A DNA stretch of 64,000 nt from an uncultured Gemmatimonadales bacterium (GTDB lineage Bacteria > Gemmatimonadota > Gemmatimonadetes > Gemmatimonadales > GWC2-71-9): NCBI GenBank assembly GCA_963722825.1, contig CAVROI010000003.1, forward strand, positions 1,879,764 through 1,943,763, read 5' to 3'. Positions 1-64,000 of the stretch are shown piece after piece. The position numbers were made by a program, and so were the translations under genes. How positions within the stretch are numbered: position 1 is the stretch's first letter; every line of letters begins with the position of its first letter. The notes below the pieces were generated by a model. That model ran no database searches. It saw only the letters and a list, made by a program, of their open reading frames with translations, and was not told where the DNA came from.

Positions 1-1969
1 AGAGGCTGTCGGTGCGCCTGACACGGCCGGCGCCAAGCCGGACACCACTGTACCGGAAGGTGGTATAGCTCAGGCCGTAACCGAAGGGATAGAGCGGGGT
101 CCATGGCGTGTCGAGATACTTGGAGGTGTACATATCGCGCGCGTCGGGCGGGCGCCCCGTGGGCTTGTGGTTGTAGTAGATCGGAATCTGCCCCACGGTT
201 CGTGGCACGGTCATCGGAAGCTTGCCGCCAGGATTGAAGTCTCCGAAGAGAACGTCGGCCACGGCCGGTCCCATCTGCACGCCGAGAAACCATGTCTCGA
301 GAACGGCCGGGACGTGCTCCTCGAGCCAGGGAGTCGAGAGCGGCCGTCCATTCATCAGGACGACGACGAGTGGCTTTCCCGTCCGCCAGAGCCGTTCGGC
401 CAGGCGCTCCTGAACACCCGGCAGGTCGAGCGTCGCTCGGCTATGGGCTTCTCCGCTCATGTCCCGGCTCTCGCCAATCACGAGCACCACCGCATCCGCC
501 CGGCGCGAGACGCGCACGGCCTCGGCGAAGCCGGTCGTGTCGCTGCCGGTCACGGTTGCCCCTCTTGCGTAGAGCACCCGGGTGCCGGGCCGCACGGCCC
601 GCCGGATTCCCTCGAGCACGCTGACGGCATCCTCCGGCCGACCCGCGCCCGCCCACGGGCCGAGGGCCGAGGCGGCATCGTCGGCGAGGGGCCCGACCAC
701 CGCGATCGATTGCAGTCGTTTGGAGAGGGGCAGGGTACCGCCGCGGTTCTTGAGAAGGACGATCGAGCGCCTGGCCGCATCCCGCGCGGCGGCGAGATGC
801 TCCGGTGTCAGCGTGCGGGCCCGTTCCCGCAGCGTGTCGCTATAGCGGTATGGGTTGTCGAAGAGTCCGAGCCGATACTTCGCCTCGAGCACACGGCGTG
901 CGGCCTGGTCGACCAGCGATTCGGGGACCACACCCTCCTTCAGGAGGCGGGAGAGCTTCGTGAGGTAAATGGTGCTCACCATGTCCACGTCCACGCCCGC
1001 GCGTATCCCGCTCGCGCCTGCCGCCGCGGAGTCTGCGGCTGTGCCGTGCTGGATCAGCTCGCGCACGCCGGTGTAGTCGCTCACCAGAATCCCGTCGAAT
1101 CCCCACTCCCGGCGGAGCACATCGCGGATCAGATGCCCGTTGGCATGCATGGGGACGCCCGCAATCTCGTTGAACCCCGCCATCACCGACCGCGCGCCCG
1201 CCTTCACGGCCGCCCTGAAGGGAGGCAGGTAGACCTCCGCAAGCGTCCGCTCCGACAGCTCCGCCGTGTTATAGTCTCTTCCACCTTCGGCTGCGCCATA
1301 TCCCACGAAATGCTTGGCCGTGGCCAACAGCGTGCTGTCGGCGCCCAGATCGGCACCCTGAAAGCCACGTACCTTGGCCGCTGCCATCGCGCTGCCGAGG
1401 AAGGGATCCTCGCCGGAGCCTTCGACGACCCGTCCCCATCGTGGATCGCGCGCGATGTCCACCATCGGCGCGTAGGTCCAGTGAATGCCATGGGCGGTGG
1501 CCTCCACTGCGGAAATGCGAGCCGAACGCTCCACCACCGCGGGATCCCAGCTCGCTGCTTCGGCGATCGGAACCGGGAAGATCGTCCTGAAGCCGTGGAT
1601 GACGTCGTAGGCGATGAGGAGCGGGATGCCAAGCCGGCTCTCGTGGACCGCCAGATGCTGGAGGCGCCGGGTGTAGCTCGCGCCGCTGACACTGAGGAGT
1701 GAACCGATCCGGCCGGCCCGGATGTCGGCATCGGCTGCGGTCTGGCCGGCGGGCCCGGTGCTGTTGTCGGGGCCACCGGGCTGGTTGAGCTGACCGAGCT
1801 TCTCCTCGACGGTCATGCGGGCGAGCAGGGCGTCGAGGAATCGGTCCATGCCGGCGGGCCGTGGTGAGGCAGGGGGCTGAGCCCCTGTGGCGGCAAGGCA
1901 GGCGGCCACGAGGGCCAGGGTGCCTATCCGGGCGGTTCGGGGAGTCGGGGGTGGGCTGCTCCGCGGCAT
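1..1969 (-). CDS. Glycoside hydrolase family 3 beta-glucosidase (BglX-like), secreted. The C-terminus lies beyond the window edge.
   Basis: This frame is absent from the ORF track because it has no stop inside the window. My reverse-strand translation from the ATG at 1967-1969 reads MPRSSPPPTPRTARIGTLALVAACLAA (signal-like). GH3 hallmarks follow: EEKLGQL, AYDVIHGF, KHFVGYGAAEGGRDYN, GFDGILVSDY (nucleophile region) and PLYPFGYGLSYTTF. The frame stays open to position 1. Confidence 0.85.
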   Translation of the reverse strand, partial: MPRSSPPPTPRTARIGTLALVAACLAATGAQPPASPRPAGMDRFLDALLARMTVEEKLGQLNQPGGPDNSTGPAGQTAADADIRAGRIGSLLSVSGASYTRRLQHLAVHESRLGIPLLIAYDVIHGFRTIFPVPIAEAASWDPAVVERSARISAVEATAHGIHWTYAPMVDIARDPRWGRVVEGSGEDPFLGSAMAAAKVRGFQGADLGADSTLLATAKHFVGYGAAEGGRDYNTAELSERTLAEVYLPPFRAAVKAGARSVMAGFNEIAGVPMHANGHLIRDVLRREWGFDGILVSDYTGVRELIQHGTAADSAAAGASGIRAGVDVDMVSTIYLTKLSRLLKEGVVPESLVDQAARRVLEAKYRLGLFDNPYRYSDTLRERARTLTPEHLAAARDAARRSIVLLKNRGGTLPLSKRLQSIAVVGPLADDAASALGPWAGAGRPEDAVSVLEGIRRAVRPGTRVLYARGATVTGSDTTGFAEAVRVSRRADAVVLVIGESRDMSGEAHSRATLDLPGVQERLAERLWRTGKPLVVVLMNGRPLSTPWLEEHVPAVLETWFLGVQMGPAVADVLFGDFNPGGKLPMTVPRTVGQIPIYYNHKPTGRPPDARDMYTSKYLDTPWTPLYPFGYGLSYTTFRYSGVRLGAGRVRRTDSL

Positions 1970-2025
1970 TCGGGGCTTCTCCGGTGAGACGCACGGACCC
2001 AAAGCTTGACATTTTCGTGGACAAA

Positions 2026-2039
2026 TGTAAACGATTACA
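2026..2039. promoter_or_regulatory. Candidate LacI-family operator TGTAAACGATTACA
   Basis: A 14-bp palindrome with 6 of 7 symmetric pairs. It fits the generic LacI/GalR pattern TGnAAnCGnTTnCA. It lies in the 156-bp AT-richer divergent region between the GH3 gene and the LacI gene, and a TTGACA hexamer sits at 2006-2011. Confidence 0.55.
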
Positions 2040-2125
2040 TGGCCCATTTGTCGAGTCCGACGCTTTCGTCCCCTCCAAGGGTGTCCGGTGGATCGCCGCC
2101 GGGTTACTGAAAATGGTGATCTCGC

Positions 2126-3211
2126 ATGGTCACGATCAAAGACGTCGCGCGGGCGGCCGGCGTGTCGGTCGCGACGGTGTCCAGGGTCTACAACGGCGCC
2201 GATCCGGTCCGGGAAGAGACTCGACAGCGGGTCCGCGAGGTCGGCGGCCGGCTCGGGTACACGCCGCACGGAGCCGCCCGCAGTCTGATCACCAGCCGCA
2301 CGAGCACGCTCGGCGTCATCCTGCCCGATCTGTATGGCGAGTTCTTCTCCGAGGTCATTCGCGGCATCGATCAGGCAGCCCAGCGGCACGGCTATCACCT
2401 CCTCATTTCCAGCTCCCATGACGCGCGCCCCGCGGTGGAGGCGGCCCTGCGCTCCATGCGGGGGCGGGTGGACGGCCTGATCCTGATGTGGCCCGACATG
2501 GACGCCGATGCCGCCGTGCGGAACCTGCCCGCCGGCTTTCCCCTCGTTCTCCTGCACGCGCCGGTGGAGCCGGACGCCTTCGATGTCATCACCATCGCCA
2601 ACTTCGACGGCGCCTACGCCATGGTGCGCCACCTCGTCGAGCTCGGCCATACGCGCATCGCCATCATCAAGGGGGTCGCCGGAAATTTCGACGCCGCCGA
2701 GCGGCTCCGCGGATATCGCGCCGCGCTGGCGGCGTCGGGAATCGCGGAGACGCCCAATCTCGAAGTGCAGGGTGATTTCAGCGAGGACTCCGGATTCCAT
2801 GCGACCGGAGAGCTTCTCCAGGCGCCCGCCCGCCCCACTGCGATCTTCGCCGCCAACGATGCCATGGCCATTGGCGCGCTGAGCGCGCTCCGGCAAGCGG
2901 GCGTGCGAGTGCCGGAGGACGTTGCCGTTGGAGGATTCGACGACATCCCGATGGCCCGGTATCTCGATCCGCCGCTCTCGTCCGTGCACGTGGATATGAC
3001 GGCGCTGGGAGAACGCGCCACCCTTCGGTTACTCGCCGCGGTAACCGAGAAGGACACCCACGAGCGCCGATCGGAAACGCTTCCCACCACGCTGGTCCTT
3101 CGCCGCTCGTGCGGCGCAACGGCTCCCTCGTCGCGGCCGACGGCGCGGGGCACCGGTCCCACCGTCGAACCCACTCCGTTCTCCACCCTCGCCGCGAGGA
3201 AAGACCCATGA
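2126..3211 (+). CDS. LacI-family transcriptional regulator
   Basis: The N-terminal HTH is MVTIKDVARAAGVSVATVSRVYNG. A periplasmic-binding-protein-like sugar sensor core follows (FAANDAMAIGAL, GGFDDIPMARY). The stop overlaps the next start as ATGA at 3208-3211. Confidence 0.9.
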   Translation: MVTIKDVARAAGVSVATVSRVYNGADPVREETRQRVREVGGRLGYTPHGAARSLITSRTSTLGVILPDLYGEFFSEVIRGIDQAAQRHGYHLLISSSHDARPAVEAALRSMRGRVDGLILMWPDMDADAAVRNLPAGFPLVLLHAPVEPDAFDVITIANFDGAYAMVRHLVELGHTRIAIIKGVAGNFDAAERLRGYRAALAASGIAETPNLEVQGDFSEDSGFHATGELLQAPARPTAIFAANDAMAIGALSALRQAGVRVPEDVAVGGFDDIPMARYLDPPLSSVHVDMTALGERATLRLLAAVTEKDTHERRSETLPTTLVLRRSCGATAPSSRPTARGTGPTVEPTPFSTLAARKDP

Positions 3212-6114
3212 ATAGAGGCGTTGTCCTCACCGGTCGCTGCCTGGCCGTGCTGCTTGCCGCCGGCGCGCTTGCATCATCCCGCCTCGCCGCCCAGACAAGT
3301 ACCGGCAGTCTGCGGGGCCACGTCACCGACACCAGCAGCGCTTCCATTCCGGGAGCGGAGGTGGTGGCCCGAGACCTGTCGACCAACACCCAGCGCAGCG
3401 CGACGACAGATGATCGCGGGTTCTATTCGCTGTCGGGCCTCACGCCCTCCCAATATCTGCTCACCATCCGGCACATCGGGCACGTTCCGGTGCAGCGGCA
3501 GGTGCAGGTCCAGGTGGGCCAGGTCCTGACCCTCGACTTCCGCCTCGCGGCGACCACCGTACAACTGGCGGAGGTGGTGGCGCAGGTGGCTCCGGTGGCC
3601 GAGATACGTACGAGCGAGAATGCGACGAACGTCACGCAGGAGCAGATACAGAATCTTCCGAGCAGCAGCCGCAACTTTCTCGATCTGGCGCAGCTCGCCC
3701 CGGGTGTTCGGGTCAGTCCCGACCGCATCAACGGCCAGAACAAGACCTTCGCATCGGGGGCGTTGCCCGCGGACAACATCAACGTGTTCATCGATGGGCA
3801 GACGCTCAAGAACGACATCACCATCGGCGGCGTCGTGGGGCAGGATGCGAGCCGCGGCAATCCGTTTCCCCGGAACGCCGTTCAGGAGTTCCGCATCGTC
3901 ACCAACAACTACAAGGCCGAATACCAGAAGGCCTCGAGTGCGATCATCACCGCGGCCACCAAGTCCGGCGGCAACGAGTGGCATGGGAGCTTCTTCACCG
4001 GGTATCAGAACAAGGGACTCGTGGCGCTCGATACGTTTCAGCTCGCGGACAAGCACGACACGCTTCGGACCACGCCGTTCGAGGAGCCTGACTACAGCCG
4101 GGTGCTTACCGGCCTGAGCGTCGGCGGCCCCGTCATCCACGACAAGCTGTTCTTCTTTGGCGCATACGAGGGCAACTATCAGAACCGGCAAGGTGTGACC
4201 CGCTTCAATGGCGACCCCGTCACCTGGCCGGCTAACGTCGCCGCGCTGCAAGGCGAGGCGCATACCTCGCCCTTCCGTTCGACGCTGGCTTTCGGCAAGC
4301 TCAGCTACAACCACAGCCAGAACCAGCTCTTGGAGCTGACCGGCAACCTCAGGCTCGAGACCGACAAGCGGAGATTCGGCGGACAGCTCGGGGATGTCTT
4401 CCGCGCATTCGATGCCGGCGAGAACCTTCGCAACAACGTGGTGGACGGCGGGCTCAAGCACACATTCTTCGGCAAGCAGTGGACCAACGAGGCGCTCGTC
4501 AGCTTCCAGTGGTTCCAGTTCAACCCGGAGCCTTTCGACTTCACTACGCCCGCGTTGGACTACCAGGGAATCGGGCGGATCGGGGGCGCCGACTCGAGGC
4601 AGGACCTGACCCAGCGGCGGCTCTCGCTGCGCGACGACTGGACCTACTCCGGCCTCCAGGCCGGCGGCTCCCACGTCATCAAGATTGGCGCCAACGTCGA
4701 CTTCGCGAAGTACAAGCTGAACAAGCAACTCAACGAGAACCCGATCTTCAGTTTCCACAGCGACAACAATTTTGCCACGCCATTCCAGGCGCAGCTCGGT
4801 TTCGGCGACCCCGAGATCGACGGCACCAACAATCAGATCGGCATCTACGCGCAGGACGACTGGAGCCCGACCGACCGCCTGACGATCAACGCCGGCATCC
4901 GCTGGGACTACGAGACCGGGATGTACGACAAGGATTTCGTGACTCCCGCTGCCCTGGTCGACAGCCTCACCCAGCTCCGGAGCCAGCTCTTCATCGACAT
5001 CGATCCCGCGCGCTACTTCACCGATGGGACCGACCGCAAGGCGTACACCGGCGCGTTTCAGCCCCGGCTTGGCTTCAGCTATGCGGTTGACCGCGACAAG
5101 ACGACCGTTCTCTTCGCTTCCGGCGGCATCTTCTACGACCGCTTCGGCTTCAACTCCTTCATCGACGAGTCCTACCGCCGACAGCATCCGAACCTGTTCT
5201 TCACGTTCTCCGACACCGCCGCCGCGGGTGCCATCACCTGGGACCCCCGCTTTCTCAGCCGCCAGGGGCTGCTCGACCTCGTCGCCTCGGGAGTCTCGCC
5301 GGCCCAGGAAGTCTTCCTCGTGCCCAACGATCTCAAGCCGCCCAAGTCGTATCAGTTCAGCGGCGGCGTGCGCCATCAGTTCGGATCCGTGGTGACCTCG
5401 CTCAGTTACAGCGGGATTCGGGGCCGGAACGGATTCAGCTACGAGTGGGCGAACGTCGCGCTGGACCCGGCAAAGAACGACTGCTGTCTCAATGTGGCCA
5501 CGCCGTATCAGAACATCCTGGTCGGCAACAACAGTGTCCGGACCTGGTACGATGGCCTCGAGGCACGAGTAGACCGCTCCTACCGGAAGAGCAGCGAGGA
5601 CTACGGCTGGGGCGCCGGCATCGCCTATACCCTGTCCTGGGCCTACGCCGAAGGAGGCGATCTCTTCAGCTTCCCGACGATCACCACCAACTTTAACGAC
5701 AAACACCCCATCGCCGACGACCAGCGGCATCGGATCGTCGTCAACTGGGTGACCGACGTCCCCTTCCTCTTCGGCATTCAGTTCAGCGGCCTCGCGACGC
5801 TCGCGTCCGGCAAGCCGTTCAAGAGCATCCAGTTGTCCACGGGGCCGACGGATCAGCGGGTCATCCTGGGGTACGCGCGCACGCCGTGGTTCAAGAACCT
5901 CGATCTCCGGCTGCGCAAGGACTTCCCGAACTTCGGCGGTACCCATCTGGGTATCACGGGTGACCTCTTCAACGTGTTCAATACCCAGAATCTCGGCTGC
6001 TTCGATGAGACCGCATTCACCGGTGGTGGCGATCCCAACGCGAACTTCGCCCACGCGAGTTGCGTCATTAGCGACCCGCGCCGGTTCCAGCTAGGCTTCC
6101 AGTACGACTTCTAG
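3208..6114 (+). CDS. TonB-dependent outer-membrane receptor with a carboxypeptidase-regulatory-like N-terminal domain
   Basis: I chose the ATG at 3208 (MNRGVVLTGRCLAVLLAAGALASSRLAAQ signal peptide) over the longer ORF start at 3109. The sequence GSLRGHVTD...GFYSLSGLTPSQYLLTIRHIGH is CarboxypepD_reg-like. NVFIDGQ is a plug-like segment. A long beta-barrel ends in the aromatic terminus FQLGFQYDF. Confidence 0.85.
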   Translation: MNRGVVLTGRCLAVLLAAGALASSRLAAQTSTGSLRGHVTDTSSASIPGAEVVARDLSTNTQRSATTDDRGFYSLSGLTPSQYLLTIRHIGHVPVQRQVQVQVGQVLTLDFRLAATTVQLAEVVAQVAPVAEIRTSENATNVTQEQIQNLPSSSRNFLDLAQLAPGVRVSPDRINGQNKTFASGALPADNINVFIDGQTLKNDITIGGVVGQDASRGNPFPRNAVQEFRIVTNNYKAEYQKASSAIITAATKSGGNEWHGSFFTGYQNKGLVALDTFQLADKHDTLRTTPFEEPDYSRVLTGLSVGGPVIHDKLFFFGAYEGNYQNRQGVTRFNGDPVTWPANVAALQGEAHTSPFRSTLAFGKLSYNHSQNQLLELTGNLRLETDKRRFGGQLGDVFRAFDAGENLRNNVVDGGLKHTFFGKQWTNEALVSFQWFQFNPEPFDFTTPALDYQGIGRIGGADSRQDLTQRRLSLRDDWTYSGLQAGGSHVIKIGANVDFAKYKLNKQLNENPIFSFHSDNNFATPFQAQLGFGDPEIDGTNNQIGIYAQDDWSPTDRLTINAGIRWDYETGMYDKDFVTPAALVDSLTQLRSQLFIDIDPARYFTDGTDRKAYTGAFQPRLGFSYAVDRDKTTVLFASGGIFYDRFGFNSFIDESYRRQHPNLFFTFSDTAAAGAITWDPRFLSRQGLLDLVASGVSPAQEVFLVPNDLKPPKSYQFSGGVRHQFGSVVTSLSYSGIRGRNGFSYEWANVALDPAKNDCCLNVATPYQNILVGNNSVRTWYDGLEARVDRSYRKSSEDYGWGAGIAYTLSWAYAEGGDLFSFPTITTNFNDKHPIADDQRHRIVVNWVTDVPFLFGIQFSGLATLASGKPFKSIQLSTGPTDQRVILGYARTPWFKNLDLRLRKDFPNFGGTHLGITGDLFNVFNTQNLGCFDETAFTGGGDPNANFAHASCVISDPRRFQLGFQYDF

Positions 6115-6121
6115 TCTCGAT

Positions 6122-6156
6122 CCCGGCGGATGGATGCTCGCATCCCATCCGCCGGG
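6122..6156 (+). other. Strong intercistronic stem-loop (15 bp stem, one bulge, 4-nt loop) between the receptor gene and the ABC-importer genes
   Basis: cccggcggatggatg/ctcg/catcccatccgccggg pairs 6122-6136 with 6141-6156, with C6146 bulged. No U-tract follows, so it is not a classic intrinsic terminator. It buries the ATG at 6134. Confidence 0.5.
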
Positions 6157-7447
6157 CCCCCTCGTTCGAGGCACCGTGCGCTCCCTCTTCCTCAGCGCTG
6201 CCACGTTGTTCTCCGCCTGCACGCACGGCCCCGCCGATGGCCGATCCACCACACTCCGGATTTGGGCGTTCGGACGGGAGGGCGAGGTCGTGCAGGAGCT
6301 GGTGAAGGACTTCGAGAGGCAGAATCCCGGAATCAGCGTCCAGGTGCAACAGATTCCGTGGACCGCGGCGCACGAGAAGCTTCTCACCGCCTACGTCGGT
6401 GACGCGACCCCCGATCTCGCGCAGCTCGGCAACAGCTGGATCGCCGAGTTCACCCAGCTCGGCGCCCTTGCACCCCTCGATCGCATGGCTGCGCAGTCAG
6501 GCCAGGTGGATTCCTCGGCCTACTTCGACGGCATCTGGAAGACGAATGTCGTGGACGGTCGGCTCTACGGGGTCCCGTGGTACGTGGACACACGGGTCAT
6601 CTTCTATCGGAAGGACATCCTCCGGCGCGCCGGCTATGACTCGATGCCCACGAGCTGGTCCGGCTGGCTCGAGATGATGCGGGCGGTGCAGCGCGAGGTC
6701 GGCAAGGGACGGTACGCGATCTTCCTTCCGACCAACGAGTGGGCCCAGCCGATCGTGCTCGGCATGCAGGCCGGATCGGGCATTCTCAAGTCCGATGGCC
6801 GCTACGGCGCCTTTGCCGATCCGCCGTTCCGCAAGGGGTTCGAGTTCTACGTGAGCCTGTTCAGGTCCGGTTTCGCTCCATCGTTCAGCAACATCGACGT
6901 GGCCAATCCGTTTCAGGAGTTCGCGCGCGGACGGTTCGCCATGTGGATCACCGGTCCCTGGCAGCTCGGCGAGTTCCGCCGCCGCCTTCCCGCGGACCTC
7001 CAGCACGATTGGGGCACGGCGCCGCTGCCCGGTCCAACGGGACCCGCCTCGGGTGTCTCGTACGCCGGCGGGTCGAGCCTGGTGCTGTTCAGAGCCTCGA
7101 GGCACCAGAACGAGTCGTGGAAATTGATCGAGTATCTGTCCCGTCCCGAGCAGCAGGCCCGCTTCTACCGGCTCACCGGCGATCTGCCTGCACGGGAGGC
7201 CGCGTGGAAAGCCGCCGGTCTGATCGATGATCCGCAGACTCGGGCGTTCTGGGTCCAGCTGCACCGGGTCAGGCCGCTGCCGGCGGTGCCCGAGGTGGAG
7301 CTCATCGTGACCCGAGTCTTCGATTATGCGGAGCAGGTGATCCGCGGCGGGCGGCCGGTCGAGGCGTCGCTTCGCGCTCTCGATGGCGACGTCGATCGGA
7401 TTCTCGAAAAGCGCCGTTGGATGCTGGCGCGGGCGGAGCCCCGGTGA
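6134..7447 (+). CDS. ABC transporter extracellular solute-binding protein (family 1, sugar/oligosaccharide), lipoprotein
   Basis: SBP_bac_1-like sequence (WAFGREGEV, QIPWTAAHEKLLTAYVGD, VPWYVDTRVIFYRKD). The likely true start is the GTG at 6176. It is preceded by GAGG at 6167-6170 and gives MRSLFLSAATLFSAC, a short lipoprotein signal with lipobox LFSAC. 6134 is the longest-ORF start. Confidence 0.85.
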   Translation: MLASHPPGPLVRGTVRSLFLSAATLFSACTHGPADGRSTTLRIWAFGREGEVVQELVKDFERQNPGISVQVQQIPWTAAHEKLLTAYVGDATPDLAQLGNSWIAEFTQLGALAPLDRMAAQSGQVDSSAYFDGIWKTNVVDGRLYGVPWYVDTRVIFYRKDILRRAGYDSMPTSWSGWLEMMRAVQREVGKGRYAIFLPTNEWAQPIVLGMQAGSGILKSDGRYGAFADPPFRKGFEFYVSLFRSGFAPSFSNIDVANPFQEFARGRFAMWITGPWQLGEFRRRLPADLQHDWGTAPLPGPTGPASGVSYAGGSSLVLFRASRHQNESWKLIEYLSRPEQQARFYRLTGDLPAREAAWKAAGLIDDPQTRAFWVQLHRVRPLPAVPEVELIVTRVFDYAEQVIRGGRPVEASLRALDGDVDRILEKRRWMLARAEPR

Positions 7448-7461
7448 AGTCCGAGGTGCCC

Positions 7462-8331
7462 ATGGCGGAGACCCGGGCGGCCTGGCTCTTCCTGGCCCCG
7501 GCCCTCGCGCTTCTTGGCATCTTCTTCTTCCTCCCCATCGTCGCCGCATTCCTGCTGAGCTTTACCGACTTCGATCTCTACGCAATCGCCGATCCGCACA
7601 ACATCCGGATGATCGGCCTGCGGAATTATCTGCGGCTGGCGGCCAATCCGGTCTTCTGGCTCGCGCTCAAGAACACCCTCTACTTCGTGATCGCGGGCGG
7701 GCCCCTCAGCGTGGCCGTGTCGCTCGGCGCGGCCCTGCTGGTGAACGCCAAGCTCACGAGGCTCAAGGGTCTCTTCCGCACCATCTACTTCGCGCCCTTC
7801 GTCACCACGCTCGTCGCCGTGGCCATCGTCTGGCGCTACCTGTATCACCCGGAGTACGGCCTCATCAACTACGCCCTCGCCCAGGTGGGCATTCCCCGGG
7901 TGGACTGGCTCGGCAGCCCGCGCTGGGCGATGCCGGCGATCATCGTGATGGCCGTCTGGAAGAACTTCGGTTACAACATGCTCATCTTCATCGCCGGGCT
8001 GCAGGCGATTCCGGAGGAGCTGTACGAGGCGGCGCATATCGATGGCGCCGGTCCCTGGCGCCGCTTCATCCATATCACCGTTCCGATGCTGGGCCCCACG
8101 CTCGTGTTCGTGGCGCTCGTCACGATGATCGGCTACTTCCAGCTCTTTGCCGAGCCCTACGTGATGACCCAGGGCGGACCTCTCCGAAGCACCACGAGCC
8201 TGGTGCTCCTCATGTACGAGGAAGGGTTCCGCTGGTGGCGGATGGGCAACGCCGCGGCCGTGGCGTTCGTGCTCTTCGTGGTGACGCTCGGTGGCATGCT
8301 GCTGCTCGGGCTACGGCGGGAACGTTCATGA
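7462..8331 (+). CDS. Sugar ABC transporter permease (MalF/UgpA-like)
   Basis: MAETRAAWLFLAPALALLGIFFFLPIV is a typical N-terminus, and the sequence is multi-pass hydrophobic. An EAA-like loop reads AGLQAIPEELYEAAHIDGAGPWRRF. An alternative start is the GTG at 7444, which overlaps the upstream stop as GTGA. Confidence 0.85.
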   Translation: MAETRAAWLFLAPALALLGIFFFLPIVAAFLLSFTDFDLYAIADPHNIRMIGLRNYLRLAANPVFWLALKNTLYFVIAGGPLSVAVSLGAALLVNAKLTRLKGLFRTIYFAPFVTTLVAVAIVWRYLYHPEYGLINYALAQVGIPRVDWLGSPRWAMPAIIVMAVWKNFGYNMLIFIAGLQAIPEELYEAAHIDGAGPWRRFIHITVPMLGPTLVFVALVTMIGYFQLFAEPYVMTQGGPLRSTTSLVLLMYEEGFRWWRMGNAAAVAFVLFVVTLGGMLLLGLRRERS

Positions 8332-9149
8332 GAAGGCGACCAGCGGTGCTCGGCCTTCATGTCCTGCTCATCGGAGGTGCGGCGCTGGCGCTCTTCCCGA
8401 TGCTGTGGATGGTCTCGGCGTCACTCATGCCGGCGGGAGAGGCCAACACCTTCCCACCACGCCTCCTTCCCTCGCACCCGACCCTGGAGCACTACCGGAC
8501 GCTGTTCACCCGGCTCGACCTCGGGCGGAACCTCCTCAACACGACCTTCATCGCCCTGACCGTGACCGGACTCAGCCTCCTCGTCAACTCGATGGCAGGA
8601 TACGCACTGGCCAAACTGCGGTTCCGGCGGCGGGAGTCGCTCTTTCGAGCGCTCTCGACCGGCCTGGTGCTGCCGGTGCAGGTGTCGATGCTCCCGCTCT
8701 TTCTGCTGTTCAAGGAGATGGGGCTGGTCAACACCTACTGGGGCGTGATCATTCCCTCGCTCGCCAGCATCTTCGGCATCTTTCTCATCCGGCAATACAC
8801 CCTCTCACTGCCGGACGACCTGCTCGACGCTGCTCGCATGGACGGCGCCGGCGAGCTCCGGATCTATTGGGCCGTGGTGCTGCCGGTCATCCGGCCGATC
8901 CTCGCGACCATTGCCATCTGGACCTTTCTCACCACATGGAACGACTTCATGTGGCCGCTGATCGTCTTGAGCGACGCCTCCCGGTACACACTGCCCGTGG
9001 CCCTGGCCAATCTGTCGGGTGAGCACGTGCAGGACACCGAACTGATGATGGCGGGCGCGGTGGTCACAGTGCTCCCGGTCATGTTCACCTTTCTCCTCCT
9101 GCAGCGCTCCTACGTCGAGGGGGTGACGGCGGGGAGCGTGAAGGGGTGA
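8328..9149 (+). CDS. Sugar ABC transporter permease (MalG/UgpE-like)
   Basis: Starts MRRRPAVLGLHVLLIGGAALALFPMLWMVSASL. The EAA loop is LPDDLLDAARMDGAGELRIYW, and the C-terminus is the typical VTAGSVKG. The start overlaps the previous stop (ATGA at 8328-8331). The track fuses this gene into the artefactual 588-aa ORF at 7383-9149. Confidence 0.85.
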   Translation: MRRRPAVLGLHVLLIGGAALALFPMLWMVSASLMPAGEANTFPPRLLPSHPTLEHYRTLFTRLDLGRNLLNTTFIALTVTGLSLLVNSMAGYALAKLRFRRRESLFRALSTGLVLPVQVSMLPLFLLFKEMGLVNTYWGVIIPSLASIFGIFLIRQYTLSLPDDLLDAARMDGAGELRIYWAVVLPVIRPILATIAIWTFLTTWNDFMWPLIVLSDASRYTLPVALANLSGEHVQDTELMMAGAVVTVLPVMFTFLLLQRSYVEGVTAGSVKG

Positions 9150-10521
9150 GGAGCGCGGAAGCCAGAGTGGGGTCGTCGAGGGCCTCGCCCTGGGTGCGAA
9201 TGACTTCGGCGTAATAGTGCGCGCTGCCCTTCAGGGTGCGCTGCTGGGTAGCGTAGTCCACGTGGATCAGGCCGAAGCGCTTGGCATACCCGAGGCTCCA
9301 CTCGAAGTTGTCCAGCAGCGACCAGGCGAAGTACCCACGAAGGTCTACGCCACGGCACAGCGCCTCGAAGGCCGCACGCAGGTGCTCGCGGTAGTAGTGA
9401 ATCCGCAGAGGATCGTCCACCCGGCCGTCGAGGGCCGACGGCGGATCGTAGAACGCGGCACCGTTCTCGGTGATGTACAGCGGCAGGCGGCCGTAGCGAC
9501 CGGTCACCCACAGCAGCGCGTCGGTCAGCGCGGTCGGATACACTTCCCATCCGGTTTCGGTGAGAGCGTGGCGGGGCTGAGGAACGCCGCCCGCGCGGAC
9601 TGGCCACCGTGTGTCGTCGCGCCGGGTGACGTTTCGCGTGTAGTAGTTGATCCCGAGGAAGTCGATCGGCTGGCGGATGAGCTTGAAATCCTCTTCCGGA
9701 TGCGAAGGCCACGCCTCACCAAATATCTCCGCCAGCTCGACGGGGTAGCGCCCGAGAAAGACCGGATCGAGGTACTGGCGGTTCATGTAGGCGTCGGCGT
9801 GAGCGGTGGCGGCGAGGTCGTCGGCGGACTGCGAGGCGGGATACTTCGGCTCGAGATTCACCACCAGTCCGATCCGGCCCGTCCCTTCCGTCCGGTACGC
9901 CTGGACCGCGGCGCCGTGGGCGCGAAGCAGGTTATGCGAAGCGATCGGGGTCTCGAACAGGTTGCGATGGCCCGGCGCCAGCGTTCCGCGGAGGTAGCCC
10001 CCGTCCGTGATGACCCAGGGCTCGTTGAGCGTCGCCCACATCGGCACCCGATCGGCGAGGGCACGGTAGGCCACCGTTGCGTATTCGGCGAACCAGTGGG
10101 CGATGTCGGGATTGAGCCATCCCCCTCGGTCATCCAGCTCGGCGGGGAGGTCCCAGTGATAGAGCGTCACCACCGGCAGAATGCCGCGGCCCAGCAGCTC
10201 GTCGACGAGACGATCGTAAAAGTCCAGGCCGGCCCGATTCACCGGGCCGCGTCCCGAGGGGAGCACCCGGCTCCAGGCGATGCTGAAGCGGTAGGCGTTG
10301 AGGCCGAGCTCCGCCATGAGCCGGACATCTTCGCGGTAACGGCGGTAATGGTCGCACGCGACCTCAGCCGTGTCGCCGCTGGGCGTGAGCCCCGGGGTGT
10401 GGACGAACCGCTGCCATATGCCCGGGCCGGCGCCGTCGGCGAGGGGCGAGCCTTCGATCTGGTAGGCCGACGTGGCGGCGCCCCAGAGGAAATGCTCGGG
10501 GAAGCGGGTCGGGTCACCCAT
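9085..10521 (-). CDS. Glycoside hydrolase family 1 beta-glucosidase
   Basis: FLWGAATSAYQIEG is near the N-terminus. TLNEPW is the acid/base motif and YITENGAA is the nucleophile motif. The 3' end overlaps the convergent permease gene by 65 nt. Confidence 0.9.
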   Translation of the reverse strand: MGDPTRFPEHFLWGAATSAYQIEGSPLADGAGPGIWQRFVHTPGLTPSGDTAEVACDHYRRYREDVRLMAELGLNAYRFSIAWSRVLPSGRGPVNRAGLDFYDRLVDELLGRGILPVVTLYHWDLPAELDDRGGWLNPDIAHWFAEYATVAYRALADRVPMWATLNEPWVITDGGYLRGTLAPGHRNLFETPIASHNLLRAHGAAVQAYRTEGTGRIGLVVNLEPKYPASQSADDLAATAHADAYMNRQYLDPVFLGRYPVELAEIFGEAWPSHPEEDFKLIRQPIDFLGINYYTRNVTRRDDTRWPVRAGGVPQPRHALTETGWEVYPTALTDALLWVTGRYGRLPLYITENGAAFYDPPSALDGRVDDPLRIHYYREHLRAAFEALCRGVDLRGYFAWSLLDNFEWSLGYAKRFGLIHVDYATQQRTLKGSAHYYAEVIRTQGEALDDPTLASALLTPSRSPPSPPRRRSAAGGER

Positions 10522-10538
10522 GGCTTCGGGGAATCCTC

Positions 10539-11645
10539 ATGGCAAGTGTAGAGCTCTCCGGGGTCCGAAAAATATACGAGGGGCGAGGCGGCACGCACCT
10601 GGCCGTTCGCGATCTCGACCTGCGGATCACCGACGGCGAATTCGTGGTGCTGGTTGGGCCATCGGGGTGCGGCAAGAGCACGACGCTCCGCATGATCGCG
10701 GGCCTCGAGACGATCTCCGCCGGCGAGCTCCGGATCGGCGGACGCCTCGTCAACGACGTCCCGGCGAGCGAGCGAGACATCGCCATGGTGTTCCAGAACT
10801 ATGCCCTCTATCCCCATATGACGGCGCACGAGAACCTCGCCTTCGCCCTGAAGCTGAGGAAGCTGTCGCGCGAGGAGATCGAGCGCCGGGTGCGCGATGC
10901 CGCGGACATCCTGGGCATCGAGCCACTCCTCCAACGCCGGCCGAAGCAGATGTCCGGGGGCGAGCGCCAACGTGTTGCGCTCGGTCGCGCCATCGTCCGC
11001 CAGCCGCGGGTCTTTCTCTTCGACGAGCCGCTCTCCAACCTCGATGCCAAGCTCAGAGTGCAGATGCGGCGCGAGATCGCCCGTCTCCACCGGCAGCTCG
11101 GCACCACGATGATCTACGTGACGCACGATCAGGTCGAGGCGATGACGCTGGGCGACAGGATCGTCGTGCTCCACCGGGGCACGTCGCAGCAGGTGGATAC
11201 GCCAACGGCGCTCTACGAGCGTCCCGGTAACACTTTCGTTGCCGGCTTCATCGGCGCGCCTCCGATGAACCTGATCGACGGCCGGGTCCGGGCCGGCCGC
11301 TTCGAAGCGCCAGGGTTCGCACTCGATCTCGGCGGACACTGGCGGGAGAAACGGCCCGGCCTGGATGGACGATCGGTCGTGCTCGGTATCCGCCCTGAGG
11401 ATATGCGACCCGTGGAAGGAGTCGCCGATCCAGCCTCGGTCATCCTGGCCCGCGTGGAGCTCGTCGAGCTGCTGGGCGGCGAGGCGCTGGTGCACATGAG
11501 GGTGAACGGGAACGAGCTGACGGCGCGAATCCCGTCGCCGCAGCCAGTCGCCGGGGAGGAGGTGCGGCTGCTGGTGCGTCCCGATCGAGTGCACCTCTTC
11601 GACGCGGCGACGGGGGACCGGATCGAAGGGTCCGGGCCGACGTGA
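10539..11645 (+). CDS. Sugar ABC transporter ATP-binding protein (MalK/UgpC/MsiK-like)
   Basis: Walker A is GPSGCGKST, the signature is LSGGERQRVALGRA and Walker B is VFLFDEPLS. A C-terminal TOBE-like regulatory domain is present. Confidence 0.9.
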   Translation: MASVELSGVRKIYEGRGGTHLAVRDLDLRITDGEFVVLVGPSGCGKSTTLRMIAGLETISAGELRIGGRLVNDVPASERDIAMVFQNYALYPHMTAHENLAFALKLRKLSREEIERRVRDAADILGIEPLLQRRPKQMSGGERQRVALGRAIVRQPRVFLFDEPLSNLDAKLRVQMRREIARLHRQLGTTMIYVTHDQVEAMTLGDRIVVLHRGTSQQVDTPTALYERPGNTFVAGFIGAPPMNLIDGRVRAGRFEAPGFALDLGGHWREKRPGLDGRSVVLGIRPEDMRPVEGVADPASVILARVELVELLGGEALVHMRVNGNELTARIPSPQPVAGEEVRLLVRPDRVHLFDAATGDRIEGSGPT

Positions 11646-11667
11646 TCGTCCCACCTCGCGCATATCA

Positions 11668-12129
11668 GTGCCCCTCAACCGGCGAAATGGATTGCGGCGC
11701 GCGAGGAGGCCTTCGCTACTCTCGTGCATGCGCGAGCCCCGGAGGTTCGTTCCCATCGCCGAGTGGGAGGACGCACGGCAGCGGCGCGGACTGGCGGGCG
11801 AACGGGCGGCCCTGGCCTACCTCACTGCTTGTGGTTGGGACATCGAAGCCCATCGGTACCGATGGGGCCGGCACGATCTCGATCTCGTGGCCCGGCGGGA
11901 TCGGCTGGTCGCGTTCGTCGAGGTCAAGACACGGCGCTCCCTCGCCTGCGGTACGCCGGTGGAATCGGTCGGATGGCGCAAACGCCGCATCATTGGACGG
12001 ATTGGTGAACTCTGGCGGCTTCGCCATGGCCGGCCGGACGACGAGTACCGGTTCGACCTGGTGGCCATCCGGGAGCTGGCCCGCGGGCGGTACGACATCG
12101 AGCATATCGCGGATGCATGGCACTTGTGA
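11668..12129 (+). CDS. yraN: YraN-family (UPF0102) endonuclease-like protein
   Basis: GERAALAYLTACGWDIEAHRYRWGRHDLDLVARRDRLVAFVEVKTRR is the typical YraN core. The start is uncertain. The ATG at 11728 would give about 133 aa, closer to the usual family length. Confidence 0.7.
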   Translation: MPLNRRNGLRRARRPSLLSCMREPRRFVPIAEWEDARQRRGLAGERAALAYLTACGWDIEAHRYRWGRHDLDLVARRDRLVAFVEVKTRRSLACGTPVESVGWRKRRIIGRIGELWRLRHGRPDDEYRFDLVAIRELARGRYDIEHIADAWHL

Positions 12130-12237
12130 CTGAAAATCATCCACTACTGTACTATTGCTTCGGAGAACCTTCGGTTATAGATTGGTCCACGATATTGAAG
12201 TGTAGCAAAATCGGTCACTCCAATACAGAGGAAGCCC

Positions 12238-13287
12238 ATGCCCCCCGATGAATCCCGACTCGAGGCCGACCGCCGCAAAGCCCTCGGGCTCGCCATCTCC
12301 CAGATCGAGAAGCAGCTCGGCAAGGGCTCCATCATGCGGATGGGCAGCGATTCACCCCGGGTCAAAGTGGCCGCCATTTCCACCGGCGCCATCAACCTCG
12401 ATGCCGCCACCGGTGTCGGCGGCGTTCCTCGGGGGCGCATCACCGAGATCTACGGACCCGAGTCCTCCGGCAAAACCACCCTCACGCTCCATCTCGCCGC
12501 TAACGTGCAGAAGACCGGTGGGGTAGCGGCGTATGTGGATGCCGAGCACGCGCTCGACATCGATTACGCCAAGAAGCTCGGCGTCAACATCGAAGATCTG
12601 CTCGTTTCCCAACCCGATACCGGCGAGCAGGCGCTCGAGATCGTGGAAATCCTCGTCCGCTCCGGCGCCGTCGATCTGATCGTCATCGACTCGGTGGCCG
12701 CGCTCGTGCCCAAGGCCGAAATCGAAGGCGATATGGGCGACAGCCACGTCGGCCTCCAGGCACGGCTCATGAGCCAGGCGCTCCGAAAGCTGGCCGGCGC
12801 CATCAACCGGTCCAACTGCGCGGTGGTTTTCATCAACCAGCTTCGCGAGAAAATCGGCGTCATGTTCGGCAATCCGGAAACCACCACCGGCGGCAAGGCG
12901 CTCAAGTTCTACGCCTCGCTCCGGCTCGACATCCGGCGCATCGGCCCGGTCAAGGAGCGTGAAACCGTCATCGGCAATCACGTGCGGGTCAAGGTGGTCA
13001 AGAACAAGGTCGCGCCGCCGTTCCGGCAGGCGGAGTTCGACGTGATGTTCGACGAGGGCATCAGCCATACGTCGCTGCTGGTGGATCTCGCCTCCGAAGC
13101 GGGCATCATCCAGAAGTCGGGCGCCTGGTACTCCTACGGCGATCAGCGCATCGGACAGGGCCGGGAAAACGCCAAGCTCTTCCTCCGCGATAACCCACCG
13201 CTCCTGGCTGAGGTCGAGGTCAAAGTGAAGGAGCTCCTCGGTGTGCATGCCGCGGCGGGTGCGGGCGCCGGCGGGGACGACGAGTGA
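12238..13287 (+). CDS. recA: Recombinase RecA
   Basis: Unmistakable RecA sequence: Walker [18 protein letters not shown], and the loops [19 protein letters not shown] and [30 protein letters not shown] lies upstream of the ATG. Confidence 0.98.
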
Positions 13288-13916
13288 GCGTTCCGCGCAT
13301 CACCGCGCTCGAGCCCGATCCAAGGCGATCGGGCACGATCCAGATCGAGATCGATGGCCAGAGGTTTGGCGCGGTGCCGGTCGACGTTGCCGGGTCGGTG
13401 GGGCTCGAGCGCGGCGCCGTGGTGAGCCCTGAGGTCCGGGAGCGGCTCGTGGCCGCGGCCGACGCGGAGGCCGCGTTTCGCACGGCGCTCCGAGCACTGG
13501 AGCGGCGGGCGTTCGCGCGCTCCGATTTGGCGCGCCGGCTGCGGCGGAAGGGTCATCCCAACGACGCCGTGGAGTCGGCTCTCGAGCATGCTGCCATGAT
13601 GGGCCTCATCGACGACGCCGCGTTTGCGCTCAACTATGTCCAGACCCGGACCGCGCGGGGGCGGGGTCCCTCGAGGCTGGTTACCGATCTGATGGCCATG
13701 GGGGTCGAACGCTCGCTGATCGACCGGGCCATCGCCGCCGAGTGGACCGAAGGCGCCGAGCATGCGGCCATCCCGCAGGCACTCGCCGAAGCGCGGGCGG
13801 CCCGGCTCGGCGGCCTCCCCCGGCCGGTGCGGCGCCGGAGGCTGCTCGCGTACCTGGCCCGCCGGGGGTTCGCCGGACGGGACATCACCGACATGGTGGC
13901 CCGTCTCGTCGGCTGA
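13284..13916 (+). CDS. recX: RecA regulator RecX
   Basis: The start overlaps the recA stop (GTGA). The sequence is helical-repeat and Arg/Ala-rich, with the typical [19 protein letters not shown] and AAFALNYV segments. Confidence 0.85.
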
Positions 13917-14030
13917 CACCACCGACTCACCCTGCCGCCTCTGTCCGTCGGTGCATTGACGGCCGGCTCCCCGACCCCCATATAGATCCATCCCATCAAA
14001 CGTCCAGGCACCGCCAGGCAGGAGGCATCC

Positions 14031-14489
14031 GTGCCGGCCATTTCGCTCGTCGTCAACGGGAAACGTCACACTGTCTCGGCCGACCCGGAGATGCCGCTTC
14101 TCTGGGTCCTCCGCGACGTCATGGGACTGACGGGGACGAAGTTCGGATGCGGGATCGCCCAGTGCGGCGCCTGCACCGTGCACCTCGACGGCAAGCCGGT
14201 GCGCTCCTGCTCCGTGCCCCTCTCGGTCGCCGCCGGCAAACAGGTGACGACCATCGAAGGGCTCTCGCACGGCCGGACCCACGCGCTGCAGCGCGCGTGG
14301 ATCGAGCTCGACGTGCCGCAGTGCGGCTACTGCCAGTCCGGCCAGCTCATGTCGGCCGCGGCGCTGCTCGCGCGCATTCCCTCGCCGACCGATGCCGACA
14401 TCGATGCGGCCATGGACGGCAACATCTGTCGCTGCGGCACCTATCAGCGGGTGCGGGCCGCGATCCACCGCGCCGCCGGAGAGGCCTGA
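14031..14489 (+). CDS. (2Fe-2S)-binding small subunit of a molybdopterin (aldehyde/isoquinoline-type) oxidoreductase
   Basis: Two Cys clusters, [12 protein letters not shown] and QCGYCQSGQ...CRCGTY. AGGAGG lies upstream of the GTG start. Confidence 0.9.
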
Positions 14490-14490
14490 C

Positions 14491-16665
14491 ATGTCTTCGG
14501 ACGTCAGCCGTCGCGAGTTCGTGAAGGCCGGCGTGGCCGTGTCCGGCCTCGTCGTTGCCTTGCAGCTGCCGGCATACGCACGTACAGCCGCCGGCGCCCT
14601 CGCGCGCCGTGGGTCCGTCCTGTCACCCAGCCCCTTTCTCCAGGTCGCGCCCGACGGCAGCGTCACGTTCTGGCTCGCCAGATCGGAAATGGGACAGGGG
14701 GTCTCATCGACGCTGCCGATGATCATCGCCGAGGAGCTCGAGGTCCCGGTCGAGTCGGTCCGGATCGAACGGGCCAGCGCCGACCCACGGTATGGTGAGC
14801 AGGCCACCGGAGGCAGCTCCAGCGTGAGCAGCTTGTGGCAGCCGCTCCGCCAGGCCGGCGCACAGGCGCGTGAGATGCTGATCGGCGCGGCGGCGCGGAC
14901 CTGGGGCGTGCCGGCGGCCGAGTGCGTCGCGCGGCAGGGAACAGTCCGGCACGAGGCGTCGAAGCGTCAGCTGCCGTACGGTGCGCTCGTGGCTGTCGCC
15001 GCGGCCCTCAAGGTCCCGACGGACCCGGCGCTCAAGGACCCGAAGTCGTTCCGGCTCCTCGGCCGGCCCTCACGGCGCCTCGACACGCCGCCCAAGGTGG
15101 ACGGCACGGCCCGTTACGGCATCGATGTCCGGCTCCCCGGCATGGTCTACGCCTGCGTCGCACGCTGCCCGGTCTTCGGCCGCCCTCTCACGGGGTACGA
15201 CGCGGCGCAGGCGCGCGCCGTGCCCGGCGTGCTCGATGTCGTGTCGCTCGAGGCCGGTGAGCTCACGGTGGGCGACATGTGGAAATACGATCTGCCCGGA
15301 GCGGTTGCCGTCGTGGCCGAGAACAGCTGGGCCGCCATGCGCGGGTGCAAGGCGCTGGATTGCAAGTGGGAGCCGGCTGGCGGCGTGGACAGCGAGCAGC
15401 TCGCCAGGATCTTCCGCGACCGCTCCACTCAGAGCGGAACCCTCGGCCGCAACGACGGCGATGCCGAGACCTCCCTGCGGCAGGCGGCGAAGGTCGTGGA
15501 GGCCACCTACGATGTGCCGTTCCTGGCTCACGCCACCATGGAGCCGATGAACTGCACGGCGCACGTCCGCGGCGGCCGGTGCGACGTCTATGCCCCGACA
15601 CAGTCCGCCAGCGATGTCCAGCGCCTGGCCGAAGCCCTCACCGGGCTCGACAGCTCGGCGGTGGAGGTGCACACCACGATCATGGGTGGCGGCTTCGGGC
15701 GGCGGTTCGAGATGGACTGGGTCATCGACTCGATCCGTGTCTCCAAGGCGCTGAGCCGCCCGGTTCAGGTCGTCTGGACGCGTGAGAACGACATGCAGCA
15801 CGACAACTACCGGCCGGCGAGTCATCACGTGCTGCGGGGCGGTCTCGACTCGGCGGGAAAGCTCGTCGCGTGGACCCACCGTGTGGTGGCACCGTCCATC
15901 ATCGCGTGGCACGCCCCGTCCGTCCTTCCGCCCAGCTCGGCGGCGGCCACCAGCGAAGCCCTCGATGGGGCGGCAGATCTGGCCTACGAAATCCCGAACA
16001 TGCGGGTGGACTACTGTCCCGTGACGACCCCGGTGCCGGTCGGCTGGTGGCGGTCGGTGTTCGCCTCGCAAACCTGCTTCGCGAACGAGACCTTTCTGGA
16101 CGAGCTTGCCCGTGCCGCCGGCCGCGATCCGCTCGAGATCCGTCGGGAGTTACTCGCGGGCTCGCCGCGGCACCTCGCCGTCCTCGAGCTGGCCGCTGCA
16201 AGGGCCGGCTGGGGCACCCCGCTCCCGGCGGGGCGCGGCCGCGGTATAGCCATCCACAAGTTTTTCAGCGACGCCATCGTCGCCGAGGTGGCCGAGGTGA
16301 CGGTGAGCGACAAGGCCATCCGCGTCGACCGGGTCGTCTGCGCCATCGACTGCGGGCTCGCGCTCAGCCCCGACATCGTCGCCGCGCAAATGGAGGGCGG
16401 TATCGTCTATGCGCTCAGCGCCGCCATGAAGGGGGCCATCACGCTGGAAGGCGGGCGCGTCAAGCAGAGCAACTTCCACGACTATCAGGTGCTCCGGATG
16501 TCGGAGATGCCTCGCGTCGAGGTGCACATCGTGGAGAGCACCGACAGTCCACACGGCGTCGGCGAGCCCGCGGTTCCGCCGCTCGCACCGGCCGTCGCCA
16601 ATGCCGTGGCGATGGCCACCGGCAAACCCGTTCGGCGCCTTCCGCTCATGCCGCCGGCGAGCTAG
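14491..16665 (+). CDS. Molybdopterin-dependent oxidoreductase large subunit (IorB-like), Tat-signal-bearing
   Basis: The ATG at 14491 gives MSSDVSRREFVKAGVAVSGL, which is Tat-like. Xanthine-dehydrogenase-family a/b hammerhead and Mo-binding segments follow (GGGFGRR, GVGEPAVPPLAPAVANAV). The track ORF start at 14392 overlaps the small subunit, so I rejected it. Confidence 0.85.
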   Translation: MSSDVSRREFVKAGVAVSGLVVALQLPAYARTAAGALARRGSVLSPSPFLQVAPDGSVTFWLARSEMGQGVSSTLPMIIAEELEVPVESVRIERASADPRYGEQATGGSSSVSSLWQPLRQAGAQAREMLIGAAARTWGVPAAECVARQGTVRHEASKRQLPYGALVAVAAALKVPTDPALKDPKSFRLLGRPSRRLDTPPKVDGTARYGIDVRLPGMVYACVARCPVFGRPLTGYDAAQARAVPGVLDVVSLEAGELTVGDMWKYDLPGAVAVVAENSWAAMRGCKALDCKWEPAGGVDSEQLARIFRDRSTQSGTLGRNDGDAETSLRQAAKVVEATYDVPFLAHATMEPMNCTAHVRGGRCDVYAPTQSASDVQRLAEALTGLDSSAVEVHTTIMGGGFGRRFEMDWVIDSIRVSKALSRPVQVVWTRENDMQHDNYRPASHHVLRGGLDSAGKLVAWTHRVVAPSIIAWHAPSVLPPSSAAATSEALDGAADLAYEIPNMRVDYCPVTTPVPVGWWRSVFASQTCFANETFLDELARAAGRDPLEIRRELLAGSPRHLAVLELAAARAGWGTPLPAGRGRGIAIHKFFSDAIVAEVAEVTVSDKAIRVDRVVCAIDCGLALSPDIVAAQMEGGIVYALSAAMKGAITLEGGRVKQSNFHDYQVLRMSEMPRVEVHIVESTDSPHGVGEPAVPPLAPAVANAVAMATGKPVRRLPLMPPAS

Positions 16666-16708
16666 CGCCCATGGTCCCTAAGTGGGGACGTCTCTATATT
16701 TTCCCCCC

Positions 16709-19336
<2,628 letters not shown>

Positions 19337-19338
19337 GG

Positions 19339-19638
19339 GTGCTGGCCGACTGGCTCGACCGGCACACCAGTCAGGCCCCCGAGGCGCTCCGCACCCGCGT
19401 TGGCCACCATGCAGCCACTACCGGCCACATCGCTTCGTTACCCGAGGCCCTGGCCGCGGCCGCACAGCGCGCTCTCGATCGGGTGGTCGATCACCCCGGC
19501 GACCGCTCGGTCGCTCTCGATCTTCTGGCCGCCGACGCGCTCGTGACTCTGGCGCTGCTCGCCCAAGCGGAGACGGCTCCCGAGCGGCTCGGCGAGTTCG
19601 CCACCACGGTGCTTCACGCCGGTCGCCCGCCCCAGTGA
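19339..19638 (+). CDS. Hypothetical protein (99 aa)
   Basis: The GTG lies 3 nt after the alaS stop. Third-position GC bias looks coding. The stop overlaps the next start (GTGA at 19635-19638). I recognise no motif. Confidence 0.45.
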   Translation: MLADWLDRHTSQAPEALRTRVGHHAATTGHIASLPEALAAAAQRALDRVVDHPGDRSVALDLLAADALVTLALLAQAETAPERLGEFATTVLHAGRPPQ

Positions 19639-20396
19639 TCGATCTTCACTCCCATCTTCTTCCCGGTGTGGACGACGGTTCCCGATCGGTCGCGCAGTCG
19701 GCCGGGGTGCTGCGGGAAATGGCGCGGGTAGGCGTGACCGATATCTGTCTCACGCCGCACATGCGAGCCGGGGACGCCGTCACCGGGCCCCCCGCCAAGC
19801 ACGAGCGGGCGTTCGAGGAGCTCAAGGCGGAGGCGCCACCGCTTCCCCGGCTCCATCGCGGCGCCGAGGTGATGCTCGATCGCCCGCTGTCGAACGACAC
19901 CGGGCAGATCCGCCGGATCACGCTCGGCGGCACGCGCTATATCCTGGTCGAATTTCCCCGGCTCGTGGCTCTCGGCGCCGTGAGCAACGCGCTCGCCCGC
20001 ATCAAGGAGATGGGCCTGCACGCGATCGTGGCGCACCCGGAGCGCTATAGCTGCTGTACCTCCCGCGCCGTGGAGCGGTGGCGCCATCTCGGCGCGCGGA
20101 TGCAGCTCGATGCGACCACGCTGTTCCGCTCTTCGGCCCGCGGTCAGAGAGTGCGCGAGCTGCTGGAGCATGGGCTCGGTGACATCATCGCGGGCGACAA
20201 TCACGGAGACGGGCGCACGGTGGCGTCCGGCTTCAAGTTCCTCACCGAGCAGGGCGGCATCCAGCAGGCGACGTTGCTGGCGGTGACCAATCCCGGCGCC
20301 ATTCTCGCCGACGAGCCGCTCCTGCCGGTGCCGCCGCTCAGGATCAAGCAGTCGCTCATTCAGCGACTCCGGGTGCTGCTCGAGGGCGAGGAATGA
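19635..20396 (+). CDS. PHP-domain phosphoesterase of the CpsB/YwqE (capsule protein-tyrosine phosphatase) type
   Basis: VIDLHSHLLPGVDDGS is at the N-terminus. It continues ICLTPHM...HPERY...GDNHG, the metal-binding His/Asp pattern of CpsB-like PHP phosphatases. The start is the GTG at 19635 inside the longer track ORF that begins at 19224. Confidence 0.75.
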   Translation: MIDLHSHLLPGVDDGSRSVAQSAGVLREMARVGVTDICLTPHMRAGDAVTGPPAKHERAFEELKAEAPPLPRLHRGAEVMLDRPLSNDTGQIRRITLGGTRYILVEFPRLVALGAVSNALARIKEMGLHAIVAHPERYSCCTSRAVERWRHLGARMQLDATTLFRSSARGQRVRELLEHGLGDIIAGDNHGDGRTVASGFKFLTEQGGIQQATLLAVTNPGAILADEPLLPVPPLRIKQSLIQRLRVLLEGEE

Positions 20397-20968
20397 GTCG
20401 CGCGCGCGTCGAGCGCGAGCTGGACGAGCTGGCGCGCACGGCCGTGGCGAGCAAGTCACTCGCCGATCGGGTGGTGACCGTGGCGGCTCGCTACGCGGTG
20501 GTGCTGCAGGGCGGGGGCACCCTCTTCTTCTGCGGAAACGGCGGCAGCGCGGCCGACGCCCAGCACATCGCGGCCGAATACATCGTCCGCTACGCCGCCA
20601 CCCGCCGCCCACTGGCCGCGGTCGCCCTGACGACCGATACCTCGATCCTCACCGCCGCCGCCAACGATCTCGGATACGAGCAGATCTTCGCCCGCCAGGT
20701 CGAGGCGCTCTGCAATCCCGGCGACCTCCTGGTGCTGCACAGTACGAGCGGTAAGAGCCCGAATCTCCTCGCGGCTGCCCGGGCTGCCCGTGCACGGGGG
20801 GCCGGCAGCGTCGCCTTCCTCGGCGGGGGCACCAATCCCCTCACCGCGCTCGTCGACGACGCGATCGTCGTGCCCTCGGAGGTGGGAGGGCGCGTCCAGG
20901 TGATGCACATGACACTGGAGCATCTGATCGTCGAGCTGGTCGAGGAAGCGCTGCTGCCCACCGCATGA
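20393..20968 (+). CDS. gmhA: D-sedoheptulose-7-phosphate isomerase (SIS domain)
   Basis: LFFCGNGGSAADAQHIAAEY, TDTSILTAAANDLGYEQIFARQ and LVLHSTSGKSPN are typical GmhA segments. ATGA overlaps occur at both ends. Confidence 0.85.
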   Translation: MSRARVERELDELARTAVASKSLADRVVTVAARYAVVLQGGGTLFFCGNGGSAADAQHIAAEYIVRYAATRRPLAAVALTTDTSILTAAANDLGYEQIFARQVEALCNPGDLLVLHSTSGKSPNLLAAARAARARGAGSVAFLGGGTNPLTALVDDAIVVPSEVGGRVQVMHMTLEHLIVELVEEALLPTA

Positions 20969-21717
20969 TCTCACTCGCCGGGAAGGCCGCACTCGTCACC
21001 GGTGGAGGCCGGGGGATCGGCCGCGCGGCCGCGCTCCAGCTTGCCCGAGCCGGGGCGGACGTAGCCATCACCTATCTCTCGCGTGCGGCTGAAGCCGAGT
21101 CGGTCGCGACGGAGATCCGCGCGCTCGGCCGGCGTGCGGCTGTGTGCGCCGGCGACCTGGCCGACCCAGCCACATGCGAACGGATGGCGGCCACCGTCGG
21201 CCGGGCCTTCGGCCGTCTCGATTGCTTCATCGCGAACGCCGGCATCTGGCCGGCCAGCGACGTCCCTCTCGCGCGGATGTCCGGCGAGCGATGGCGCGCA
21301 ACGATGGCGGCCAATCTGGACGGGCTCTTTCTCAGTACTCGTGCCGCGCTCCGGATCATGGGTGAGGGCGGCCGGATCGTGCTGGTCTCCAGCACCGCCG
21401 GCCAGCGAGGCGAAGCCTTTCACGCCGACTATGCCGCCACCAAAGGGGCGGTGATCGCGCTCACCAAGTCGCTTGCCATCGAATGCGCGCCGGGCATCCT
21501 GGTCAATTGCGTCGCGCCGGGGTGGGTGGACACGGAGATGTGCGCTCCGGCATTTGCCGGGGCAGGCCGGGAGCGGGTGAGGCAAACGATACCAGTCGGA
21601 CGGATCCCGTCTCCCGAGGACATCGCCGGCCCGATCGTTTTTCTCTGCAGCGATCTGGCCCGCCACATCACCGGCGAGGTGCTCAACGTCAATGGGGGGA
21701 GCGTGCTCTGCGGATGA
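20965..21717 (+). CDS. SDR-family oxidoreductase (FabG-like)
   Basis: TGGGRGIG glycine motif, NAG, the catalytic YAATKGA (YxxxK) and NVNGG near the C-terminus. Confidence 0.85.
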   Translation: MISLAGKAALVTGGGRGIGRAAALQLARAGADVAITYLSRAAEAESVATEIRALGRRAAVCAGDLADPATCERMAATVGRAFGRLDCFIANAGIWPASDVPLARMSGERWRATMAANLDGLFLSTRAALRIMGEGGRIVLVSSTAGQRGEAFHADYAATKGAVIALTKSLAIECAPGILVNCVAPGWVDTEMCAPAFAGAGRERVRQTIPVGRIPSPEDIAGPIVFLCSDLARHITGEVLNVNGGSVLCG

Positions 21718-22664
21718 TCCACCTCCTCTTCACCGGCGGCACCATCTCGATGCGGCGCGACGAGGCGGCGGGAGGCAACGTGCCGACCCACGGTGGCGAA
21801 GCGCTGGTGGGGCTCGCGCCCGAGCTCGAGCGCGTCGCGCCCTTTCGGATCGAGAACTGGGCCAGGCTTCCGGCCTGCCATCTTGGTCCGGACAAATTAT
21901 GGGCGCTGCGTGAGCGTGTCCGAGAAGTGGCGGAGTCGGGCGAGGTGGCCGGCATCGTGATCACTCATGGTACCGACACGATCGAGGAGACCGCGTATCT
22001 CCTCGACCGCACGCTGGATCCCGCGGTCCCCGTGGCGATCACTGGCGCCATGCGCACGTCCAGCGACGTGGAATGGGATGGTCCCCGCAATCTCACGGAC
22101 GCGGCGACGGTTGCGGCGAGCGAAACCAGCGCCGGACGCGGCACCATGGTCGCGTTCAACGGCGCCGTGTTCGCGGGCCGGACGGCGGTCAAGATGCACG
22201 CGACGAATGTCGATGCCTTCGCCGCGCCCCATGCCGGTCCGGTCGGTCGGGTGGCGGGCGGCCAGGTCCACTACCTCGTCCCATCCCTCCCGCGGAGCCG
22301 GCCGCTCGAGCCGCGAGGACTGACCGCGCGGGTGGCACAGGTTCCGATGGTGGTGGGCGACGACGGCGCCATGCTCGATCTCGCGCGCTCGACGCATGAC
22401 GGCGTGGTGGTGATCGCCTTCGGCAGCGGCAACGTCCCTCCCGGTGCGGTGCCGGCGATCGCCCGGTGGCTCGACGCTGGCAAGCCTGTGGTCCTGGCCA
22501 CGCGGTGCCCCTTCGGCGAGGTGGCGCCGGCGTATGCCTTCGACGGCGGCGGGGCACGTACCGTGGCGATGGGCGCACTGCCCGCCGGTCCCCGCTCTCC
22601 GTCACAGGCCCGGATGGAGCTGACCATCGCGTTGTCCGCCGGTGTGGCCTACGGCGCCCAATGA
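21714..22664 (+). CDS. L-asparaginase (type I-like)
   Basis: The ATG at 21714 gives MIHLLFTGGTISM (the TGGTI motif). The HGTDT motif (ITHGTDTIEETAYLL) follows. ATGA overlaps occur at both ends. Confidence 0.85.
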   Translation: MIHLLFTGGTISMRRDEAAGGNVPTHGGEALVGLAPELERVAPFRIENWARLPACHLGPDKLWALRERVREVAESGEVAGIVITHGTDTIEETAYLLDRTLDPAVPVAITGAMRTSSDVEWDGPRNLTDAATVAASETSAGRGTMVAFNGAVFAGRTAVKMHATNVDAFAAPHAGPVGRVAGGQVHYLVPSLPRSRPLEPRGLTARVAQVPMVVGDDGAMLDLARSTHDGVVVIAFGSGNVPPGAVPAIARWLDAGKPVVLATRCPFGEVAPAYAFDGGGARTVAMGALPAGPRSPSQARMELTIALSAGVAYGAQ

Positions 22665-23851
22665 GCTTTCCAGCGTCGCTGCCGATCCCGGAGGACGTGC
22701 TGGAAATCGCCCGCACGCTCGAGGCCGCGGGGCACGAAACGTGGTGCGTCGGTGGCGCGCTGCGGGACGCTCTGCTTGGCCACCCGCATGCCGATTACGA
22801 CCTGGCCACGGCCGCCACCCCGGCGCAGGTGCAATCGCTCTTCAAGCGCACGGCGCCGGTGGGCGAGAAGTACGGAACGGTCGGCGTGTTCGACCGCCGG
22901 CGGGTCGTCCACGAGGTGACCACCTTCCGTCGCGACGTCGTCACCGACGGAAGGCACGCCGTCGTGCGCTATGGCGTCTCGCTCGAAGATGATCTGGCCC
23001 GTCGCGACTTCACGATCAACGCGCTCGCCTACCATCCTGTCCGCCACGAATGGCGGGACCCGTTTCAGGGTGAGGCTGATCTTCGGCGCGGTCTCGTGCG
23101 GGCGGTCGGGGAGCCCGCACAGCGATTTCGGGAGGACTACCTTCGCATCCTTCGCGCGATTCGGTTCGCCGCGCGGTTCGGCTTCGCGGTCGATCCGGCC
23201 ACGTGGGAGGCCGTGGTGCAGGGTGCGGACGGCCTGCCCCGGCTGTCGGCGGAACGGGTGCGGGACGAGTGGTTCAAGGGGCTCACGACGGCCGGGTCCG
23301 TCGCCGAGCTGGTGCGGCTATGGCGCGAGAGCGGCGCGGCGGCGCGGCTGATCCCCGAGCTCGAGGCGGCTCCGGCAGAGGCGATCGCCCGGGCGGCGAC
23401 CGTCGGTCCCGCCCGGCGCGATCCCGTTCTTCTCACCGCGCTGCTCGTGGCCGACCCGGCCGGTGTTCTCCGGCGCCTCAAGGCGTCGGGGGCGGAAATC
23501 GATCGCGCCGGGGCGCTGGCGGACATGCCGCAGGCGCCCGCGGGTGAAGACGAGATCGCCGTGCGCCGCTGGCTGGCCACCGTCGGCAAGGCGGCCGATG
23601 ATCTGCTGGCGCTCTGGGCGCTGCGCAGGGGTGAAGATGCGCCGTGGGCCGCCATCGTGCGTCGCGTGCGTGAGCGGAAGGACCCGCTCTCCCGCGGCGA
23701 TCTGGCGATCGGCGGCGGCGACCTCCAGCAGCTGGGGTTGAATGGCCCGAGGATCGGTGAGATGCTCGCGGCATTGCTGGACCGGGTGCTCGAGGATCCG
23801 ACCCGCAACACGCGCGAGTCGCTGCTCGCGCTCGCCCGGGAGATGCGCTGA
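22661..23851 (+). CDS. cca: CCA-adding tRNA nucleotidyltransferase / poly(A) polymerase family protein
   Basis: GGALRDALLG...DYDLAT is the class II nucleotidyltransferase head. RRDFTINAL and EDYLRILRAIRFAARFGF are also present. Confidence 0.85.
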   Translation: MSFPASLPIPEDVLEIARTLEAAGHETWCVGGALRDALLGHPHADYDLATAATPAQVQSLFKRTAPVGEKYGTVGVFDRRRVVHEVTTFRRDVVTDGRHAVVRYGVSLEDDLARRDFTINALAYHPVRHEWRDPFQGEADLRRGLVRAVGEPAQRFREDYLRILRAIRFAARFGFAVDPATWEAVVQGADGLPRLSAERVRDEWFKGLTTAGSVAELVRLWRESGAAARLIPELEAAPAEAIARAATVGPARRDPVLLTALLVADPAGVLRRLKASGAEIDRAGALADMPQAPAGEDEIAVRRWLATVGKAADDLLALWALRRGEDAPWAAIVRRVRERKDPLSRGDLAIGGGDLQQLGLNGPRIGEMLAALLDRVLEDPTRNTRESLLALAREMR

Positions 23852-23868
23852 GCCCGTTCCTCTTCGCC

Positions 23869-24564
23869 GTGGCCGCGGCTCTGGGCAACATCGTCGGCGC
23901 GCTCGCGGTGGTGCGGCACGAGCGCCGCAGTCTCCAGGCGATCGAGGCCGGTCTGGCGTTCGGGGCCGGGTTCATGCTCTCGGTCGCGGTGCTCGGAGTC
24001 ATGCCCGAGGTACTTCGGGACACCTCTTCACCGGCGCTCTACGTGCTCTTCGGCTACCTCGCTGTTCACCTCGCGCAGCACGTGTTCACGCCCCATTTTC
24101 ACTTCGGCGAGGAGACCCACAAGGTCAGCGCCACGGCCGGCACATCGGCGTTGCTCGGGCTCACGCTCCACACCTTCTTCGACGGGGTGGCCATCGCCAG
24201 CGGTTTCCTGGTCTCGGGGCGGCTCGGCATCCTGCTCTTTCTGGCCGTCCTGCTTCACAAGCTTCCTGAGGGCGTGACGATCGCGAGCGTGATGGTCGCG
24301 GGCGGACAGACGCGGGCGCGCGCCATCGGTGGCGCGGCGGTCCTCGGCGTGGCCACGATCCTGGGCGTCCTGCTCACCGAGCGCGTCGCGCCGCTGGCAA
24401 GACATGGGCTCGCGATCTCGGCCGGAGTCACCCTCTATGTGGCGGCATCGAACCTCGTTCCGCACTTCCAGGGGCGGCGCGGCTGGCTCACGGCGGCGGC
24501 GTTCTTCGGCGGTGCGTTGAGCTACTTCCTGGTCGAACGCATGGTCGTGGGGTGGGTGCCCTGA
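23869..24564 (+). CDS. ZIP-family divalent metal transporter (ZupT-like)
   Basis: Multi-pass membrane protein with LHTFFDGVAIASGF and LLHKLPEGVTIASVM, the ZIP signature helices. The hydrophobic sequence LSPFLFAV continues in frame upstream to a CTG at 23848 that overlaps the cca stop, so the start is uncertain. Confidence 0.8.
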   Translation: MAAALGNIVGALAVVRHERRSLQAIEAGLAFGAGFMLSVAVLGVMPEVLRDTSSPALYVLFGYLAVHLAQHVFTPHFHFGEETHKVSATAGTSALLGLTLHTFFDGVAIASGFLVSGRLGILLFLAVLLHKLPEGVTIASVMVAGGQTRARAIGGAAVLGVATILGVLLTERVAPLARHGLAISAGVTLYVAASNLVPHFQGRRGWLTAAAFFGGALSYFLVERMVVGWVP

Positions 24565-25943
24565 TGCCGCGCCCGCGTTCTCCGGCCGAAGCCGGGGAGT
24601 CGCTCTTCGCCGGCCAGGCGTCCCAGCCACTCGCGGCGCGAATGCGGCCGAGAGGGCTCGAGGAATTCGTGGGACAGGAGCACCTCCTCGCTCCCGGCCG
24701 TCCGCTCCGCGAGGCGATCGAGCGCGGCGTGCCAGGCTCGATGATCTTCTGGGGCCCGCCGGGAACCGGGAAGACGACGCTCGCGCGGCTTGTTGCCACC
24801 ACCACTGCACGGGCGTTCGTTCCGTTCAGCGCGGTGTCCGAGGGTGTGCCGAGAATACGAGAGATCGTGGCGGGGGCGCGGGGTAGACTCGACTCGGGTA
24901 GCTCCGGGACGATCCTCTTCGTCGACGAGATCCACCGGCTCAACAAGGCCCAGCAGGACAGTCTCCTGCCGCCCTCGGAAGACGGGACGATCACCCTGAT
25001 CGGCGCCACCACGGAGAACCCCAGCTTCGAGATCAACGGCGCCTTGCTCTCGCGAACCCGCGTCTTCGTCCTCGAGCCCCTCGCCGCGGCGCACCTGGAG
25101 ACGCTGGTCCGCCGGGCGCTCGACGATGCCGAGCGGGGCCTCGGCGAGATGCACCTCGAAGTCGACGACCAGGCGATCGCCGCGATCGCCGTGGAGGCGG
25201 ATGGCGACGCACGCCGCGTGCTGACAGTGCTCGAGGCCGCCGCGGCGCATGTGGGCGCGGGTGGCAGGATCACCCTGGAAGTGGCTCGCGAGGCGATGCA
25301 GAAGCGGTTCGCACGATACGACAAGGCCGGCGAGGAGCACTTCAATCTCCTCTCGGCGTACCACAAATCGCTGCGCGGGAGCGATCCGCAGGGTGCCCTC
25401 TACTGGATGGCGCGCATGCTCGACGGCGGTGAGGATCCGATGATTCTCTTTCGCCGAGCAATCGCGATGGCCGCGGAGGACATCGGGCTCGCCGATCCCA
25501 ACGCGCTGCCGCTCGCGGTTGCCGCTCGCGACGCCTTCCATATGCTGGGCCCGCCGGAGGGGTACCTGCCGCTGGCCGAGATGACGATCTATCTCGCCAC
25601 GGCGCCCAAGTCGAACAGCTCGAAGGTCGCACTCGGTGCGGCACTCGACGCCGCGCGCAACACGCCGGCTGCTCCGGTACCACTCCACATCCGAAACGCG
25701 CCGACCGGTCTCATGAAGCAGCTGGGCTACGGCCGCGGGTATCAGTACGCACACGACTCGGCGGACGCCTACCTCCCGCAGGAATACCTCCCCGAGGAGC
25801 TGCGAGGCACCATGTTCTATCGGCCGGGACCCTTCGGCTACGAGCGCCGCGTGGCTGAACGGCTGGCGTGGTGGGACAAGCGCAAACAGGAGTCGGAGGG
25901 TGGCGGCGGGGGTGAAGGCAGCGCCGGGCCCGATTCCGAATGA
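24552..25943 (+). CDS. rarA: Replication-associated recombination protein A (AAA+ ATPase)
   Basis: Walker A is FWGPPGTGKTTLARL and Walker B is LFVDEIHR. The MgsA C-terminal region is present (HFNLLSAYHKSLRGSDPQGALYWMARML, YQYAHD). Confidence 0.93.
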   Translation: MGALMPRPRSPAEAGESLFAGQASQPLAARMRPRGLEEFVGQEHLLAPGRPLREAIERGVPGSMIFWGPPGTGKTTLARLVATTTARAFVPFSAVSEGVPRIREIVAGARGRLDSGSSGTILFVDEIHRLNKAQQDSLLPPSEDGTITLIGATTENPSFEINGALLSRTRVFVLEPLAAAHLETLVRRALDDAERGLGEMHLEVDDQAIAAIAVEADGDARRVLTVLEAAAAHVGAGGRITLEVAREAMQKRFARYDKAGEEHFNLLSAYHKSLRGSDPQGALYWMARMLDGGEDPMILFRRAIAMAAEDIGLADPNALPLAVAARDAFHMLGPPEGYLPLAEMTIYLATAPKSNSSKVALGAALDAARNTPAAPVPLHIRNAPTGLMKQLGYGRGYQYAHDSADAYLPQEYLPEELRGTMFYRPGPFGYERRVAERLAWWDKRKQESEGGGGGEGSAGPDSE

Positions 25944-25987
25944 GGCCAGCGGTTATATTCCCGGGAAGCCGGTGCGTCGGAGGCTGG

Positions 25988-26467
25988 ATGAAGCCGAGCG
26001 CCTTGATGGGGCTCGGCCTGCTGGTCGCAGGGTGCGTGGGCATACCCGGCAATTTCAAGGATCCGGACATCAGGCTCGACCGGGTCGTTCTACGCGGCGT
26101 CAGCCCGACCGGTGGAGTGATGGAGCTGAATCTCGTGGTGGAAAATCCCAACGGCTTCGATCTGCAGGGCACCCGGTTGCAAGTCGGTTTCGATGTCGAT
26201 GGATCTCATCTCGGTGACGTCGAGTACGACGGCGAGTTTCGGACCGGCAGGAGAGAGACGACTCCCCTTACGCTGCCGCTGCGATTCAACCGGTCCGGAG
26301 TGGGCGCCGCGGTACGGGCCGCCCTCGCGGGTAGAGACCTCCCGTACACGATGAAGGGGCAGGTCACGCTCGACACCCCGTTCGGTAAACACAACGTGGC
26401 GTTCACGCAGGAAGGGCGCGCACCACTCACCCGTTCGGGCGGCATCTTGCCTGCCCCGAGTCGCTGA
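25988..26467 (+). CDS. LEA_2 / NDR1-like (late-embryogenesis-abundant type 2) lipoprotein
   Basis: MKPSALMGLGLLVAGC is a lipoprotein signal with lipobox LVAGC. A GGAGG lies 6 nt upstream. LNLVVENPNGFDLQGTRLQVGFDVDG is typical of LEA_2. The track ORF start at 25940 (ATGA overlap with rarA) is the alternative. Confidence 0.7.
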   Translation: MKPSALMGLGLLVAGCVGIPGNFKDPDIRLDRVVLRGVSPTGGVMELNLVVENPNGFDLQGTRLQVGFDVDGSHLGDVEYDGEFRTGRRETTPLTLPLRFNRSGVGAAVRAALAGRDLPYTMKGQVTLDTPFGKHNVAFTQEGRAPLTRSGGILPAPSR

Positions 26468-26630
26468 GGCAGGGAGGCAAGGCATCTCGACGAAAACACC
26501 GATTCAGGTCCGCGATCCCATCGAACGGGCAGTACTGGTCGCCGCACCGCGGAAGGGATCACTCGACGCCCGCCACATCACGGAGCATCTGGAGGAGCTG
26601 ACCCGCCTGGTCGACACCGCCGGCGCGGAA

Positions 26631-27812
26631 GTGGTTGGCCGCATCTCCCAGCACATCGCGACTCCCAATCCAGGCACGCTGATCGGCGAGGGGAAGGTCG
26701 AAGAGGTGGCTGCCGCCGTCGCGGAAGCCGGAGCCACCCTCGTCATTTTCGACGACGAGCTGAGCCCGGTGCAGGGGGCGAATCTCGAGCGTGAGCTCCA
26801 GGTTCGCGTGATGGATCGCTCCGAAGTCATCCTCGACATCTTCTCGACCCGGGCCCGCAGTCACGAGGCCAAGCTCCAGGTCGAGCTCGCGCAGCTCGAG
26901 TACCTGCTTCCGCGGCTCACGCGGATGTGGACCCACCTCTCCCGTATCCGCGGCGGCATCGGCCTTCGGGGCCCGGGCGAAACTCAGCTCGAGACCGACC
27001 GCCGGATCATTCGCCGCCGCATCCAGGCACTCAAGGCCAAACTCGAGGGAGTGGAGCGTCACCGCGAGAACATGCGCGCCGGCCGTGATCCCATGCTGAG
27101 CGTGGCCCTCGTCGGTTACACCAACGCCGGGAAGTCGAGTATCCTGCGAGGGCTCTCGGGCGAGCATGAAATCCTGGTGGAAGACCGTCTCTTCTCGACC
27201 CTGGACACCCTGACCCGTGAAGTCGATCTGGGCGAGGGACAGCGCGCTCGAGTCACCGACACCGTAGGGTTCATTCGCAAACTGCCTCACCACCTCGTGG
27301 CCAGCTTCCGCGCCACCCTCGAGGAGGTGCGCGAGGCCGACATGCTGCTCCACGTCGTCGATGCGAGCCACCATGACTGGGAAGGGCAGATGCACGTGGT
27401 CGAGCGGGTGCTCGCCGAGCTCGATCTGGCCGACCGGCCGATCCTCCCCGTCTTCAACAAGCTCGACGCGGTTCCCGACTCGACCGGATTCGCCGCGCGA
27501 GTCCGCGAGCTGTATCCGGGCGCCGTCACTACCACGACTCAGCGGACAGACGGGCTCGTCTCGCTCAAGGCCGTCTTGCGCGACCTCGAGCGGGCCGGCC
27601 GCCCCACCGTGCGCATCCGGCTTCCGGTGACCGATGGGGCGCGACTCGCGGCCCTGTACCGCGAGGGCGAAGTGCTCTCGCGCGAAGACCACGACAGCCA
27701 GTGCGACGTCGTGGTCCGGCTCGAGTCATGGCAGGTCGAGCGGCTCAAGAGCCAGGGGGTGGAGGTGAGCGCCGAGCGGGGACCGGGGAGGCGGGAACGA
27801 AGGACGGGCTAG
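26631..27812 (+). CDS. hflX: GTPase HflX
   Basis: The HflX linker region reads QVELAQLEYLLPRLTRMWTHLSRIRGGIGLRGPGETQLETDRR. G1 is GYTNAGKSS and G3 is DTVGF. Coordinates are the first canonical start (GTG), but N-domain-like sequence (ERAVLVAAPRKG...) continues upstream in frame; see findings. Confidence 0.9.
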   Translation: MVGRISQHIATPNPGTLIGEGKVEEVAAAVAEAGATLVIFDDELSPVQGANLERELQVRVMDRSEVILDIFSTRARSHEAKLQVELAQLEYLLPRLTRMWTHLSRIRGGIGLRGPGETQLETDRRIIRRRIQALKAKLEGVERHRENMRAGRDPMLSVALVGYTNAGKSSILRGLSGEHEILVEDRLFSTLDTLTREVDLGEGQRARVTDTVGFIRKLPHHLVASFRATLEEVREADMLLHVVDASHHDWEGQMHVVERVLAELDLADRPILPVFNKLDAVPDSTGFAARVRELYPGAVTTTTQRTDGLVSLKAVLRDLERAGRPTVRIRLPVTDGARLAALYREGEVLSREDHDSQCDVVVRLESWQVERLKSQGVEVSAERGPGRRERRTG

Positions 27813-27894
27813 GGTAGGGGAGGCCGGCCATTCAAGGTGATGTGAATCACCGATCACGCGAGAGACAGTCAGATAACCTTCTCGAGGAGGTCGG

Positions 27895-28062
27895 ATGCGA
27901 ATCCGCTTGAGTGCCGCCTGCTCTTTGATTGGCATGATCGGCATCATGGCAGGCGCCGTGGGCTGTGGCAGTTACAGCGCGCCGAACAATCCACCGTCGT
28001 CGCCGGACAGCACCGGTGACAGCATGGCACCGCCACCGAGTTACATTCTGGGAAGCCACTAA
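27895..28062 (+). CDS. Small putative lipoprotein (55 aa), not in the ORF track
   Basis: My translation is MRIRLSAACSLIGMIGIMAGAVGCGSYSAPNNPPSSPDSTGDSMAPPPSYILGSH. It has a basic n-region, a hydrophobic core and an AVGC lipobox-like site. A strong GAGGAGG sits at 27884-27890, 4 nt before the ATG. A perfect hairpin lies 30 nt after the stop. Confidence 0.55.
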   Translation: MRIRLSAACSLIGMIGIMAGAVGCGSYSAPNNPPSSPDSTGDSMAPPPSYILGSH

Positions 28063-28092
28063 AGGCCAGGGGCTCAATCCTCCCAGATGCAA

Positions 28093-28117
28093 GGCTGGAG
28101 GCGCTACGCCTCCAGCC
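28093..28117. terminator. Bidirectional intrinsic-terminator-like hairpin between convergent genes
   Basis: ggctggaggcg-cta-cgcctccagcc is a perfect 11-bp GC-rich stem. It is followed by TTT on the plus strand. It lies 30 nt after the sORF stop and 14 nt after the stop of the minus-strand ICL-family gene. Confidence 0.65.
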
Positions 28118-28131
28118 TTTCGCTTCCAGGG

Positions 28132-29268
28132 TCAATCGTTCCCGCTCAACACCTGCTCCAGGATCAGCCAGCGGTTCATGCCGGCAAATTTCTGGTGCAT
28201 CTTGGTCGTCGGCACCCCACCGGCCCCCTCGTCTTCCTCAATCTGCAGATCTGCCAGCGCGTCGATGCCGCTCTTGAGGAACTTGCGCAGACCTTTCTCC
28301 ATGGCCATGCCGGCAGTGCGGAAATTGAACAGCGTCGAAAACTGGAGAATGAAGCCCAGGTCGGCGAGCTGCTGATTGGTGATGAGCGTGCCGGACTTCT
28401 TGTCCTTCCCGAAGTAGAGCGACGGGGACAGGTTGAAGCCGAGCATCTGACTAGGGTAATACTTGCGCACGCCCTCGCTGAACTCCTGAGGCTGATCGAG
28501 CCGGGTATTGTTGAACTCCGGCCAGATCACGTCCACGCCGAGCTCCGCCGCCTCCCACGCGTCCTCGATTGCCATCTTCACGCCGCCCGGCTCCTGGTCG
28601 GGTAGGGCGCCGTCCACCGAATCGGTCCGGGCGATGATCACCACGTCCACCCCGGTTGCCTCGGCGGCGGCCTTGATTGCCTTGAGCTTGGCCAGCCAGG
28701 CCTTCCGTGGCACCAGCACCTTGTGGCGCTTCTGCTTGCCGACGTTGACGATGTGGCCGCAGGTGCGGTTGGAGGGGTCCTGGTTCTCGAGATGGACGCC
28801 GGCGGCGCCGACCCGGATCAGCTCGGTCGCGAGGGTGAACGTCTGAGTCGACCCGCCGAACCCGGCCTCCATGTCCACGAACGCAGGCGGCGCGCCGAGC
28901 AATTCCTTCCCCTCGGTATCGTACCAGTGGGTATTCCGAGCTCCCTCGATGCCCTTCCGCATCTCCAGCACCAGTTCGACCATCTGGTGTGAATGGTAGA
29001 TGCCGATGTCGGGATACATGCTCTTCGTCGCCGCGAGCTGCCAGCCGCTGCCGTACAAGGTCGAGAAGCCGAGGCGGGTCATGATGGCCGAGGAGAAGGC
29101 ATCGTAGGCGCCGGCGGTATGGAGGAAGCTCCCCTTGGCCTGGGCATCTCGCAGGAGTCGCCGGAGCTTGTCCGCGGGGACTTCGCTTTCGGGCGGGGCA
29201 AAGAGCTTGCTGATGAGGTCAGCGGGGTAGGTGGCGTGGAGCGAAGCCGGTGGAGTCACAGTCGCCAT
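28132..29268 (-). CDS. Isocitrate lyase / PEP mutase superfamily protein
   Basis: FLHTAGAYDAFSSAIMTRLGF, YGSGWQLAA, DMEAGFGG, GVHLENQ, the TCGH segment (a variant of K-K-C-G-H) and ARTD are present. I chose the start at the internal ATG (MATVTPP...) at 29268 rather than the track start at 29313. Confidence 0.8.
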   Translation of the reverse strand: MATVTPPASLHATYPADLISKLFAPPESEVPADKLRRLLRDAQAKGSFLHTAGAYDAFSSAIMTRLGFSTLYGSGWQLAATKSMYPDIGIYHSHQMVELVLEMRKGIEGARNTHWYDTEGKELLGAPPAFVDMEAGFGGSTQTFTLATELIRVGAAGVHLENQDPSNRTCGHIVNVGKQKRHKVLVPRKAWLAKLKAIKAAAEATGVDVVIIARTDSVDGALPDQEPGGVKMAIEDAWEAAELGVDVIWPEFNNTRLDQPQEFSEGVRKYYPSQMLGFNLSPSLYFGKDKKSGTLITNQQLADLGFILQFSTLFNFRTAGMAMEKGLRKFLKSGIDALADLQIEEDEGAGGVPTTKMHQKFAGMNRWLILEQVLSGND

Positions 29269-29345
29269 GGTGATTCTCCTCGAGGGCCGAGAATGGCCAA
29301 GCCGCTCGGCCACCGCGAGCGGCGGAACGAGGCGACGAGCGGGTT

Positions 29346-29361
29346 TGTGAAACTATTCACA
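29346..29361. promoter_or_regulatory. Perfect CRP/FNR-type site TGTGA-N6-TCACA
   Basis: TGTGAaactatTCACA extends to a perfect 7+4+7 inverted repeat, TTGTGAAactaTTCACAA (29345-29362). It is AT-rich in a GC-rich genome and is centred about 85 bp upstream of the ICL-family gene ATG on the minus strand. Confidence 0.5.
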
Positions 29362-29569
29362 AGATAGTATCGGCTGCCGGAAGTCACAAGGCAGGCGGCC
29401 GGGATGCGGGGACCTGAGGCGAGCTGTTGTTGTGATGCCGTCGCGGCGCTCGTGCGCGGACACGCCACAAAAGAACGCCGTGGCGCGCCCACGCCCGACC
29501 GGCCGCTCCGGCACTACGTCAGCCGATGCCAGATGGCCTTGAGGTTCCCGGCCGACACCGACCGCGGGC

Positions 29570-29625
29570 CGCCGACTTCCGACCTCCGACTTCCGACTCC
29601 CGACCTCCGACCTCCGACCTCCGAC
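29570..29625. repeat. Heptanucleotide tandem repeat, 8 units, consensus CTCCGAC (YYCCGAC)
   Basis: The units read directly as cgccgac ttccgac ctccgac ttccgac tcccgac ctccgac ctccgac ctccgac. Two degenerate xCCGAC units precede them at 29551-29562. The array is intergenic, 73 bp upstream of the first gene of the polysaccharide cluster. Confidence 0.9.
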
Positions 29626-29698
29626 CGCCTATGGCCTATAGCCCATAGCACCTTACATTTCCGCCGTCACTGCCCGCTCCCCCTTTCCCCCGAGCCCC

Positions 29699-30760
29699 AT
29701 GTTCATCACCAAGCCATTCATCCGAGATCGCAAGATCAGGTTCGCGCTGGTGGGCTGTGGACGAATCTCGGCGAATCATTTCGATGCCCTCGACCGCCAT
29801 GCCGATCGGGCCGAGATGGTGGGGGTGTGTGAAATCGACGCGGAGGCGCTGGCCAAGGCTGAGGCGAGGACGGGGGCGCCTGGGTTCCGGTCGCTCGAGG
29901 CGATGCTGGCGGGAACCGACGCCGACATCGTGATCATCGCGACACCAAGCGGGATCCATGCCCACCAGGCAGTGCAGGTGGCCGCCGCCGGCCGCCACGT
30001 CATGACCGAGAAGCCGATGGCCACGAACTGGCAGGACGGTAAGAAGATGGTGCACGCCTGCGATGAGGCCGGGGTCCACCTCTTCGTAGTCAAGCAGAAC
30101 CGCCGGAACGCTACTCTCCAGCTCGTGAAACGCGCCATGGAAAAGAGGCGATTCGGCCGGATCTATATGGTCAACATCAATGTCTTCTGGACCCGGCCCC
30201 AGTCGTACTACGACAGCGCCAGCTGGCGGGGCACCTGGGAATTCGACGGCGGCGCCTTCATGAACCAGGCGAGCCACTACGTGGATCTGCTCGATTGGCT
30301 CATCGGTCCGGTGGAGAGCGTCCAGGCGTTCACCGCCACCCTCGCGCGCAACATCCAGGTCGAGGATACCGGCGTCGCCAGCATCCGCTGGCGCACCGGC
30401 GCGCTGGGCTCGATGAACGTCACGATGCTCACCTACCCCAAGAATCTCGAAGGGTCGATCACCATCATCGGCGAGAAGGGGACGGTGAAGGTGGGCGGCG
30501 TGGCCGTCAACAAGATCGAGCACTGGGCCTTCGACGAGCCCGATCCCGACGACCAGGCGGTCGAGCAGGCGAGCTACGAGACGAGCTCGGTGTACGGCTT
30601 CGGCCATCCCCTCTACTACGACAACGTGATCAGATCCCTCCGCGGCGAGGCCATCCCGGACACAGACGGTCGCGAAGGGCTCCATTCCCTCGAGATCCTG
30701 ATCGCAATCTACCTGTCGGCGCGCGACGGCCGCCGGGTGGCCCTGCCGCTTGAGTACTAG
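29699..30760 (+). CDS. Gfo/Idh/MocA-family NAD(P)-dependent sugar (nucleotide) oxidoreductase
   Basis: [20 protein letters not shown] is the Rossmann N-terminus. The family core contains TEKPMA. It is the first gene of the co-directional glycan cluster. Confidence 0.8.
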
Positions 30761-31664
30761 CGCGCCGCGACCGGCTCCGGCTGTCCGGCGCAAGGGAATC
30801 GTTCTGGCTGGGGGCTCCGGAACGCGGCTTCATCCCGTCACTAGGGCAGTCAGCAAGCAGCTGCTGCCGGTGTACGACAAGCCGATGGTCTACTATCCGC
30901 TCTCGACCCTCATGCTGGGTGGGACGCGGGACATTCTTCTCATCTCGACTCCACGAGATCTCCCGGCCTTCGAGCGGCTCCTGGGCGATGGACGTGCCTG
31001 GGGGCTGTCGATCTCCTACGCGGAGCAGCCCTCGCCCGACGGGCTGGCACAAGCGTTCATCATCGGCCGCGAGTTCATCGGTCGCGATCAGGCGTGCCTG
31101 GTGCTGGGCGACAACATCTTCTATGGCCACGGCCTGAGCGATCTCCTCCAGCGCGTGGCGTGTCGCCCGGACGGCGCCACGATCTTTGCCTATCACGTAC
31201 AGAATCCCGGCGCGTATGGCGTCGTGGAATTCGACGAGCACCGCCGGGCGATCGCGATCGAAGAGAAGCCGGCGCATCCCCGCTCGAACTACGCGGTCAC
31301 GGGACTCTATTACTACGACAACCGGGTGGTGGACATCGCGCGCGAGATCAGGCCCTCAGCCCGCGGCGAGCTGGAGATCACGGATGTCAATGCCTGGTAC
31401 CTTCGGAAGGGCGAGCTCCAGGTCGAGGTGCTGCGGCGAGGCACCGCCTGGCTCGATACGGGGACCCACGAAGCGCTCTTGCAAGCAAGCCACTTCATCG
31501 AGACGATCGAGCAACGACAGGGGCTCAAGGTCTCCTGTCCCGAAGAGATCGCGTACCGGATGGGCTATATCGGGGAGGAACAGCTCGAACGGCTCGCCGA
31601 GCCGCTCCGACAGACGGCATACGGTCAGTATCTCCTCCGATTGCTCACTGGGGACAGCCCGTGA
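30750..31664 (+). CDS. rfbA: Glucose-1-phosphate thymidylyltransferase
   Basis: [39 protein letters not shown] and [14 protein letters not shown] are present. The start is TTG and overlaps the previous gene by 11 nt. Confidence 0.93.
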
Positions 31665-32206
31665 ATGTGATCCAGACCGCCATCCCCGAGGTGATGGTGA
31701 TCGAGCCGGTGGTGCGGGAGGATGTGCGTGGCTTCTTCCTCGAGGTATGGCAGGAGCAACGCTACCGGTCGGCGGGCATTGATCTTCCCTTCGTGCAGGA
31801 CAATCACAGCAGATCCGGGTGTGGGACGCTGCGGGGCCTGCACTACCAGATCCGACATCCGCAGGGGAAGCTGGTGCGGGTCGCGGCGGGCGAAGTATTT
31901 GACGTGGCGGTGGATCTTCGCCGGTCTTCTCCCACCTTCGGCCGCTGGGTGGGGACCATCCTGTCGGGCGAGAATCACCGACAGGTCTGGGTCCCGCCCG
32001 GCTTCGCGCACGGCTTTTACGTGACGAGCGAGTGGGCCGATGTGCTGTACAAGGTCACCGACTTCTACGCCCCGGAGTACGACCGCACTCTGAGGTGGGA
32101 TGACTCCGAAGTGGGCGTCGAGTGGCCGCTGTCGGGCGGCAAGCCGGTGCTTTCCGCGAAGGATGCGGCAGGGCTTTCTCTCAGCGACGCGGACACCTAT
32201 CCGTGA
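31661..32206 (+). CDS. rfbC: dTDP-4-dehydrorhamnose 3,5-epimerase
   Basis: [34 protein letters not shown] and [12 protein letters not shown] are present. The GTG start overlaps the rfbA stop (GTGA). Confidence 0.92.
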
Positions 32207-33090
32207 CCTCTCCGCTGGTCCGCACGGCACTCATCACCGGCGCCGGCGGGCAGCTCGGCCTCGAGCTGCAGGCGACCGTGCCGAAGGGGTGGCGCGTGAT
32301 TCCGTGCGACCGCCGGATGCTCGATGTCTCGAACGAAGCGGACGTGCGATTTGTCTTCCAGCGCGAACGGCCAGGACTGGCCATCAACGCCGCCGCCTAT
32401 GCCGGCGTGGATGCCGCCGAGTCGGATGCCGACGGCGCCGCGGCGGTCAACGCGCGGGGCGCGGCGAATATTGCCGGGGCGGCGCGCGAGCACGGCACTC
32501 GGATCATTCACGTCTCCACCGACTTCGTTTTCGATGGGCGGCAGGGACGTCCCTACGCTCCGGACGCTGCGACGAACCCGCTTGGCGTGTACGGCCGGAC
32601 CAAGCTCGAGGGCGAGCGTGAGGTCGCGAACATTTGCGAAGGATCCGCCGTCGTGCTGCGCACGGCCTGGCTCTACTCGGTGCACGGCAGGAACTTCGTC
32701 CTGGCCATGCTGAGGCTCATGGCGGAGCAGGACTCGGTCGACGTCGTGAGCGATCAGGTGGGGACGCCGACTCGGGCTCAGGGGCTCGCCGAGGCGATAT
32801 GGGCGATCGCGGAGCGGCCGGGGATGCGCGGTGTCCATCATTGGACCGACGCAGGCGTCGCGAGCTGGTACGACTTTGCCGTCGCGATCCAGGAAGAGGC
32901 GCTCGCGCTCGGCCTGCTCGACCGCGCTGTGCCGGTTCGACCCGTTCGCACGGCGGATTATCCCCGGCCGGCGACCCGCCCTCCGTACAGCGTTCTCGAC
33001 AAGACCACGACATGGGCTGCACTCGGCCGAACTCCGCCGCACTGGCGGGTGAACCTCCGGCTGATGCTGCAGGCGTTGCGGCGTGGCTAG
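32203..33090 (+). CDS. rfbD: dTDP-4-dehydrorhamnose reductase
   Basis: [26 protein letters not shown], and [13 protein letters not shown] (YxxxK) are present. The GTG start overlaps the rfbC stop. Confidence 0.9.
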
Positions 33091-34198
33091 CCTGCTCGTC
33101 ACGGGCGGCGCCGGCTTCATCGGCGCCAATTTCGTGCATCACTGGGTACGGGCGCACCCGGCCGACAAGGTCGTGGTGCTCGACGCGCTGACGTACGCGG
33201 GGAATCTCGCGAGCCTCGAGCCGGTGAGGTCGCATCCCGGGTTCGAGTTTGTGCGGGGCGATATCCGGACACCGGGGCTGGCAGAGCGGCTGCTGCGGGA
33301 TCACGCGGTGACGTTGCTCGTTCACTTCGCCGCGGAGTCGCACGTGGACCGGTCGATCGTGGGACCCGACGCGTTCATCGAGACCAACGTGGCCGGTACC
33401 CACGAGCTGCTGAAGGCGGCGAGACGGGTGTGGCTGGAGGAGGGAACGGGAGGGGAGGGGAGGCGATTCCACCACGTCTCTACCGACGAAGTCTACGGGT
33501 CGCTCGGCCCCGAGGAGCCTGCGTTTTCCGAGGAGAGGCCATACGCGCCCAACTCCCCATACGCGGCAAGCAAAGCGGCCTCGGACCATCTGGTGCGCGC
33601 CTACCATCACACGTACGGGCTGCCGGTTACCACGAGCAACTGCTCGAACAACTACGGACCCTATCACTTCCCCGAGAAGCTGATTCCGCTGATGCTGGTG
33701 AACGCGCTCGAGGGCCGGCCGCTGCCGGTGTATGGTGACGGGCTCAACATTCGCGATTGGCTGTACGTCGAGGATCACTGCCGGGCGGTCGAGCTGGTGG
33801 CGACGAGAGGCAGACTGGGAGAGACGTACAACGTGGGCGGGCGAAACGAGTGGAGAAACATCGACATCGTGCGACTCCTCTGCCGCCTGGTGGACGAGGC
33901 GTTCGCCGCCCACGGAGAGCTGGCCGGGCGCTTTCCCTCGGCGCCTGCGGCCAAGGGTGAGAAGGCCGAGTCTCTTGTGAACTTCGTCACGGATCGGCCC
34001 GGCCACGACCGCCGGTATGCCATCGACGCGAGCAAGATCGAGCGGGAGCTGGGCTTCGTGCCGAGGGAGAGCTTCGAGAGCGGCATCCGGAAGACGATTG
34101 CCTGGTTTCTCGCCAACGAGCCCTGGTGGCGGGGTGTCATGGACGGGAGCTATCAGGAGTGGGTGAGAAGGCGGTATGGGGAGTTGAGGTCCACCTGA
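33083..34198 (+). CDS. rfbB: dTDP-glucose 4,6-dehydratase
   Basis: [33 protein letters not shown], and [14 protein letters not shown] are present, followed by [17 protein letters not shown]. Confidence 0.95.
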
Positions 34199-35295
34199 GC
34201 CGGGAAGAGGGCGCGTCGTCCGTCCGGCCGGGACGATTCCTCGTCGGCTGGCGACCATTCGCGAGCGACGCCCGGGTCGCCAGCGTCCGGATTCGCTGCC
34301 TCAACCCGATTCGCGAGCTCCGGCGACGGGGCTATCCGATCGAGGTCTTCGAAACAGCTCGCAGTGGCGCGTACTCCGCCGTGGTCTACTCGAAGGTGTA
34401 CCAGGATTCGATCCAGGCGGAATCCCGGCGCTTGCGGGCGAACGGCACTCGAATTGTGCTCGATCTGTGCGACAATCAATTCTACAACCCGCTGAACCGC
34501 GGTGACCTCCGGTTGGAGGCCGATCAGCTGCGACGAATGCTGGGCGAGGCGGACGAGTTGATAGCATCCACCGACGTGATGGCCCAGGTGCTCCGCCAGG
34601 AGGTGGGGGACGGTAAACCCGTTACCGTGATCGGCGACGCGGTCGAGACCAGAATCGAGGGAGTGCGTGCCTTCCCCTGGGAGCGATGGTTGGCCCGGCA
34701 TCGAGTCCGCGCGCTGGGCGCTCGACTCGGGGCCCGTGACGCTCAGACCCGGCTCGTCTGGTTCGGTTCCCACGGCGGGCGGACGCGCGACCATGGCATG
34801 CGCGATCTCGAGATTCTACGCCCGCTACTCGAATCGCTGCACGGGGAACATCCCCTGAGCCTCACCGTCATCAGCAACTCGACCGCCAAGTTCGCTCGCT
34901 TGATACGTCCCTGGACCGTGCCTACCCACTATCTGGAGTGGAGCGCGGAGACGTTCCTGGACGCGCTTCGGCTGCACGACATCGCCTTGATCCCGATCCG
35001 GGAGAACCCCTTCACCCGGTGCAAGACCAACAACCGGCTCGTCACCGCGCTCAGCGCAGGACTGGCCGTGGTGGCCAGCGGGATCCCGAGCTATCGGCCG
35101 TTCGAGGAGTGCTGTGTCTTGGATGATTGGTCAGGGGGCCTTCGGCGCTACATTTTCGACCCTGAGGTGCGTCGTCTGGCCGTTTCGGCTGGTCAAGCAC
35201 TCGTTCAGCGCGGGTGGACCCTGCCTACCATCACGGATCAGTGGCAGCGCTATTTCGATGGCCTTCGTAACGCCGCGACCGTCGGTATGCCGTGA
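34126..35295 (+). CDS. Hypothetical protein, possibly a GT-B-like glycosyltransferase
   Basis: Coding-like composition over 389 aa. The C-terminal half ([10 protein letters not shown]...LTVISNS...[25 protein letters not shown]) resembles the nucleotide-sugar-binding half of GT-B enzymes, but I cannot name a family. The start is uncertain: the GTGs at 34126 and 34159 both overlap rfbB. Confidence 0.5.
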
Positions 35296-35377
35296 GGATG
35301 CTCCTGGCTCTGAGACCCTCGTTACATTGTTGGCTCGCCGAACGCCGACTTGGAGAGCACAGCTGCGGATACCGCCA

Positions 35378-36640
35378 ATGACAACCGAGACGTCGCTCGA
35401 TGACGTGCTGGCGCCCGGAGGGCTAGACATCACGGCCCGACTTCGCGCGGCCACCGGTTCCCTCAACCGGTTCGCGTTGCGAGGCGCGCTCCGCCTTCTT
35501 GCCCCCCGCGTACCCGCCTCGATTCCTAGCGAGGGAGTCCGACGCATCCTGCTCTCCGGCAGCATGGGCATCGGTAACGCCGTGATGTTCGAGCCGACAT
35601 TGCGGGCGCTTCGAGATCGGTTTCCTGCCGCTCACCTCGCGGTCACGCTGGAGGCTGATGCTGCCAGCCGCGCGATCTTCGACTGGCCAGGATTGGTGGA
35701 TGAAGTGATCGTGGTCCGCGGGTCGTCCCGTCTGGCTCGTGCGATTGCCGGCCTGCGCCTCGCGCGGCAGGGATGGGATCTGTGCGCGATCCGCTTCAAC
35801 GGCGCGACGCACGACATCGTCATGGCCGCCATTTTCGGGCGCATACCGTACCGTGTGGGTCACGTGAGCAGCGGCCGGTTCAGCTCCGAGCTCGACTGGC
35901 TCTTCAACCTGCCGGTCGTCATGGGTGACTACGATCACGAAGTCGATCGGTACCTGGCCATGGTGGAGAAGCTCGGGCACGTGCCGTCTCGCCGTGCGCC
36001 GCGATTGGTGGTGGCCGACGAAGATCGGGCGGCGGCCCGGCGCCTGACCCAAGACCTCGGCCTGGCGCCGGATCGTCCCTGGGTGGCGATCCAGCCGGGG
36101 AGCAGTGCGCACCAGCATTGGAAGCGCTGGCCAACCGAGTACTGGCGAACACTGGCGAGCGAGCTGACTGCCGCGGGACTCGCCGTGCTCGGGCTCGGGT
36201 CCGCCGTCGAGCGGGACCTCCTCGCGGAGATCTGCCGCGGCGGGGGGGCGGTCAACCTGGCCGGCTCCTGCTCCCTCCGAGTAGCCGCGGCGGTCCTGGA
36301 GCGGAGTGAGCTCCTGGTCTCCACCGATAGCGCCTTGACGCACATCGCGGGAGCGGTCGGAACGCCGGTTATCGGCATCTTCGGGCCGACCGATCGGACC
36401 CGAACCAGGCCTTATGGCACGGGGCACACCCTGCTCGTGCCGGTCGACTGCCGAGGAAACCGGGAACCCTGTCTCGCTCCCAGCGGAGTACTGTCGCCCG
36501 ATTGCACATGGCGTGAGTGCATGCGGAGTATCCGGCCGGGAGAGGTCGTGGCCGCGGTGCGGCAGCGTTGCGCGGCGCCGGCTCATGGAGGCGCCGCTCG
36601 ATCGCCAGCCGGTCGTTCCACTCTCGGGGGGATGGCCTGA
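35378..36640 (+). CDS. Glycosyltransferase family 9 (ADP-heptose:acceptor heptosyltransferase-like)
   Basis: RILLSGSMGIGNAVMFEPTLRALRDRFP, VAIQPGSSAHQHWKRWPTEYW and LVSTDSALTHIAGAVGTPVIGIFGPTD are the characteristic GT9 segments. I chose the ATG at 35378 inside the longer track ORF. Confidence 0.8.
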   Translation: MTTETSLDDVLAPGGLDITARLRAATGSLNRFALRGALRLLAPRVPASIPSEGVRRILLSGSMGIGNAVMFEPTLRALRDRFPAAHLAVTLEADAASRAIFDWPGLVDEVIVVRGSSRLARAIAGLRLARQGWDLCAIRFNGATHDIVMAAIFGRIPYRVGHVSSGRFSSELDWLFNLPVVMGDYDHEVDRYLAMVEKLGHVPSRRAPRLVVADEDRAAARRLTQDLGLAPDRPWVAIQPGSSAHQHWKRWPTEYWRTLASELTAAGLAVLGLGSAVERDLLAEICRGGGAVNLAGSCSLRVAAAVLERSELLVSTDSALTHIAGAVGTPVIGIFGPTDRTRTRPYGTGHTLLVPVDCRGNREPCLAPSGVLSPDCTWRECMRSIRPGEVVAAVRQRCAAPAHGGAARSPAGRSTLGGMA

Positions 36641-36642
36641 CG

Positions 36643-37581
36643 ATGACTCGTGAGGCTCCGGAAGCCTCGATCAATGGGGCCCACCGGCACGCCGGCTGGG
36701 TCGCCCTCGGGTCCCGGGCGCTTGGTTGGGCAGGCCGCCAATTCCGGGCGATCCGATGGCGACAGCTGGAGCAAGGCGCTCCACGACTACTGACCGTCTC
36801 CACGGCGAACGGGCGCCTCACGGTCAACACCGGGTACCGCCTGATGGCCCAGCGGTTGTACGTGGGGCGAGAGTACGAGTCGCACTTGATCGATGCCGCC
36901 ATCAAGGAACTGCGCCGCCGTGGCATGGCACCACCTGACGGGACGGCGCTGGACATCGGCGCCAACATCGGCGTCATCGGAATCGCGCTGGTCCTTCGTG
37001 GATACGCGGCGCGGGTCATCGCCGTCGAGCCCGAGGCGGCCAATTTCGAGCTGCTACTGCGCAATGTCGGGCAGAACGGCTTGACCCAGGCGATCCGCTG
37101 CGAGCGAGTGGCGTTGGGCACGGTGGAGGGATCCGTCCAGCTGGAGCTCTCCCCCGACAACTGGGGAGACCACCGCGTCCGGGGGCCTCTGGGCCCGGCA
37201 CCCGGTGCATACGGTGAGAGCTCGCGAGCGACGGTCACGGTTCCGGCTGCGACGCTGGATGGCTTGCTCGAGCGCGTGTGCCCAGCCGGGGAACGCCCGT
37301 CGCTCATCTGGATGGACGTTCAGGGGTTTGAGGGGCGCGTCCTGGCGGGCGGAACCCGCACCATTCAGGCAGGTGTGCCGGTGGTCGCAGAGTTCTGGCC
37401 GTACGGCATCCGCCGAAGCGGGATGGACCGGGACCAGTTCTGCGGGATCCTCGAATCGCTCTTCACCACCTTCGTGCTGCTCGGTGACGCGCCCACTACG
37501 CGGGACATCCGGGAGTTACGGCGGATGTTCGACGAGCTCGTGATCAGCACGCGACACCGCAACGTGTTGCTCCTGCCGTGA
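36643..37581 (+). CDS. FkbM-family SAM-dependent methyltransferase
   Basis: ALDIGANIGVIGIALV, VIAVEPEAANFELLLRNV and IWMDVQGFEGRVLAG follow the FkbM pattern. The ATG lies 3 nt after the GT9 stop. Confidence 0.8.
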   Translation: MTREAPEASINGAHRHAGWVALGSRALGWAGRQFRAIRWRQLEQGAPRLLTVSTANGRLTVNTGYRLMAQRLYVGREYESHLIDAAIKELRRRGMAPPDGTALDIGANIGVIGIALVLRGYAARVIAVEPEAANFELLLRNVGQNGLTQAIRCERVALGTVEGSVQLELSPDNWGDHRVRGPLGPAPGAYGESSRATVTVPAATLDGLLERVCPAGERPSLIWMDVQGFEGRVLAGGTRTIQAGVPVVAEFWPYGIRRSGMDRDQFCGILESLFTTFVLLGDAPTTRDIRELRRMFDELVISTRHRNVLLLP

Positions 37582-38984
37582 CCTGGGCCATCATCCAGCA
37601 GATCGGTGGGCAGGCGGCATCGTATGTGACCTTTCTCGTGCTGGCGCTTGTCCTCCGGCCGGAGGAGATCGGCGTGGTCGCGATGGCCAACGCCTGGCTC
37701 GCGATCATCGGTGGCTTTGCGGAGGCCGGACTCGGCGCCGCCCTTATCCAGCGCGAGCATCTTGCGCCCGCCCATGCGCACTCCGCCTTTGTCCTCAACA
37801 TCGCGACCGGGTTGGCGCTGGCCATGCTGGGTCTCCTGCTGTCGTGGCCGGCGTCGGTGTTCTTCCACAGCGCGGAGGTGAGGCCGGTGATGGCGGTGCT
37901 CTCGATTGGGTTCGTCATTCGCTCCTTCGGGTTGACCCAGGCCGCGCTCCTCCAACGCCGGCTCGACTTCAAGGCACTGGCCATTCGCGACACCCTCGCC
38001 AACGCGGCCGGCGGCGTCCTCGGCATCGCGCTGGCGTTGGCGGGCGGCGGGGTCTGGAGCTATGTCGGCATGAGCTTGGCCGTGGCGCTCGCGAGCGTCG
38101 TGCTGGTCTGGCGCTCGGTCGAGTGGCGGCCGCGAATCGGCGAGTTCTCCCGAACCCACGCTCAGGATTTGTGGGGGTATGGCTCGAGAGTCCTCGGCTT
38201 CAACCTTCTGAAGGCGTTCAGCCAGAATACTGATCGCCTCCTGCTGGGCCACCTGCTCGGGCCTTCGGCGGTCGGCAGCTACGCCCTGGCCTACCGTATC
38301 GTGATCTTTCCGGTGACCTCGTTCGCGAGCGCCATCTCGAATCATTTCTTCCCCCACATCTCCCGAATCCAGGCCGACCAGAAGGCCGTTCGCCTCGAGT
38401 ACACCCGCTACTTGCGCATCATTCTGAGCATCAGCTTCCCGTTGGCGCTGGCAGCGGCCCTGGCAGGTGGTCCGCTTCTCGGTATCGTGTTCGGACCGCG
38501 GTGGGCGGCGGCGGCACGCGTGATCCCGTGGCTCGCCCTGGTTGCCGTTGCCTGGGCGGTCTTCTCTCCGTTCGGGCAGCTGCTCAAGGGGCTGAACCGG
38601 CCGGGAGGGCTGATCATCTGGTCGGCGAGCTACACGGTGGTCACCTCCGCGGCGCTGGCGCTCGGGGCCGCCCGCGGGCTCGAGGGCGCTGCGGCCGCGT
38701 TCGCGGGCGCGAACGTGGTGCTGGTCCCCGTCGCCTACTGGCTGGGAAAGTTCTGGGTCGGAGTGACACCATCGGTGCGCATCGCGCTCTGGAGTCCGCT
38801 GCTGGCAGCGACCGCCGGTATGGCCACGGTGCTGGGCCTCGCTCGGATCGCGCTGACTGGTGCGAACGCGGTGCTGGTCGGCATCGCGGTCGCCGCCGGT
38901 GTCATGGTGTATCTCGTGCTCCTCCTCCGATTCGCTCCCGAGCTCGACCCGCGGGGAGCGGTCGTGATGCCGAAACGGCCCTAG
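37578..38984 (+). CDS. wzx: Polysaccharide flippase (MOP/Wzx family)
   Basis: A membrane protein of roughly 12-14 helices. The N-terminus (QQIGGQAASYVTFLVLALVLRPEEIGVVAMANAWL) and FAEAGLGAALIQRE are typical of Polysacc_synt proteins. Confidence 0.8.
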   Translation: MTWAIIQQIGGQAASYVTFLVLALVLRPEEIGVVAMANAWLAIIGGFAEAGLGAALIQREHLAPAHAHSAFVLNIATGLALAMLGLLLSWPASVFFHSAEVRPVMAVLSIGFVIRSFGLTQAALLQRRLDFKALAIRDTLANAAGGVLGIALALAGGGVWSYVGMSLAVALASVVLVWRSVEWRPRIGEFSRTHAQDLWGYGSRVLGFNLLKAFSQNTDRLLLGHLLGPSAVGSYALAYRIVIFPVTSFASAISNHFFPHISRIQADQKAVRLEYTRYLRIILSISFPLALAAALAGGPLLGIVFGPRWAAAARVIPWLALVAVAWAVFSPFGQLLKGLNRPGGLIIWSASYTVVTSAALALGAARGLEGAAAAFAGANVVLVPVAYWLGKFWVGVTPSVRIALWSPLLAATAGMATVLGLARIALTGANAVLVGIAVAAGVMVYLVLLLRFAPELDPRGAVVMPKRP

Positions 38985-38988
38985 GGCG

Positions 38989-39999
38989 ATGAACCAACCA
39001 GTCCCGAATGCCTCGCCGACCGATCGCGAAATGCTCAGCGACCACGAAGAGGTAAACCGACCGTGCTTCGTGTGCGGAGCCGACCGCAGCGAGGTCGGCT
39101 TCATTCCGGACGTGCAACGTTGGGGCCAGATGGACACGTTCGTGCTGAGGCGCTGCTGTGAATGTGGCCTGGTCTTCAACTCGCCGAGACTTCCCCGCGA
39201 GCGGCTCGGCGATCTCTACCGGCGCAACTACTATTTCTTCTCCCGACCGGCGGGGACGGAGTTCGAGCGAATCCGTGGTGCCTATCTCCGGACGGTGGCG
39301 CATCTGCCTCAGGCGACACCGGGGGCCTTGCTCGAGCTGGGCAGTGCCAAGGGGTACATGCTGGCACTCCTCGCCGGGCGAGGCTGGCGGGTGACCGGCG
39401 TCGAGATCGCCGAAGCCGCGGCACAGTTCAGCCGACGCCACTTCGGGGTGGAGGTATTCACCGGCACGCTGGAGGAGTTCCGTGGGACCGACGACCGCAG
39501 CTTTGACGTCGTGCTGGCTCAGGACGTGCTCGAGCACGTTTCCGAGCCCGGGCTATTCCTGAGGAGCGCTTACGATTGCCTGCGGCCCGGCGGATGGCTA
39601 ATCATCGACACGCCTAACGTCGGTGGCGCCAACGTCGGGCTCGTCGGAGCCAAGTGGCGTGGCTTTAATCCGTTTCACATCTACCTATTCGACCGCAGCT
39701 CGCTGACTCGAGCACTGAATCACGCCGGCTTCACCGTGCGGCTCCTCGGATCCTACAACACCGTGAGCCCGGAGGCTTCGGTCGTCGGCCACTCCCAGCG
39801 TCGCTCGAGAATTCCGGGAGTCATTGGACGGCTGCGCGCGAGGGTTCGCCAGCGCCTAGACCAGGCTCTGCTGCGGCGCTATCTTCGCCGCGCCATTCAG
39901 GTCGTGCAGACGGACCCACCGCAGCCCCTGGACCCGTTGTGCCGAGGGGACAACCTCGTGTGCATCGCCGTTCGACCCACGGAGCACCGCGCATCTTGA
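38989..39999 (+). CDS. Class I SAM-dependent methyltransferase with an N-terminal four-Cys zinc ribbon
   Basis: CFVCG...CCECG is followed by SAM motif I (LLELGSAKGYM), then DVVLAQDVLEHV and LRPGGWLIIDTPN. Confidence 0.8.
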   Translation: MNQPVPNASPTDREMLSDHEEVNRPCFVCGADRSEVGFIPDVQRWGQMDTFVLRRCCECGLVFNSPRLPRERLGDLYRRNYYFFSRPAGTEFERIRGAYLRTVAHLPQATPGALLELGSAKGYMLALLAGRGWRVTGVEIAEAAAQFSRRHFGVEVFTGTLEEFRGTDDRSFDVVLAQDVLEHVSEPGLFLRSAYDCLRPGGWLIIDTPNVGGANVGLVGAKWRGFNPFHIYLFDRSSLTRALNHAGFTVRLLGSYNTVSPEASVVGHSQRRSRIPGVIGRLRARVRQRLDQALLRRYLRRAIQVVQTDPPQPLDPLCRGDNLVCIAVRPTEHRAS

Positions 40000-40796
40000 C
40001 CGATCAATATTTGCCAGACGACGCCGCGCCCTCTCAGACCGCGGATGCACTCCGCCACACAAGGAACAAGAACATCGTCGTGGAAGCCGGCCGGCGGACC
40101 TTCCGGCAGCGGCTCGCGGATCGCTTCTGGCTGCTGTCCACTCGAGCCAGGGAAGCGTCGCTCCTGGCGGGCGGGGTTTCGGTCATCGTTTCCGAGCAGG
40201 TCATCGAGAACGCGTTTCTGCTTCGAGAGCTCGACTCGTCGGTGCGGACCGTGCTCGACTTCGGCGCCTTCGAGTCGACCCTGCCCCTCGCGCTCGCCGC
40301 TCTTGGCCTGAAGGTGACGGTCGTCGACCAGCGCCGGTATCCGTTCGCAGCGGAGCGCTTGCGGGTCGTGCAGCACGACATCCTCCAGCCGCTGGATCTC
40401 CTTCCCTCCGACTTCGACGTGGTGTACTCCATCTCGACAATCGAGCACGTGGGCCTGGGCCACTATGGCGATCCGAACCGCGGAGAGGGCGATCAAATCG
40501 CCTTGGCGCATCTGTGGGAGAAGGTGAAGCCCGGCGGCCGGCTGATCTTCTCGGTCCCTGCCGGACGGCCGAGCGTCCAGCGGGGATATCGTGTGTACGA
40601 CGAACCGGCGCTGCGAAAGATCATGCCCCACGAGGGCCGGATCTCGTTCTTCGAGAAGGGTGGTCGCAGGGGCGTGTGGAGAGGGACCACTCCGGGCGAG
40701 ATCGCCGCCCATGAATACGAGAACTATCTCACCCAGGCCCCCTCCGAGGGAGTCGCGATCATCACCATCAGGAAGCCCTCGATACAAGTCGGGTAG
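39996..40796 (+). CDS. Putative SAM-dependent methyltransferase (DUF268-like fold)
   Basis: VLDFGAFESTLPLALAALGLKVTVVD, FDVVYSISTIEHVGLGHYGD and KPGGRLIFSVP are present. The proposed TTG start at 39996 overlaps the previous stop. The track start at 39939 is the alternative. Confidence 0.6.
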   Translation: MTDQYLPDDAAPSQTADALRHTRNKNIVVEAGRRTFRQRLADRFWLLSTRAREASLLAGGVSVIVSEQVIENAFLLRELDSSVRTVLDFGAFESTLPLALAALGLKVTVVDQRRYPFAAERLRVVQHDILQPLDLLPSDFDVVYSISTIEHVGLGHYGDPNRGEGDQIALAHLWEKVKPGGRLIFSVPAGRPSVQRGYRVYDEPALRKIMPHEGRISFFEKGGRRGVWRGTTPGEIAAHEYENYLTQAPSEGVAIITIRKPSIQVG

Positions 40797-40901
40797 CCGT
40801 ATCCGCCTCGGACACGGGTTAGCGACGCCACCGTGCCCAGAGTTAAGTTTGTCGCCCTGACGGTGTAACGATGGGGTGCAAGCCGTATCCCGGAGGGAGC
40901 T

Positions 40902-41972
40902 TTGGCAGTTCAGCGAACCCTGACCATCGATGGCGTGGAGATATCCGAGGCGAGCGACTGCTACGTCATCGCCGAGATCGGCCACAACCATCAGGGCCAG
41001 ATCGAGAAGTGCAAGGAGCTCTTCCGTGTGGCCAAGGAATGCGGGGTCGACGCGGTGAAGCTGCAGAAGAGGGACAACCGGTCGCTCTTCACGCGCGCGA
41101 TGTACGACAAGCCCTACGACAACGAGAACAGTTTCGGCGCCACGTACGGTGAGCACCGGGAGGCGCTCGAGTTCGGCCGCGACGAATACCTGGAGCTTCG
41201 GGCCTATGCCCGGGACCTCGGCGTCACCTTCTTCGCGACCGTGTTCGACGTCCCGAGCGCCGACTTCCTGGCCCGACTGGACATGCCGGCGTACAAGATC
41301 GCCTCGGGCGATCTCAAGAGCACGCCGCTGCTCCGCCACGTCGCCGCGTTCGGCAAGCCGATGATCGTGAGTACCGGCGGTGCGACCATGGATGATGTCG
41401 CCCGCGCCTACGATGCAATCGTTCCGATCAATCCGCAACTCTGCTTTCTCCAGTGCACCGCGGCGTACCCGGCGTCGCCCGAAGACCTGAATCTCAAGGT
41501 CATCTCGACCCTGCGAGCCAAGTATCCTGATCTGGTCATCGGGCTGTCAGACCACGAGAACGGCATCGCCATGGCGGTGGCCGCCTACGTGCTCGGGGCG
41601 CGAATCGTCGAAAAGCATTTCACGCTCAACCACACCTGGAAAGGCACCGACCATCCGTTCTCACTGGAGCCAATCGGGATGCGGAAGCTGGTGCGCGACC
41701 TGCGCCGCACCCGCGAGGCGCTCGGGAACGGGATCAAGTGCCCGCTTCCGACCGAGCGGGGTCCGCTAGTGAAGATGGGCAAGAAGCTGGTGGCGGCTCG
41801 CGCCCTCGGCGTCGGACACGTCCTGACCTCCGATGACGTGGCCGTGAAATCGCCGGGTGACGGACTGCCCCCATATCTCATCGATCAGGTACTGGGCCGA
41901 ACACTCACGAAGCCGCTCCAGCCCGACGATTCGATCACCTTCGAGATGCTGGCCCAGGGCGAGGGGGAATGA
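40902..41972 (+). CDS. Sialic-acid-synthase-family PEP-condensing enzyme with a C-terminal SAF domain, NANS (sugar-phosphate) type
   Basis: VIAEIGHNHQGQIEKCKELFRVAKECGVDAVKLQKR, FGATYGEHREALEF, CFLQCTAAYPASPEDLNLKVIS, GLSDHENGIAMAVAAYVLGARIVEKHFTL and TWKGTDHPFSLEP are present. The start is TTG, with GGAGGGA upstream. Confidence 0.85.
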   Translation: MAVQRTLTIDGVEISEASDCYVIAEIGHNHQGQIEKCKELFRVAKECGVDAVKLQKRDNRSLFTRAMYDKPYDNENSFGATYGEHREALEFGRDEYLELRAYARDLGVTFFATVFDVPSADFLARLDMPAYKIASGDLKSTPLLRHVAAFGKPMIVSTGGATMDDVARAYDAIVPINPQLCFLQCTAAYPASPEDLNLKVISTLRAKYPDLVIGLSDHENGIAMAVAAYVLGARIVEKHFTLNHTWKGTDHPFSLEPIGMRKLVRDLRRTREALGNGIKCPLPTERGPLVKMGKKLVAARALGVGHVLTSDDVAVKSPGDGLPPYLIDQVLGRTLTKPLQPDDSITFEMLAQGEGE

Positions 41973-42769
41973 CCCGTCCGCTGGACGGGCGCATCGGGGT
42001 CGTGACCGGCGCGCTCGGGCGGTTGGGACCGGTCTGGTGTGCGGCGCTGCTGGACGCAGGCGCAAAGGTTTACGCGCTTGATCTTCCGGGCGCGACATCC
42101 TCAGCGCCATTCACCGACCTTCAGCGACGCGCGGGAGAGCGACTCGTCTCTCTTCCGGCCGATGTGCTCGATCGGGCTTCCCTCGTGGCGGCGCTCGAGC
42201 GGTGCGAGCGGGATGGCGGAACCCCTGCCGTGCTCGTGAACAATGCCGGCATCGATCAGCCGCCGGGGCCCGCCACGACCTACAGGATCGAGGACGTTCC
42301 GCTCGACCTGTTCCGAGGGACGGTGGACGTGAACCTGGCCGGCGCCTTTCAGGCCGCGCAGGTTTTCGGCGCCGCCATGGTTCGCGCAGGACGCGGCTCG
42401 ATCGTAAACATCGGGTCCCTCTACGCCTCGGTCTCGCCCGACGCCCGGTTCTACGATCATCTCCCGACCGACCCTCCCTTTCTCAAGCCCCCCGCCTACG
42501 GCGCCTCGAAGGCCGCCCTCGTCAATCTGACCCGGTACCTCGCGACCCATTGGGGGCCGAGCGGTGTCAGGGTCAACGCCCTTTCTCCGGGCGGCGTCGA
42601 GGGAGGACAGGATCCGGAGTTCAAGCGTAAGTTCGTTGCCCGCGTGCCCTTGGGTCGGATGGCCGGCCCCCAGGACCTGGGAGGAGCGCTTATATTCCTC
42701 GCGTCCGATGCCTCCTCGTATGTCACCGGCGTCGAATTGCGGGTCGACGGCGGGTTCACTTCCTGGTGA
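41969..42769 (+). CDS. SDR-family oxidoreductase
   Basis: The glycine motif is VTGALGRLG. NNAG and the catalytic YGASKAA are present. The start overlaps the synthase stop (ATGA). Confidence 0.8.
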   Translation: MTRPLDGRIGVVTGALGRLGPVWCAALLDAGAKVYALDLPGATSSAPFTDLQRRAGERLVSLPADVLDRASLVAALERCERDGGTPAVLVNNAGIDQPPGPATTYRIEDVPLDLFRGTVDVNLAGAFQAAQVFGAAMVRAGRGSIVNIGSLYASVSPDARFYDHLPTDPPFLKPPAYGASKAALVNLTRYLATHWGPSGVRVNALSPGGVEGGQDPEFKRKFVARVPLGRMAGPQDLGGALIFLASDASSYVTGVELRVDGGFTSW

Positions 42770-42794
42770 GGGCCCGCGCGACTCCCAGCCGGCC

Positions 42795-44267
42795 ATGGTG
42801 GATCTGAATCTTCCCCCGATAATTCTCAATGTCGTGAACGGTCGTGAAGTGGGCGCGCTCGCCGGGGAGCAGTTCGAGAAGCGCGCTCCCGCGACCGGTC
42901 GCACGCTCGTCCAAGTAGCCCGCTCGCGCATTGCCGACGTCCAGGGCGCGGTGGCCGCCGCACGCTGCGCCCAGCCTGCATGGGCCGACGCCACCGTGAC
43001 GAGCCGTGGGGACGTGCTACGTGCCATCGCGCTCGCGCTCAACGAGCGCCGGGATGAGGTAGCGCAACTCGTGGCCCTCGAGACCGGCAAGTCCCTCAAA
43101 GATGCCCGGGGGGAGACGACCGCCGCCGTCGAGATGGGAATGTTCGTGGCCGGCGAAGGGCGGCGGTTCTACGGCCGGACGACTACCAGCGCCGTGCCCA
43201 ACAAGACGGCTCTCACCGTCCGCCAGCCCATTGGAGTGGCGGGACTCATCATCGCCGCCAATACGCCCATCGCCAACGTGGCCTGGAAGGTCTTTCCGGC
43301 GCTGCTCTGCGGGAATGCCGCGGTGCTCAAGGCGTCGGAGGACACGCCGCTGAGCGCCTGGGCGTTCGCGCGTCTCGCGGCCGACGCCGGCCTGCCGCCC
43401 GGTGTGCTCAATGTCATTCACGGATTCGGCGAAGAAGCCGGGGCCCCACTCGTGGAGTCCCCCGACGTGGATCTGATCAGCTTCACCGGCTCCGCGGCGG
43501 TGGGCCGGTACATTGGCAGGACGGCGGGCGAGCGGCTCGCCAAGGTCTGCCTCGAGCTTGGCGGCAAGAACCCGCTCATCGTCTGTGACGATGCCGACCT
43601 CGACCGGGCGGTGGAGTCCGCGGTGCTGTCGGCCTTCAGCAACGCCGGACAGCGCTGCGCGGCCGGCAGCCGTCTCATCGTCTTCGACGCGGTGTACGAG
43701 CGTTTCCGCGAGCGCCTGCTGGCGCGCGTGTCGCGCCTGCGGGTGGGCTGCTCGGACGACGATGACTTCGGCCCGGTAATCAACGAAGCGCAGCTCGACG
43801 GTATGTGCGCCGCCATCGAGACGGCGCGGAGAGCCGGCATTCGAGTCATCGCCGGTGGCCGCCGCGTGACCGGGGCCGGGTACGATGGCGGGTATTTCCT
43901 CGAGCCGACCCTCCTCGAAGACGCGGCGCCCGACGCCGACGTCTCTCGCACCGAGCTGTTCGGCCCTATTTCCGTCCTCTATCGAGTGTCCGACTTCGAC
44001 GCGGCCCTGCGGCTGGCGCACGATTCTCCCTACGGGCTCACCGCCTCGATCCACACCGCCAGCATCCACCGGGCGATGACGTTCCTGAACCGCATCCGGT
44101 CGGGAGTAGCGGTCGTCAACGGCGCAACCTACGGTAGCGAGCCTCACCTCCCGTTCGGCGGGCTGGGCGATTCCGGCACCGGTTGGCGCGAGGCTGGGAC
44201 CGAGGCGCTCGACGTCTATTCCGAGTGGAAGACGGTGTACCTCAACCACGATCCGCGTGCCGTCTGA
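42795..44267 (+). CDS. NAD(P)-dependent aldehyde dehydrogenase
   Basis: VCLELGGKNP carries the catalytic Glu. NAGQRCAAGSRL carries the catalytic Cys. FTGSAAVGR and EPHLPFGG are also present. I chose the ATG at 42795 inside the longer track ORF. Confidence 0.88.
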   Translation: MVDLNLPPIILNVVNGREVGALAGEQFEKRAPATGRTLVQVARSRIADVQGAVAAARCAQPAWADATVTSRGDVLRAIALALNERRDEVAQLVALETGKSLKDARGETTAAVEMGMFVAGEGRRFYGRTTTSAVPNKTALTVRQPIGVAGLIIAANTPIANVAWKVFPALLCGNAAVLKASEDTPLSAWAFARLAADAGLPPGVLNVIHGFGEEAGAPLVESPDVDLISFTGSAAVGRYIGRTAGERLAKVCLELGGKNPLIVCDDADLDRAVESAVLSAFSNAGQRCAAGSRLIVFDAVYERFRERLLARVSRLRVGCSDDDDFGPVINEAQLDGMCAAIETARRAGIRVIAGGRRVTGAGYDGGYFLEPTLLEDAAPDADVSRTELFGPISVLYRVSDFDAALRLAHDSPYGLTASIHTASIHRAMTFLNRIRSGVAVVNGATYGSEPHLPFGGLGDSGTGWREAGTEALDVYSEWKTVYLNHDPRAV

Positions 44268-45048
44268 CCGGCCGGAGGTTCCGGCCTGCGTTGCGCTGAT
44301 TCCGGCCCGGTCAGGATCGAAGCGGGTGCCGGGCAAGAATGTCCGCCCGCTGGCCGGGCACCCGCTCATGGCGTATACCATCGCCGCGGCCGTCGAGAGC
44401 AGGGTGTTCGCCGCCGTGATCGTCTCCACCGACTCGGCGGAGATCGCGGACATCGCGCGCCATTACGGAGCCGAGACGCCCTTCCTGCGTCCGGCGGCCA
44501 TGGCCGCCGATCTCTCGCCCGATATCGAGTGGGTCCGCTACACGCTCGACACGCTGCGGCAGATGGGTCGCGCCTGGGAGAGCTTCAGCATCCTGCGGCC
44601 CACGAGCCCCTTTCGCCAAGCCGACACCATTCGCCGCGCCTGGCGTGAGTTCACGGCCGCGGAGGCGATCGATTCGCTGCGCGCCGTCGAGCTCTGCCGG
44701 CAGCACCCGGGGAAGATGTGGGTCCTGGAGGCCGGCCGGATCGTCCCGCTGCTCCGGGATGGGCCGACGTCTCCACCCTGGCACAGCATGCCGTATCAGG
44801 GCCTTCCCACGGTGTACATTCAAAATGCAAGCCTGGAGATCGCCTGGTCCCGCACGGTTCGGGAGAAGGGCTCGATCGCGGGAACGGTCATTCATCCGTT
44901 TCTCACCGAAGGCTACGAGGGGTTCGACGTGAACGATTCGAGAGACTGGTCGTACGCGGAGCTTCTCCTCGAGGAGGGCAAGGCTACGCTGCCGCACGTC
45001 GGCGTCGAGGCCTGGCGCCCTTCGGCCGCGGGCGTGGACGCTCCATGA
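44257..45048 (+). CDS. CMP-sugar (acylneuraminate/ulosonate) cytidylyltransferase
   Basis: ALIPARSGSKRVPGKNVRPLAGHPLMAYTI is the CTP_transf_3 N-terminal signature. VSTDS and ILRPTSPFR are also present. Confidence 0.85.
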   Translation: MPSDRPEVPACVALIPARSGSKRVPGKNVRPLAGHPLMAYTIAAAVESRVFAAVIVSTDSAEIADIARHYGAETPFLRPAAMAADLSPDIEWVRYTLDTLRQMGRAWESFSILRPTSPFRQADTIRRAWREFTAAEAIDSLRAVELCRQHPGKMWVLEAGRIVPLLRDGPTSPPWHSMPYQGLPTVYIQNASLEIAWSRTVREKGSIAGTVIHPFLTEGYEGFDVNDSRDWSYAELLLEEGKATLPHVGVEAWRPSAAGVDAP

Positions 45049-46961
45049 GCACGCTTCGCTTTGTTCCGCTGAAAGAGCTCGAACGCGCGCGGACGCTCTC
45101 CGGCGACGCGGCCATCCGTGTCGCGCTCTTCTCCGCCCTCTGCCGCATCAACACGTTGTACATGATCGCGCGCGCCGGCTCCGGCCACATCGGGAGCAGC
45201 TTCAGCAGCCTCGACATCGTGGCCTGGCTGCACCTTCAAGAGATGCGACAGGGGCCGGCCACGCACGACCGGTTCTTTTCCTCGAAGGGCCATGATGTCC
45301 CCGGCCTGTACGCCGTGCTGATCGGGCTGGGGCGCTTGCCGTTCGAGAGCATCCACACGCTTCGCCGGCTCGGCGGGCTCCCCGGTCATCCCGACGTCGC
45401 CACTCCCGGAATGGTCACCAACACCGGGCCACTCGGCATGGGAGTATCCAAGGCGAAGGGAATGGTGCGAGCCAACCGTCTCGCGGGCCGGGACAGCCGG
45501 ATCTTCGTCATGACGGGCGACGGGGAGCTTCAGGAAGGCCAGTTCTGGGAGTCGCTCGCGTCGGCAGCCCACGCCCGGATGAGCGAGATCACGGTGATCG
45601 TGGACCACAACAAGGTCCAGTCGGACACGCTTGTTTCGTCGGTGAGTGATCTCGGGAATCTGGCCGCCAAATTCGAGGCGTTCGGCTGGCATTGCGTCCG
45701 TTGCGACGGGCATGACTTGGCCGCGCTGGGTGCTACCTTCGACCGGCTGCGGCGGGTGGCCGACCGACCGAAGATCATCCTCGCGGATACGATCAAGGGG
45801 CGTGGCGTCTCGTTCATGCAGCACACGGCACTGGAGCCCGGCGAGAAATTCTACCGGTTTCACAGTGGCGCTCCCGACGACCCCACGTACGAGCGGGCCG
45901 CCGCCGAGCTGATCGCCTCGGCCAACCAGATGCTCGCGCGTGCTGGCGCTGCGCCGCTGAATCTCGAGGAGAGCCCGCGACCGCCACGACCGGGCATTCA
46001 AGGCGCTCAGCGACTGATCCCGGCCTACTCCCGGGCCCTCGTCGCGCACGCGGAGCACAACCCGCGGCTCGTGGCTCTCGATGCCGACCTGCTGCTGGAC
46101 ACCGGACTGATCCCGTTCTCCGAGCGCTTTCCCGACCGATTCATCGAGTGCGGCATCGCCGAGCAGGACATGGTCTCCCAGGCGGGTGGACTCGCCCTCA
46201 GCGGGTATCTACCGGTCGTGCACTCGTTCGCCTGCTTCCTGTCCACTCGCGCGAACGAGCAGATCTACAACAACGCGACCGAGCGCAGGAAGATCGTGTA
46301 CGTGGGCTCGCTGGCCGGGCTACTTCCCGGCGGGCCGGGTCACTCGCACCAATCGGTTCGCGACGTGGCGGCGCTGGGGGGGACCCCGGGCCTCGAGATG
46401 ATCGAGCCATCGTGCGAGGACGAAGTCACCCAGGCCGTGGCGTACGCTCTGGATCCCACCGGGCCGAGCGCGTATCTCCGACTGGTGTCCATCCCGTGCC
46501 AGGTGCCGTTCAGGTTGCCCGCGGGTTATCGACTCGAGCGGGGGAGGGGTGTCGCTCTTACGCCGGGAGACGACGCGGTGATGTTCGCCTACGGTCCCGT
46601 GATGTTGTCGGAGGCATGGAAGGCGGCGGCGCTGCTGCGGGAGCGCAAGGATATCGGACTCCGGATCGTGAACCTGCCCTGGCTCAACCTCGTAGATGAC
46701 GACTGGCTCGAGGAAGCGCTGTCGGGTATCAATCTCGTCTTTGCCCTCGACGATCATTATGTCGAGGGAGGGCAGGGGCAGATGCTGGCGAGCCGGATTG
46801 CCGAGCTCGGTCTGACCGACTCGATGACCGTGAGGCGATTCGGTGTTCGCGATATTCCCGCCTGCGGCCAGAATGACGAAGTACTTCGGGCGCATCGTCT
46901 CGACGCCGAAAGTCTGGCGGAAGACGTGGCCGCGGTTCTCACCGCCGGTCCGGCCGCCTGA
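45045..46961 (+). CDS. Single-chain transketolase-family ThDP enzyme (N- and C-terminal halves fused, about 638 aa)
   Basis: GSGHIGSSFSSLDIV is present. The ThDP/Mg motif is TGDGELQEGQFWES...IVDHNKVQSD. The pyrimidine-binding half contains FIECGIAEQDMVSQAGGLA and PGHSHQS. ATGA overlaps the cytidylyltransferase stop. Confidence 0.85.
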   Translation: MSTLRFVPLKELERARTLSGDAAIRVALFSALCRINTLYMIARAGSGHIGSSFSSLDIVAWLHLQEMRQGPATHDRFFSSKGHDVPGLYAVLIGLGRLPFESIHTLRRLGGLPGHPDVATPGMVTNTGPLGMGVSKAKGMVRANRLAGRDSRIFVMTGDGELQEGQFWESLASAAHARMSEITVIVDHNKVQSDTLVSSVSDLGNLAAKFEAFGWHCVRCDGHDLAALGATFDRLRRVADRPKIILADTIKGRGVSFMQHTALEPGEKFYRFHSGAPDDPTYERAAAELIASANQMLARAGAAPLNLEESPRPPRPGIQGAQRLIPAYSRALVAHAEHNPRLVALDADLLLDTGLIPFSERFPDRFIECGIAEQDMVSQAGGLALSGYLPVVHSFACFLSTRANEQIYNNATERRKIVYVGSLAGLLPGGPGHSHQSVRDVAALGGTPGLEMIEPSCEDEVTQAVAYALDPTGPSAYLRLVSIPCQVPFRLPAGYRLERGRGVALTPGDDAVMFAYGPVMLSEAWKAAALLRERKDIGLRIVNLPWLNLVDDDWLEEALSGINLVFALDDHYVEGGQGQMLASRIAELGLTDSMTVRRFGVRDIPACGQNDEVLRAHRLDAESLAEDVAAVLTAGPAA

Positions 46962-47659
46962 TGCTGGTCTTCTGGGACATCGACGGCACCTTGCTGACCA
47001 CCGGGCGCGCGGGAATCTTCGCGTGGGAGGAGGCTTTGAGTGAGGTCGCCGGAATCGATGCCGATCTCGAGACGTTCGATACCGCCGGCATTCCGGACTT
47101 CGGCATCGCGCGGCGACTGCTCGGTGAATATGCCGGCGAGGCCGATCCCACCGCCGATGCGGTCCGGCGCCTCGTCACGGCCTACGAGGACCGCCTTCCT
47201 GCCGCTCTCTCGCGCCGGCAGGGACGGGTCCTTCCCAATGTGCGTGAGATCCTGGTGGCGCTGACGACTGAGCCTGGAGCGCACTCGATGCTCCTCACGG
47301 GAAACACCCGCCGAGGGGCGGATGCAAAACTCCGCCACTACCGACTGGCGGAGTTCTTCCACGAAGGTGCTTTCTCGGAGGGCGACCTCGACCGGGAAGC
47401 CATCGCCGGCGTCGCTCTCGAGCGCGCCACATCGGCAGGCTATGGCGCTGACATCTCTCGCATCTTCGTGGTCGGTGATACGCCGCACGACGTACGGTGC
47501 GGCCGGTCGATCGGAGTGAGAACCGTCGCCGTGGCGACCGGCGGATACGACGAGGCCGCCCTGGCCGCCTCCGGTGCGTGGAAGGTGCTGCCGGAGCTGC
47601 CGCCGGCCGGAGAGTTCCTCGCGCTGCTCTCGGGCCGTGAGGTCTCGGCCGATGCCTGA
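46961..47659 (+). CDS. HAD-superfamily phosphatase (capped, subfamily IA-like)
   Basis: Motif I is FWDIDGTLL. LLTGNTR and the motif IV region VVGDTPHDVRCG are present. The start overlaps the transketolase stop by 1 nt (TGATG). Confidence 0.8.
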   Translation: MLVFWDIDGTLLTTGRAGIFAWEEALSEVAGIDADLETFDTAGIPDFGIARRLLGEYAGEADPTADAVRRLVTAYEDRLPAALSRRQGRVLPNVREILVALTTEPGAHSMLLTGNTRRGADAKLRHYRLAEFFHEGAFSEGDLDREAIAGVALERATSAGYGADISRIFVVGDTPHDVRCGRSIGVRTVAVATGGYDEAALAASGAWKVLPELPPAGEFLALLSGREVSADA

Positions 47660-49091
47660 CGCCACCGTGCTCGCGTCGGCACCGTTCCCGCTCGCGCTCC
47701 GCAACTTCGTGCCGACCGGCCTGGCGTCCGAGCTCGAGGCACGCTTCGGGGTGCGGGTTCGGTTCGTATCGCCCTATGCCCAGCCCGAGTTTACCGATGG
47801 AGCCGGCCACTCGTTCCTCAACTTCGCGGTCGCGGCTTCCGCCGGGGCCAACGGCGTGCCCGCACTCGCTGGAGTCACCGCGCTCGATCGAGCATTGAAG
47901 AGCATCCATCTCACCGGCTTCGCGATGGAATATCCCGACGGCAGCCTCCAGAATCTCGAGCTCAGCCGCCGTCACTCGGCCCAGAACCAGGTCGCGCGCA
48001 TCCTCGCCATGCTGGCGCCGCGCGCCTCCGGACGCAGGCAATGGCTCAGGCGGGTTGCGGCCCTGTATCGTCCCGCCCGCCGACAGATTCAGGATGCCTT
48101 CGATCGGACGAATCCGGCGATGGTGCTCGTCGCCTCTCCCGGGCACTACTGGCTCGACCACTTTGTCCTTGACGAGGCCGCGCGCCGGCGGATTCCCAGC
48201 GTGTGCGTCGTCCTCAGCTGGGACAATCTCTACTCGCGCGGCCCGATGTGCCGCCGGCCGGACCATCTCCTTGTCTGGAGCGAGGAGATGCGGCGACAGG
48301 CGATGACGATCCACCAGTATCCGGAGAACCGGATCGGAGTGGTCGGCCCGCTCCAGTTCCGGTTCTACGCCGAGCCACCGACAGCGGAGGAGCTCGGCGC
48401 GATGCGCCGGCGGATCGGTCTCGGCCCGGCGGAGCCGTTTATCGCCTATGTGTGCGGCGTACGCACCGCGCGGTACGACGTCGAAGACGTGACCGCCATG
48501 CTCGATGCGCTCGCCCACGGCCCATACCGTGATTTCAAGGTGGTCGTTCGCCCTCATCCCCAGGGATCCCGCGAGGCATACGAGGCACTCAGAACCCGCG
48601 GAGTGCTGCTCGACCCGTCTCCGGATCTGACGCATGAGGAAGCCCAGCCCGAGGCGCTCGACACCGAGGCCATCCGCCACATGGCGAGTCTCCTCGACGG
48701 CGCCCACTTCGTGGTGAGTAGCTGGGGGACCACCGCGCTGCTCGAGGCCTGCATCTTCGACACGCCCAGCGTACAGCTTCGCTGGATGGACGCTCTGCCA
48801 CACAGCGTGCCGGAGGAAGTCCAGCTCGTCCGGGATTTCCAGCGATACATCCACATGCGGGCGTTCGACGCCACCGGCGCCCGACCCTACTGCGATCGGC
48901 CCGAGACGCTCAATGCGATTCTGGCCGATCTCGAATCTCGAGCCGACGAATTCTCCCGGAGACGGGCGGAGGCCGTCGGGCTCCTGGCTCACTTGCCGCT
49001 GGGCGACGTGGTCCAGCGAGTCTGCGAGAGACTCCGCCCCGTGCTCCCCCAGGCGACCGTACGGCCGCCGCTCGTGCAGGTGGCCCGATGA
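47652..49091 (+). CDS. Uncharacterised GT-B-like protein with an HP motif, a candidate CMP-ulosonate glycosyltransferase
   Basis: A soluble-looking 479-aa protein. VCVVLSWDNLYSRG, LLVWSEEMRRQ, and KVVVRPHPQGS are present (H302-P303, nt 48555-48560). Its organisation resembles sialyl/beta-Kdo/TagF-like transferases. The family assignment is inference. Confidence 0.45.
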   Translation: MPDATVLASAPFPLALRNFVPTGLASELEARFGVRVRFVSPYAQPEFTDGAGHSFLNFAVAASAGANGVPALAGVTALDRALKSIHLTGFAMEYPDGSLQNLELSRRHSAQNQVARILAMLAPRASGRRQWLRRVAALYRPARRQIQDAFDRTNPAMVLVASPGHYWLDHFVLDEAARRRIPSVCVVLSWDNLYSRGPMCRRPDHLLVWSEEMRRQAMTIHQYPENRIGVVGPLQFRFYAEPPTAEELGAMRRRIGLGPAEPFIAYVCGVRTARYDVEDVTAMLDALAHGPYRDFKVVVRPHPQGSREAYEALRTRGVLLDPSPDLTHEEAQPEALDTEAIRHMASLLDGAHFVVSSWGTTALLEACIFDTPSVQLRWMDALPHSVPEEVQLVRDFQRYIHMRAFDATGARPYCDRPETLNAILADLESRADEFSRRRAEAVGLLAHLPLGDVVQRVCERLRPVLPQATVRPPLVQVAR

Positions 49092-50554
49092 CTTTCTTTC
49101 TGGTGAGCGTGATAGGCTATACCGCGCTGGTCGCCTGGCTCGCCGATCGGGTCCAGGCGACTCCGGCGGAATGGGCCTTCACTCTTGGGCACCTGGTCCT
49201 CGCGGCAGCCCTCAACGCCTACCTTCTCCGTGTGGCGCGGTTGCGATCGCTCAGCCTGCTCGGTTCCGCGCCGCTCGTGTTTCTGCTCGTCTCGCAGATC
49301 TACTTCACCGTCAACGGCCTCAAGTACTTCTCACCGATCCTGCTCTTCCCTCAGTTCGAGCTCAGCCTGGGGGCGCAATTCCTCGGGTCGGTGGCCGGGG
49401 GAGTGGTGCTGTTCCTGTGCGCGAGCCTGCTGCTCTGGCAGCGAGGACCGACCTCGGAGCGGATGCTGGACTGGCTCAAGGTCAACCGTGCGGACCTCCG
49501 CCGACTCATGGTGGTCACCTCACTCGGCTCGCTCGGCTCGAAGGCTCTCCTGATTTGGCTGGGATACGGCTCCGCGTACACCGACACCGCCTACAACGAG
49601 GCCGCGGTGCGCAGCTACGGAGACTTCTTCATTCTCCTCGCCAACGACACCTTTGGCCTCCTGTCGATGTATCTCGGGCTGGTATTCCTCCTCCGGCCGC
49701 GCGGCCGGGACCGCTACCGGCCGCTCTCGGTGATGATCGCGCTGGCGGCCTTCATGGCGCATTTCCTTTATGCCCTCGTGTACCTTCGGGCGAGAATGAT
49801 TCTTCTGGTGGCCTTCGTGATGTTCGCTGCCGCCTCGGAAGTCCGGTCGCGGAAGCTGGCTGAACGCGCGCTCAAGACCATGTTCGTCTCCCTGCCCGCC
49901 CTATCGATGCTTGGGGTTCAGCTCACGCTTCTCCTGGGGCGAGTGAACCTTCCGGAAGACACCAGTACGCGATTGGCGATCGCAGCCGTGAACCGGCGGG
50001 CCGACCTCACGGATTTCGCGACGGCCATCGTCGTAAATTCGGGCGGGCAGGCCCACGATGCAGGAATCATCACGTCGGCAATTCTGAACGCCGTGCCGCG
50101 CGTGCTCCTGCCGGACAAGGAAGCGCTCGTCAAGGATGTCTACTCGGACGTCCTGGGCAAGTATCTCGGGTGGCCCGCCTACGTCGATCACCAGATCGTC
50201 GAGGACTATCAGGATTCGGCGTTCAGCGCAGGGGTGATGTCGCTGGGGATACCCGGTTTCGTGCTGGTGCCCATGGGGCTGATCCTGCTCTTCTACGCCG
50301 TCTCCCGCTGGCTGGAGCGTAAGGTGAGCGGGCCCGCCTACGGGCTGGCGATGATGGCGCTCTGGCTTTCCGCCCTGCGGGTCGAGATAGAGTGGGCCAA
50401 CATTCCTTTCAGTTTTCGTCAGGCGCTGATGATCGGGTTGGCGAGTTGGATCCTGCTGGCAACCATCCGCTCGCTCCACGGGGCGCTGGTCGTCGCTGCG
50501 GGGCCACGGCGACCGCTGATCGGGGCGGCACTTCCACGCGACGCCGAGGCCTGA
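49088..50554 (+). CDS. Polytopic membrane protein, probable O-antigen/EPS polymerase (Wzy-like)
   Basis: More than 10 hydrophobic segments and a large loop. It sits in a Wzx-containing cluster and its ATGA overlaps the upstream gene. Wzy families are too divergent for a motif call. Confidence 0.55.
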   Translation: MTFFLVSVIGYTALVAWLADRVQATPAEWAFTLGHLVLAAALNAYLLRVARLRSLSLLGSAPLVFLLVSQIYFTVNGLKYFSPILLFPQFELSLGAQFLGSVAGGVVLFLCASLLLWQRGPTSERMLDWLKVNRADLRRLMVVTSLGSLGSKALLIWLGYGSAYTDTAYNEAAVRSYGDFFILLANDTFGLLSMYLGLVFLLRPRGRDRYRPLSVMIALAAFMAHFLYALVYLRARMILLVAFVMFAAASEVRSRKLAERALKTMFVSLPALSMLGVQLTLLLGRVNLPEDTSTRLAIAAVNRRADLTDFATAIVVNSGGQAHDAGIITSAILNAVPRVLLPDKEALVKDVYSDVLGKYLGWPAYVDHQIVEDYQDSAFSAGVMSLGIPGFVLVPMGLILLFYAVSRWLERKVSGPAYGLAMMALWLSALRVEIEWANIPFSFRQALMIGLASWILLATIRSLHGALVVAAGPRRPLIGAALPRDAEA

Positions 50555-50556
50555 GG

Positions 50557-51381
50557 ATGGCGGTCTCGCGCGATTTCACCAACCGGTTGACCTGGGAAGA
50601 GAAGGCCCGCAAGAATCCCTTGTGGGCCGTCATGTCGGTCGACGAGTTCGCCGGCGCCGACGGCGAGCCGGCATCATGGACGCCGGAACAGCTGGCGCTC
50701 TTCTTCGGGAAGGGCCGGTCGCTGTTCGAGATCTTCATCCGGCCGGCGCTGCTGCGCGCCGGGCTCGTGCCCGGACAGGCATTCGTCCTGGAGTACGGCA
50801 GCGGGATGGGGCGGGTACTCAAGGCGGTGCACGACGCGGGATACCGGTGCGCCGGAGTAGACATATCGGAGACAATGCTGCGGCACAGCCGCCGGCTCGT
50901 CCCCGAGGTCGATGAGTTGTACGCTCTGCCATCGGATGGTCGGATCCCTGTGGCCGACGGATCGGTCGACTACGTGTACTCCTACGCGGTCCTGCAGCAC
51001 ATCGAGCGTCGCGGGCTGGTCCGTAAAGCGGTTGGGGAAATGTGCCGTGTTCTCAAGCGGGGCGGGTTGATCCGGCTGCAGTTTCAGCCCGGCTCCATGC
51101 CGTTCGGCGGCAGGCTGCACGGGGTTACCCACGCGGTCAACCTCGAGCATCGCAGTCTCGTCTTTCGGTGGGTCGATCTTCGGAGACGCTGGTCTGTGCC
51201 GGCATGGATACCGCCGCTGCCGGTGGTTCTTCTGCAGCGACACAATCACTGGAGCGGCGTCCCGCTCAGTTGGCGAACGATGAGACATTTCCTCAAGGAG
51301 GGCGGCGTCCGGCTCCTGAGTCTCGAGCGCGACGCGACTGCCGAGTGGAACAGTGTCTGGTTGCTGGGAAGGAAGGGATAG
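50557..51381 (+). CDS. Class I SAM-dependent methyltransferase
   Basis: Motif I is VLEYGSGMGRV. VDYVYSYAVLQHI and LKRGGLIRLQF are present. The ATG lies 3 nt after the previous stop. Confidence 0.8.
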   Translation: MAVSRDFTNRLTWEEKARKNPLWAVMSVDEFAGADGEPASWTPEQLALFFGKGRSLFEIFIRPALLRAGLVPGQAFVLEYGSGMGRVLKAVHDAGYRCAGVDISETMLRHSRRLVPEVDELYALPSDGRIPVADGSVDYVYSYAVLQHIERRGLVRKAVGEMCRVLKRGGLIRLQFQPGSMPFGGRLHGVTHAVNLEHRSLVFRWVDLRRRWSVPAWIPPLPVVLLQRHNHWSGVPLSWRTMRHFLKEGGVRLLSLERDATAEWNSVWLLGRKG

Positions 51382-52628
51382 TGGCGGCGCCGAGCGCTCC
51401 CGCTGGAGTCCAGACCGGCTCAGCCGCGGTGGCTGCTGAGTCGCCGTGGGCCGGCCAGGGTATCGTCGCGCTCACCAACGCCTGGCCGCCGATGGCCGCG
51501 GGCACCGGCTTCGCGTTCCGCGGGCTGATGGCGGATCTCCCTCACGCCATCGTTCTAGCGCCGACAGCCGCGGCGGCGACATTCCCCGGCGGGCCGCACA
51601 TCCTTCCCATCCTGCGATTCAGCGGGCGTGCCGGTGGTCCGCTCAAGGTCTTCAGCCTGCTTCAGCACCTCGAGGTGATTCTGGCCCCGATAGCATGGTG
51701 CGCCATGCCGGGGCGCCCCAGGCCGGCCGTACTCGTCTGCGTGCAACCACTCTTCTGCGGCGTGGGTGGCCTTCTCGCGAAGCGTGTGCTGGGCATTCCA
51801 TTCGTCGTTCTCCTCCACGGGGAGGAGCTGGCACTGTTCCGGCACTCGACCTCGCGCTTCGATATCCGGGCTCGTCTGCTCCGGGCGACGCTGCGAGCCG
51901 CATCGGCGTTGATCTGCAACTCCCAGAACACCAGGCGGCTCGCACTCGAAGCCTATGGTGTGCCAGAGGAGAAACTCCACGTCATCCACCCATCCGTGAA
52001 CGTCGAAGGACGACGGACACCGTCACCCGAGGAAGCGTCGGCTCTTCGGCGGGGACTGGTGGGAGAGGGCAGAATGGTCCTGATGGTGGGTCGCCTCGCG
52101 GAGACCCACAAGGGATTCGACACGGCGATCGCGGCGATGCCGGCCGTCCTGCGCGAGGTACCCGACTGCGTGCTGGTCATCGCCGGCCCCGGCGACCAGC
52201 GTCGCCTGCGCGGGCTCGCGAAAGACGGAGGCGTCGGCGAGCGAGTCCGGCTCCTCGGTCAGGTCGGCCCATCCGAGCTCGACACGCTCTACTCGGCGTG
52301 CGACCTGTTCCTCCTACCCGGCAGAGAAATCGAGACCACCGCCGAGGGATTTGGCATCGTATTTCTGGAGGCGGCGCTGGCCGGAAAGCCAGTGATCGGG
52401 GGCCGGGCGGGGGGTGTGCCCGAGGCGGTAGCCGACGGGCAGACGGGAATTCTGGTAGACGGCACCTCGAGTGCTGCCGTCGCAGAGGCCGTGGTGCGTC
52501 TTCTGAGAGACTCGGAATATGCGCACCGGCTCGGGATGCAGGGCCGGCGGCGCGTGCAGCAGGAGTTCGACGGACGGCGCCAGCGTCAAAGATTCGCCGA
52601 GGTCGTCGGCGGAGCTCGAAGGGCTTAG
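51381..52628 (+). CDS. Glycosyltransferase family 4 (GT-B, retaining type)
   Basis: LMVGRLAETHKGFD, LLGQV, and EGFGIVFLEAALAGKPVIGGRAGGVPEAV form the EX7E region. The GTG start overlaps the previous stop. Confidence 0.85.
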   Translation: MAAPSAPAGVQTGSAAVAAESPWAGQGIVALTNAWPPMAAGTGFAFRGLMADLPHAIVLAPTAAAATFPGGPHILPILRFSGRAGGPLKVFSLLQHLEVILAPIAWCAMPGRPRPAVLVCVQPLFCGVGGLLAKRVLGIPFVVLLHGEELALFRHSTSRFDIRARLLRATLRAASALICNSQNTRRLALEAYGVPEEKLHVIHPSVNVEGRRTPSPEEASALRRGLVGEGRMVLMVGRLAETHKGFDTAIAAMPAVLREVPDCVLVIAGPGDQRRLRGLAKDGGVGERVRLLGQVGPSELDTLYSACDLFLLPGREIETTAEGFGIVFLEAALAGKPVIGGRAGGVPEAVADGQTGILVDGTSSAAVAEAVVRLLRDSEYAHRLGMQGRRRVQQEFDGRRQRQRFAEVVGGARRA

Positions 52629-52634
52629 GAGGGA

Positions 52635-53651
52635 ATGGTTGAGGCCGTGATCCCTCGCGCCAGCATCATCGTTCGCACCTACAACCGGCCGCGATTGCTC
52701 GAACGCTGCCTTCGCGGCCTTCTGGGCCAATCACCCGAGAGCCCGCCACATGAGATCGTGGTCGTGGACGACTGCTCCGATCCCGAGACCAGCACGGTGA
52801 TGGCCGGATTCCGCGGGTCGGCGACAAACCTGACGTGCATTCGACATGAAGTGAACCGTGGGCGGTCCGGCGCGCTTACGACCGGCATCGATGCCGCCAA
52901 CGGCGAGATTCTGCTGTTCGTGGACGATGACGTAATGGTGGGTCCCGAATACGTGGCAGCCCACGTGCGCGCCCACGAGGCCGCCTCCTCGCCGGTGGCG
53001 GTAATGGGGAATCTCCTGTTCCCGCCCGGCATCGTCGAGGGGAGCAACTATGCCAAGTACCTCCAATCGCGGTATCTCGGAGGTCGCTCCCTGGAGTCGC
53101 TGGAGAAGCTCGGACCGTCGAATCTGCATCCGAGGTTCCTCATCGGCGCGGCGGCGTCAATCCGCAAGGCGGACCTGCAGCGCGCGGGCTCGCTCAGCGG
53201 AATGGCCAACTCCTATGGATTCGAGGATCATATCCTGGCGCACGCGCTCCACCGACTGGGCATTCGTATCGTTTTTGCCCCCGAGGCGCGAGCGGAGCAT
53301 CATGACTCCGTCGCACTGGCGTGGTACCGTGCCAAACTCCAGGAAGCGGCGCGAGACGGCATCCCGATGCTGCGACGGCGAGCGCCGGAGTTCCTCGAGG
53401 AGACCGCCTACGCCAAGCTCCTGCCGGCGGACTGGTCGGAAGACGGGGCCGGGCGTCTCGTGGTCAAGACGCTCCTGCGCGCCGCGCTCAATCCGCTGAC
53501 AATCCTGGCTCTCGAGGCCTGGGCTCGAGCCACCGATCGAATCGGCTGGTTGTACCAGCCGACCGTCTATCGTGCCCTCAGCGCGGGGTGGTTTCTTCAG
53601 GGCCTGCGCATGCAGCCCGACGGCGGTCGCCTCGTGGTCTACGGAGACTGA
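52635..53651 (+). CDS. Glycosyltransferase family 2
   Basis: ASIIVRTYNRPRLLERCLRGLLGQ, EIVVVDDCSD and LLFVDDDV (a DxD-like motif) are present. Confidence 0.85.
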   Translation: MVEAVIPRASIIVRTYNRPRLLERCLRGLLGQSPESPPHEIVVVDDCSDPETSTVMAGFRGSATNLTCIRHEVNRGRSGALTTGIDAANGEILLFVDDDVMVGPEYVAAHVRAHEAASSPVAVMGNLLFPPGIVEGSNYAKYLQSRYLGGRSLESLEKLGPSNLHPRFLIGAAASIRKADLQRAGSLSGMANSYGFEDHILAHALHRLGIRIVFAPEARAEHHDSVALAWYRAKLQEAARDGIPMLRRRAPEFLEETAYAKLLPADWSEDGAGRLVVKTLLRAALNPLTILALEAWARATDRIGWLYQPTVYRALSAGWFLQGLRMQPDGGRLVVYGD

Positions 53652-53673
53652 GCTGGAGCCCGTCCAGCTGGAC

Positions 53674-54486
53674 GTGTCGGTCGTCGCCTTCCATCCCGAC
53701 CTGGCCGAGCTCGAGCGGGCACTCCGCTCCCTTCGAGCGGCGCTTGTCGAAGCCATGACCGCAGGAGTGGTCTCGCGGTCGATCGTCTGGCTGATCGACA
53801 ACGGATCGGATGACCCTGCCGCCCTCGACCGCGTCGTCGCCGGGGCCCTCCCGAATGAGGACCAGCGCGTTGCCCTGACGACGCTGCGGGGTCAGGGGAA
53901 TGTCGGCTTCGGTCGAGCCCATGATCTGGCCATTCGCGACTCCTCTTCATCCTATCATCTCGTTCTCAATCCCGACGTGGTGCTGGCTCCGGACGCCGTG
54001 CGCGAAGGCATTCGATACCTCGAGTCCCATCCAAGTGCCGGGCTCCTCACTCCCCACGCTGTGGACGATGACGGCCATCGGTTGTACCTGTGCAAGCGGT
54101 ACCCTTCCGCCGCCATCCTCGCGTTGCGAGGCTTCGCGCCGGCCTGGCTCCGCCGACCATTCCGTGCGCAGCTCGATCGTTATGAAATGCGGGATCTGAC
54201 CGAGCACGAGGTCGCGACCGGAATTCCTATTGCCAGCGGCTGCTTCATGCTGGCGCGAGGTGATCTGCTGCGCGACCTCGGCGGATTCTCCACGCGCTAC
54301 TTTCTCTATTTCGAGGATTTCGACCTGAGCCTCCGCCTCGGCCGGGTGGCGGACATCGTCTACATGCCCCAGGTCCGCATCGTTCACTCCGGCGGCGAAG
54401 CCGCGCGGAAGGGGTGGGCTCACCGGCGCATGTTCATCCGCTCGGCGATCACCTTCTTTCGCCGGAACGGATGGAAGATCTTTTGA
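53674..54486 (+). CDS. Glycosyltransferase family 2 (rhamnosyltransferase-like)
   Basis: VSVVAFHPD, WLIDNGSDD, NVGFGRAHD, LNPDVVL and YFEDFDLSLR are present. I propose the GTG at 53674 just after the previous stop. The track start at 53572 overlaps by 80 nt. Confidence 0.75.
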   Translation: MSVVAFHPDLAELERALRSLRAALVEAMTAGVVSRSIVWLIDNGSDDPAALDRVVAGALPNEDQRVALTTLRGQGNVGFGRAHDLAIRDSSSSYHLVLNPDVVLAPDAVREGIRYLESHPSAGLLTPHAVDDDGHRLYLCKRYPSAAILALRGFAPAWLRRPFRAQLDRYEMRDLTEHEVATGIPIASGCFMLARGDLLRDLGGFSTRYFLYFEDFDLSLRLGRVADIVYMPQVRIVHSGGEAARKGWAHRRMFIRSAITFFRRNGWKIF

Positions 54487-55436
54487 CCCGTCCCCTGCCG
54501 ACTCGAGTCCTGGTCACCGGGGCCACCGGGTTCGTCGGACGTCACATGTGCGCGGAGCTCCTGAGTGCGGGGGTACCGGTTCGCTCGCTCGTTCGAGGCA
54601 CTGGCGGCGAGGCGCCCGCGGGAACCGAGCCAGCAATCGTCTCCGGCCTCGACGACGTCGCCGGTCTCGAGCGGGCGCTCGCCGGGGTGGAGGGTGTGGT
54701 CCATCTTGCGGCCCACGTCCATCAGCAGGGCCCCCGCGCGGCGAATGATCCGCGGTTCTCCGTCGTGAATGTCGAAGGGACCCGGCGCCTGATGGAGATT
54801 GGCATCGCCGCCGGCGTTCGTGATTTCGTCCTGGCCAGCACCGTGAAGGTGATCGGGGAGGGGAGTACGGAACTCTGGACGGAAGACACACCGGCCCAGC
54901 CTGAGGATGCCTACGGCGCGAGCAAGCTCGAGGCTGAGCGGCTGGTTCGTGACCTTGCCCTGAGACACGGCATCCACGCTCCGATTCTTCGCTTTCCCAT
55001 GGTGTACGGCCCCGGGATGAAAGCGAATATCCTTCGGCTCTACCGCGCGGTGGATCGGGGGATTCCGCTTCCTCTCGCTTCGATTCGGAATCGCCGTAGC
55101 TTCCTCTTTGTGGGCAATCTGACTGCTGCCGTGATCGCGACGCTGAGGAGCGAGGGCGGAAACGAGACCTTTTTCGTCACCGATGGGCAGGACCTCAGCG
55201 TGCCCGAGCTCATCTCCGGTATCGCGCGCGCACTGAACCGACCAGCCCGGCTCCTCCCTGTCCCCGCCGCTCTGCTGCGCGCCTTGCCTTCCCCGGCCAT
55301 GCGCAGGCTGACCGGATCGCTCAGGGCCGACTCCTCCAAGCTCGCCCGTTTGACCGGGTTTCACCCGCCGTACTCCGCCGACGCGGGCCTCGAGATGACG
55401 GCGGCATGGTACCGCACCTACGGGCGGACAGCGTGA
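54471..55436 (+). CDS. NAD-dependent sugar-nucleotide epimerase/reductase (WbpK-like position)
   Basis: VLVTGATGFVGRHM and the YGASKLEAE (YxxxK) motif are present. It lies immediately upstream of the WbpL/WecA-like gene. Confidence 0.8.
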   Translation: MEDLLTRPLPTRVLVTGATGFVGRHMCAELLSAGVPVRSLVRGTGGEAPAGTEPAIVSGLDDVAGLERALAGVEGVVHLAAHVHQQGPRAANDPRFSVVNVEGTRRLMEIGIAAGVRDFVLASTVKVIGEGSTELWTEDTPAQPEDAYGASKLEAERLVRDLALRHGIHAPILRFPMVYGPGMKANILRLYRAVDRGIPLPLASIRNRRSFLFVGNLTAAVIATLRSEGGNETFFVTDGQDLSVPELISGIARALNRPARLLPVPAALLRALPSPAMRRLTGSLRADSSKLARLTGFHPPYSADAGLEMTAAWYRTYGRTA

Positions 55437-56482
55437 CGGCGGTCCTGGCTCCGGTCTTCGCCGCGGCGGCCGGTGCAACCGTGATTCTCACCAGCGTCGT
55501 CCGACGCTACGCCATCGCGCATTCCGTCATCGACCTGCCGAACGAGCGCAGCTCGCACGTGGCGGCGACCCCTCGGGGCGGGGGACTCGCCATCGTCGCC
55601 GTCGTCCTTGCCGGACTCATCGGGTTGACTGCCATCGAGGTGGTGCCGGTCGAGGTCGGTGTCGCGCTCGGAGGGGGAGGTGTGGTCGTGGCGATCGCCG
55701 GCTGGCTCGACGACCGGAGGCGAGTCCAGGCCGGAGGGCGGTTTGCCGCCCACCTGCTGGCGGCCGCATGGACGGTCTGGTGGTTGGGCGGCATGCCGTC
55801 TCTGGTCCTGGGGCCCGCTACCATCTCGCTCGGCCTGGCCGGGGCGGTGCTGGCCGGTTTGGCGATCGCCTGGGCGATCAACCTCTACAACTTCATGGAC
55901 GGCATCGATGGCCTCGCCGCCGGGGAGGCCCTGCTCGTGGGGCTGATCGGCACTGGACTGCTGGCATCGCGAAGCCCATCGCTGGCCGCCCTGTCGGCGC
56001 TCGTGGCCGGTTCGGCGGCAGGATTCCTTCCCTGGAACTGGTCGCCGGCGCGCATCTTTCTCGGCGATGTGGGCTCCGGGTTTCTGGGTTACTTCTTTGG
56101 CGCTCTCGCGCTCGCAAGCGAGCGGTCCGGCGCACTCCCTGCCGTGATCTGGGTTCTTCTGCTGGGCGTATTCTTCGTCGATGCCACCGTCACCCTCGTG
56201 ATCCGGATGATCCGCCGCGAGCGATGGTATTCGGCGCATCGCAGCCACGCCTACCAGCGAGGCGTACAAAGCGGATGGACCCATCGCCAGGTGGCAGTTG
56301 GGGCCCTCATCATCACATCGGTTCTGGGCGGTCTGGCCTGGCTGGCCGAAATCGATCCGAGGTACCTGCCAGGGTCGCTCGTGTTAGCCGCCGTGGGCCT
56401 TGCGGCGGTTTACCGGGCGGTCGTGAGGCGGCCGGCCGGCGTAACCCCGACCAGCGATCCGGTGGAAAACTCCGTCCGCTAA
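55433..56482 (+). CDS. Polyprenyl-phosphate N-acetylhexosamine-1-phosphate transferase (MraY/WecA/WbpL family), the initiating enzyme
   Basis: About 11 TM helices. ERSSH, NLYNFMDGIDGLAAGEA and IFLGDVGSGFLGY are present. GTGA overlaps the upstream gene. Confidence 0.85.
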   Translation: MTAVLAPVFAAAAGATVILTSVVRRYAIAHSVIDLPNERSSHVAATPRGGGLAIVAVVLAGLIGLTAIEVVPVEVGVALGGGGVVVAIAGWLDDRRRVQAGGRFAAHLLAAAWTVWWLGGMPSLVLGPATISLGLAGAVLAGLAIAWAINLYNFMDGIDGLAAGEALLVGLIGTGLLASRSPSLAALSALVAGSAAGFLPWNWSPARIFLGDVGSGFLGYFFGALALASERSGALPAVIWVLLLGVFFVDATVTLVIRMIRRERWYSAHRSHAYQRGVQSGWTHRQVAVGALIITSVLGGLAWLAEIDPRYLPGSLVLAAVGLAAVYRAVVRRPAGVTPTSDPVENSVR

Positions 56483-56532
56483 GTCTATGTTCCTGCGCCC
56501 GAGCAAGAGGACACAGCTGACGGGGTGACATC

Positions 56533-57660
56533 GTGACCGGTTCGAGTCAACGCGTAGAACGTCTGGCCAGTATTCCCGGCGGCGAGACGGATGGCGAATC
56601 GGAGGAAGTCTCGACCCTCGGTCTCGCGATCGTGGTGCTCCGGTATCGCGCCCTGGTCCTGCTCACCGCCCTCCTCGCCGTTGCGATCGTCGTTCCGGTC
56701 ACGCTGCTGCTGCCTCGCACGTACACCTCCGAATCCAGCTTCATGCCGCAAGCGAAGAAGAGTCCTACCAGCCTTTCCGGCCTGGCGGCGCAGTTCGGAT
56801 TCTCCCTCCCGGCCACCGATCCCGGGCAGTCACCTGCCTTCTACGCCGACCTGGCCGTCTCGCGGAGCATCCTGGGGCAACTCGTCGAATCCACCTATCG
56901 CTTCGAGAGGGACGGCCACCCCGTCGACGGAACCCTGATCGATTTCTATAAGTCCAAGGGTGAGACCCCGGGACGCCGGCGGGACGCCGCGATCCGCCGG
57001 CTGGCGGGCGAGATCGATGCGACGACGGTGCAGAAGACCGGACTCGTGGACGTGACGGTCACCAGTCGGCAACCCGATCTCGCCCTCCAGATCAACCGGC
57101 GTGTGTTGGACCTTCTGAATGACTTCAACTTGCGGACGCGGCAGTCCCAGGCTGCTCAGGAGCGGCGGTTCACCGAGCGCCGGCTGGACGAGGTCCGCCA
57201 GGATCTCCGGGCCGCCGAGGACCGGCTGCAGCAGTTTCTTCAGCGCAATCGTGATCTGCTCAACTCTCCGGAGCTGATGTTTCAGCGGGACCGGCTCCAG
57301 CGAGAGGTCCAGATGCAGCAGGAGGTATTCACATCGCTCGCACAGGCCTTGGAGCAGGCCAAGATCGAGGAGGTACGGGATACACCCGTTCTGACTATGG
57401 TTCAGGTTCCGGAGAAGGCCGTGCGCCCGGACCGGCGCGGCCTGGTCGGGAAGGGGATTCTGGCCCTCCTTGCGGGCCTCGTCCTGGGGGGTCTGATCGC
57501 GCTCTGGAAGTCCTATAACGAAAACGCCGCCCGAACCGGCTCTCCGGAAGCAGCCGAGTTCCAAAGACTTCGAAAGGCGGCGGCAGCGGATGTGTTACAT
57601 CCTTGGCGTGCCCTGGGTCGTTTGTGGAGGAGTGCTCGACCAGGGAGGGTCATCGACTAG
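56533..57660 (+). CDS. wzz: Polysaccharide co-polymerase / chain-length determinant (Wzz-like, no kinase domain)
   Basis: An N-terminal TM helix is followed by PRTYTSESSFMPQ, the Wzz motif region. A long coiled-coil follows (QSQAAQERRFTERRLDEVRQDLRAAEDRLQQF). A C-terminal TM reads GILALLAGLVLGGLIALW. There is no Walker-A tail. Confidence 0.8.
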   Translation: MTGSSQRVERLASIPGGETDGESEEVSTLGLAIVVLRYRALVLLTALLAVAIVVPVTLLLPRTYTSESSFMPQAKKSPTSLSGLAAQFGFSLPATDPGQSPAFYADLAVSRSILGQLVESTYRFERDGHPVDGTLIDFYKSKGETPGRRRDAAIRRLAGEIDATTVQKTGLVDVTVTSRQPDLALQINRRVLDLLNDFNLRTRQSQAAQERRFTERRLDEVRQDLRAAEDRLQQFLQRNRDLLNSPELMFQRDRLQREVQMQQEVFTSLAQALEQAKIEEVRDTPVLTMVQVPEKAVRPDRRGLVGKGILALLAGLVLGGLIALWKSYNENAARTGSPEAAEFQRLRKAAAADVLHPWRALGRLWRSARPGRVID

Positions 57661-57762
57661 GACCGGCGGCCCACCTCTTGCGCTCCTCAGGGTGCGACTT
57701 GCAGCCCGCAACCAGAGGAACGGCATCACCTGAGATCACCTAACTTTCGCATGGACAATCTC

Positions 57763-57791
57763 TTGACTCCCCGCCCCCCCCAGTTGATACT
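57763..57791 (+). promoter_or_regulatory. Sigma70-like promoter candidate (TTGACT-17 nt-GATACT) immediately before the capD/wbpM-like ORF
   Basis: TTGACT at 57763-57768, a 17-nt C-rich spacer, then GATACT at 57786-57791. The ORF ATG is at 57800, only 8 nt after the -10 element, and no SD is present. Confidence 0.3.
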
Positions 57792-57799
57792 CTAGCCAC

Positions 57800-59707
57800 A
57801 TGGCTCCCGAGACCTTTCTCACGCCACGTTCTCACGTCCGCAATCGATACTTCTTCGGGTCGGACGTTCTGCTTTTTGGCGCCTCTACGGTTCTGGCATT
57901 CGCGATCAGGTTCGAGGGGTTCGATTGGGGCCCGGATCAGAATCATTCGGCCCTGATCTTCCTGCTCAGTGGGCTTCCAATCAAGCTGTACGTCTTCTGG
58001 GCCGTCGGTATGTATCGGCGGCTCTGGCGCTATGCGGGCATGATGGAGCTCGAGCGCCTCATTTTCGCCTCGGCTGCGTCCGGCTTCATCTGCCTCGTTC
58101 TGGGGCTCTGGGTGCTGCCGGGGCTCGATCTGACCGTCCTGCGGGTGCCGCTGTCGGTCCTGTTCATGGATGGCCTGCTCACGGCGGCGGCCGCCTCGAT
58201 TCCGCGGCTCGCCGTCCGCTCCGCCGGCCGGAGGGGGCAACGGCGCCGGCTCCAGGACGGTCGCCGGGCCCTGATCGCGGGTGCGGGCGCTGCCGGCGAG
58301 ATGATCGTGAAGGAGCTCCTGGGCCATCCCCAGCTCGGGCTCAATCCCGTTGGCTTCGTCGACGACGACGAGTCGAAGCATGGTCAGCGGATGTACGATC
58401 TGCCGGTCCTCGGCCCACTGTCCGCGATCAAGGACATTGTGTTGCAGTATGATATCGACGAGATCATTATCGCGATGCCGAGGGCGCCGGGTCGCCTGGT
58501 CCGGGAGGTGGTGAAGATTGCGGTGGAGGCGGGTGCCCAGACCCGTACCGTCCCGGGGATGTACGACATCCTGGCCGGCAGAATCGCGGTCGGTGCCCTC
58601 CGCCAGGTGGAAATCCAGGACGTCCTCCGGCGGGAGCCCATTCAAACCGATCTGGAGCAGGTGCGGTCGCTGGCCACCGGGGAAACCGTCCTCGTGACCG
58701 GGGCCGGCGGATCGATCGGCAGCGAGCTTTGCCGGCAGCTCGCGCGGCTCGAGCCGGCCCAGATCCTCCTGCTCGGCCACGGCGAGAATTCGATCTTCGA
58801 CATCCAGCATGAGTTGAACGACCTGTTCCCCAACGTCTCCTCGGTGGCCCTCATCGCCGACGTGCGCGACCGCGGGCGGATGCGGCACATTTTCGAGACC
58901 TATCGGCCGTATTCGGTCTTCCATACGGCGGCACACAAACACGTTCCCCTCATGGAGCGGAACGTCTACGAGGCGGTCACCAACAACGTGCTGGGCACCA
59001 AGAACGTGGCAGAGCTGTCCGCCCGTTTCCATGTCGAGCACCTGGTCATGATCTCGACGGACAAGGCGGTTCGGCCCACCAATGTGATGGGTGCCACCAA
59101 GCGGCTGGCGGAGCAGATCGTCCAGGAGGTGGCCGAGACCTCAGGCAGAAACTTCGTCGCCGTCCGGTTCGGCAATGTGCTGGGGAGCCGTGGCAGCGTC
59201 GTTCCGACGTTCCTTCGGCAAATCCACGCCGGCGGGCCCGTCACCGTAACCCATCCGGAGATGCGGCGCTATTTCATGACGATTCCGGAGTCGGTCCAGC
59301 TGGTGCTGCAGGCCGGCGCGATCGGGAAGGGTGGGGAAGTGTTCGTGCTCGATATGGGGGAGCCGATCAAGATCGTGGATCTCGCCGCCGACCTGATCCG
59401 GCTGTCAGGGCTCGAGGTTGGTGCCGACATCGAGATCCGATTTACCGGCACCCGACAGGGCGAAAAGCTCTACGAGGAGCTCTTCTTCGACTCCGAGAAC
59501 GCCCTTCCCACGGATCACCCCAAGGTGCTCCGGGCTCGGAACGGAGCCCTGCCCACCGGACTGGCCAAGACCGTCGATCGGCTGGTCGATGGTGCCTCCA
59601 GCGGCTGGAGCGATGACCAGCTCAGGGAACTCCTCATGCAGCTGGTGCCTGACTTCCGCGCAGCAGGATACGCCACAGACGTGATGATCGAGCAGCTCGG
59701 CGTCTAG
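57800..59707 (+). CDS. Membrane-anchored UDP-GlcNAc 4,6-dehydratase / nucleotide-sugar epimerase-dehydratase (CapD/WbpM/PglF family)
   Basis: N-terminal TM helices are followed by two Rossmann regions (LIAGAGAAGEM and VLVTGAGGSIGSEL). FHTAAHKHVPLME, MGATKR, and RFGNVLGSRGSV are present. Confidence 0.9.
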   Translation: MAPETFLTPRSHVRNRYFFGSDVLLFGASTVLAFAIRFEGFDWGPDQNHSALIFLLSGLPIKLYVFWAVGMYRRLWRYAGMMELERLIFASAASGFICLVLGLWVLPGLDLTVLRVPLSVLFMDGLLTAAAASIPRLAVRSAGRRGQRRRLQDGRRALIAGAGAAGEMIVKELLGHPQLGLNPVGFVDDDESKHGQRMYDLPVLGPLSAIKDIVLQYDIDEIIIAMPRAPGRLVREVVKIAVEAGAQTRTVPGMYDILAGRIAVGALRQVEIQDVLRREPIQTDLEQVRSLATGETVLVTGAGGSIGSELCRQLARLEPAQILLLGHGENSIFDIQHELNDLFPNVSSVALIADVRDRGRMRHIFETYRPYSVFHTAAHKHVPLMERNVYEAVTNNVLGTKNVAELSARFHVEHLVMISTDKAVRPTNVMGATKRLAEQIVQEVAETSGRNFVAVRFGNVLGSRGSVVPTFLRQIHAGGPVTVTHPEMRRYFMTIPESVQLVLQAGAIGKGGEVFVLDMGEPIKIVDLAADLIRLSGLEVGADIEIRFTGTRQGEKLYEELFFDSENALPTDHPKVLRARNGALPTGLAKTVDRLVDGASSGWSDDQLRELLMQLVPDFRAAGYATDVMIEQLGV

Positions 59708-59709
59708 CC

Positions 59710-62373
59710 CTACTGCTTGGCCACCACGACGATCGTAACCAGTGCCCCCAGCAGCTGCGCTGCCGTCGCCAGAATAGCAGTGACGTTGCTGGGCTGCTCC
59801 TGAATCAGTTTCGTCGGCACGTAGACCACGGCCCCCGCCTTCGGCTTGGGAACATGGTCGGCCAGCAACGCCCGCCGCTTTACCCCTTCACGCACGCCGT
59901 TGGGTTGAGTCACGTACACGTGCTTGTCATCGCTCCGCTGCGTATATCCGCCGGCGGCGTTGACGTACCAGTCGAGACTCTTGCCGGCCGTGTACGCCAC
60001 GGCGCCAGGTGAATTGACCGCGCCTTGAACCATGATCACCGGGTTGAACTCCGGAATGTAGATCGAATCTCCGCCCGTCAGGATGATGTTATCGCGGAAG
60101 GTCGAGTCCTTGAGCACTCGGGGCAGGTCGATGCCGATCCGCTCGGGTATGCTGCGCCCGACGGAATCTCGTCTCTCGGCGCCATCCGCAGGCACCTGAG
60201 GCAATCGCTCCACGGCCGTTGGCTTGGTGCCGGTATAGGACCGGTAGAACTCGATGCCGTTGGCGTAGGCCTCCGGCGTCAGGCCGCCGGCCCTGCGGAC
60301 AATTTCATTGAGGCGCTCGGTCTTGTTCACGAGCGAATACCGGCCGGGATACTTGACCTGGCCCACGATCGCCACGCTTCGCAAGAGGTCCCATCCCGGC
60401 TGCCGCATGATCAGCAGATTGTCATACGGCCTGAGCGGCGTTTCCGCGGTCCCGGCGGCGCGACCCGGCAGTCCCGGGGGCCAGCCGGGAACGTCACCTG
60501 CCCGGCGCCCGAAGAGATACGTCGAGTCGAGCGGGACCCGCACCGTCGTCGCGAGCGCTCCGGGAGCCTGGTCGCCGGAGAGCCTCGCCACTTCCGCCTC
60601 TTGAAGGTAGGCGTCGTCGGTCAGGCCGTCCGCGAGAAGAACTGCATCCCGGACCGTCATGCCCTCACGATATGCCACGCGTCCCGGCTTTCTCACCGCC
60701 CCGACGACCGCCACGTATGGCGCCGGGCGGAAGGTCGAGCGGGCGAATACTCTGACCTCGTCCTCGTCCTGCAGAACGAGATCGTCCGTCACCGCCCCGG
60801 TAGAGTCGGCGAATGCCGAGCGGAGCTGGATCATGCTCGAGTCGTCGCGGAGCCGCGTCACCAGTATCCGGCCGAGATAGACGTCGGGCTTGGGGCCACC
60901 GGCCAGCCGAATTGCCTCGCTGAGCTTCATGCCCGGCGTAAATCCCACCGCACCCTCTACCCAGACGTTCCCTTTTACCGACACGAAACTGCGCATCCGC
61001 TGGGCAACGCCGAAGACGGTGACCGAATCGCCCGGAACCATCGGGACCGACGGCGTGACTCCATTGATGAACTGGTCGGCGCCGACCGACACCACGACCC
61101 TGGCCCGGCCCCCGGGGCCTCTCGACTCCGGCGGAAGCACGCGATTGATGGTGACACGAGCCTGGTATGCGCTGGGATCGTATCCGCCAGCGAATCCGAT
61201 CACGTCCCGCAAGGTCTCGTTCGGCAACAGCTCGTAGACGGCGGGCCTGGTCACCTTCCCGGCGACCTTGGCGTAGCCACCATGGACCGGCACGAACACG
61301 ACGTCGCCGGTCTGGAGCCGGACGTCGGTTCGATTGATTCCGCGCAGGAGGTAGTCATAGAGGTCGAGGCTATCGACCAGCTTGCCTCCCCTCCTGACGT
61401 CCACCCGACGGAAGCTTCCGTTGACCGTCGGCCCCCCGGCCGAATACAGCGCCGTGAGGACCGTACCGGCGCCCGAGATCTGATACGCTCCGGGACGGAT
61501 CACCTCTCCCGCGACGTAGACCTGAATGTTCCGGAGCCGAGCCAACGATATCTGAAACCTCGTGCGGGCTCCCGGCCCCCGCCGGACGCCGGAATAGACC
61601 CGGCCGAGTCGGGTATAGAGCTGATCCCGAAGCTCGCCGAGCGTCAAATTGGCTGCATAGACCTGGCCGACCTGCGGAATGATGACGAAGCCCTCGCGAG
61701 TGACCTCGAGATTGTGGACTCGCTCGACGTCGCCGGTGAGAATCAGCACCATCACATCGCCCGGTCCCAACCGGTAATTCTCGTCGACCGGTCCGGACTG
61801 CGTCGGCTGAAAGCTCGTGGAAGTGCGCCGGAAGGTCCCGAGCCCGAAGACCTTGAGCCCGCCGGGCTGGTAGATCATCAGCGAGTCGGCAAGCGAGTCG
61901 GCACGGAGGGAGTCGGCCTTACGAAGCCGGAGCGAGTCCAGTAGCAGCCGCACGGAGTCGGAGAGGGCCATCAACGAATCCGGCTTCCGCAACGAGTCCG
62001 CCTCCTCGGTGCTCAGAATCCCGAGGGATCGAATCGCGTCCAGCGTGCGTGGGCCGGGGCGCGCGGCCGCGGTCGTGTCGGCACCCGGCAGGTAGCTGTC
62101 CAGGATGTCGTCGGGATATCCCGCGGCCCGGAGGCGCGAACGAATCTGATCCTGAGTCAGCCCGGATTCGGCGAGCTTTTGCCGGAGCTGTTCCACCAGC
62201 CCAGGCTGATTGCGGAGCAGGTCCTCCGCCTCCTTTGGAGTGGGAAGCTGCTGGCCTGGGGCAACCTGGGTAGGGATCTGCGCATCCGCGCGGGTGGATA
62301 GGACGGAAGAGATCAGGCCCAGGAGGAGAGCGACCGTCCAGAGCAGGGTAGGGCGTGGGAATCGACTGTGCAT
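59710..62373 (-). CDS. Large outer-membrane polysaccharide export protein (Wza-like Poly_export plus multiple SLBB domains, 887 aa)
   Basis: A signal peptide is present. YRLGPGDVMVLIL is a Poly_export motif. SLBB-like units repeat (VYVAGEVIRPGAY, AKVAGKVTRPAVY, VSVKGNVWVEG, VAVVGAVRKPG, VAIVGQVKYPGRY, IMVQGAVNSPG). There is a C-terminal hydrophobic helix. Confidence 0.85.
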   Translation of the reverse strand: MHSRFPRPTLLWTVALLLGLISSVLSTRADAQIPTQVAPGQQLPTPKEAEDLLRNQPGLVEQLRQKLAESGLTQDQIRSRLRAAGYPDDILDSYLPGADTTAAARPGPRTLDAIRSLGILSTEEADSLRKPDSLMALSDSVRLLLDSLRLRKADSLRADSLADSLMIYQPGGLKVFGLGTFRRTSTSFQPTQSGPVDENYRLGPGDVMVLILTGDVERVHNLEVTREGFVIIPQVGQVYAANLTLGELRDQLYTRLGRVYSGVRRGPGARTRFQISLARLRNIQVYVAGEVIRPGAYQISGAGTVLTALYSAGGPTVNGSFRRVDVRRGGKLVDSLDLYDYLLRGINRTDVRLQTGDVVFVPVHGGYAKVAGKVTRPAVYELLPNETLRDVIGFAGGYDPSAYQARVTINRVLPPESRGPGGRARVVVSVGADQFINGVTPSVPMVPGDSVTVFGVAQRMRSFVSVKGNVWVEGAVGFTPGMKLSEAIRLAGGPKPDVYLGRILVTRLRDDSSMIQLRSAFADSTGAVTDDLVLQDEDEVRVFARSTFRPAPYVAVVGAVRKPGRVAYREGMTVRDAVLLADGLTDDAYLQEAEVARLSGDQAPGALATTVRVPLDSTYLFGRRAGDVPGWPPGLPGRAAGTAETPLRPYDNLLIMRQPGWDLLRSVAIVGQVKYPGRYSLVNKTERLNEIVRRAGGLTPEAYANGIEFYRSYTGTKPTAVERLPQVPADGAERRDSVGRSIPERIGIDLPRVLKDSTFRDNIILTGGDSIYIPEFNPVIMVQGAVNSPGAVAYTAGKSLDWYVNAAGGYTQRSDDKHVYVTQPNGVREGVKRRALLADHVPKPKAGAVVYVPTKLIQEQPSNVTAILATAAQLLGALVTIVVVAKQ

Positions 62374-62406
62374 GGAGGCCGAAGATCGCTCGTAAGTAGG
62401 GCGAAG

Positions 62407-63540
62407 TCAAGCGGTTGCGTGCAGTACCTCACGCCAGAAGCGGAGCGTCTTGTCGGCCACTGCGGCGTCGGTGTACTCGTCCATCACCCGCCGGCGTCCT
62501 GCCGCGCCCAGGCGGGCACACTCGCCGGGTGTGTCATGAAGCCGCTGGAGAACGACTGCCAGCGCCGGCACGTCTTCTTCGGGGACGATGATGCCGGCCT
62601 CGCCGATGGTCTCCGGCAGCGCACCGGCCGAGCTGCTGACCACCGCCACGCCATGCGCCATTGCGTCCAGCGCGGCACGCGGTGTGATCTCTATCCAGCG
62701 GGGCGTGGTCCGGGACGGCATCACGAGGCAATCGAAACGCGGCCAGACCTCCTCGACAGCGGTCCTGGGCAGTGCGCCGAGCCAGGTTACCCGGCCGGCG
62801 ATGCCGAGCCGCTCGGCCAGGCCCTCGAGCTCCTCCTGCGCGGGACCGGTGCCGACCACGGTGATGTTCCATCTCCCGACCAGCTTCACGCAGGCACGGA
62901 AGAGCAGATCGAGTCCCTTTTCGGGAATCAGCCGCCCGACGAAGCCGATGGACAGGCCGACATGAGACGACCGTTGGGTGTTGAGCGGGAGGGGGACGCC
63001 CACTTGCGGCGCGGTCCGGTGCGGAAGTGCCGGGTGATCCCGGATCCCGAGCCGCACGGCCGATTCGTTGACGCCGACGATCCCGACGGCGCCGGAAAGT
63101 GTCCGATTGCGCCGAAGCTTCGACAGGACCCCGTTGCTCAGGGGCAGGCTCTCACGTGCGAGGACCACGTAGGGAAGGTTGAGCCGCTTGGCCGCGCGCG
63201 CGAGTGCGGCGGCGCCGCGGGTCCACGGCTCTTCTTCGATCTGGACGATGTCGGGTCGGAAGTCCGAGAGCAGGCGGCGCAGGGATGTGGCATGCCAGAC
63301 GGGATCCGCGCTGGGCGACGTGCTGCCACGAATGGGGATCGGGACGGTACGCACTCCGCCATCGTCACCCCATGACGTCTTCTGTTCGTGCGAGAAACCG
63401 GCTGGAATCCAGCGATCCGGCACGGCGGCGGCGACGGCCACGCCGAGACCGGCAAGGGCCTTGAGCTTGCCTCGGGCAGCAGGATCGGCATACACCCGGG
63501 AGACGACGATGGCGCGCACGCCAGCAATCTGCCTGTACAT
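62407..63540 (-). CDS. Glycosyltransferase family 4
   Basis: The start is at the internal ATG (MYRQIAGVRAIVVSRVY...). IGFVGRLIPEKGLD and the EX7E-like region PRAALDAMAHGVAVVSSSAGALPETI are present. The 136-codon upstream extension in the track looks non-coding. Confidence 0.8.
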   Translation of the reverse strand: MYRQIAGVRAIVVSRVYADPAARGKLKALAGLGVAVAAAVPDRWIPAGFSHEQKTSWGDDGGVRTVPIPIRGSTSPSADPVWHATSLRRLLSDFRPDIVQIEEEPWTRGAAALARAAKRLNLPYVVLARESLPLSNGVLSKLRRNRTLSGAVGIVGVNESAVRLGIRDHPALPHRTAPQVGVPLPLNTQRSSHVGLSIGFVGRLIPEKGLDLLFRACVKLVGRWNITVVGTGPAQEELEGLAERLGIAGRVTWLGALPRTAVEEVWPRFDCLVMPSRTTPRWIEITPRAALDAMAHGVAVVSSSAGALPETIGEAGIIVPEEDVPALAVVLQRLHDTPGECARLGAAGRRRVMDEYTDAAVADKTLRFWREVLHATA

Positions 63541-63612
63541 GGTGCCGGCTCCAAGGGCCACGGCGCCGGTTGACACCGATCGCGGGTCATGGTGAAGTTG
63601 GCAAGACTCAAC

Positions 63613-64000
63613 ATGCGCATCCTTCACCTCGCGAAGTACTACTGGCCGCGGTCGGGCGGCATGGAACGCGTGGTCCAGAGCTTGGCCGAAGGTGCGGCGA
63701 TGCTCGGGCACCAGGTGGAGGTGGTGGCCATCGAGGGACGCGGTCGCGGCGGGCCAGCCGCGCGACAGCGCTCGGCGGTCACCCGCGCCTTCTCCTTCGC
63801 CGCGCTCGGCACCCAGGAGATTGCCCCAGGGTACATCGCCGCCGCCTGGAGAAGCGCCGACATCATTCACGTCCATCACCCCCACCCGCTCGCCGACGTG
63901 GCCTGTTTGCTTCGTGCGCGACGTACACCGGTGGTGGTGACCCAACACGCCGACTCTCGACGCTCGATGTATCGGCCGGTGACGCGGCTCGTGCTTCGCC
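63613..64000 (+). CDS. Glycosyltransferase family 4, N-terminal part (runs off the window)
   Basis: Not in the ORF track because there is no stop in the window. My translation from the ATG at 63613 reads MRILHLAKYYWPRSGGMERVVQSLAEGAAMLGHQVEVVA..., the typical GT4 N-terminal domain. It is divergent from the previous gene across a 72-bp spacer. Confidence 0.7.
   Translation, partial: MRILHLAKYYWPRSGGMERVVQSLAEGAAMLGHQVEVVAIEGRGRGGPAARQRSAVTRAFSFAALGTQEIAPGYIAAAWRSADIIHVHHPHPLADVACLLRARRTPVVVTQHADSRRSMYRPVTRLVLR

Follow-up and report, generated by a model that had tools for sequence, protein, structure and literature searches.

A co-conserved operon that may make a CMP-activated, truncated 3-deoxy-ulosonic acid in an uncultured Gemmatimonadales bacterium

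Introduction

Which sugar acid is made by a gene cassette that combines a PEP-condensing synthase and a CMP-sugar cytidylyltransferase with a transketolase, and what would the transketolase do there? The question is raised by seven genes in the 64,000-nucleotide stretch of Gemmatimonadales DNA analysed here (the window). An earlier note had read them as an atypical cassette for a CMP-activated 3-deoxy-ulosonic acid, in which the transketolase would supply an unusual aldose phosphate to the synthase. In this study, we found support for the cassette as a real and co-conserved unit. The upstream role of the transketolase was not supported.

Results

Layout of the cassette

ORF analysis placed seven co-directional genes at positions 40902-49091, and this re-check matched exactly the coordinates and overlap junctions given before (Table 1). 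In the gene run 40902-50554, which extends to a membrane protein gene, six junctions overlap or abut. A motif scan of the cassette interior gave no match to promoter-like or terminator-like sites. On the basis of these junctions and the lack of internal promoter or terminator matches, the cassette is a single operon. The longest possible ORF of the aldehyde dehydrogenase (ALDH) begins at 42564; the start given in Table 1 was preferred because the ALDH gene call in a 75-84% identical relative, locus L003, is also 490 aa.

As judged by Pfam, the cassette is embedded in a Wzx-type (Wzx/Wzy-type) surface-polysaccharide cluster. The membrane protein downstream (488 aa), translationally coupled with P7, is polytopic with about 9-10 hydrophobic segments; it has no Pfam match, is kept only in the close relative L003, and is possibly a Wzy-type polymerase. 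In agreement with the earlier note, the Pfam-scanned ORFs of about 29.7-64 kb yielded no aminotransferase, acetyltransferase or NeuC-type epimerase. The ORF at 34126-35295 was without a Pfam match.

Table 1. Genes of the cassette and of the surrounding polysaccharide cluster (positions in the window).
Feature	Position	Strand	Remarks
rmlACDB	30750-34198		cluster member
GT9	35114-36640		cluster member
Methyltransferases	36517, 38989, 39939, 50557		cluster members
Wzx-type flippase	37578-38984	+	PF13440, PF01943
NeuB-family synthase	40902-41972	+	356 aa; TTG start; GGAGG 8-9 nt upstream
SDR	41969-42769	+	266 aa; ATGA overlap with NeuB at 41969-41972
ALDH	42795-44267 (most likely)	+	490 aa; ATG start, 25 nt past SDR stop
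Cytidylyltransferase	44257-45048	+	263 aa; 11-nt overlap with ALDH, 44257-44267
TK (fused transketolase-like)	45045-46961	+	638 aa; ATGA at 45045-45048
HAD phosphatase	46961-47659	+	232 aa; TGATG at 46959-46963
P7 (GT-B protein)	47652-49091	+	8-nt overlap with HAD, 47652-47659
Membrane protein 3' of P7	49088-50554	+	ATGA at 49088-49091
GT4	51204		cluster member
GT2, two copies	52635, 53572		cluster members
Epimerase	54414		cluster member
WecA-like enzyme	55406		cluster member
Wzz	56533		cluster member
PglF-like enzyme	57800		cluster member
Wza-like exporter	59710-62373	-	cluster member

Synthase, cytidylyltransferase and phosphatase

The family assignments were upheld by Pfam, and that of P7 by its AlphaFold2 and Foldseek fold; no cassette protein scored as high as the cut-off of any NCBIfam model for a named enzyme of a pathway. 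The synthase matched PF03102 at 1.4e-77, with a C-terminal SAF domain (PF08666), and scored 285 with NeuB_NnaB (cut-off 399.65) and 227 with the PseI model (cut-off 340.25). Its nearest PDB entries are SpsE, PseI and NeuB. By sequence it is predicted to be a NeuB-family PEP-condensing ulosonic acid synthase and not of the KdsA type. The cytidylyltransferase matched PF02348 (CTP_transf_3), and its top NCBIfam match was PseF (135 against a cut-off of 205.7), whereas KdsB models gave merely about 30-47 bits. In the PDB it is nearest to NeuA-type CMP-sialic acid synthetases and not to KdsB, and it is therefore classed as a putative NeuA-like CMP-ulosonic acid synthetase.

The phosphatase is a capped HAD protein (Pfam HAD, HAD_2 and Hydrolase) with a DIDGT motif, and 2hcf is its nearest PDB entry. 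This capped type occurs in 18 of the 59 TK-anchored loci described below, and a small KdsC-like HAD lies between NeuB and SDR in 14 others. The use of two unrelated HAD types across lineages speaks for a synthase product that carries a phosphate, as it does in the Kdn and Neu5Ac-9-P routes.

The transketolase-like enzyme

TK carries Transketolase_N, Transket_pyr and Transketolase_C on one chain, and its nearest PDB entry is human transketolase 4kxu (1e-61). The best NCBIfam transketolase model scored 363.7 against a cut-off of 488. TK also matched DXS models (DXP_synthase_N at 1.4e-11; dxs at 155 bits), but the transketolase models scored higher, both in NCBIfam (363.7 versus 155 bits) and for the Pfam N-terminal domain (114 versus 44.6 bits).

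We compared TK with the human transketolase residues that appear as the active site in PMC8016368, using an alignment of 85 TK family sequences. The family retains the residues that handle ThDP, the metal and the ketol: H48, K81, H83, H115, D159, N189, Q192, H273 and E373 are conserved, their human counterparts being His37, Lys75, His77, His110, Asp155, Asn185, Gln189, His258 and Glu366. No variation occurs at the His residues by which the C1 hydroxyl of the ketol donor is held. Also invariant or nearly so are D352, L423, P431-G-H-S-H-Q, R479 and S482. At the positions of human Ser345, His416 and Asp424, the family has Asp, Leu and Pro; at that of Arg474 (TK 482), 77 of the 85 sequences have Ser; and the counterpart of Arg318 is variable (R/N/K). 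The four replaced positions (345, 416, 424 and 474), which lack the human residue in all 85 sequences, are sugar-phosphate and acceptor-hydroxyl sites of human transketolase. Since the sugar-phosphate-site residues are replaced across the family, an ordinary sugar phosphate is unlikely as the substrate. These comparisons indicate that TK is not a housekeeping transketolase and that its substrate channel is remodelled. They would fit an enzyme that trims the finished sugar acid better than one that supplies the synthase from upstream.

SDR and ALDH

The SDR is of the classical type (adh_short/adh_short_C2), with the motifs TGxxxGxG and Y177xxxK181. Position 38 is acidic, being D in 109 and E in 11 of 123 relatives, and the enzyme is predicted to be NAD-type. 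Polyol and galactitol dehydrogenases, gluconate 5-dehydrogenase and KduD came out as its nearest solved or named relatives, all below cut-off; the last three act on polyols or sugar acids and oxidise them at the penultimate carbon. The ALDH matched PF00171 (Aldedh) at 1.2e-149 and has both catalytic motifs, ELGGK and GQRC. Alpha-ketoglutaric semialdehyde and 2,5-dioxovalerate dehydrogenases were its top NCBIfam matches (414 bits against a cut-off of 770), and by sequence it appears nearest to the 2-oxo-acid semialdehyde dehydrogenases. For both enzymes the likeness to named enzymes is far under the family cut-offs, and both superfamilies switch substrate readily.

In five loci, a class-III aminotransferase takes the place of ALDH while NeuB, SDR and TK are retained. 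Four of these are from Polyangiaceae (L030, L033, L041 and L047) and one is from Streptomyces (L084). This exchange suggests that the product of the SDR-TK-NeuB trio is probably an aldehyde, and points to an aldehyde formed downstream of the synthase.

The GT-B protein P7

P7 has no Pfam match. Its AlphaFold2 model (pLDDT 91.3) shows a GT-B fold of two Rossmann domains, for which Foldseek matched MshA, UDP-GlcNAc 2-epimerases, TagF, BshA and MurG. The family has an invariant R-P-H-P-Q-G motif (HP motif). Among 32 family members, 17 matched TIGR04396 and 22 weakly matched NF046086, the BFO_1060 family (best 5e-7). Tannerella nonulosonic acid transferases that are proven genetically have BFO_1060 as their orthologue (PMC5420450). 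From the modelled fold and these matches, P7 is a candidate for the enzyme that transfers the CMP-activated sugar acid. The family is small (150 matches, close to Gemmatimonadales). Counting against this role, P7 is limited to close relatives, and the fold is equally like UDP-GlcNAc 2-epimerases.

Co-conservation of the gene set

With TK as the anchor, 59 genome loci with enough flank were collected from about 12 phyla. SDR was the commonest neighbour (53 loci), followed by NeuB (51), ALDH (48) and cytidylyltransferase (47), and 43 loci had all four. With NeuB as the anchor, 18 metagenome loci were collected whose NeuB is 56-84% identical. SDR, cytidylyltransferase and TK were present, always downstream, in all 18, ALDH in 17 and HAD in 14. 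The gene order is mostly retained across many phyla. SDR, TK and ALDH are contiguous and separate from NeuB in L058, L062, L069 and L080, and in five TK-anchored loci and the Cyanosarcina locus L001, TK stands without NeuB or SDR inside 10 kb. The gene set is far beyond a chance neighbourhood. Two independent anchors thus gave strong co-conservation of TK, ALDH and SDR with the synthase and cytidylyltransferase, no characterised pathway corresponds to the set, and we found no published account of the gene set or of its route in the literature.

Discussion

We give about even chances to the reading that the operon makes a CMP-activated 3-deoxy-ulosonic acid with a shortened side chain and a second carboxyl, a Dha-like 3-deoxy-hept-2-ulosaric acid, and installs it. 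The NeuB-family synthase would join PEP to a hexose 6-phosphate (mannose 6-phosphate would be the simplest choice) to give a nonulosonic acid of the Kdn-9-phosphate type, and the HAD phosphatase would remove the omega-phosphate to free the terminal hydroxyl. The NAD-type SDR would then oxidise the penultimate hydroxyl, at C8, to a ketone, so that the glycerol-like side chain would end in HOCH2-C(=O)-CH(OH)-, the reactive end of a ketose. TK would cut C7-C8; C8-C9 would leave as dihydroxyethyl-ThDP, to be handed to some acceptor or freed as glycolaldehyde, and an aldehyde would be left at C7 on the pyranose ring. ALDH would oxidise this aldehyde to a carboxylate; in the class-III aminotransferase lineages, it would become an omega-amine. 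The NeuA-like cytidylyltransferase would form the CMP-sugar before, between or after the SDR, TK and ALDH steps, and P7 would add the sugar to the repeat unit being assembled, for Wzx flipping and export. We infer the step order, the hexose and the stereochemistry of the product.

8-Keto-Kdn, read from C9, has the D-threo C3/C4 configuration that is needed in transketolase donors. The 9-deoxy-7-amino sugars Leg and Pse are unable to serve as such donors, which fits a cassette in which no amino-sugar-making genes are present. Against the truncation proposal, the two-carbon acceptor must also fit the remodelled channel of TK, and the invariant Asp352 puts a negative charge near the expected position of the far end of the substrate, which is awkward for a carboxylated one.

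The route of the earlier note, which we consider unlikely, has TK make an unusual aldose phosphate that NeuB condenses with PEP and HAD dephosphorylates; spelled out further, the SDR would turn the terminal primary alcohol into an aldehyde for ALDH or the aminotransferase, and the product would be a full-length ulosaric or omega-amino ulosonic acid, by analogy with 8-amino-Kdo formation in Shewanella. Oxidation of the terminal carbon followed by transamination is known for Kdo8N. This route uses all seven families, accounts for the exchange of ALDH for an aminotransferase, and agrees with the co-conserved phosphatase. However, precursor supply needs phosphorylated substrates, and in all 85 TK sequences the residues that canonical transketolases use for the sugar phosphate and the acceptor 2-hydroxyl are gone. 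The aldose phosphates released by a normal transketolase (GAP, E4P and R5P) are already abundant from central metabolism, and its new products are ketoses, unusable by NeuB. The nearest SDR relatives act on secondary, not primary, alcohols, the SDR-TK-ALDH block also exists apart from NeuB, and the aminotransferase loci point to an aldehyde arising after the synthase.

Still less probable is a different ThDP chemistry for TK, either a DXS-like decarboxylation to a 2-deoxy-aldose, which ALDH would oxidise, or a two-carbon branch or extension built, with a donor such as hydroxypyruvate, on a keto or aldehyde function that the SDR has produced. The matches to DXS models and the remodelled channel agree with such chemistry, and higher-carbon CMP-ulosonic acids were reported in Magnetospirillum (bioRxiv 10.64898/2026.04.20.719630). 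Decarboxylation, however, would destroy the 2-keto acid required by a NeuA-type cytidylyltransferase, and after branching or extension, ALDH or the aminotransferase would have no aldehyde to act on. The transketolase models also score far above DXS, and the His for the ketol C1 hydroxyl is invariant.

The CMP-Kdn gene set consists of synthase, phosphatase and cytidylyltransferase; although the cassette contains this trio and its Pfam families are common, a characterised nonulosonic or octulosonic pathway (CMP-Kdn, Neu5Ac, Leg, Pse or Kdo) with SDR, ALDH and TK as mere neighbours is highly improbable and largely refuted by the translationally coupled genes, their co-conservation across phyla with both anchors, the non-housekeeping TK, the non-KdsA synthase, the scores under every equivalog cut-off, the absence of a literature match, and the absence of NeuC, aminotransferase and acetyltransferase from the scanned ORFs.

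Two further points weigh against the proposed truncated ulosaric acid. ALDH could alternatively detoxify released glycolaldehyde. With mannose as the hexose, the usual sialic-acid C4 configuration would lead to the L-arabino isomer and not to the natural D-lyxo Dha.

Organization of the cassette

Seven genes on the + strand (40902-49091) encode a NeuB-family synthase (NeuB), a short-chain dehydrogenase (SDR), an aldehyde dehydrogenase (ALDH), a cytidylyltransferase, a fused transketolase-like ThDP enzyme (TK), a HAD phosphatase (HAD) and a GT-B-fold protein (P7). Inspection of the ORFs bore out exactly the seven co-directional genes and the overlap positions that an earlier, sequence-only note had proposed. 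The junction between SDR and ALDH is the only one in the cassette with a spacer (25 nt). The most likely start codon of ALDH is the ATG at 42795, which matches a 490-aa gene call in the close relative locus L003. No promoter- or terminator-like sites were found inside the cassette block. The G+C content of the window is 64-72%, and the nearest relatives of its proteins are in Gemmatimonadales metagenome bins. As listed in the table, the cassette is inside a Wzx-type surface-polysaccharide cluster.

Junctions of the cassette genes and genes of the surrounding polysaccharide cluster
Feature	Position	Strand	Remark
rmlA/C/D/B	30750-34198		ahead of cassette
GT9 heptosyltransferase-like gene	35114-36640		within cluster
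FkbM-type methyltransferase	36517-37581		ahead of cassette
Wzx flippase	37578-38984		ahead of cassette
Two class-I methyltransferases	38989-39999 and 39939-40796		between Wzx and cassette
NeuB/SDR junction	ATGA at 41969	+	stop/start overlap
ALDH/cytidylyltransferase junction	44257-44267	+	11-nt overlap
Cytidylyltransferase/TK junction	ATGA at 45045	+	stop/start overlap
TK/HAD junction	TGATG at 46959	+	stop/start overlap
HAD/P7 junction	47652-47659	+	8-nt overlap
P7/membrane protein junction	ATGA at 49088	+	stop/start overlap
Membrane protein, 488 aa	49088-50554		about 10 hydrophobic segments; directly after cassette
DUF268-like methyltransferase	50557-51381		beyond membrane protein
GT4 and GT2 transferases, epimerase, WecA-like initiating transferase, Wzz			further downstream
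PglF-like dehydratase	57800-59707		without aminotransferase partner
Wza-like exporter		opposite	beyond PglF-like dehydratase

Conservation of the gene set

The gene set was followed from two anchors. A scan with TK, using one genome per species, gave at least 586 matching stretches, so that the cassette ranges over hundreds of species. The 80 loci kept are from Gemmatimonadota, Acidobacteriota, Chloroflexota, Cyanobacteriota/Melainabacteria, Alpha-, Beta- and Gammaproteobacteria, Myxococcota, Methylomirabilota, Planctomycetota, Verrucomicrobiota, Actinomycetota, Patescibacteria and Bdellovibrionota. Fifty-nine loci extend at least 6 kb upstream and at least 1.5 kb downstream of TK; among these, SDR was found in 53, NeuB in 51, ALDH in 48 and the cytidylyltransferase in 47. 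All four partners were present in 43/59, mostly in the same order (NeuB-SDR-ALDH-CMP-transferase-TK). The second, independent anchor was the NeuB clade in metagenome contigs. Here, 18 loci had at least 6.5 kb downstream, and SDR, cytidylyltransferase and TK were each present in 18/18, ALDH in 17/18 and HAD in 14/18. The possibility raised in the earlier note that TK, ALDH and SDR are merely neighbours does not hold, as they are co-conserved from both anchors. Because the co-conservation holds from TK and from NeuB, the cassette is a conserved functional unit.

In four loci from Acidobacteriota and Actinomycetota (L058, L062, L069 and L080), SDR, TK and ALDH are contiguous, and NeuB and the cytidylyltransferase are more distant and belong to another clade. 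The separation of this block from NeuB and the cytidylyltransferase suggests that SDR-TK-ALDH is a three-enzyme tailoring module. A search of a plasmid collection with TK found a single true family member, from Streptomyces sp. NBC_01237 (52% identity), on a record without annotation; the other matches were ordinary split transketolases (32-36% identity) and one partial match (38% query cover, 45% identity). A Cyanosarcina radialis contig (L001, 5005-14357) carries genes for ALDH, a methyltransferase, a radical SAM/SPASM protein, cytidylyltransferase, TK, a capped HAD and a 564-aa protein, with neither NeuB nor SDR within 10 kb. In this locus, either the synthase is encoded elsewhere or another substrate is trimmed.

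A Kdn-like gene core with additional enzymes

The cassette proteins were compared with Pfam and NCBIfam models, and none of them reached an NCBIfam equivalog cut-off. The synthase matches PF03102 (260.8 bits) and the SAF domain PF08666 (37.2 bits), and falls below the cut-offs of NeuB_NnaB (TIGR03569, 285.5 vs 399.65) and PseI (TIGR03586, 227 vs 340.25). The SDR is of the classical type, and the ALDH has the expected fold with the catalytic Cys and Glu motifs; it scores below cut-off on the alpha-ketoglutaric semialdehyde/2,5-dioxovalerate dehydrogenase models (413.6 vs 770 and 411.9 vs 750). The cytidylyltransferase belongs to CTP_transf_3. It scores 135 on PseF (cut-off 206) and 29-47 bits on KdsB models; in the PDB, NeuA enzymes come closest to it. 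TK combines PF00456, PF02779 and PF02780 in a single chain and lies under all NCBIfam transketolase cut-offs (best, NF004559, 363.7 vs 488; TIGR00232, 139 vs 682). The HAD of the window is a capped hydrolase. The family assignments of the earlier note were thereby confirmed for all proteins except P7 (479 aa), which has no Pfam domain.

Ulosonic acids such as sialic acids, Kdo, Pse and Leg are key surface sugars for which few routes are known. The cassette departs from the Kdo set (KdsD/KdsA/KdsC/KdsB) in having a NeuB-family synthase, not one of the KdsA type, and a cytidylyltransferase that is not of the KdsB type. The Neu5Ac, legionaminic and pseudaminic acid pathways call for a NeuC-type hydrolysing 2-epimerase, or for a dehydratase, an aminotransferase and an N-acetyltransferase together, beside the synthase. 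No NeuC-type epimerase, aminotransferase or N-acetyltransferase was found among the scanned ORFs at about 29.7-64 kb of the window, in agreement with the earlier note, and these amino-sugar genes are also absent from the cassette relatives in other phyla. The CMP-Kdn pathway of Bacteroides thetaiotaomicron and vertebrates consists of Kdn-9-phosphate synthase, Kdn-9-phosphate phosphatase and CMP-Kdn synthetase. At the family level, all three functions are present in the cassette, which likewise combines a NeuB-family synthase with a HAD phosphatase and a NeuA-like cytidylyltransferase and lacks amino-sugar genes. However, SDR, TK and ALDH are added to this core, translationally coupled to it and co-conserved with it. 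Since these three are co-conserved with the Kdn-type trio, the end product is probably not Kdn. These results suggest that the cassette encodes a CMP-ulosonic acid pathway in which a probable new tailoring module, including a transketolase with a rebuilt substrate channel, is placed on a CMP-Kdn-type core.

The phosphatase is exchanged between lineages. The capped HAD of the window type occurs in Gemmatimonadota, Acidobacteriota and some others, whereas the proteobacterial, Chloroflexota and Melainabacteria versions have a small (about 170 aa) KdsC-like HAD between NeuB and SDR, the type that belongs to the CMP-Kdn set. The isolate Ciceribacter sichuanensis S101, for example, has the order NeuB-small HAD-SDR-ALDH-cytidylyltransferase-TK. 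The synthases of the Kdn-9-P and Neu5Ac-9-P routes give products that bear a phosphate at the far end, which is then removed. By analogy, the filling of one job by two unrelated HAD types argues that the product of the cassette synthase would also be phosphorylated at the far end.

Substrate residues of the transketolase-like enzyme

Among proteins of solved structure, TK is nearest to human transketolase (4kxu, 1e-61), with about 30% similarity along the whole chain. In an HMMER alignment, TK keeps H48, K81/H83, H115, D159, N189, Q192 and E373, the counterparts of human H37, K75/H77, H110, D155, N185, Q189 and E366. H48, K81, H83, H115, D159, N189, H273 and E373 are invariant, and H273 lies in an invariant FHSGAP motif that corresponds to human WH258GKP after an 8-residue insertion. 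Like canonical transketolase (EC 2.2.1.1, human TKT), TK thus has the fused three-domain chain and the ThDP, metal and catalytic His/Glu residues. It differs from the canonical enzyme by the insertion, by the replacement of the sugar-phosphate and acceptor residues and by its embedding in glycan or natural-product clusters. The replacements are Ser345 to Asp352, His416 to Leu423, Arg474 to Ser482 and Asp424 to Pro431, and the region of Pro431 reads PGGPGHSHQ where the human enzyme has GEDGPSQ. The position of human Arg318 (residue 323 in TK) is R, N or K. Over 85 TK sequences from all phyla, D352, L423, P431, G432, H433, S434, H435, Q436 and R479 are invariant.

The active site of transketolase sits at the dimer interface, and work on the yeast and E. 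coli enzymes assigned the residues replaced in TK to binding of the substrate phosphate and the acceptor 2-hydroxyl. The Asp that is Pro in TK enforces acceptor stereochemistry in canonical transketolases. The replaced human positions belong to the listed active-site residues of human transketolase (PMC8016368). With the phosphate- and acceptor-hydroxyl residues replaced and the ThDP and catalytic residues kept, an ordinary sugar phosphate is unlikely as the substrate, and TK should still handle a ketol (dihydroxyethyl-ThDP) intermediate.

Exchange of ALDH for an aminotransferase

Four Polyangiaceae/Myxococcota loci (L030, L033, L041 and L047) lack ALDH and carry a class-III aminotransferase instead. 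Its neighbours in these loci are a cytidylyltransferase, SDR, a small HAD, NeuB, a fatty-acid-hydroxylase-family protein and TK; in L041, this variant cassette lies at 4672-11947. When the Polyangiaceae aminotransferase was used as a probe, relatives were found in other loci; the class-III aminotransferase of Streptomyces gave none in other loci. The Streptomyces sp. NBC_01237 locus (L084; NZ_CP108509.1, 806973-832856, reversed) has NeuB-SDR-TK at 10108-13956, followed by a RmlD-like reductase, HAD, a class-III aminotransferase and a LuxR regulator, and neither ALDH nor cytidylyltransferase was found at about 2700-21000. HmaS-like, Hmo-like and class I/II aminotransferase genes (hydroxyphenylglycine genes) lie upstream, and an AMP-binding enzyme, an O-methyltransferase and a P450 are encoded on the other strand. 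This region looks like a natural-product gene cluster, to which the trio may contribute an unusual building block, either an amino acid or a sugar acid. A Nitrosomonadaceae locus (L027) has a second cytidylyltransferase and aminotransferase pair at 16291-18328 besides its ALDH cassette.

Both ALDHs and class-III aminotransferases act on aldehydes. Since the two interchange while NeuB, SDR and TK stay, the simplest reading is that NeuB, the phosphatase, SDR and TK make an aldehyde and that the last enzyme decides between carboxylate and amine. A variant cassette of the L041 type would predict an omega-amino truncated ulosonic acid.

Proposed route and its alternatives

We tentatively propose that the widespread TK-like family, together with SDR and either ALDH or an aminotransferase, is the enzymatic equivalent of mild periodate trimming, in which the glycerol chain of a Kdn-type sugar would be cut back to C7 and capped with a carboxyl or amino group. 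NeuB would join PEP to a hexose 6-phosphate, for which mannose 6-phosphate is the simplest candidate because no cassette gene makes an amino sugar, and HAD would strip the phosphate. SDR would then oxidise the penultimate hydroxyl, so that the tail reads HOCH2-CO-CHOH- and ends in the reactive group of a ketose. The enzymes closest to SDR are galactitol/polyol dehydrogenases, gluconate 5-dehydrogenase and KduD, all of which oxidise the carbon adjoining a terminal CH2OH; 120/123 SDR relatives have an acidic residue where beta-2 ends, which indicates the use of NAD. Read from C9, 8-keto-Kdn is D-threo, the configuration needed in transketolase donors; in Fischer projection, the C7-OH of Kdn is on the right and the C6-OH on the left, and both are inverted on turning the chain round. 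TK would cut C7-C8 to leave a C7 aldehyde, which would be oxidised by ALDH, whose nearest named relatives act on 2-oxo-acid semialdehydes. The predicted product is 3-deoxy-hept-2-ulosaric acid (C7H10O8), a sialic-acid-like ring whose side chain is replaced by a carboxyl group. The NeuA-like cytidylyltransferase would at some step make the CMP-sugar (predicted [M-H]- 526.072). Each enzyme would be used once, with the phosphate removed before the ketol forms and the ketone formed before ThDP cleavage. This order would be chemically necessary.

The earlier note had placed TK upstream, as the enzyme that supplies an unusual aldose phosphate to the synthase. This is chemically possible if SDR acts on the terminal primary alcohol, by analogy with the Kdo8N route. 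However, it leaves unexplained the loss of the phosphate-binding residues, which are replaced in the 85 TK sequences, and it calls for a dedicated transketolase to make compounds that central metabolism supplies anyway. We consider this role unlikely. Decarboxylation or branch-forming ThDP chemistry by TK is more doubtful still, since it fits poorly with the cytidylyltransferase and with the swap of ALDH for an aminotransferase. A known pathway with unrelated neighbour genes is essentially excluded.

The trimming route shares one feature with a known system. In Shewanella, 8-amino-Kdo (Kdo8N) is made by the oxidase KdnB and the aminotransferase KdnA, and there also a finished ulosonic acid is tailored via a terminal aldehyde. 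The aminotransferase variants, including the Streptomyces locus, would resemble Kdo8N synthesis at the last step. The proposed aldehyde differs in arising from a two-carbon cleavage by SDR and TK and not from direct oxidation of the terminal alcohol; moreover, the main version of the cassette converts the aldehyde to an acid, and the enzyme families are different.

Dha, 3-deoxy-D-lyxo-hept-2-ulosaric acid, is present in plant rhamnogalacturonan-II. It resembles the predicted product as a seven-carbon 2-keto-3-deoxy diacid with a pyranose ring that is presumably nucleotide-activated, a likeness of product class only. Mannose 6-phosphate and sialic-acid-type C4 stereochemistry would give the L-arabino diastereomer, which differs from D-lyxo Dha. 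The product may also have the D-lyxo form, since the Asp that enforces acceptor stereochemistry in canonical transketolases is Pro in TK. According to the passage in PMC5713287 that cites Russa et al. 1991, Dha occurs in Rhizobiaceae LPS cores, and a 2025 review of RG-II lists its synthesis and activated form as unknown (PMC12168206). In the open-access literature and preprints, no paper was found that describes the cassette or gives a function to the TK clade, and the terms 'ulosaric' and 'heptulosaric' led to plant, algal and review papers only.

If trimming is correct, glycan biosynthesis would be shown to use ThDP ketol cleavage in a new way. Environmental bacteria would then be predicted to make a new family of heptulosonic sugars, dicarboxylic and in some lineages amino, and soil and water bacteria of about a dozen phyla would have acidic sugars of a new class in their envelopes. 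The cassette would be a concrete candidate for making Dha-type sugars and the first known biosynthetic route to CMP-activated 3-deoxy-heptulosaric acids, and the trio of Streptomyces and myxobacteria would feed natural-product or amino-sugar-acid pathways. The cassette is also a source of candidate enzymes for truncated sialic-acid analogues.

P7 as a candidate transferase

The predicted structure of P7 has two Rossmann-like domains (pLDDT 91.3). Foldseek matched it to GT-B enzymes, TagF and UDP-GlcNAc 2-epimerases (E about 1e-10 to 1e-8, TM 0.45-0.55), and neither a single-sequence nor a profile search found a sequence match in PDB. The family is small (150 matches, none named) and carries two motifs, SSWGTT...E and the invariant RPHPQG. 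NF046086 (BFO_1060 family glycosyltransferase) was weakly matched by 22/32 members (best E-value 5e-7), and TIGR04396 by 17/32. BFO_1060 is the orthologue of Tannerella forsythia Tanf_01245/TFUB4_00887, knockout-proven transferases of Pse/Leg derivatives with an HP motif (PMC5420450). P7 shares with these the GT-B/TagB-like fold, the HP motif and a glycan locus beside genes for CMP-ulosonic acid synthesis, but it has no Pfam domain and its family scores far under the 200-bit cut-off of NF046086 (15.3 bits for P7 of the window). From its fold, its motif, the NF046086 and TIGR04396 matches and the proven BFO_1060 orthologues, P7 is a reasonable candidate transferase for the new CMP-sugar. The Foldseek matches to 2-epimerases would also suit a NeuC-like epimerase, which is less likely, as the HP motif and the BFO_1060 and TIGR04396 matches point away from it. 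P7 is lineage-specific, so other phyla must use other transferases. In a protein of 723 aa from a JGI metagenome (P0198), the capped HAD phosphatase and the P7 GT-B protein are naturally fused, which hints that HAD and P7 share a pathway or complex.

Genes around the cassette

A gene for the isocitrate-lyase/PEP-mutase superfamily (28132-29313, - strand; ICL 146 bits, PEP_mutase 69 bits) lies upstream of the polysaccharide cluster and is probably unrelated to the cassette. Together with a PhnX-like match of HAD, it had hinted at a phosphonate pathway. This idea was dropped, because the gene lies beyond the cluster on the opposite strand and its better match is the isocitrate-lyase family; phosphonopyruvate decarboxylase is absent, and no phosphonate genes were found near 28132-29313. 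A putative ORF of 389 aa between rmlB and GT9 (34126-35295, +) has no Pfam match and no hydrophobic segments.

Because four methyltransferase genes flank the cassette, heavy O-methylation of the polysaccharide or of the new sugar acid is probable; 3/4 of these genes are kept in L003. Upstream, at 19224-20968, the window encodes a CpsB/CapC-like protein and a SIS-domain (GmhA-like) protein, and in L003 a PfkB kinase adjoins the GT9. The GmhA-like protein, the GT9 heptosyltransferase-like gene and the kinase beside GT9 in L003 suggest that the polysaccharide cluster is tied to the synthesis of a heptose-containing LPS core.

Follow-up and report, generated by a model that had tools for sequence, protein, structure and literature searches.

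The first gene of a conserved operon in the window (the whole 64,000-nt stretch of soil-bacterium DNA that was analysed) encodes a protein with the domain architecture of the NeuB family, which carries a residue signature common to animal NANS enzymes and lies in phylogenetic trees on their side of a deep split, in a clade of its own and apart from the classical bacterial synthases. The sequence evidence supports its assignment as a metal-dependent NeuB-fold enzyme of a NANS-like branch, and not as a classical NeuB, PseI or LegI. We infer from its gene context and its signature that it uses a phosphosugar. The cassette that it opens is a widely shared operon for an uncharacterised surface sugar acid. 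The coordinates of the gene, its motifs and its neighbours are listed in Table 1.

Translation starts at a TTG codon, at the same start position as in the orthologues. Pfam detects a NeuB domain (PF03102) at residues 42–279 (260.8 bits, 1.4e-77) and a C-terminal SAF/AFP-like domain at residues 296–350 (37.2 bits), so that the protein has the NeuB TIM barrel followed by SAF that characterises the superfamily. The residues H218/H239, K53, Q55 and D250 align with H215/H236, K53, Q55 and D247 of N. meningitidis NeuB, and show no variation across 80 orthologues. We take the histidine pair to be metal-binding and the Lys, Gln and Asp to belong to the PEP and sugar site of the NeuB superfamily; in the N. 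meningitidis enzyme, Gln55, Asp247 and Arg314 are presumably the sugar contacts. By this alignment, His218 and His239 are the metal ligands, and the fold, the metal histidines and the PEP/metal chemistry are those of classical NeuB (N. meningitidis SiaC/NeuB, PDB 1xuu/2wqp) and PseI. Matches in the ESM Atlas were to generic "NeuB family" clusters only, and PADLOC gave no result.

Table 1 Features of the synthase gene and its operon (positions in the window).
Feature	Position	Strand	Basis or remark
Shine-Dalgarno-like GGAGGGAG (GGAGG)	40892..40899	+	3' edge 2 nt from the TTG start
NANS-like PEP-condensing ulosonate-phosphate synthase (putative), 356 aa	40902..41972	+	Stop-free translation, Pfam
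Motif 1, aa 78-91, GxTYGxH core	41133..41174	+	Common to animal NANS, missing in classical NeuB/PseI
Motif 2, aa 181-202, xCxxxYP region	41442..41507	+	Family-wide conservation, non-discriminating
Motif 3, aa 245-257, K247-G-T-D250-H vs classical P-G-P-D-H	41634..41672	+	Alignment
Short-chain dehydrogenase (SDR)	41969..42769	+	Start overlaps the synthase stop; adjoins the synthase in orthologous loci
Aldehyde dehydrogenase (ALDH)	42795..44267	+	ATG 42795 inside ORF 42564-44267
CMP-sugar-acid cytidylyltransferase, CTP_transf_3	44257..45048	+	PseF-like, sub-cut-off
Three-domain transketolase-family ThDP enzyme	45045..46961	+	
HAD_2-type phosphatase, presumed for ulosonate-phosphate	46961..47659	+	Pfam HAD, HAD_2

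The pairwise references were a marsupial NANS (P0324) and NeuB/PseI sequences validated by PGAP or TIGR. The synthase aligns with P0324 over 317 residues at 44% identity (290 bits) with a single one-residue gap, and the extent and identity of this alignment indicate homology and not chance. Against a NeuB from the same phylum that passes TIGR03569, the identity is 38% (198 bits, nine gaps), and against the solved NeuB and PseI structures the scores are only 132–151 bits. The synthase remains under the cut-offs of both equivalog profiles, with 285.5 bits on TIGR03569 (NeuB; cut-off 399.65) and 227 bits on TIGR03586 (PseI; cut-off 340.25), while the control NeuB genes reach 434–461 bits on the former and the control PseI 482 bits on the latter. 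Three animal NANS score 276–311 bits on TIGR03569, thus bracketing the synthase. A profile of animal NANS and a mixed classical profile give it 369.7 and 362.5 bits, respectively, which is no clear preference, and judging by these scores the overall distance of the synthase to animal NANS appears to be about the same as its distance to NeuB. An E. coli match (H39) is a rare fused member of the family and not K1 NeuB.

The comparators for animal NANS were the marsupial P0324 and sequences from a fish, a coelacanth, an echinoderm, a hemichordate, an amphioxus, a spider and an insect. The three motifs on which the sequence-only reading had based a NANS type are found letter for letter in the translation, and 9/14, 15/22 and 10/13 of their positions, respectively, are identical in the marsupial enzyme. 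In motif 1, T81, Y82 and G83 are unchanged in the 80 orthologues, and D250 of motif 3 corresponds in the alignment to Asp247 of the N. meningitidis enzyme. Five elements (LQK, GxTYGxH, SGD, KG[TS]DH and K[ML]GK) occur in the synthase and in the nine named animal NANS, and in none of the 16 classical rows. The classical rows have FQT, SGE, PGPDH and K-R-P-G instead, and lack GxTYGxH; PGPDH and K-R-P-G are present in some form in all 16 of them, and neither is found in the synthase, which has lost the Arg of the K-R-P-G motif as animal NANS have. The G-P-D-H pattern which the sequence-only reading gave for classical enzymes is present in the aligned classical rows. The contrast drawn between Q-C-T and H-C-x-S as marks of the two types does not hold, however, since the H-C form also occurs in arthropod NANS and in much of the clade to which the synthase belongs, and "LQCT" is without diagnostic value. 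Two small indels are also common to the synthase and authentic animal NANS, as are the near-equal length, the NeuB and AFP/SAF domains, and the xSxH-E/D motif, in which an acidic residue comes after the His. Unlike the animal enzymes, the synthase ends its SAF domain in K-S-P-G-D-G, where animals have the one-residue-longer K-V-x-E-P-x-G. Two lysines of the signature, Lys56 and Lys247, stand where classical NeuB has Thr and Pro; all 80 orthologues have K56 and either K or R at position 247, and 79–80 of them retain K291/K294.

The careful tree (LG+C20 PMSF, 79 rows) separates 14 classical sequences from the 65 others at 100/100, with nine animal NANS and the synthase among the latter, and the same split has an SH-aLRT of 100 in the quick trees (LG+G4 with 143 rows, and PMSF). 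The synthase lies outside the NeuB/PseI clade (100/100) and is not nested in the classical clades, the placement that would have spoken against the sequence-only reading. It belongs to a purely bacterial clade of its own (100/100) on the animal-NANS side of the split; this clade is not sister to the animals, whose NANS form a separate clade. The trees were built without B. thetaiotaomicron BT1714, the P. parvum Kdn-9-P synthase and any named LegI, and the careful tree has no characterised phosphosugar enzyme inside the cassette clade. A placement of the synthase inside NeuB proper is rejected by the AU test (delta lnL 151, p=5.6e-6). In a first FastTree, the animal-like rows were grouped with NeuB/PseI, and this grouping was lost under a site-heterogeneous model. 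The proposal of the sequence-only reading that the protein is NANS-like and not a classical NeuB is therefore borne out by the sub-cut-off scores, the split, the AU test and the shared residues, with the refinement that the clade is one of its own and not animal.

Orthologues with 63–82% identity were found in 80 genomes from at least seven phyla, all in one cassette whose conserved genes code for the synthase, SDR, ALDH, CMP-transferase and transketolase. The carriers are Gemmatimonadota, Chloroflexota, Desulfobacterota, Cyanobacteria, Acidobacteriota, Actinomycetota and Alphaproteobacteria, and they include the cultivable Magnetospirillum fulvum DSM 13234 and Tistlia consotensis USBA 355. 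Among the 52 long orthologous loci, the transketolase accompanies the synthase in 42. A Streptomyces relative in a natural-product cluster keeps the synthase, SDR and transketolase, and has a class-III aminotransferase in the place of the ALDH, which fits an aldehyde intermediate. The best named relatives of the SDR, all sub-cut-off, are KduD, gluconate 5-dehydrogenase and mannonate oxidoreductase, enzymes which oxidise sugar acids at their penultimate carbon. Unlike classical NeuB and PseI, the synthase has no neuC or pseF/G/H genes beside it; the control neuB adjoins neuC, and the control PseI has pseF/G/H as neighbours. Among the cluster ORFs scanned (29.7 to 54.5 kb), none coded for NeuC/Epimerase_2, an aminotransferase or an acetyltransferase, for a ManNAc kinase, or for PseB/C/H/G- or LegB/C-type enzymes.

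The HAD phosphatase gene that had been noticed in the same cassette is confirmed as such by Pfam (Table 1), and the argument drawn from it gains strength from the orthologous cassettes, which often carry either a HAD_2-type or a KdsC-type enzyme, the latter beside the synthase in most lineages other than that of the window. In 33 of the 80 orthologous loci, a KdsC-family phosphatase gene lies no more than 1 kb from the synthase gene, and the HAD type of the window occurs in 8 further ones; with these two phosphatase queries, none was detected in 20 of the 52 long loci. That two distinct types of phosphatase occupy the same role in the operon suggests a phosphorylated intermediate, and the cassettes argue for a phosphorylated product of the synthase. 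A HAD phosphatase is also needed in the animal pathway. The routes in human, B. thetaiotaomicron and P. parvum proceed through phosphosugars and a phosphatase, and many bacteria do without (PMC6200933). The order of synthase, phosphatase and CMP-activation, with no amino-sugar steps, is that of the Kdn route of B. thetaiotaomicron and P. parvum (PMC6200933), and the pairing of the synthase with a KdsC-family phosphatase in many orthologous cassettes resembles that of BT1714 with the KdsC-type Kdn-9-P phosphatase BT1713 in B. thetaiotaomicron. The B. thetaiotaomicron enzyme with solved structures (3e81 and others) belongs to the KdsC family found in the cassettes. In contrast to the B. thetaiotaomicron route, the phosphatase in the window is HAD_2-type and not KdsC-type, and in contrast to Kdn pathways in general, the cassette adds the SDR, ALDH and transketolase.

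On this basis we consider the following reaction, residue roles and pathway probable as a whole. The synthase would most likely condense PEP and an aldose phosphate, with a 3-deoxy-2-ulosonate phosphate and inorganic phosphate as products; if one substrate is to be named, mannose-6-phosphate would be the best candidate, leading to Kdn-9-phosphate. Lys56 and Lys247, which lie beside the sugar-contacting Gln55 and Asp250, would hold the phosphate of the sugar. The HAD enzyme would then dephosphorylate the product, and the SDR, transketolase-like enzyme and ALDH would act on the free acid. For this tail we prefer an order in which the penultimate carbon is oxidised first, a two-carbon ketol is then removed, and the aldehyde so formed is oxidised to a second carboxylate. 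The cytidylyltransferase would activate the resulting acid for a rhamnose-containing, methylated polysaccharide made by the Wzx/Wzy system. More tentatively, an undescribed pathway might begin with the enzymes of this clade, in which an ulosonate phosphate would lose its phosphate, be oxidised at the penultimate carbon, be cleaved by the transketolase-like enzyme and be oxidised again to a dicarboxylic (ulosaric) acid that is CMP-activated. The synthase might instead act on an aldose phosphate that is neither Man-6-P nor ManNAc-6-P; in both cases the nucleotide sugar made would be one not recorded so far. A search of the literature on this gene combination, or on bacterial ulosaric-acid biosynthesis, found nothing relevant.

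The transketolase can also be placed before the synthase instead of after it. In this alternative, which we regard as unlikely, the phosphosugar substrate is not a hexose-6-phosphate: the transketolase of the cassette would make an unusual four-, five- or seven-carbon aldose phosphate, the synthase would add three carbons to it, and, once the phosphate has been removed, the SDR and ALDH would turn the terminal carbon into a carboxylate. Ordinary transketolases yield only sugar phosphates, which makes their pairing with a phosphosugar-type synthase reasonable, and the frequency with which the two genes are found together, including in the natural-product cluster of Streptomyces, points in the same direction. 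There is also an analogy in the AHBA pathway, where a dedicated transketolase feeds a PEP-condensing enzyme and a HAD phosphatase, oxidoreductase and aminotransferase are also present. However, erythrose-4-P and ribose-5-P are supplied by the housekeeping transketolase, and a dedicated copy is therefore not obviously needed. SDRs seldom convert a primary alcohol to an aldehyde, and the nearest named relatives of this one act on sugar acids at a secondary alcohol, that of the penultimate carbon. In addition, the Kdn-9-P synthase of P. parvum, an enzyme of the NANS-like branch, accepts Man-6-P only, and not Ara-5-P (PMC6200933).

It is far less probable that the synthase is a classical free-sugar enzyme of the NeuB, LegI or PseI kind, in which the NANS-like motifs would be ancestral leftovers without influence on the substrate and the HADs would serve another step. 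The AU test on the quick tree did not reject a sister relationship between the cassette clade and the classical enzymes as a whole (p=0.25, with groups named after a tree had been seen), and the near-equal profile scores and the long loci in which no phosphatase was detected are compatible with this reading as well. Against it stand the scores under both equivalog cut-offs, the split that sets the synthase apart from the classical enzymes together with the rejected placement inside NeuB, and the lack of the PGPDH and K-R-P-G motifs that all classical rows have. The cluster also lacks the NeuC-, PseB/C/H/G- and LegB/C-type genes looked for, and two unrelated HAD subtypes have been recruited beside the same synthase. 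A true N-acetylneuraminate-9-phosphate synthase, acting on ManNAc-6-P towards a Neu5Ac derivative, would fit the identity to mammalian NANS and the common signature, and is nevertheless scarcely credible, as the synthase is outside the animal clade, the cluster ORFs scanned include no ManNAc-6-P route (UDP-GlcNAc 2-epimerase, ManNAc kinase) and neither an aminotransferase nor an acetyltransferase, and Neu5Ac synthesis has no role for the SDR, ALDH and transketolase with which, unlike animal NANS, the synthase shares its operon.

In databases, the synthase and thousands of its relatives are labelled "N-acetylneuraminate synthase family protein" or "sialic acid synthase", and such labels invite the mistaken conclusion that the NeuB/NeuC route to Neu5Ac operates in soil and sediment bacteria. 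The clade described here is tied to a transketolase/ALDH cassette, and its product would extend the list of bacterial surface sugar acids. Within the set compared here, LQK, GxTYGxH and KG[TS]DH would assign a sequence to the NANS-like branch, and FQT and PGPDH to the classical one, which could serve as a candidate rule for annotation. The rule is testable, and the signature singles out two lysines as targets for mutagenesis. The phosphatase context agrees with the split that this signature makes.

The window protein contains a NeuB domain (Pfam, 1.4e-77) and a SAF domain, and its TTG start coincides in the alignment with the starts of its orthologues. An assignment as classical NeuB or PseI was rejected, since the protein lies outside the classical clade and falls below the cut-offs of both NCBI equivalog models, with 285.5 bits against 399.65 for NeuB and 227 bits against 340.25 for PseI. 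The control genes scored 440.5 bits (a Rhodobacteraceae neuB adjoining neuC) and 482 bits (a Sphingobium pseI adjoining pseF/G/H), and three Gemmatimonadota genes passed the NeuB cut-off with 434-461 bits. Three animal NANS sequences obtained 276-311 bits with the NeuB model, the range in which the window protein is also found. Among solved structures, scores against the window protein went from 132 bits (N. meningitidis NeuB) up to 162 bits (B. subtilis SpsE).

Features of the synthase gene and its product
Feature	Position	Strand	Basis
Synthase gene, open frame of 356 codons	40902-41972	+	translation
Three motifs quoted in the sequence-only reading	aa 78-91, 181-202, 245-257	+	translation
GGAGGGAG preceding the TTG start of the synthase	40892-40899	+	sequence

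Arthropod NANS sequences were drawn from the best 150 representatives of a library search, and a further search seeded with a neighbour of these gave more than 100 named vertebrate and invertebrate NANS. The marsupial NANS P0324 aligns with the window protein at 44% identity across 317 residues, interrupted by one single-residue gap (290 bits), whereas a NeuB of the same phylum which passes the NeuB equivalog model TIGR03569 reaches 38% identity and has nine gap positions (198 bits). The three motifs on which the sequence-only reading based a NANS type are present letter for letter, and the NANS counterparts it named were essentially right, since all three have close counterparts in the marsupial enzyme.

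The window protein, its cassette orthologues, animal NANS and validated NeuB and PseI sequences were aligned, and the same columns were then read on 143 rows. Common to the window protein and animal NANS are I-A-E-I-G-x-N-H-Q-G, LQK (or FQK), a GxTYGxH segment, SGD, a His followed by Glu or Asp, KG[TS]DH and K[ML]GK. All 16 classical rows have an I-A-E-A-G-V-N-H-N-G-like start, FQT (or FQS), H-T or H-S and K-R-P-G, and lack GxTYGxH; they carry SGE, except for SFE in two PseI-type rows and SSE in one NeuB-like row. The G-P-D-H pattern previously ascribed to classical enzymes holds, a P-G-P-D-H-like segment being present in 16 of 16, but the "Q-C-T" of the second motif does not serve as a type marker, as the H-C form occurs in arthropod NANS and in many members of the clade to which the window protein belongs. 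In the PDB alignment with N. meningitidis NeuB, Thr56 (beside Gln55) corresponds to K56 of the window protein, the two prolines before Asp247 to K247 and T249, and Arg314 to S317. Gln55, Asp247 and Arg314 reportedly contact the sugar in the N. meningitidis structure, and the added lysines could therefore be the place where a 6-phosphate is held. Across the 80 orthologues there is no variation at K56, at K294 or in the T-Y-G core, and position 247 is K or R.

The evolutionary history was inferred with a quick LG+G4 tree (143 rows) and a careful LG+C20 PMSF tree (79 rows, also run in a quick version). Both contain a deep split separating 14-16 classical rows (NeuB, PseI and allies) from all others; the quick trees give it an SH-aLRT of 100, and the careful one gives 100/100. 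Animal NANS form one clade (100/99), and the window protein, outside the classical NeuB/PseI clade in this phylogeny suggested by the sequence-only reading, belongs to a separate clade of 37 rows, all of them bacterial (100/100), inside which the cassette-carrying orthologues form a tight group (97/97). The branching order of the non-classical lineages is left unsettled by the trees. Making the cassette group the sister of all classical rows together lowers the log-likelihood by 24 units and is not rejected on the quick tree (AU p=0.25); placing it inside NeuB proper, without the PseI-like rows, costs 151 units and is rejected (AU p=5.6e-6). Profile scores of the window protein are near equal, with 369.7 bits for 22 animal NANS and 362.5 bits for 14 classical rows. 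The cut-offs, the residue signature and the deep split support the predicted NANS type over classical NeuB as a type of enzyme, and a fair statement would be that the protein does not belong to classical NeuB/PseI, that it has derived-looking residues and indels in common with NANS, and that it represents a lineage of its own.

Gemmatimonadales metagenome bins are the source of the closest proteins in large collections (80-87% identity). A match of 64% identity or more, in some cases a fragment, was found in 16 of 40 other sampled genomes of the genus (including G210, G190, G154 and G213), and an order-level sample of 100 genomes gave no orthologue beyond the window's own genome, all other matches being at most 40% identical; the gene is therefore accessory. 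This patchiness, together with orthologues of 63-73% identity in at least seven other phyla, suggests that the cassette has spread horizontally. The window's genome has two further weak NeuB-domain matches, at G000:C1:535271-535831 (L002, 44 bits) and G000:C2:50486-51007 (L003, 24 bits).

The interest of the synthase lies in the breadth of its clade and in the uncharacterised cassette that it opens. The window carries a polysaccharide cluster of the Wzx/Wzy type, with rmlA/C/D/B, genes for a GT9 enzyme and a flippase, and several methyltransferase genes. Then come, all in one direction, the genes for the synthase, SDR, ALDH, cytidylyltransferase, transketolase and HAD enzyme, and after them a 479-aa protein without family assignment and a polymerase-like protein. 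The ORFs scanned in the cluster included no NeuC, aminotransferase or acetyltransferase. A scan of species-representative genomes gave 80 loci with synthase orthologues (63-82% identity) in Gemmatimonadota, Chloroflexota, Desulfobacterota, Cyanobacteria (Moorena), Acidobacteriota, Actinomycetota and others, alphaproteobacterial hosts being Magnetospirillum fulvum and Tistlia consotensis. Where at least 7 kb lay downstream (52 loci), the SDR was present in 44, the ALDH in 47, the cytidylyltransferase in 46 and the transketolase in 42, in the same order. The 479-aa protein (47652-49091) and a 564-aa protein that follows the cassette in a different lineage (locus L095, 16631-18325) look unrelated, match no known family and have in common just a short hydrophobic-R-x-H-P segment; both are candidate transferases for the CMP-sugar.

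The best available evidence on the substrate is the occurrence of two different HAD subtypes in the same cassette, which points to a phosphate ester as the probable product and hence to a phosphosugar as the substrate. The window's HAD type occurs in just 8 of the orthologous loci, and in 33 of 80 a KdsC-family phosphatase of 170-190 aa is found at most 1 kb away from the synthase; the KdsC-type family takes in KDO-8-P phosphatases and the solved B. thetaiotaomicron Kdn-9-P phosphatase. In humans, B. thetaiotaomicron and P. parvum the route proceeds through phosphosugars with the help of a phosphatase, while in many bacteria it does not (PMC6200933). Loci without a phosphatase may be explained by an unlinked one, since these phosphatases are often unlinked (PMC6200933).

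For the cassette as a whole we prefer a six-step trimming scheme, in which the synthase would form an ulosonate phosphate, the phosphatase would remove the phosphate, the SDR would form a terminal ketol, the transketolase-like enzyme would remove a two-carbon unit, the ALDH would form a second carboxylate and the cytidylyltransferase would activate the product. The nearest named families of the SDR oxidise the penultimate carbon of sugar acids, and by our stereochemical reasoning 8-keto-Kdn would have the D-threo arrangement of transketolase donors. Alternatively, the transketolase may supply an unusual aldose phosphate to the synthase. The transketolase itself (45045-46961) aligns end to end with the human enzyme (212 bits) and by its N-terminal domain only with those of E. 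coli, yeast and plants (about 80-125 bits), and reaches the cut-off of no NCBIfam transketolase or DXS model.

A locus on the Streptomyces sp. NBC_01237 plasmid NZ_CP108509.1 (L004, 8470-19324) encodes a synthase 55% identical to the window's, followed by an SDR, a transketolase, an RraA-like aldolase, an RmlD-like reductase, a HAD_2 phosphatase and a class-III aminotransferase, the ALDH thus being swapped for another aldehyde-acting enzyme. As this set adjoins glyoxalase/dioxygenase, FMN-dehydrogenase and aminotransferase genes of hydroxyphenylglycine type, this core of synthase, SDR and transketolase is present in an apparent natural-product cluster as well. Metagenomic proteins of about 460 aa (P0282-P0296), extended by about 100 residues at the N-terminus, group within the animal NANS clade beside P0191. 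In proteins of 570-585 aa (P0402, P0198, P0426, P0442 and others), a NANS-like synthase is naturally fused to a CTP_transf_3 cytidylyltransferase; these belong to the bacterial lineage nearest the animal clade. In E. coli KE47 (L005, NZ_CP141089.1, 5260-6870), an unknown N-terminal half is fused to a NeuB domain without SAF; this protein, annotated as "N-acetylneuraminate synthase family protein" and found in just 11 of 5426 complete E. coli genomes, lacks KGxDH and has LQKRD and an FGTTF-like segment.

What the first reader, a model, noticed from the sequence alone, without database searches (positions are those of the whole stretch)
45045..46961. Fused transketolase-family ThDP enzyme embedded in, and translationally coupled within, a glycan-biosynthesis operon
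Seen in sequence: a 638-aa protein joins the ThDP-binding half (GSGHIGSSFSSLDIV; TGDGELQEGQFWES...DHNKVQSD) to the pyrimidine-binding half (ECGIAEQDMVSQAGGLA). It is shorter than housekeeping TktA and lies between a cytidylyltransferase (ATGA overlap) and a HAD phosphatase (1-nt overlap). A two-carbon ketol transfer is not part of any textbook nucleotide-sugar route for ulosonic acids. The enzyme could therefore define the chain length or branching of the precursor sugar.
Basis: partly seen in the sequence, partly recalled or inferred. Interest (0 to 1): 0.55.

Follow-up and report, generated by a model that had tools for sequence, protein, structure and literature searches.

The report
Remodelled transketolase in ulosonic-acid sugar cassette
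The gene is real: it is a third, specialised transketolase-family enzyme that has lost the usual sugar-phosphate pocket and belongs to a widespread, undescribed gene cassette that probably makes a new, shortened, doubly acidic sialic-acid-like surface sugar.

Summary
Bases 45045-46961(+) encode a 638-aa protein with all three transketolase domains. It overlaps the cytidylyltransferase gene by ATGA and the HAD gene by one base.

It is neither the housekeeping transketolase nor DXS. The genome also holds two canonical transketolases and a true DXS.

The protein belongs to a distinct, monophyletic transketolase clade:
- The cofactor and catalytic residues are kept (E. coli numbering H26, H66, H100, H261, E411, H473, D155, N185).
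- All four sugar-phosphate ligands are replaced (R358 to I/V, S385 to D, H461 to L, R520 to S).
- The stereo-determining D469 is replaced by P.

The gene sits in a cassette, NeuB-type synthase, SDR, ALDH, CMP-transferase, TK, plus one of two mutually exclusive phosphatases. The cassette recurs in many phyla but is patchy within them (5 of 201 genomes in the window's own order).

My best reading (about 0.5, inferred) is tail trimming:
1. A Kdn-like nonulosonate is made by the 9-phosphate route.
2. The SDR oxidises C8.
3. The TK removes C8-C9.
4. The ALDH oxidises C7, giving a CMP-activated 3-deoxy-heptulosaric acid.

AlphaFold unexpectedly predicts a DXS-type domain arrangement. I found no paper on the cassette. 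This scan has already met the same cassette on other DNA.

The parts
40902..41972 (+). NeuB-family PEP-condensing ulosonate synthase with a SAF domain
   Evidence: PF03102 at 260.8 bits plus SAF. TIGR03569 scores 285 bits, below its cut-off. The nearest solved structures are SpsE, PseI and NeuB. Its stop overlaps the SDR start by 4 nt.
41969..42769 (+). Short-chain dehydrogenase of the polyol/sugar-acid type; proposed to oxidise C8-OH
   Evidence: adh_short_C2 at 151.8 bits. The nearest solved and curated relatives are polyol, galactitol and gluconate-5 dehydrogenases and mannonate oxidoreductase. Present in 47 of 51 well-flanked loci.
42795..44267 (+). Aldehyde dehydrogenase; proposed to oxidise the C7 aldehyde
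   Evidence: PF00171 at 498.6 bits. The best curated matches are alpha-ketoglutaric semialdehyde and 2,5-dioxovalerate dehydrogenases, all below cut-off. The likely start is the in-frame ATG at 42795, 25 nt after the SDR stop; the mechanical ORF starts at 42564. Present in 42 of 51 loci.
44257..45048 (+). CMP-ulosonate synthetase (cytidylyltransferase)
   Evidence: PF02348 at 71.8 bits. PseF model at 135 bits, below cut-off. The nearest solved structures are NeuA and CMP-NeuAc synthetases. ATGA overlap with the TK gene. Present in 48 of 51 loci.
45045..46961 (+). The finding: a 638-aa transketolase-family ThDP enzyme of the remodelled x-D-L-P-H-x clade
46961..47659 (+). HAD-IA type phosphatase (proposed ulosonate-phosphate phosphatase)
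   Evidence: HAD, HAD_2 and Hydrolase_like families. One-base overlap with the TK stop. Mutually exclusive with a KdsC-type phosphatase in related loci: 25 versus 26 loci, never both.
47652..49091 (+). TagF/Glyphos_transf-like soluble protein; candidate transferase for the CMP-sugar
   Evidence: No Pfam hit at 1e-3. The nearest Atlas clusters carry PF04464. Homologues lie directly downstream of the TK gene in L067, L075, L082 and L048.
49088..50554 (+). Polytopic membrane protein, probably Wzy-type polymerase or ligase
   Evidence: Nine hydrophobic segments and no Pfam hit. Conserved after the cassette in Gemmatimonadales loci L004-L008.

Best explanation
The protein is a ThDP-dependent enzyme of the transketolase superfamily. 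It has been recruited into a pathway for a CMP-activated, modified ulosonic acid that is built into a Wzx/Wzy-type surface polysaccharide.

Proposed route (only the gene content and residue patterns are shown; the chemistry is inferred):
1. The NeuB-type synthase condenses PEP with a hexose 6-phosphate, most simply mannose-6-P, to give a nonulosonate 9-phosphate (Kdn-9-P-like).
2. The HAD phosphatase removes the phosphate.
3. The polyol-type SDR oxidises the penultimate C8 hydroxyl. This creates a terminal ketol (C9H2OH-C8=O-C7HOH).
4. The transketolase-like enzyme cleaves C7-C8. It carries off C8-C9 as dihydroxyethyl-ThDP, which is passed to an unknown aldehyde or released as glycolaldehyde. 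A C7 aldehyde is left on the pyranose ring.
5. The ALDH oxidises that aldehyde irreversibly to a carboxylate. The product is a 3-deoxy-hept-2-ulosaric acid, which would have the L-arabino configuration if the precursor is Kdn.
6. The cytidylyltransferase activates the sugar, either before or after trimming. A TagF-like transferase probably installs it.
For: Shown here:
- The cofactor and catalytic residues are invariant in 78 cassette TKs: H26, H66, H100, D155, N185, E411 and H473 in E. coli numbering (P0001 H48, H83, H115, D159, N189, E373, H435). The H261 equivalent is H273 by profile alignment.
- The phosphate ligands are replaced across the whole clade: R358 to I/V, S385 to D, H461 to L, R520 to S. 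D469 is replaced by P. Three independent alignments agree.
- The clade is monophyletic (55 tips, support 0.93). It lies apart from the canonical short TKs and from TktA plus the genome's own paralogues.
- The cassette is conserved. Of 51 well-flanked loci from many phyla, 48 have the CMP-transferase, 47 NeuB, 47 the SDR and 42 the ALDH. Diverged TKs (34-49% identity) still sit with NeuB, the CMP-transferase and the SDR.
- Two unrelated phosphatase types replace each other: 26 loci, 25 loci, 0 with both. Among the well-flanked loci the split is 20, 14, 0, one-sided Fisher p = 2e-4, though the loci are not independent. A phosphatase step therefore belongs to the pathway, and the TK should meet a dephosphorylated sugar.
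- The SDR's nearest relatives oxidise the penultimate carbinol of polyols and sugar acids.
- The ALDH's best curated matches act on omega-aldehydes of 2-keto-3-deoxy acids.
- No aminotransferase, epimerase, kinase or isomerase for precursor making lies in the cassette.

Inferred from established stereochemistry:
- Read from C9, 8-keto-Kdn or 8-keto-Neu5Ac has the 3S,4R (D-threo) configuration that transketolase donors require.
- The position that D469 normally hydrogen-bonds is the ring oxygen (C6) in such a substrate, which would explain the loss of D469.

Precedents:
- S385, D469 and R520 are the positions changed in an engineered E. coli TK triple variant (PDB 5HHT, listed).
- The sulfoquinovose sulfo-TK pathway is a precedent for chain trimming by a transketolase (PMC9594981, PMC11659671).
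Against: - No biochemical data exist for any member, and no substrate or product is known.
- About 9 of 51 well-flanked loci have no ALDH nearby and no obvious replacement. The triad is therefore not obligatory.
- No clade-specific Arg or Lys that could hold a carboxylate was identified.
- The acceptor for the two-carbon unit is unknown. The site apparently cannot hold phosphosugar acceptors.
- The NeuB substrate is not established.
- Donor type (ketol or pyruvate) cannot be read from the sequence. AlphaFold gives a DXS-type domain arrangement.
- The tail-trimming idea reached me through earlier notes of this scan. It is not independent support.
Confidence: 0.5

Rival explanations
1. Precursor supply. 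The enzyme makes or shortens the aldose (phosphate) that the NeuB-type synthase then condenses with PEP, and so sets the chain length before condensation.
For: Transketolases release aldoses that are two carbons shorter. The gene is operonic with the synthase.
Against: All four phosphate ligands and D469 are replaced throughout the clade, yet the pathway keeps a phosphatase, so the synthase substrate is phosphorylated. The cassette holds no isomerase to turn a ketose product into an aldose. This reading gives the SDR and the ALDH no role.
Confidence: 0.12
2. Carboligase acting in the building direction. The enzyme uses pyruvate (as DXS does) or hydroxypyruvate as donor and adds a two-carbon unit to an aldehyde on the sugar. 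The SDR then reduces the new ketone, for example to build a 9-deoxy or an extended tail.
For: The AlphaFold model superposes as a whole on DXS: rmsd 2.3-2.8 A over 505-554 residues, Z 38-39. It does not superpose on TK (rmsd about 20 A). A canonical short TK run through the same pipeline gives the TK arrangement. Some loci have TK and SDR without an ALDH.
Against: Sequence places the enzyme with the TKs: 212 bits to human TKT over the full length, against 114 bits to DXS over part of it, and 155 bits on the dxs model against a cut-off of 466. The DXS equivalents of D427 and of the GAP-binding Arg are not kept (E. coli Dxs reads SGRDHR at the six positions, this protein IDLPHS). This reading offers no source for the sugar aldehyde and no role for the ALDH found in 42 of 51 loci.
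Confidence: 0.13
3. 2-Keto-acid decarboxylase. The enzyme decarboxylates the ulosonic acid (or a tail 2-keto acid) to an aldehyde, and the ALDH oxidises that aldehyde.
For: ThDP decarboxylase plus ALDH pairs are common. The ALDH also scores on phosphonoacetaldehyde and semialdehyde dehydrogenase models.
Against: Loss of C1 would destroy the anomeric 2-keto acid that the conserved CMP-transferase needs (48 of 51 loci). The TK-type histidines that hold the donor hydroxymethyl group are all kept. A tail keto acid would need extra oxidation steps for which no gene is present.
Confidence: 0.05
4. An ordinary pentose-phosphate transketolase (or DXS) that merely happens to lie in the polysaccharide locus.
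For: It has the three TK Pfam domains, and public sources name its homologues 'transketolase'.
Against: The genome has two canonical TKs and a true DXS. The protein scores below every curated equivalog cut-off. The phosphate site is lost. Distribution is patchy: 5 of 201 genomes in the own order and 3 of 301 in Rhizobiaceae. Linkage to NeuB and the CMP-transferase holds across phyla.
Confidence: 0.02

Closest known systems
Short (human-type) and split transketolases, EC 2.2.1.1 (human TKT 3MOS/4KXU; split TK of Carboxydothermus 6YAK/6YAJ)
   Same: The best sequence match is human TKT at 212 bits and 28% identity over the full length. The halves superpose on the split TK at 1.9 and 2.1 A. The three domains, the GDG...N motif, E411 and the catalytic histidines are all shared.
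   Different: R358, S385, H461 and R520 are replaced by I, D, L and S, and D469 by P. An eight-residue insert precedes the H261 equivalent. It is a separate clade. It scores below the equivalog cut-offs. The predicted domain arrangement is not TK-like.
1-Deoxy-D-xylulose-5-phosphate synthase (DXS)
   Same: The predicted whole-chain domain arrangement matches DXS (Z 38-39, rmsd 2.3-2.8 A). Both are ThDP enzymes of the same superfamily.
   Different: Sequence similarity is weaker and partial. DXS is an outgroup on a long branch. The genome has its own DXS. The arrangement is only an AlphaFold monomer prediction.
Kdn / sialic acid 9-phosphate route (Bacteroides thetaiotaomicron and Prymnesium Kdn pathway; animal NANS-NANP-CMAS; PMC6200933)
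   Same: A NeuB-family synthase, a phosphatase (KdsC-type in half of the loci, scoring on the Kdn-9-P phosphatase model) and a CMP-ulosonate synthetase.
   Different: The known routes have no SDR, transketolase or ALDH. The substrate of this synthase is not known.
Sulfoquinovose sulfo-transketolase pathway (SqwGH) (PMC9594981, PMC11659671)
   Same: A transketolase is recruited to cut two-carbon units off a non-standard sugar, working together with redox enzymes.
   Different: That pathway is catabolic and acts on a sulfosugar ketose. Here the setting is biosynthetic, and the proposed substrate is the side chain of an ulosonic acid.
[quoted passage not shown]
   Same: It is the same class of sugar as the predicted product, a seven-carbon 3-deoxy-ulosaric di-acid.
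   Different: Trimming Kdn would give the L-arabino isomer, not the D-lyxo isomer (inference). The cassette TK was found in only 3 of 301 Rhizobiaceae genomes searched, so it does not explain Dha there.

Membership tests
Transketolase (EC 2.2.1.1) | Three-domain architecture: PP-binding, Pyr-binding and C-terminal domains | tested here: met
   PF00456, PF02779 and PF02780 all score above their cut-offs.
Transketolase (EC 2.2.1.1) | ThDP/metal motif (GDG...N), cofactor-activating Glu and the catalytic histidines (H26, H66, H100, H261, H473 of E. coli) | tested here: met
   These are invariant in 78 cassette TKs. The H261 equivalent is H273 by hhalign.
Transketolase (EC 2.2.1.1) | Sugar-phosphate binding residues R358, S385, H461 and R520 | tested here: not met
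   They are I, D, L and S in this protein and throughout the clade.
Transketolase (EC 2.2.1.1) | D469, which reads the C2-OH of the acceptor or the C4-OH of the donor | tested here: not met
   Replaced by Pro (Ala in a few members).
Transketolase (EC 2.2.1.1) | Score above a curated equivalog cut-off | tested here: not met
   NF004559 scores 363.7 against 488. TIGR00232 scores 139 against 682.
Transketolase (EC 2.2.1.1) | Active site formed between the PP domain of one chain and the Pyr domain of the other chain | tested here: inconclusive
   The AlphaFold monomer model has the DXS-type arrangement, while the control TK has the TK type. No multimer model or experiment is available.
DXS (1-deoxy-D-xylulose-5-phosphate synthase) | Score above the TIGR00204 cut-off, and being the genome's MEP-pathway enzyme | tested here: not met
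   It scores 155 bits against a cut-off of 466. A separate gene scores 759 bits.
DXS (1-deoxy-D-xylulose-5-phosphate synthase) | Same-chain PP/Pyr domain arrangement | tested here: inconclusive
   Met in the AlphaFold model only.
9-phosphate route to CMP-nonulosonic acids (Kdn/Neu5Ac type) | A NeuB-family synthase, an ulosonate-phosphate phosphatase and a CMP-synthetase encoded together | tested here: met
   Searches identify the three genes. The two phosphatase types replace each other across loci.
9-phosphate route to CMP-nonulosonic acids (Kdn/Neu5Ac type) | The synthase uses mannose-6-P or ManNAc-6-P | not testable with these tools
   This needs an enzyme assay. Only the absence of precursor genes was seen.

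The most novel reading that the evidence does not exclude
A new functional class inside the transketolase superfamily. It would be a natural transketolase for non-phosphorylated substrates, possibly with DXS-type chain connectivity. It would cut the glycerol tail off a sialic-acid/Kdn-type sugar so that, after oxidation, bacteria from more than a dozen phyla display a previously undescribed seven-carbon di-acid (a 3-deoxy-heptulosaric acid) on their surface.
Probability: 0.4. Interest if true: 0.8.

Novelty: new variant of a known kind. Interest (0 to 1): 0.63.

Why it matters
- No known route to sialic, Kdn, Kdo, pseudaminic or legionaminic acids uses a ThDP enzyme. If the reading holds, this cassette adds a new step type, side-chain cleavage by a transketolase, and probably a new acidic sugar to bacterial glycobiology.
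- The cassette occurs in Gemmatimonadota, Cyanobacteria, Chloroflexota, Acidobacteriota, Planctomycetota, Proteobacteria, candidate phyla radiation (CPR) lineages and others.
- It would also supply a natural transketolase whose pocket differs at the very positions that enzyme engineers mutate (S385, D469, R520) to accept non-phosphorylated substrates.
- It gives a test case for how TK-type and DXS-type chain connectivities interconvert.
- Annotation pipelines currently call these genes simply 'transketolase', which misleads metabolic reconstructions.

Tried and rejected
Contexts came from the search for related loci instead.
- Literature searches gave no paper on the cassette. I tried transketolase with nonulosonic or ulosonic acid, NeuB, cytidylyltransferase and ALDH. 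The library is limited to open-access papers and bioRxiv.
- I tested a link to Dha in Rhizobiaceae LPS. Only 3 of 301 Rhizobiaceae genomes searched carry the TK, so I dropped the link.
- I looked for an enzyme that replaces the ALDH in ALDH-less loci (L026, L032, L036, L068, L082). I found only glycosyltransferases, FkbM methyltransferases, a sulfotransferase, a TagF-like protein and unknowns.
- I looked for clade-specific basic residues that could bind a carboxylate. The invariant Arg and Lys residues (K81, R107, K251, R402, R479) appear, by eye against the human TKT alignment, to be shared with human-type TKs.
- My first extraction of paralogue L001 took a wrong-frame ORF. I corrected this.
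- Residue-level placement in the 3D model was not possible, because the tools return no coordinates.
- A housekeeping TK and a DXS identity were both rejected.
Full report
**1. Observation**

Pfam finds Transketolase_N, Transket_pyr and Transketolase_C in order, all above their cut-offs.

The start ATG overlaps the stop of the upstream PF02348 cytidylyltransferase gene (ATGA). The stop TGA shares one base with the start of the downstream HAD hydrolase gene (TGATG).

The whole cassette is tightly packed:
- The NeuB stop overlaps the SDR start by 4 nt.
- The ALDH most likely starts at the in-frame ATG at 42795, 25 nt after the SDR stop.
- The ALDH and cytidylyltransferase genes overlap by 11 nt.

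**2. Not a housekeeping enzyme**

The assembly is 4.54 Mb and 96.7% complete. It holds two further transketolase genes that score 469 and 409 bits on PF00456, against 116 for this one. It also holds a true DXS, at 759 bits against a cut-off of 466.

The present protein scores below every curated equivalog cut-off: 363.7 of 488 for the best transketolase model and 155 of 466 for dxs.

The gene is accessory. With this protein as query at E <= 1e-100:
- 5 of 201 genomes of the own order match, all in the own genus.
- 3 of 301 genomes of the Rhizobiaceae match.

Yet close homologues (55-67% identity) occur in many groups: Myxococcota, Chloroflexota, Cyanobacteria (Moorena), Methylococcales, Acidobacteriota, Planctomycetota, Chlorobium, Desulfobacterota, Saccharibacteria and Parcubacteria. 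That pattern is typical of a horizontally mobile glycan-diversity module.

**3. The active site**

I mapped the residues in three independent ways:
- phmmer against human TKT, the best solved relative at 212 bits over the full length;
- an L-INS-i alignment with E. coli TktA, fetched from NC_000913, extended to 78 cassette proteins and 69 library representatives;
- a profile-profile alignment against canonical short transketolases.

All three agree.

Kept and invariant, in E. coli numbering: H26, H66, H100, D155, N185, E411 and H473. The H261 equivalent is H273, in an invariant Y-x-F/Y-H-S-G-A-P motif that follows an eight-residue insert.

Replaced throughout the clade:

| E. coli residue | Role | In this clade |
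|---|---|---|
| R358 | phosphate ligand | I/V |
| S385 | phosphate ligand | D (invariant) |
| H461 | phosphate ligand | L |
| R520 | phosphate ligand | S (or N/T) |
| D469 | reads the hydroxyl next to the reacting carbon | P |

The two paralogues of the same genome have the canonical R-S-H-D-H-R pattern.

In a tree rooted on E. coli Dxs, the 55 sequences with the x-D-L-P-H-x pattern form one clade (support 0.93). This clade is sister to a small x-S-Y-D-H-R group (joint support 0.998). It lies apart from the canonical short TKs and from TktA plus the two paralogues.

The chemistry-bearing machinery of a transketolase is therefore intact. What has gone is the part that recognises a sugar phosphate. 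S385, D469 and R520 are also the three positions changed in an engineered E. coli TK variant (PDB 5HHT, listed). From my own knowledge, that variant was made to accept non-phosphorylated substrates.

**4. The company it keeps**

I searched 80 genome loci with the window's own proteins. The order NeuB, SDR, ALDH, cytidylyltransferase, TK recurs on one strand.

Among the 51 loci with at least 6 kb upstream and 3 kb downstream of the TK gene:

| Partner | Loci with it |
|---|---|
| Cytidylyltransferase | 48 |
| NeuB | 47 |
| SDR | 47 |
| ALDH | 42 |

Other points on context:
- Eighty metagenome loci, retrieved with diverged clade members, show the same pattern. TKs only 34-49% identical to this one still sit with NeuB, the cytidylyltransferase and the SDR. 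Canonical-looking TKs at about 32% identity sit alone.
- The four well-flanked loci that lack NeuB nearby still have a NeuB gene elsewhere in the genome. In Moorena it lies about 18 kb away.
- Predicted fusion proteins exist: cytidylyltransferase-TK, SDR-TK and TK-FkbM methyltransferase.

A phosphatase is part of the module but comes in two unrelated forms:
- the HAD-IA type after the TK gene, as in this window (25 loci);
- a KdsC-type gene between NeuB and the SDR (26 loci), which scores on the KdsC and Kdn-9-P phosphatase models.

No locus has both. In the well-flanked subset the counts are 14, 20 and 0, one-sided Fisher p = 2e-4, though related loci are not independent. This non-orthologous displacement argues that the synthase product is a phosphate ester that is then dephosphorylated, as in the Kdn, Neu5Ac and Kdo routes.

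No aminotransferase, 2-epimerase, kinase or isomerase accompanies the cassette, either here or in a diverged example. The synthase probably takes a common sugar phosphate.

**5. Mechanism**

The most economical reading uses each of the three extra enzymes once, in a chemically necessary order.

The SDR's nearest solved and curated relatives are polyol, galactitol, sorbitol and gluconate-5 dehydrogenases and mannonate oxidoreductase. These enzymes oxidise a secondary, often penultimate, carbinol of a sugar or sugar acid. Oxidation of C8 of a nonulosonic acid would create the HOCH2-CO-CHOH ketol that defines a transketolase donor.

Cleavage by the TK would then leave a C7 aldehyde on the ring. 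The ALDH would oxidise that aldehyde. Its best curated matches are alpha-ketoglutaric semialdehyde and 2,5-dioxovalerate dehydrogenases, that is, omega-aldehydes of 2-keto-3-deoxy acids. All these matches are below cut-off and only a little better than other ALDH models.

Two pieces of established stereochemistry fit this (inference):
- Read from C9, 8-keto-Kdn or 8-keto-Neu5Ac has OH-7 and O-6 in the 3S,4R (D-threo) relation that transketolase donors need.
- The donor C4 hydroxyl that D469 normally binds is the ring oxygen in such a substrate. That makes the loss of D469 understandable.

Loss of the phosphate site fits a substrate that has already passed the phosphatase. Starting from Kdn, the product would be 3-deoxy-L-arabino-hept-2-ulosaric acid. 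The cytidylyltransferase would activate it. The TagF/PF04464-like protein encoded just after the HAD gene probably transfers it. A similar gene follows the TK directly in L067, L075 and L082.

I give this specific scheme about 0.5. I give the broader statement, a dedicated enzyme acting on a non-phosphorylated intermediate of a CMP-ulosonic acid pathway, about 0.85.

Weak points:
- No biochemistry exists for any member.
- 9 of the 51 well-flanked loci lack an ALDH nearby and show no replacement.
- The acceptor for the two-carbon unit is unknown.
- I found no new carboxylate-binding residue.

The tail-trimming idea came to me from earlier notes of this scan. Before reading them I favoured a precursor role. 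I then tested the predictions that could be tested here.

**6. An unexpected structural prediction**

AlphaFold2, given a 44-sequence clade alignment, produced a model with pLDDT 94.5 and pTM 0.93.

- Each half of the model matches the split transketolase closely: residues 17-299 on 6YAK at 1.9 A and residues 321-637 on 6YAJ at 2.1 A.
- The chain as a whole superposes on DXS: Z 38-39, rmsd 2.3-2.8 A over 505-554 residues, Foldseek TM 0.78-0.88.
- It does not superpose on transketolases as a whole: rmsd about 20 A, TM 0.46.

As a control I ran a canonical short TK (P0234, 9-sequence alignment) through the same pipeline. It gave the transketolase arrangement, with TM 0.86-0.88 to human TKT and 0.47-0.53 to DXS.

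In DXS the PP and Pyr domains of one chain form the active site. In TK they come from different chains. The prediction may be real, or it may be a monomer-mode artefact, since the linker is about as long as in human TKT. It needs a dimer model or a structure. It also keeps open a DXS-like carboligase reading, which I rate at 0.13.

**7. Context in the window**

The cassette lies in a roughly 33-kb Wzx/Wzy-type polysaccharide locus. In order, the locus contains:
- rmlA, rmlD and rmlB-like genes, a GT9 glycosyltransferase, an FkbM methyltransferase, the Wzx flippase and two methyltransferases;
- the cassette;
- the TagF-like protein, a nine-segment membrane protein, a methyltransferase, two GT2 glycosyltransferases, an epimerase and a WecA-type initiating transferase;
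- a GNVR chain-length protein, a PglF/WbpM-type dehydratase and a Wza-like exporter.

**8. Novelty**

I found no paper describing the cassette in the library available. Known comparators are:
- the Kdn and sialic acid 9-phosphate routes (PMC6200933);
- chain trimming by a transketolase in sulfoquinovose catabolism (PMC9594981, PMC11659671);
- heptulosaric acid (Dha) in plant RG-II and Rhizobiaceae LPS (reference 105 of PMC5713287).

I class the finding as a new variant of a known kind. This scan has already reported the same cassette in other genomes. The present window adds another member. It also adds these tests: the mutual exclusion of the two phosphatases, the clade tree with its residue signature, the stereochemical argument and the DXS-type model with its control.

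Noticed in passing
model of window:45045-46961: AlphaFold predicts DXS-type rather than TK-type domain connectivity for this clade. A canonical short TK used as a control gives the TK type. This may be real or a monomer-mode artefact.
   Followed up: partly
P0124 (library representative): One clade member (631 aa, 51% identical) has R at H26, Q at E411 and Q at H473. It looks like a catalytically dead transketolase-like protein.
   Followed up: no
P0219, P0221, P0243, P0252, P0263: The sister clade has W in place of H26 and Y in place of H461, but keeps D469 and mostly R520. It is another non-canonical transketolase group of unknown role.
   Followed up: no
L021:9923-14378: In a Methylococcales genome the cassette-type TK gene stands alone next to fliD (flagellar cap). 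This hints at use in flagellin glycosylation. NeuB lies elsewhere in that genome.
   Followed up: partly
P0122; L032:12113-13108; L068:12699-13646; window 36517-37581: FkbM-type methyltransferases recur beside the TK, and one is fused to it (900-aa protein). The sugar is probably O-methylated in many carriers.
   Followed up: no
window 28132-29313 (-): An isocitrate-lyase/PEP-mutase family gene lies just upstream of the polysaccharide locus. I did not examine whether it is a phosphonate-pathway PEP mutase.
   Followed up: no
L068:13668-14801: A sulfotransferase gene lies two genes after the TK and cytidylyltransferase in a Gemmatales locus.
   Followed up: no
window 30750-34198 (+): An rmlA/rmlD/rmlB-type dTDP-rhamnose gene set lies upstream in the same strand run, so the glycan probably also contains a 6-deoxyhexose.
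   Followed up: no
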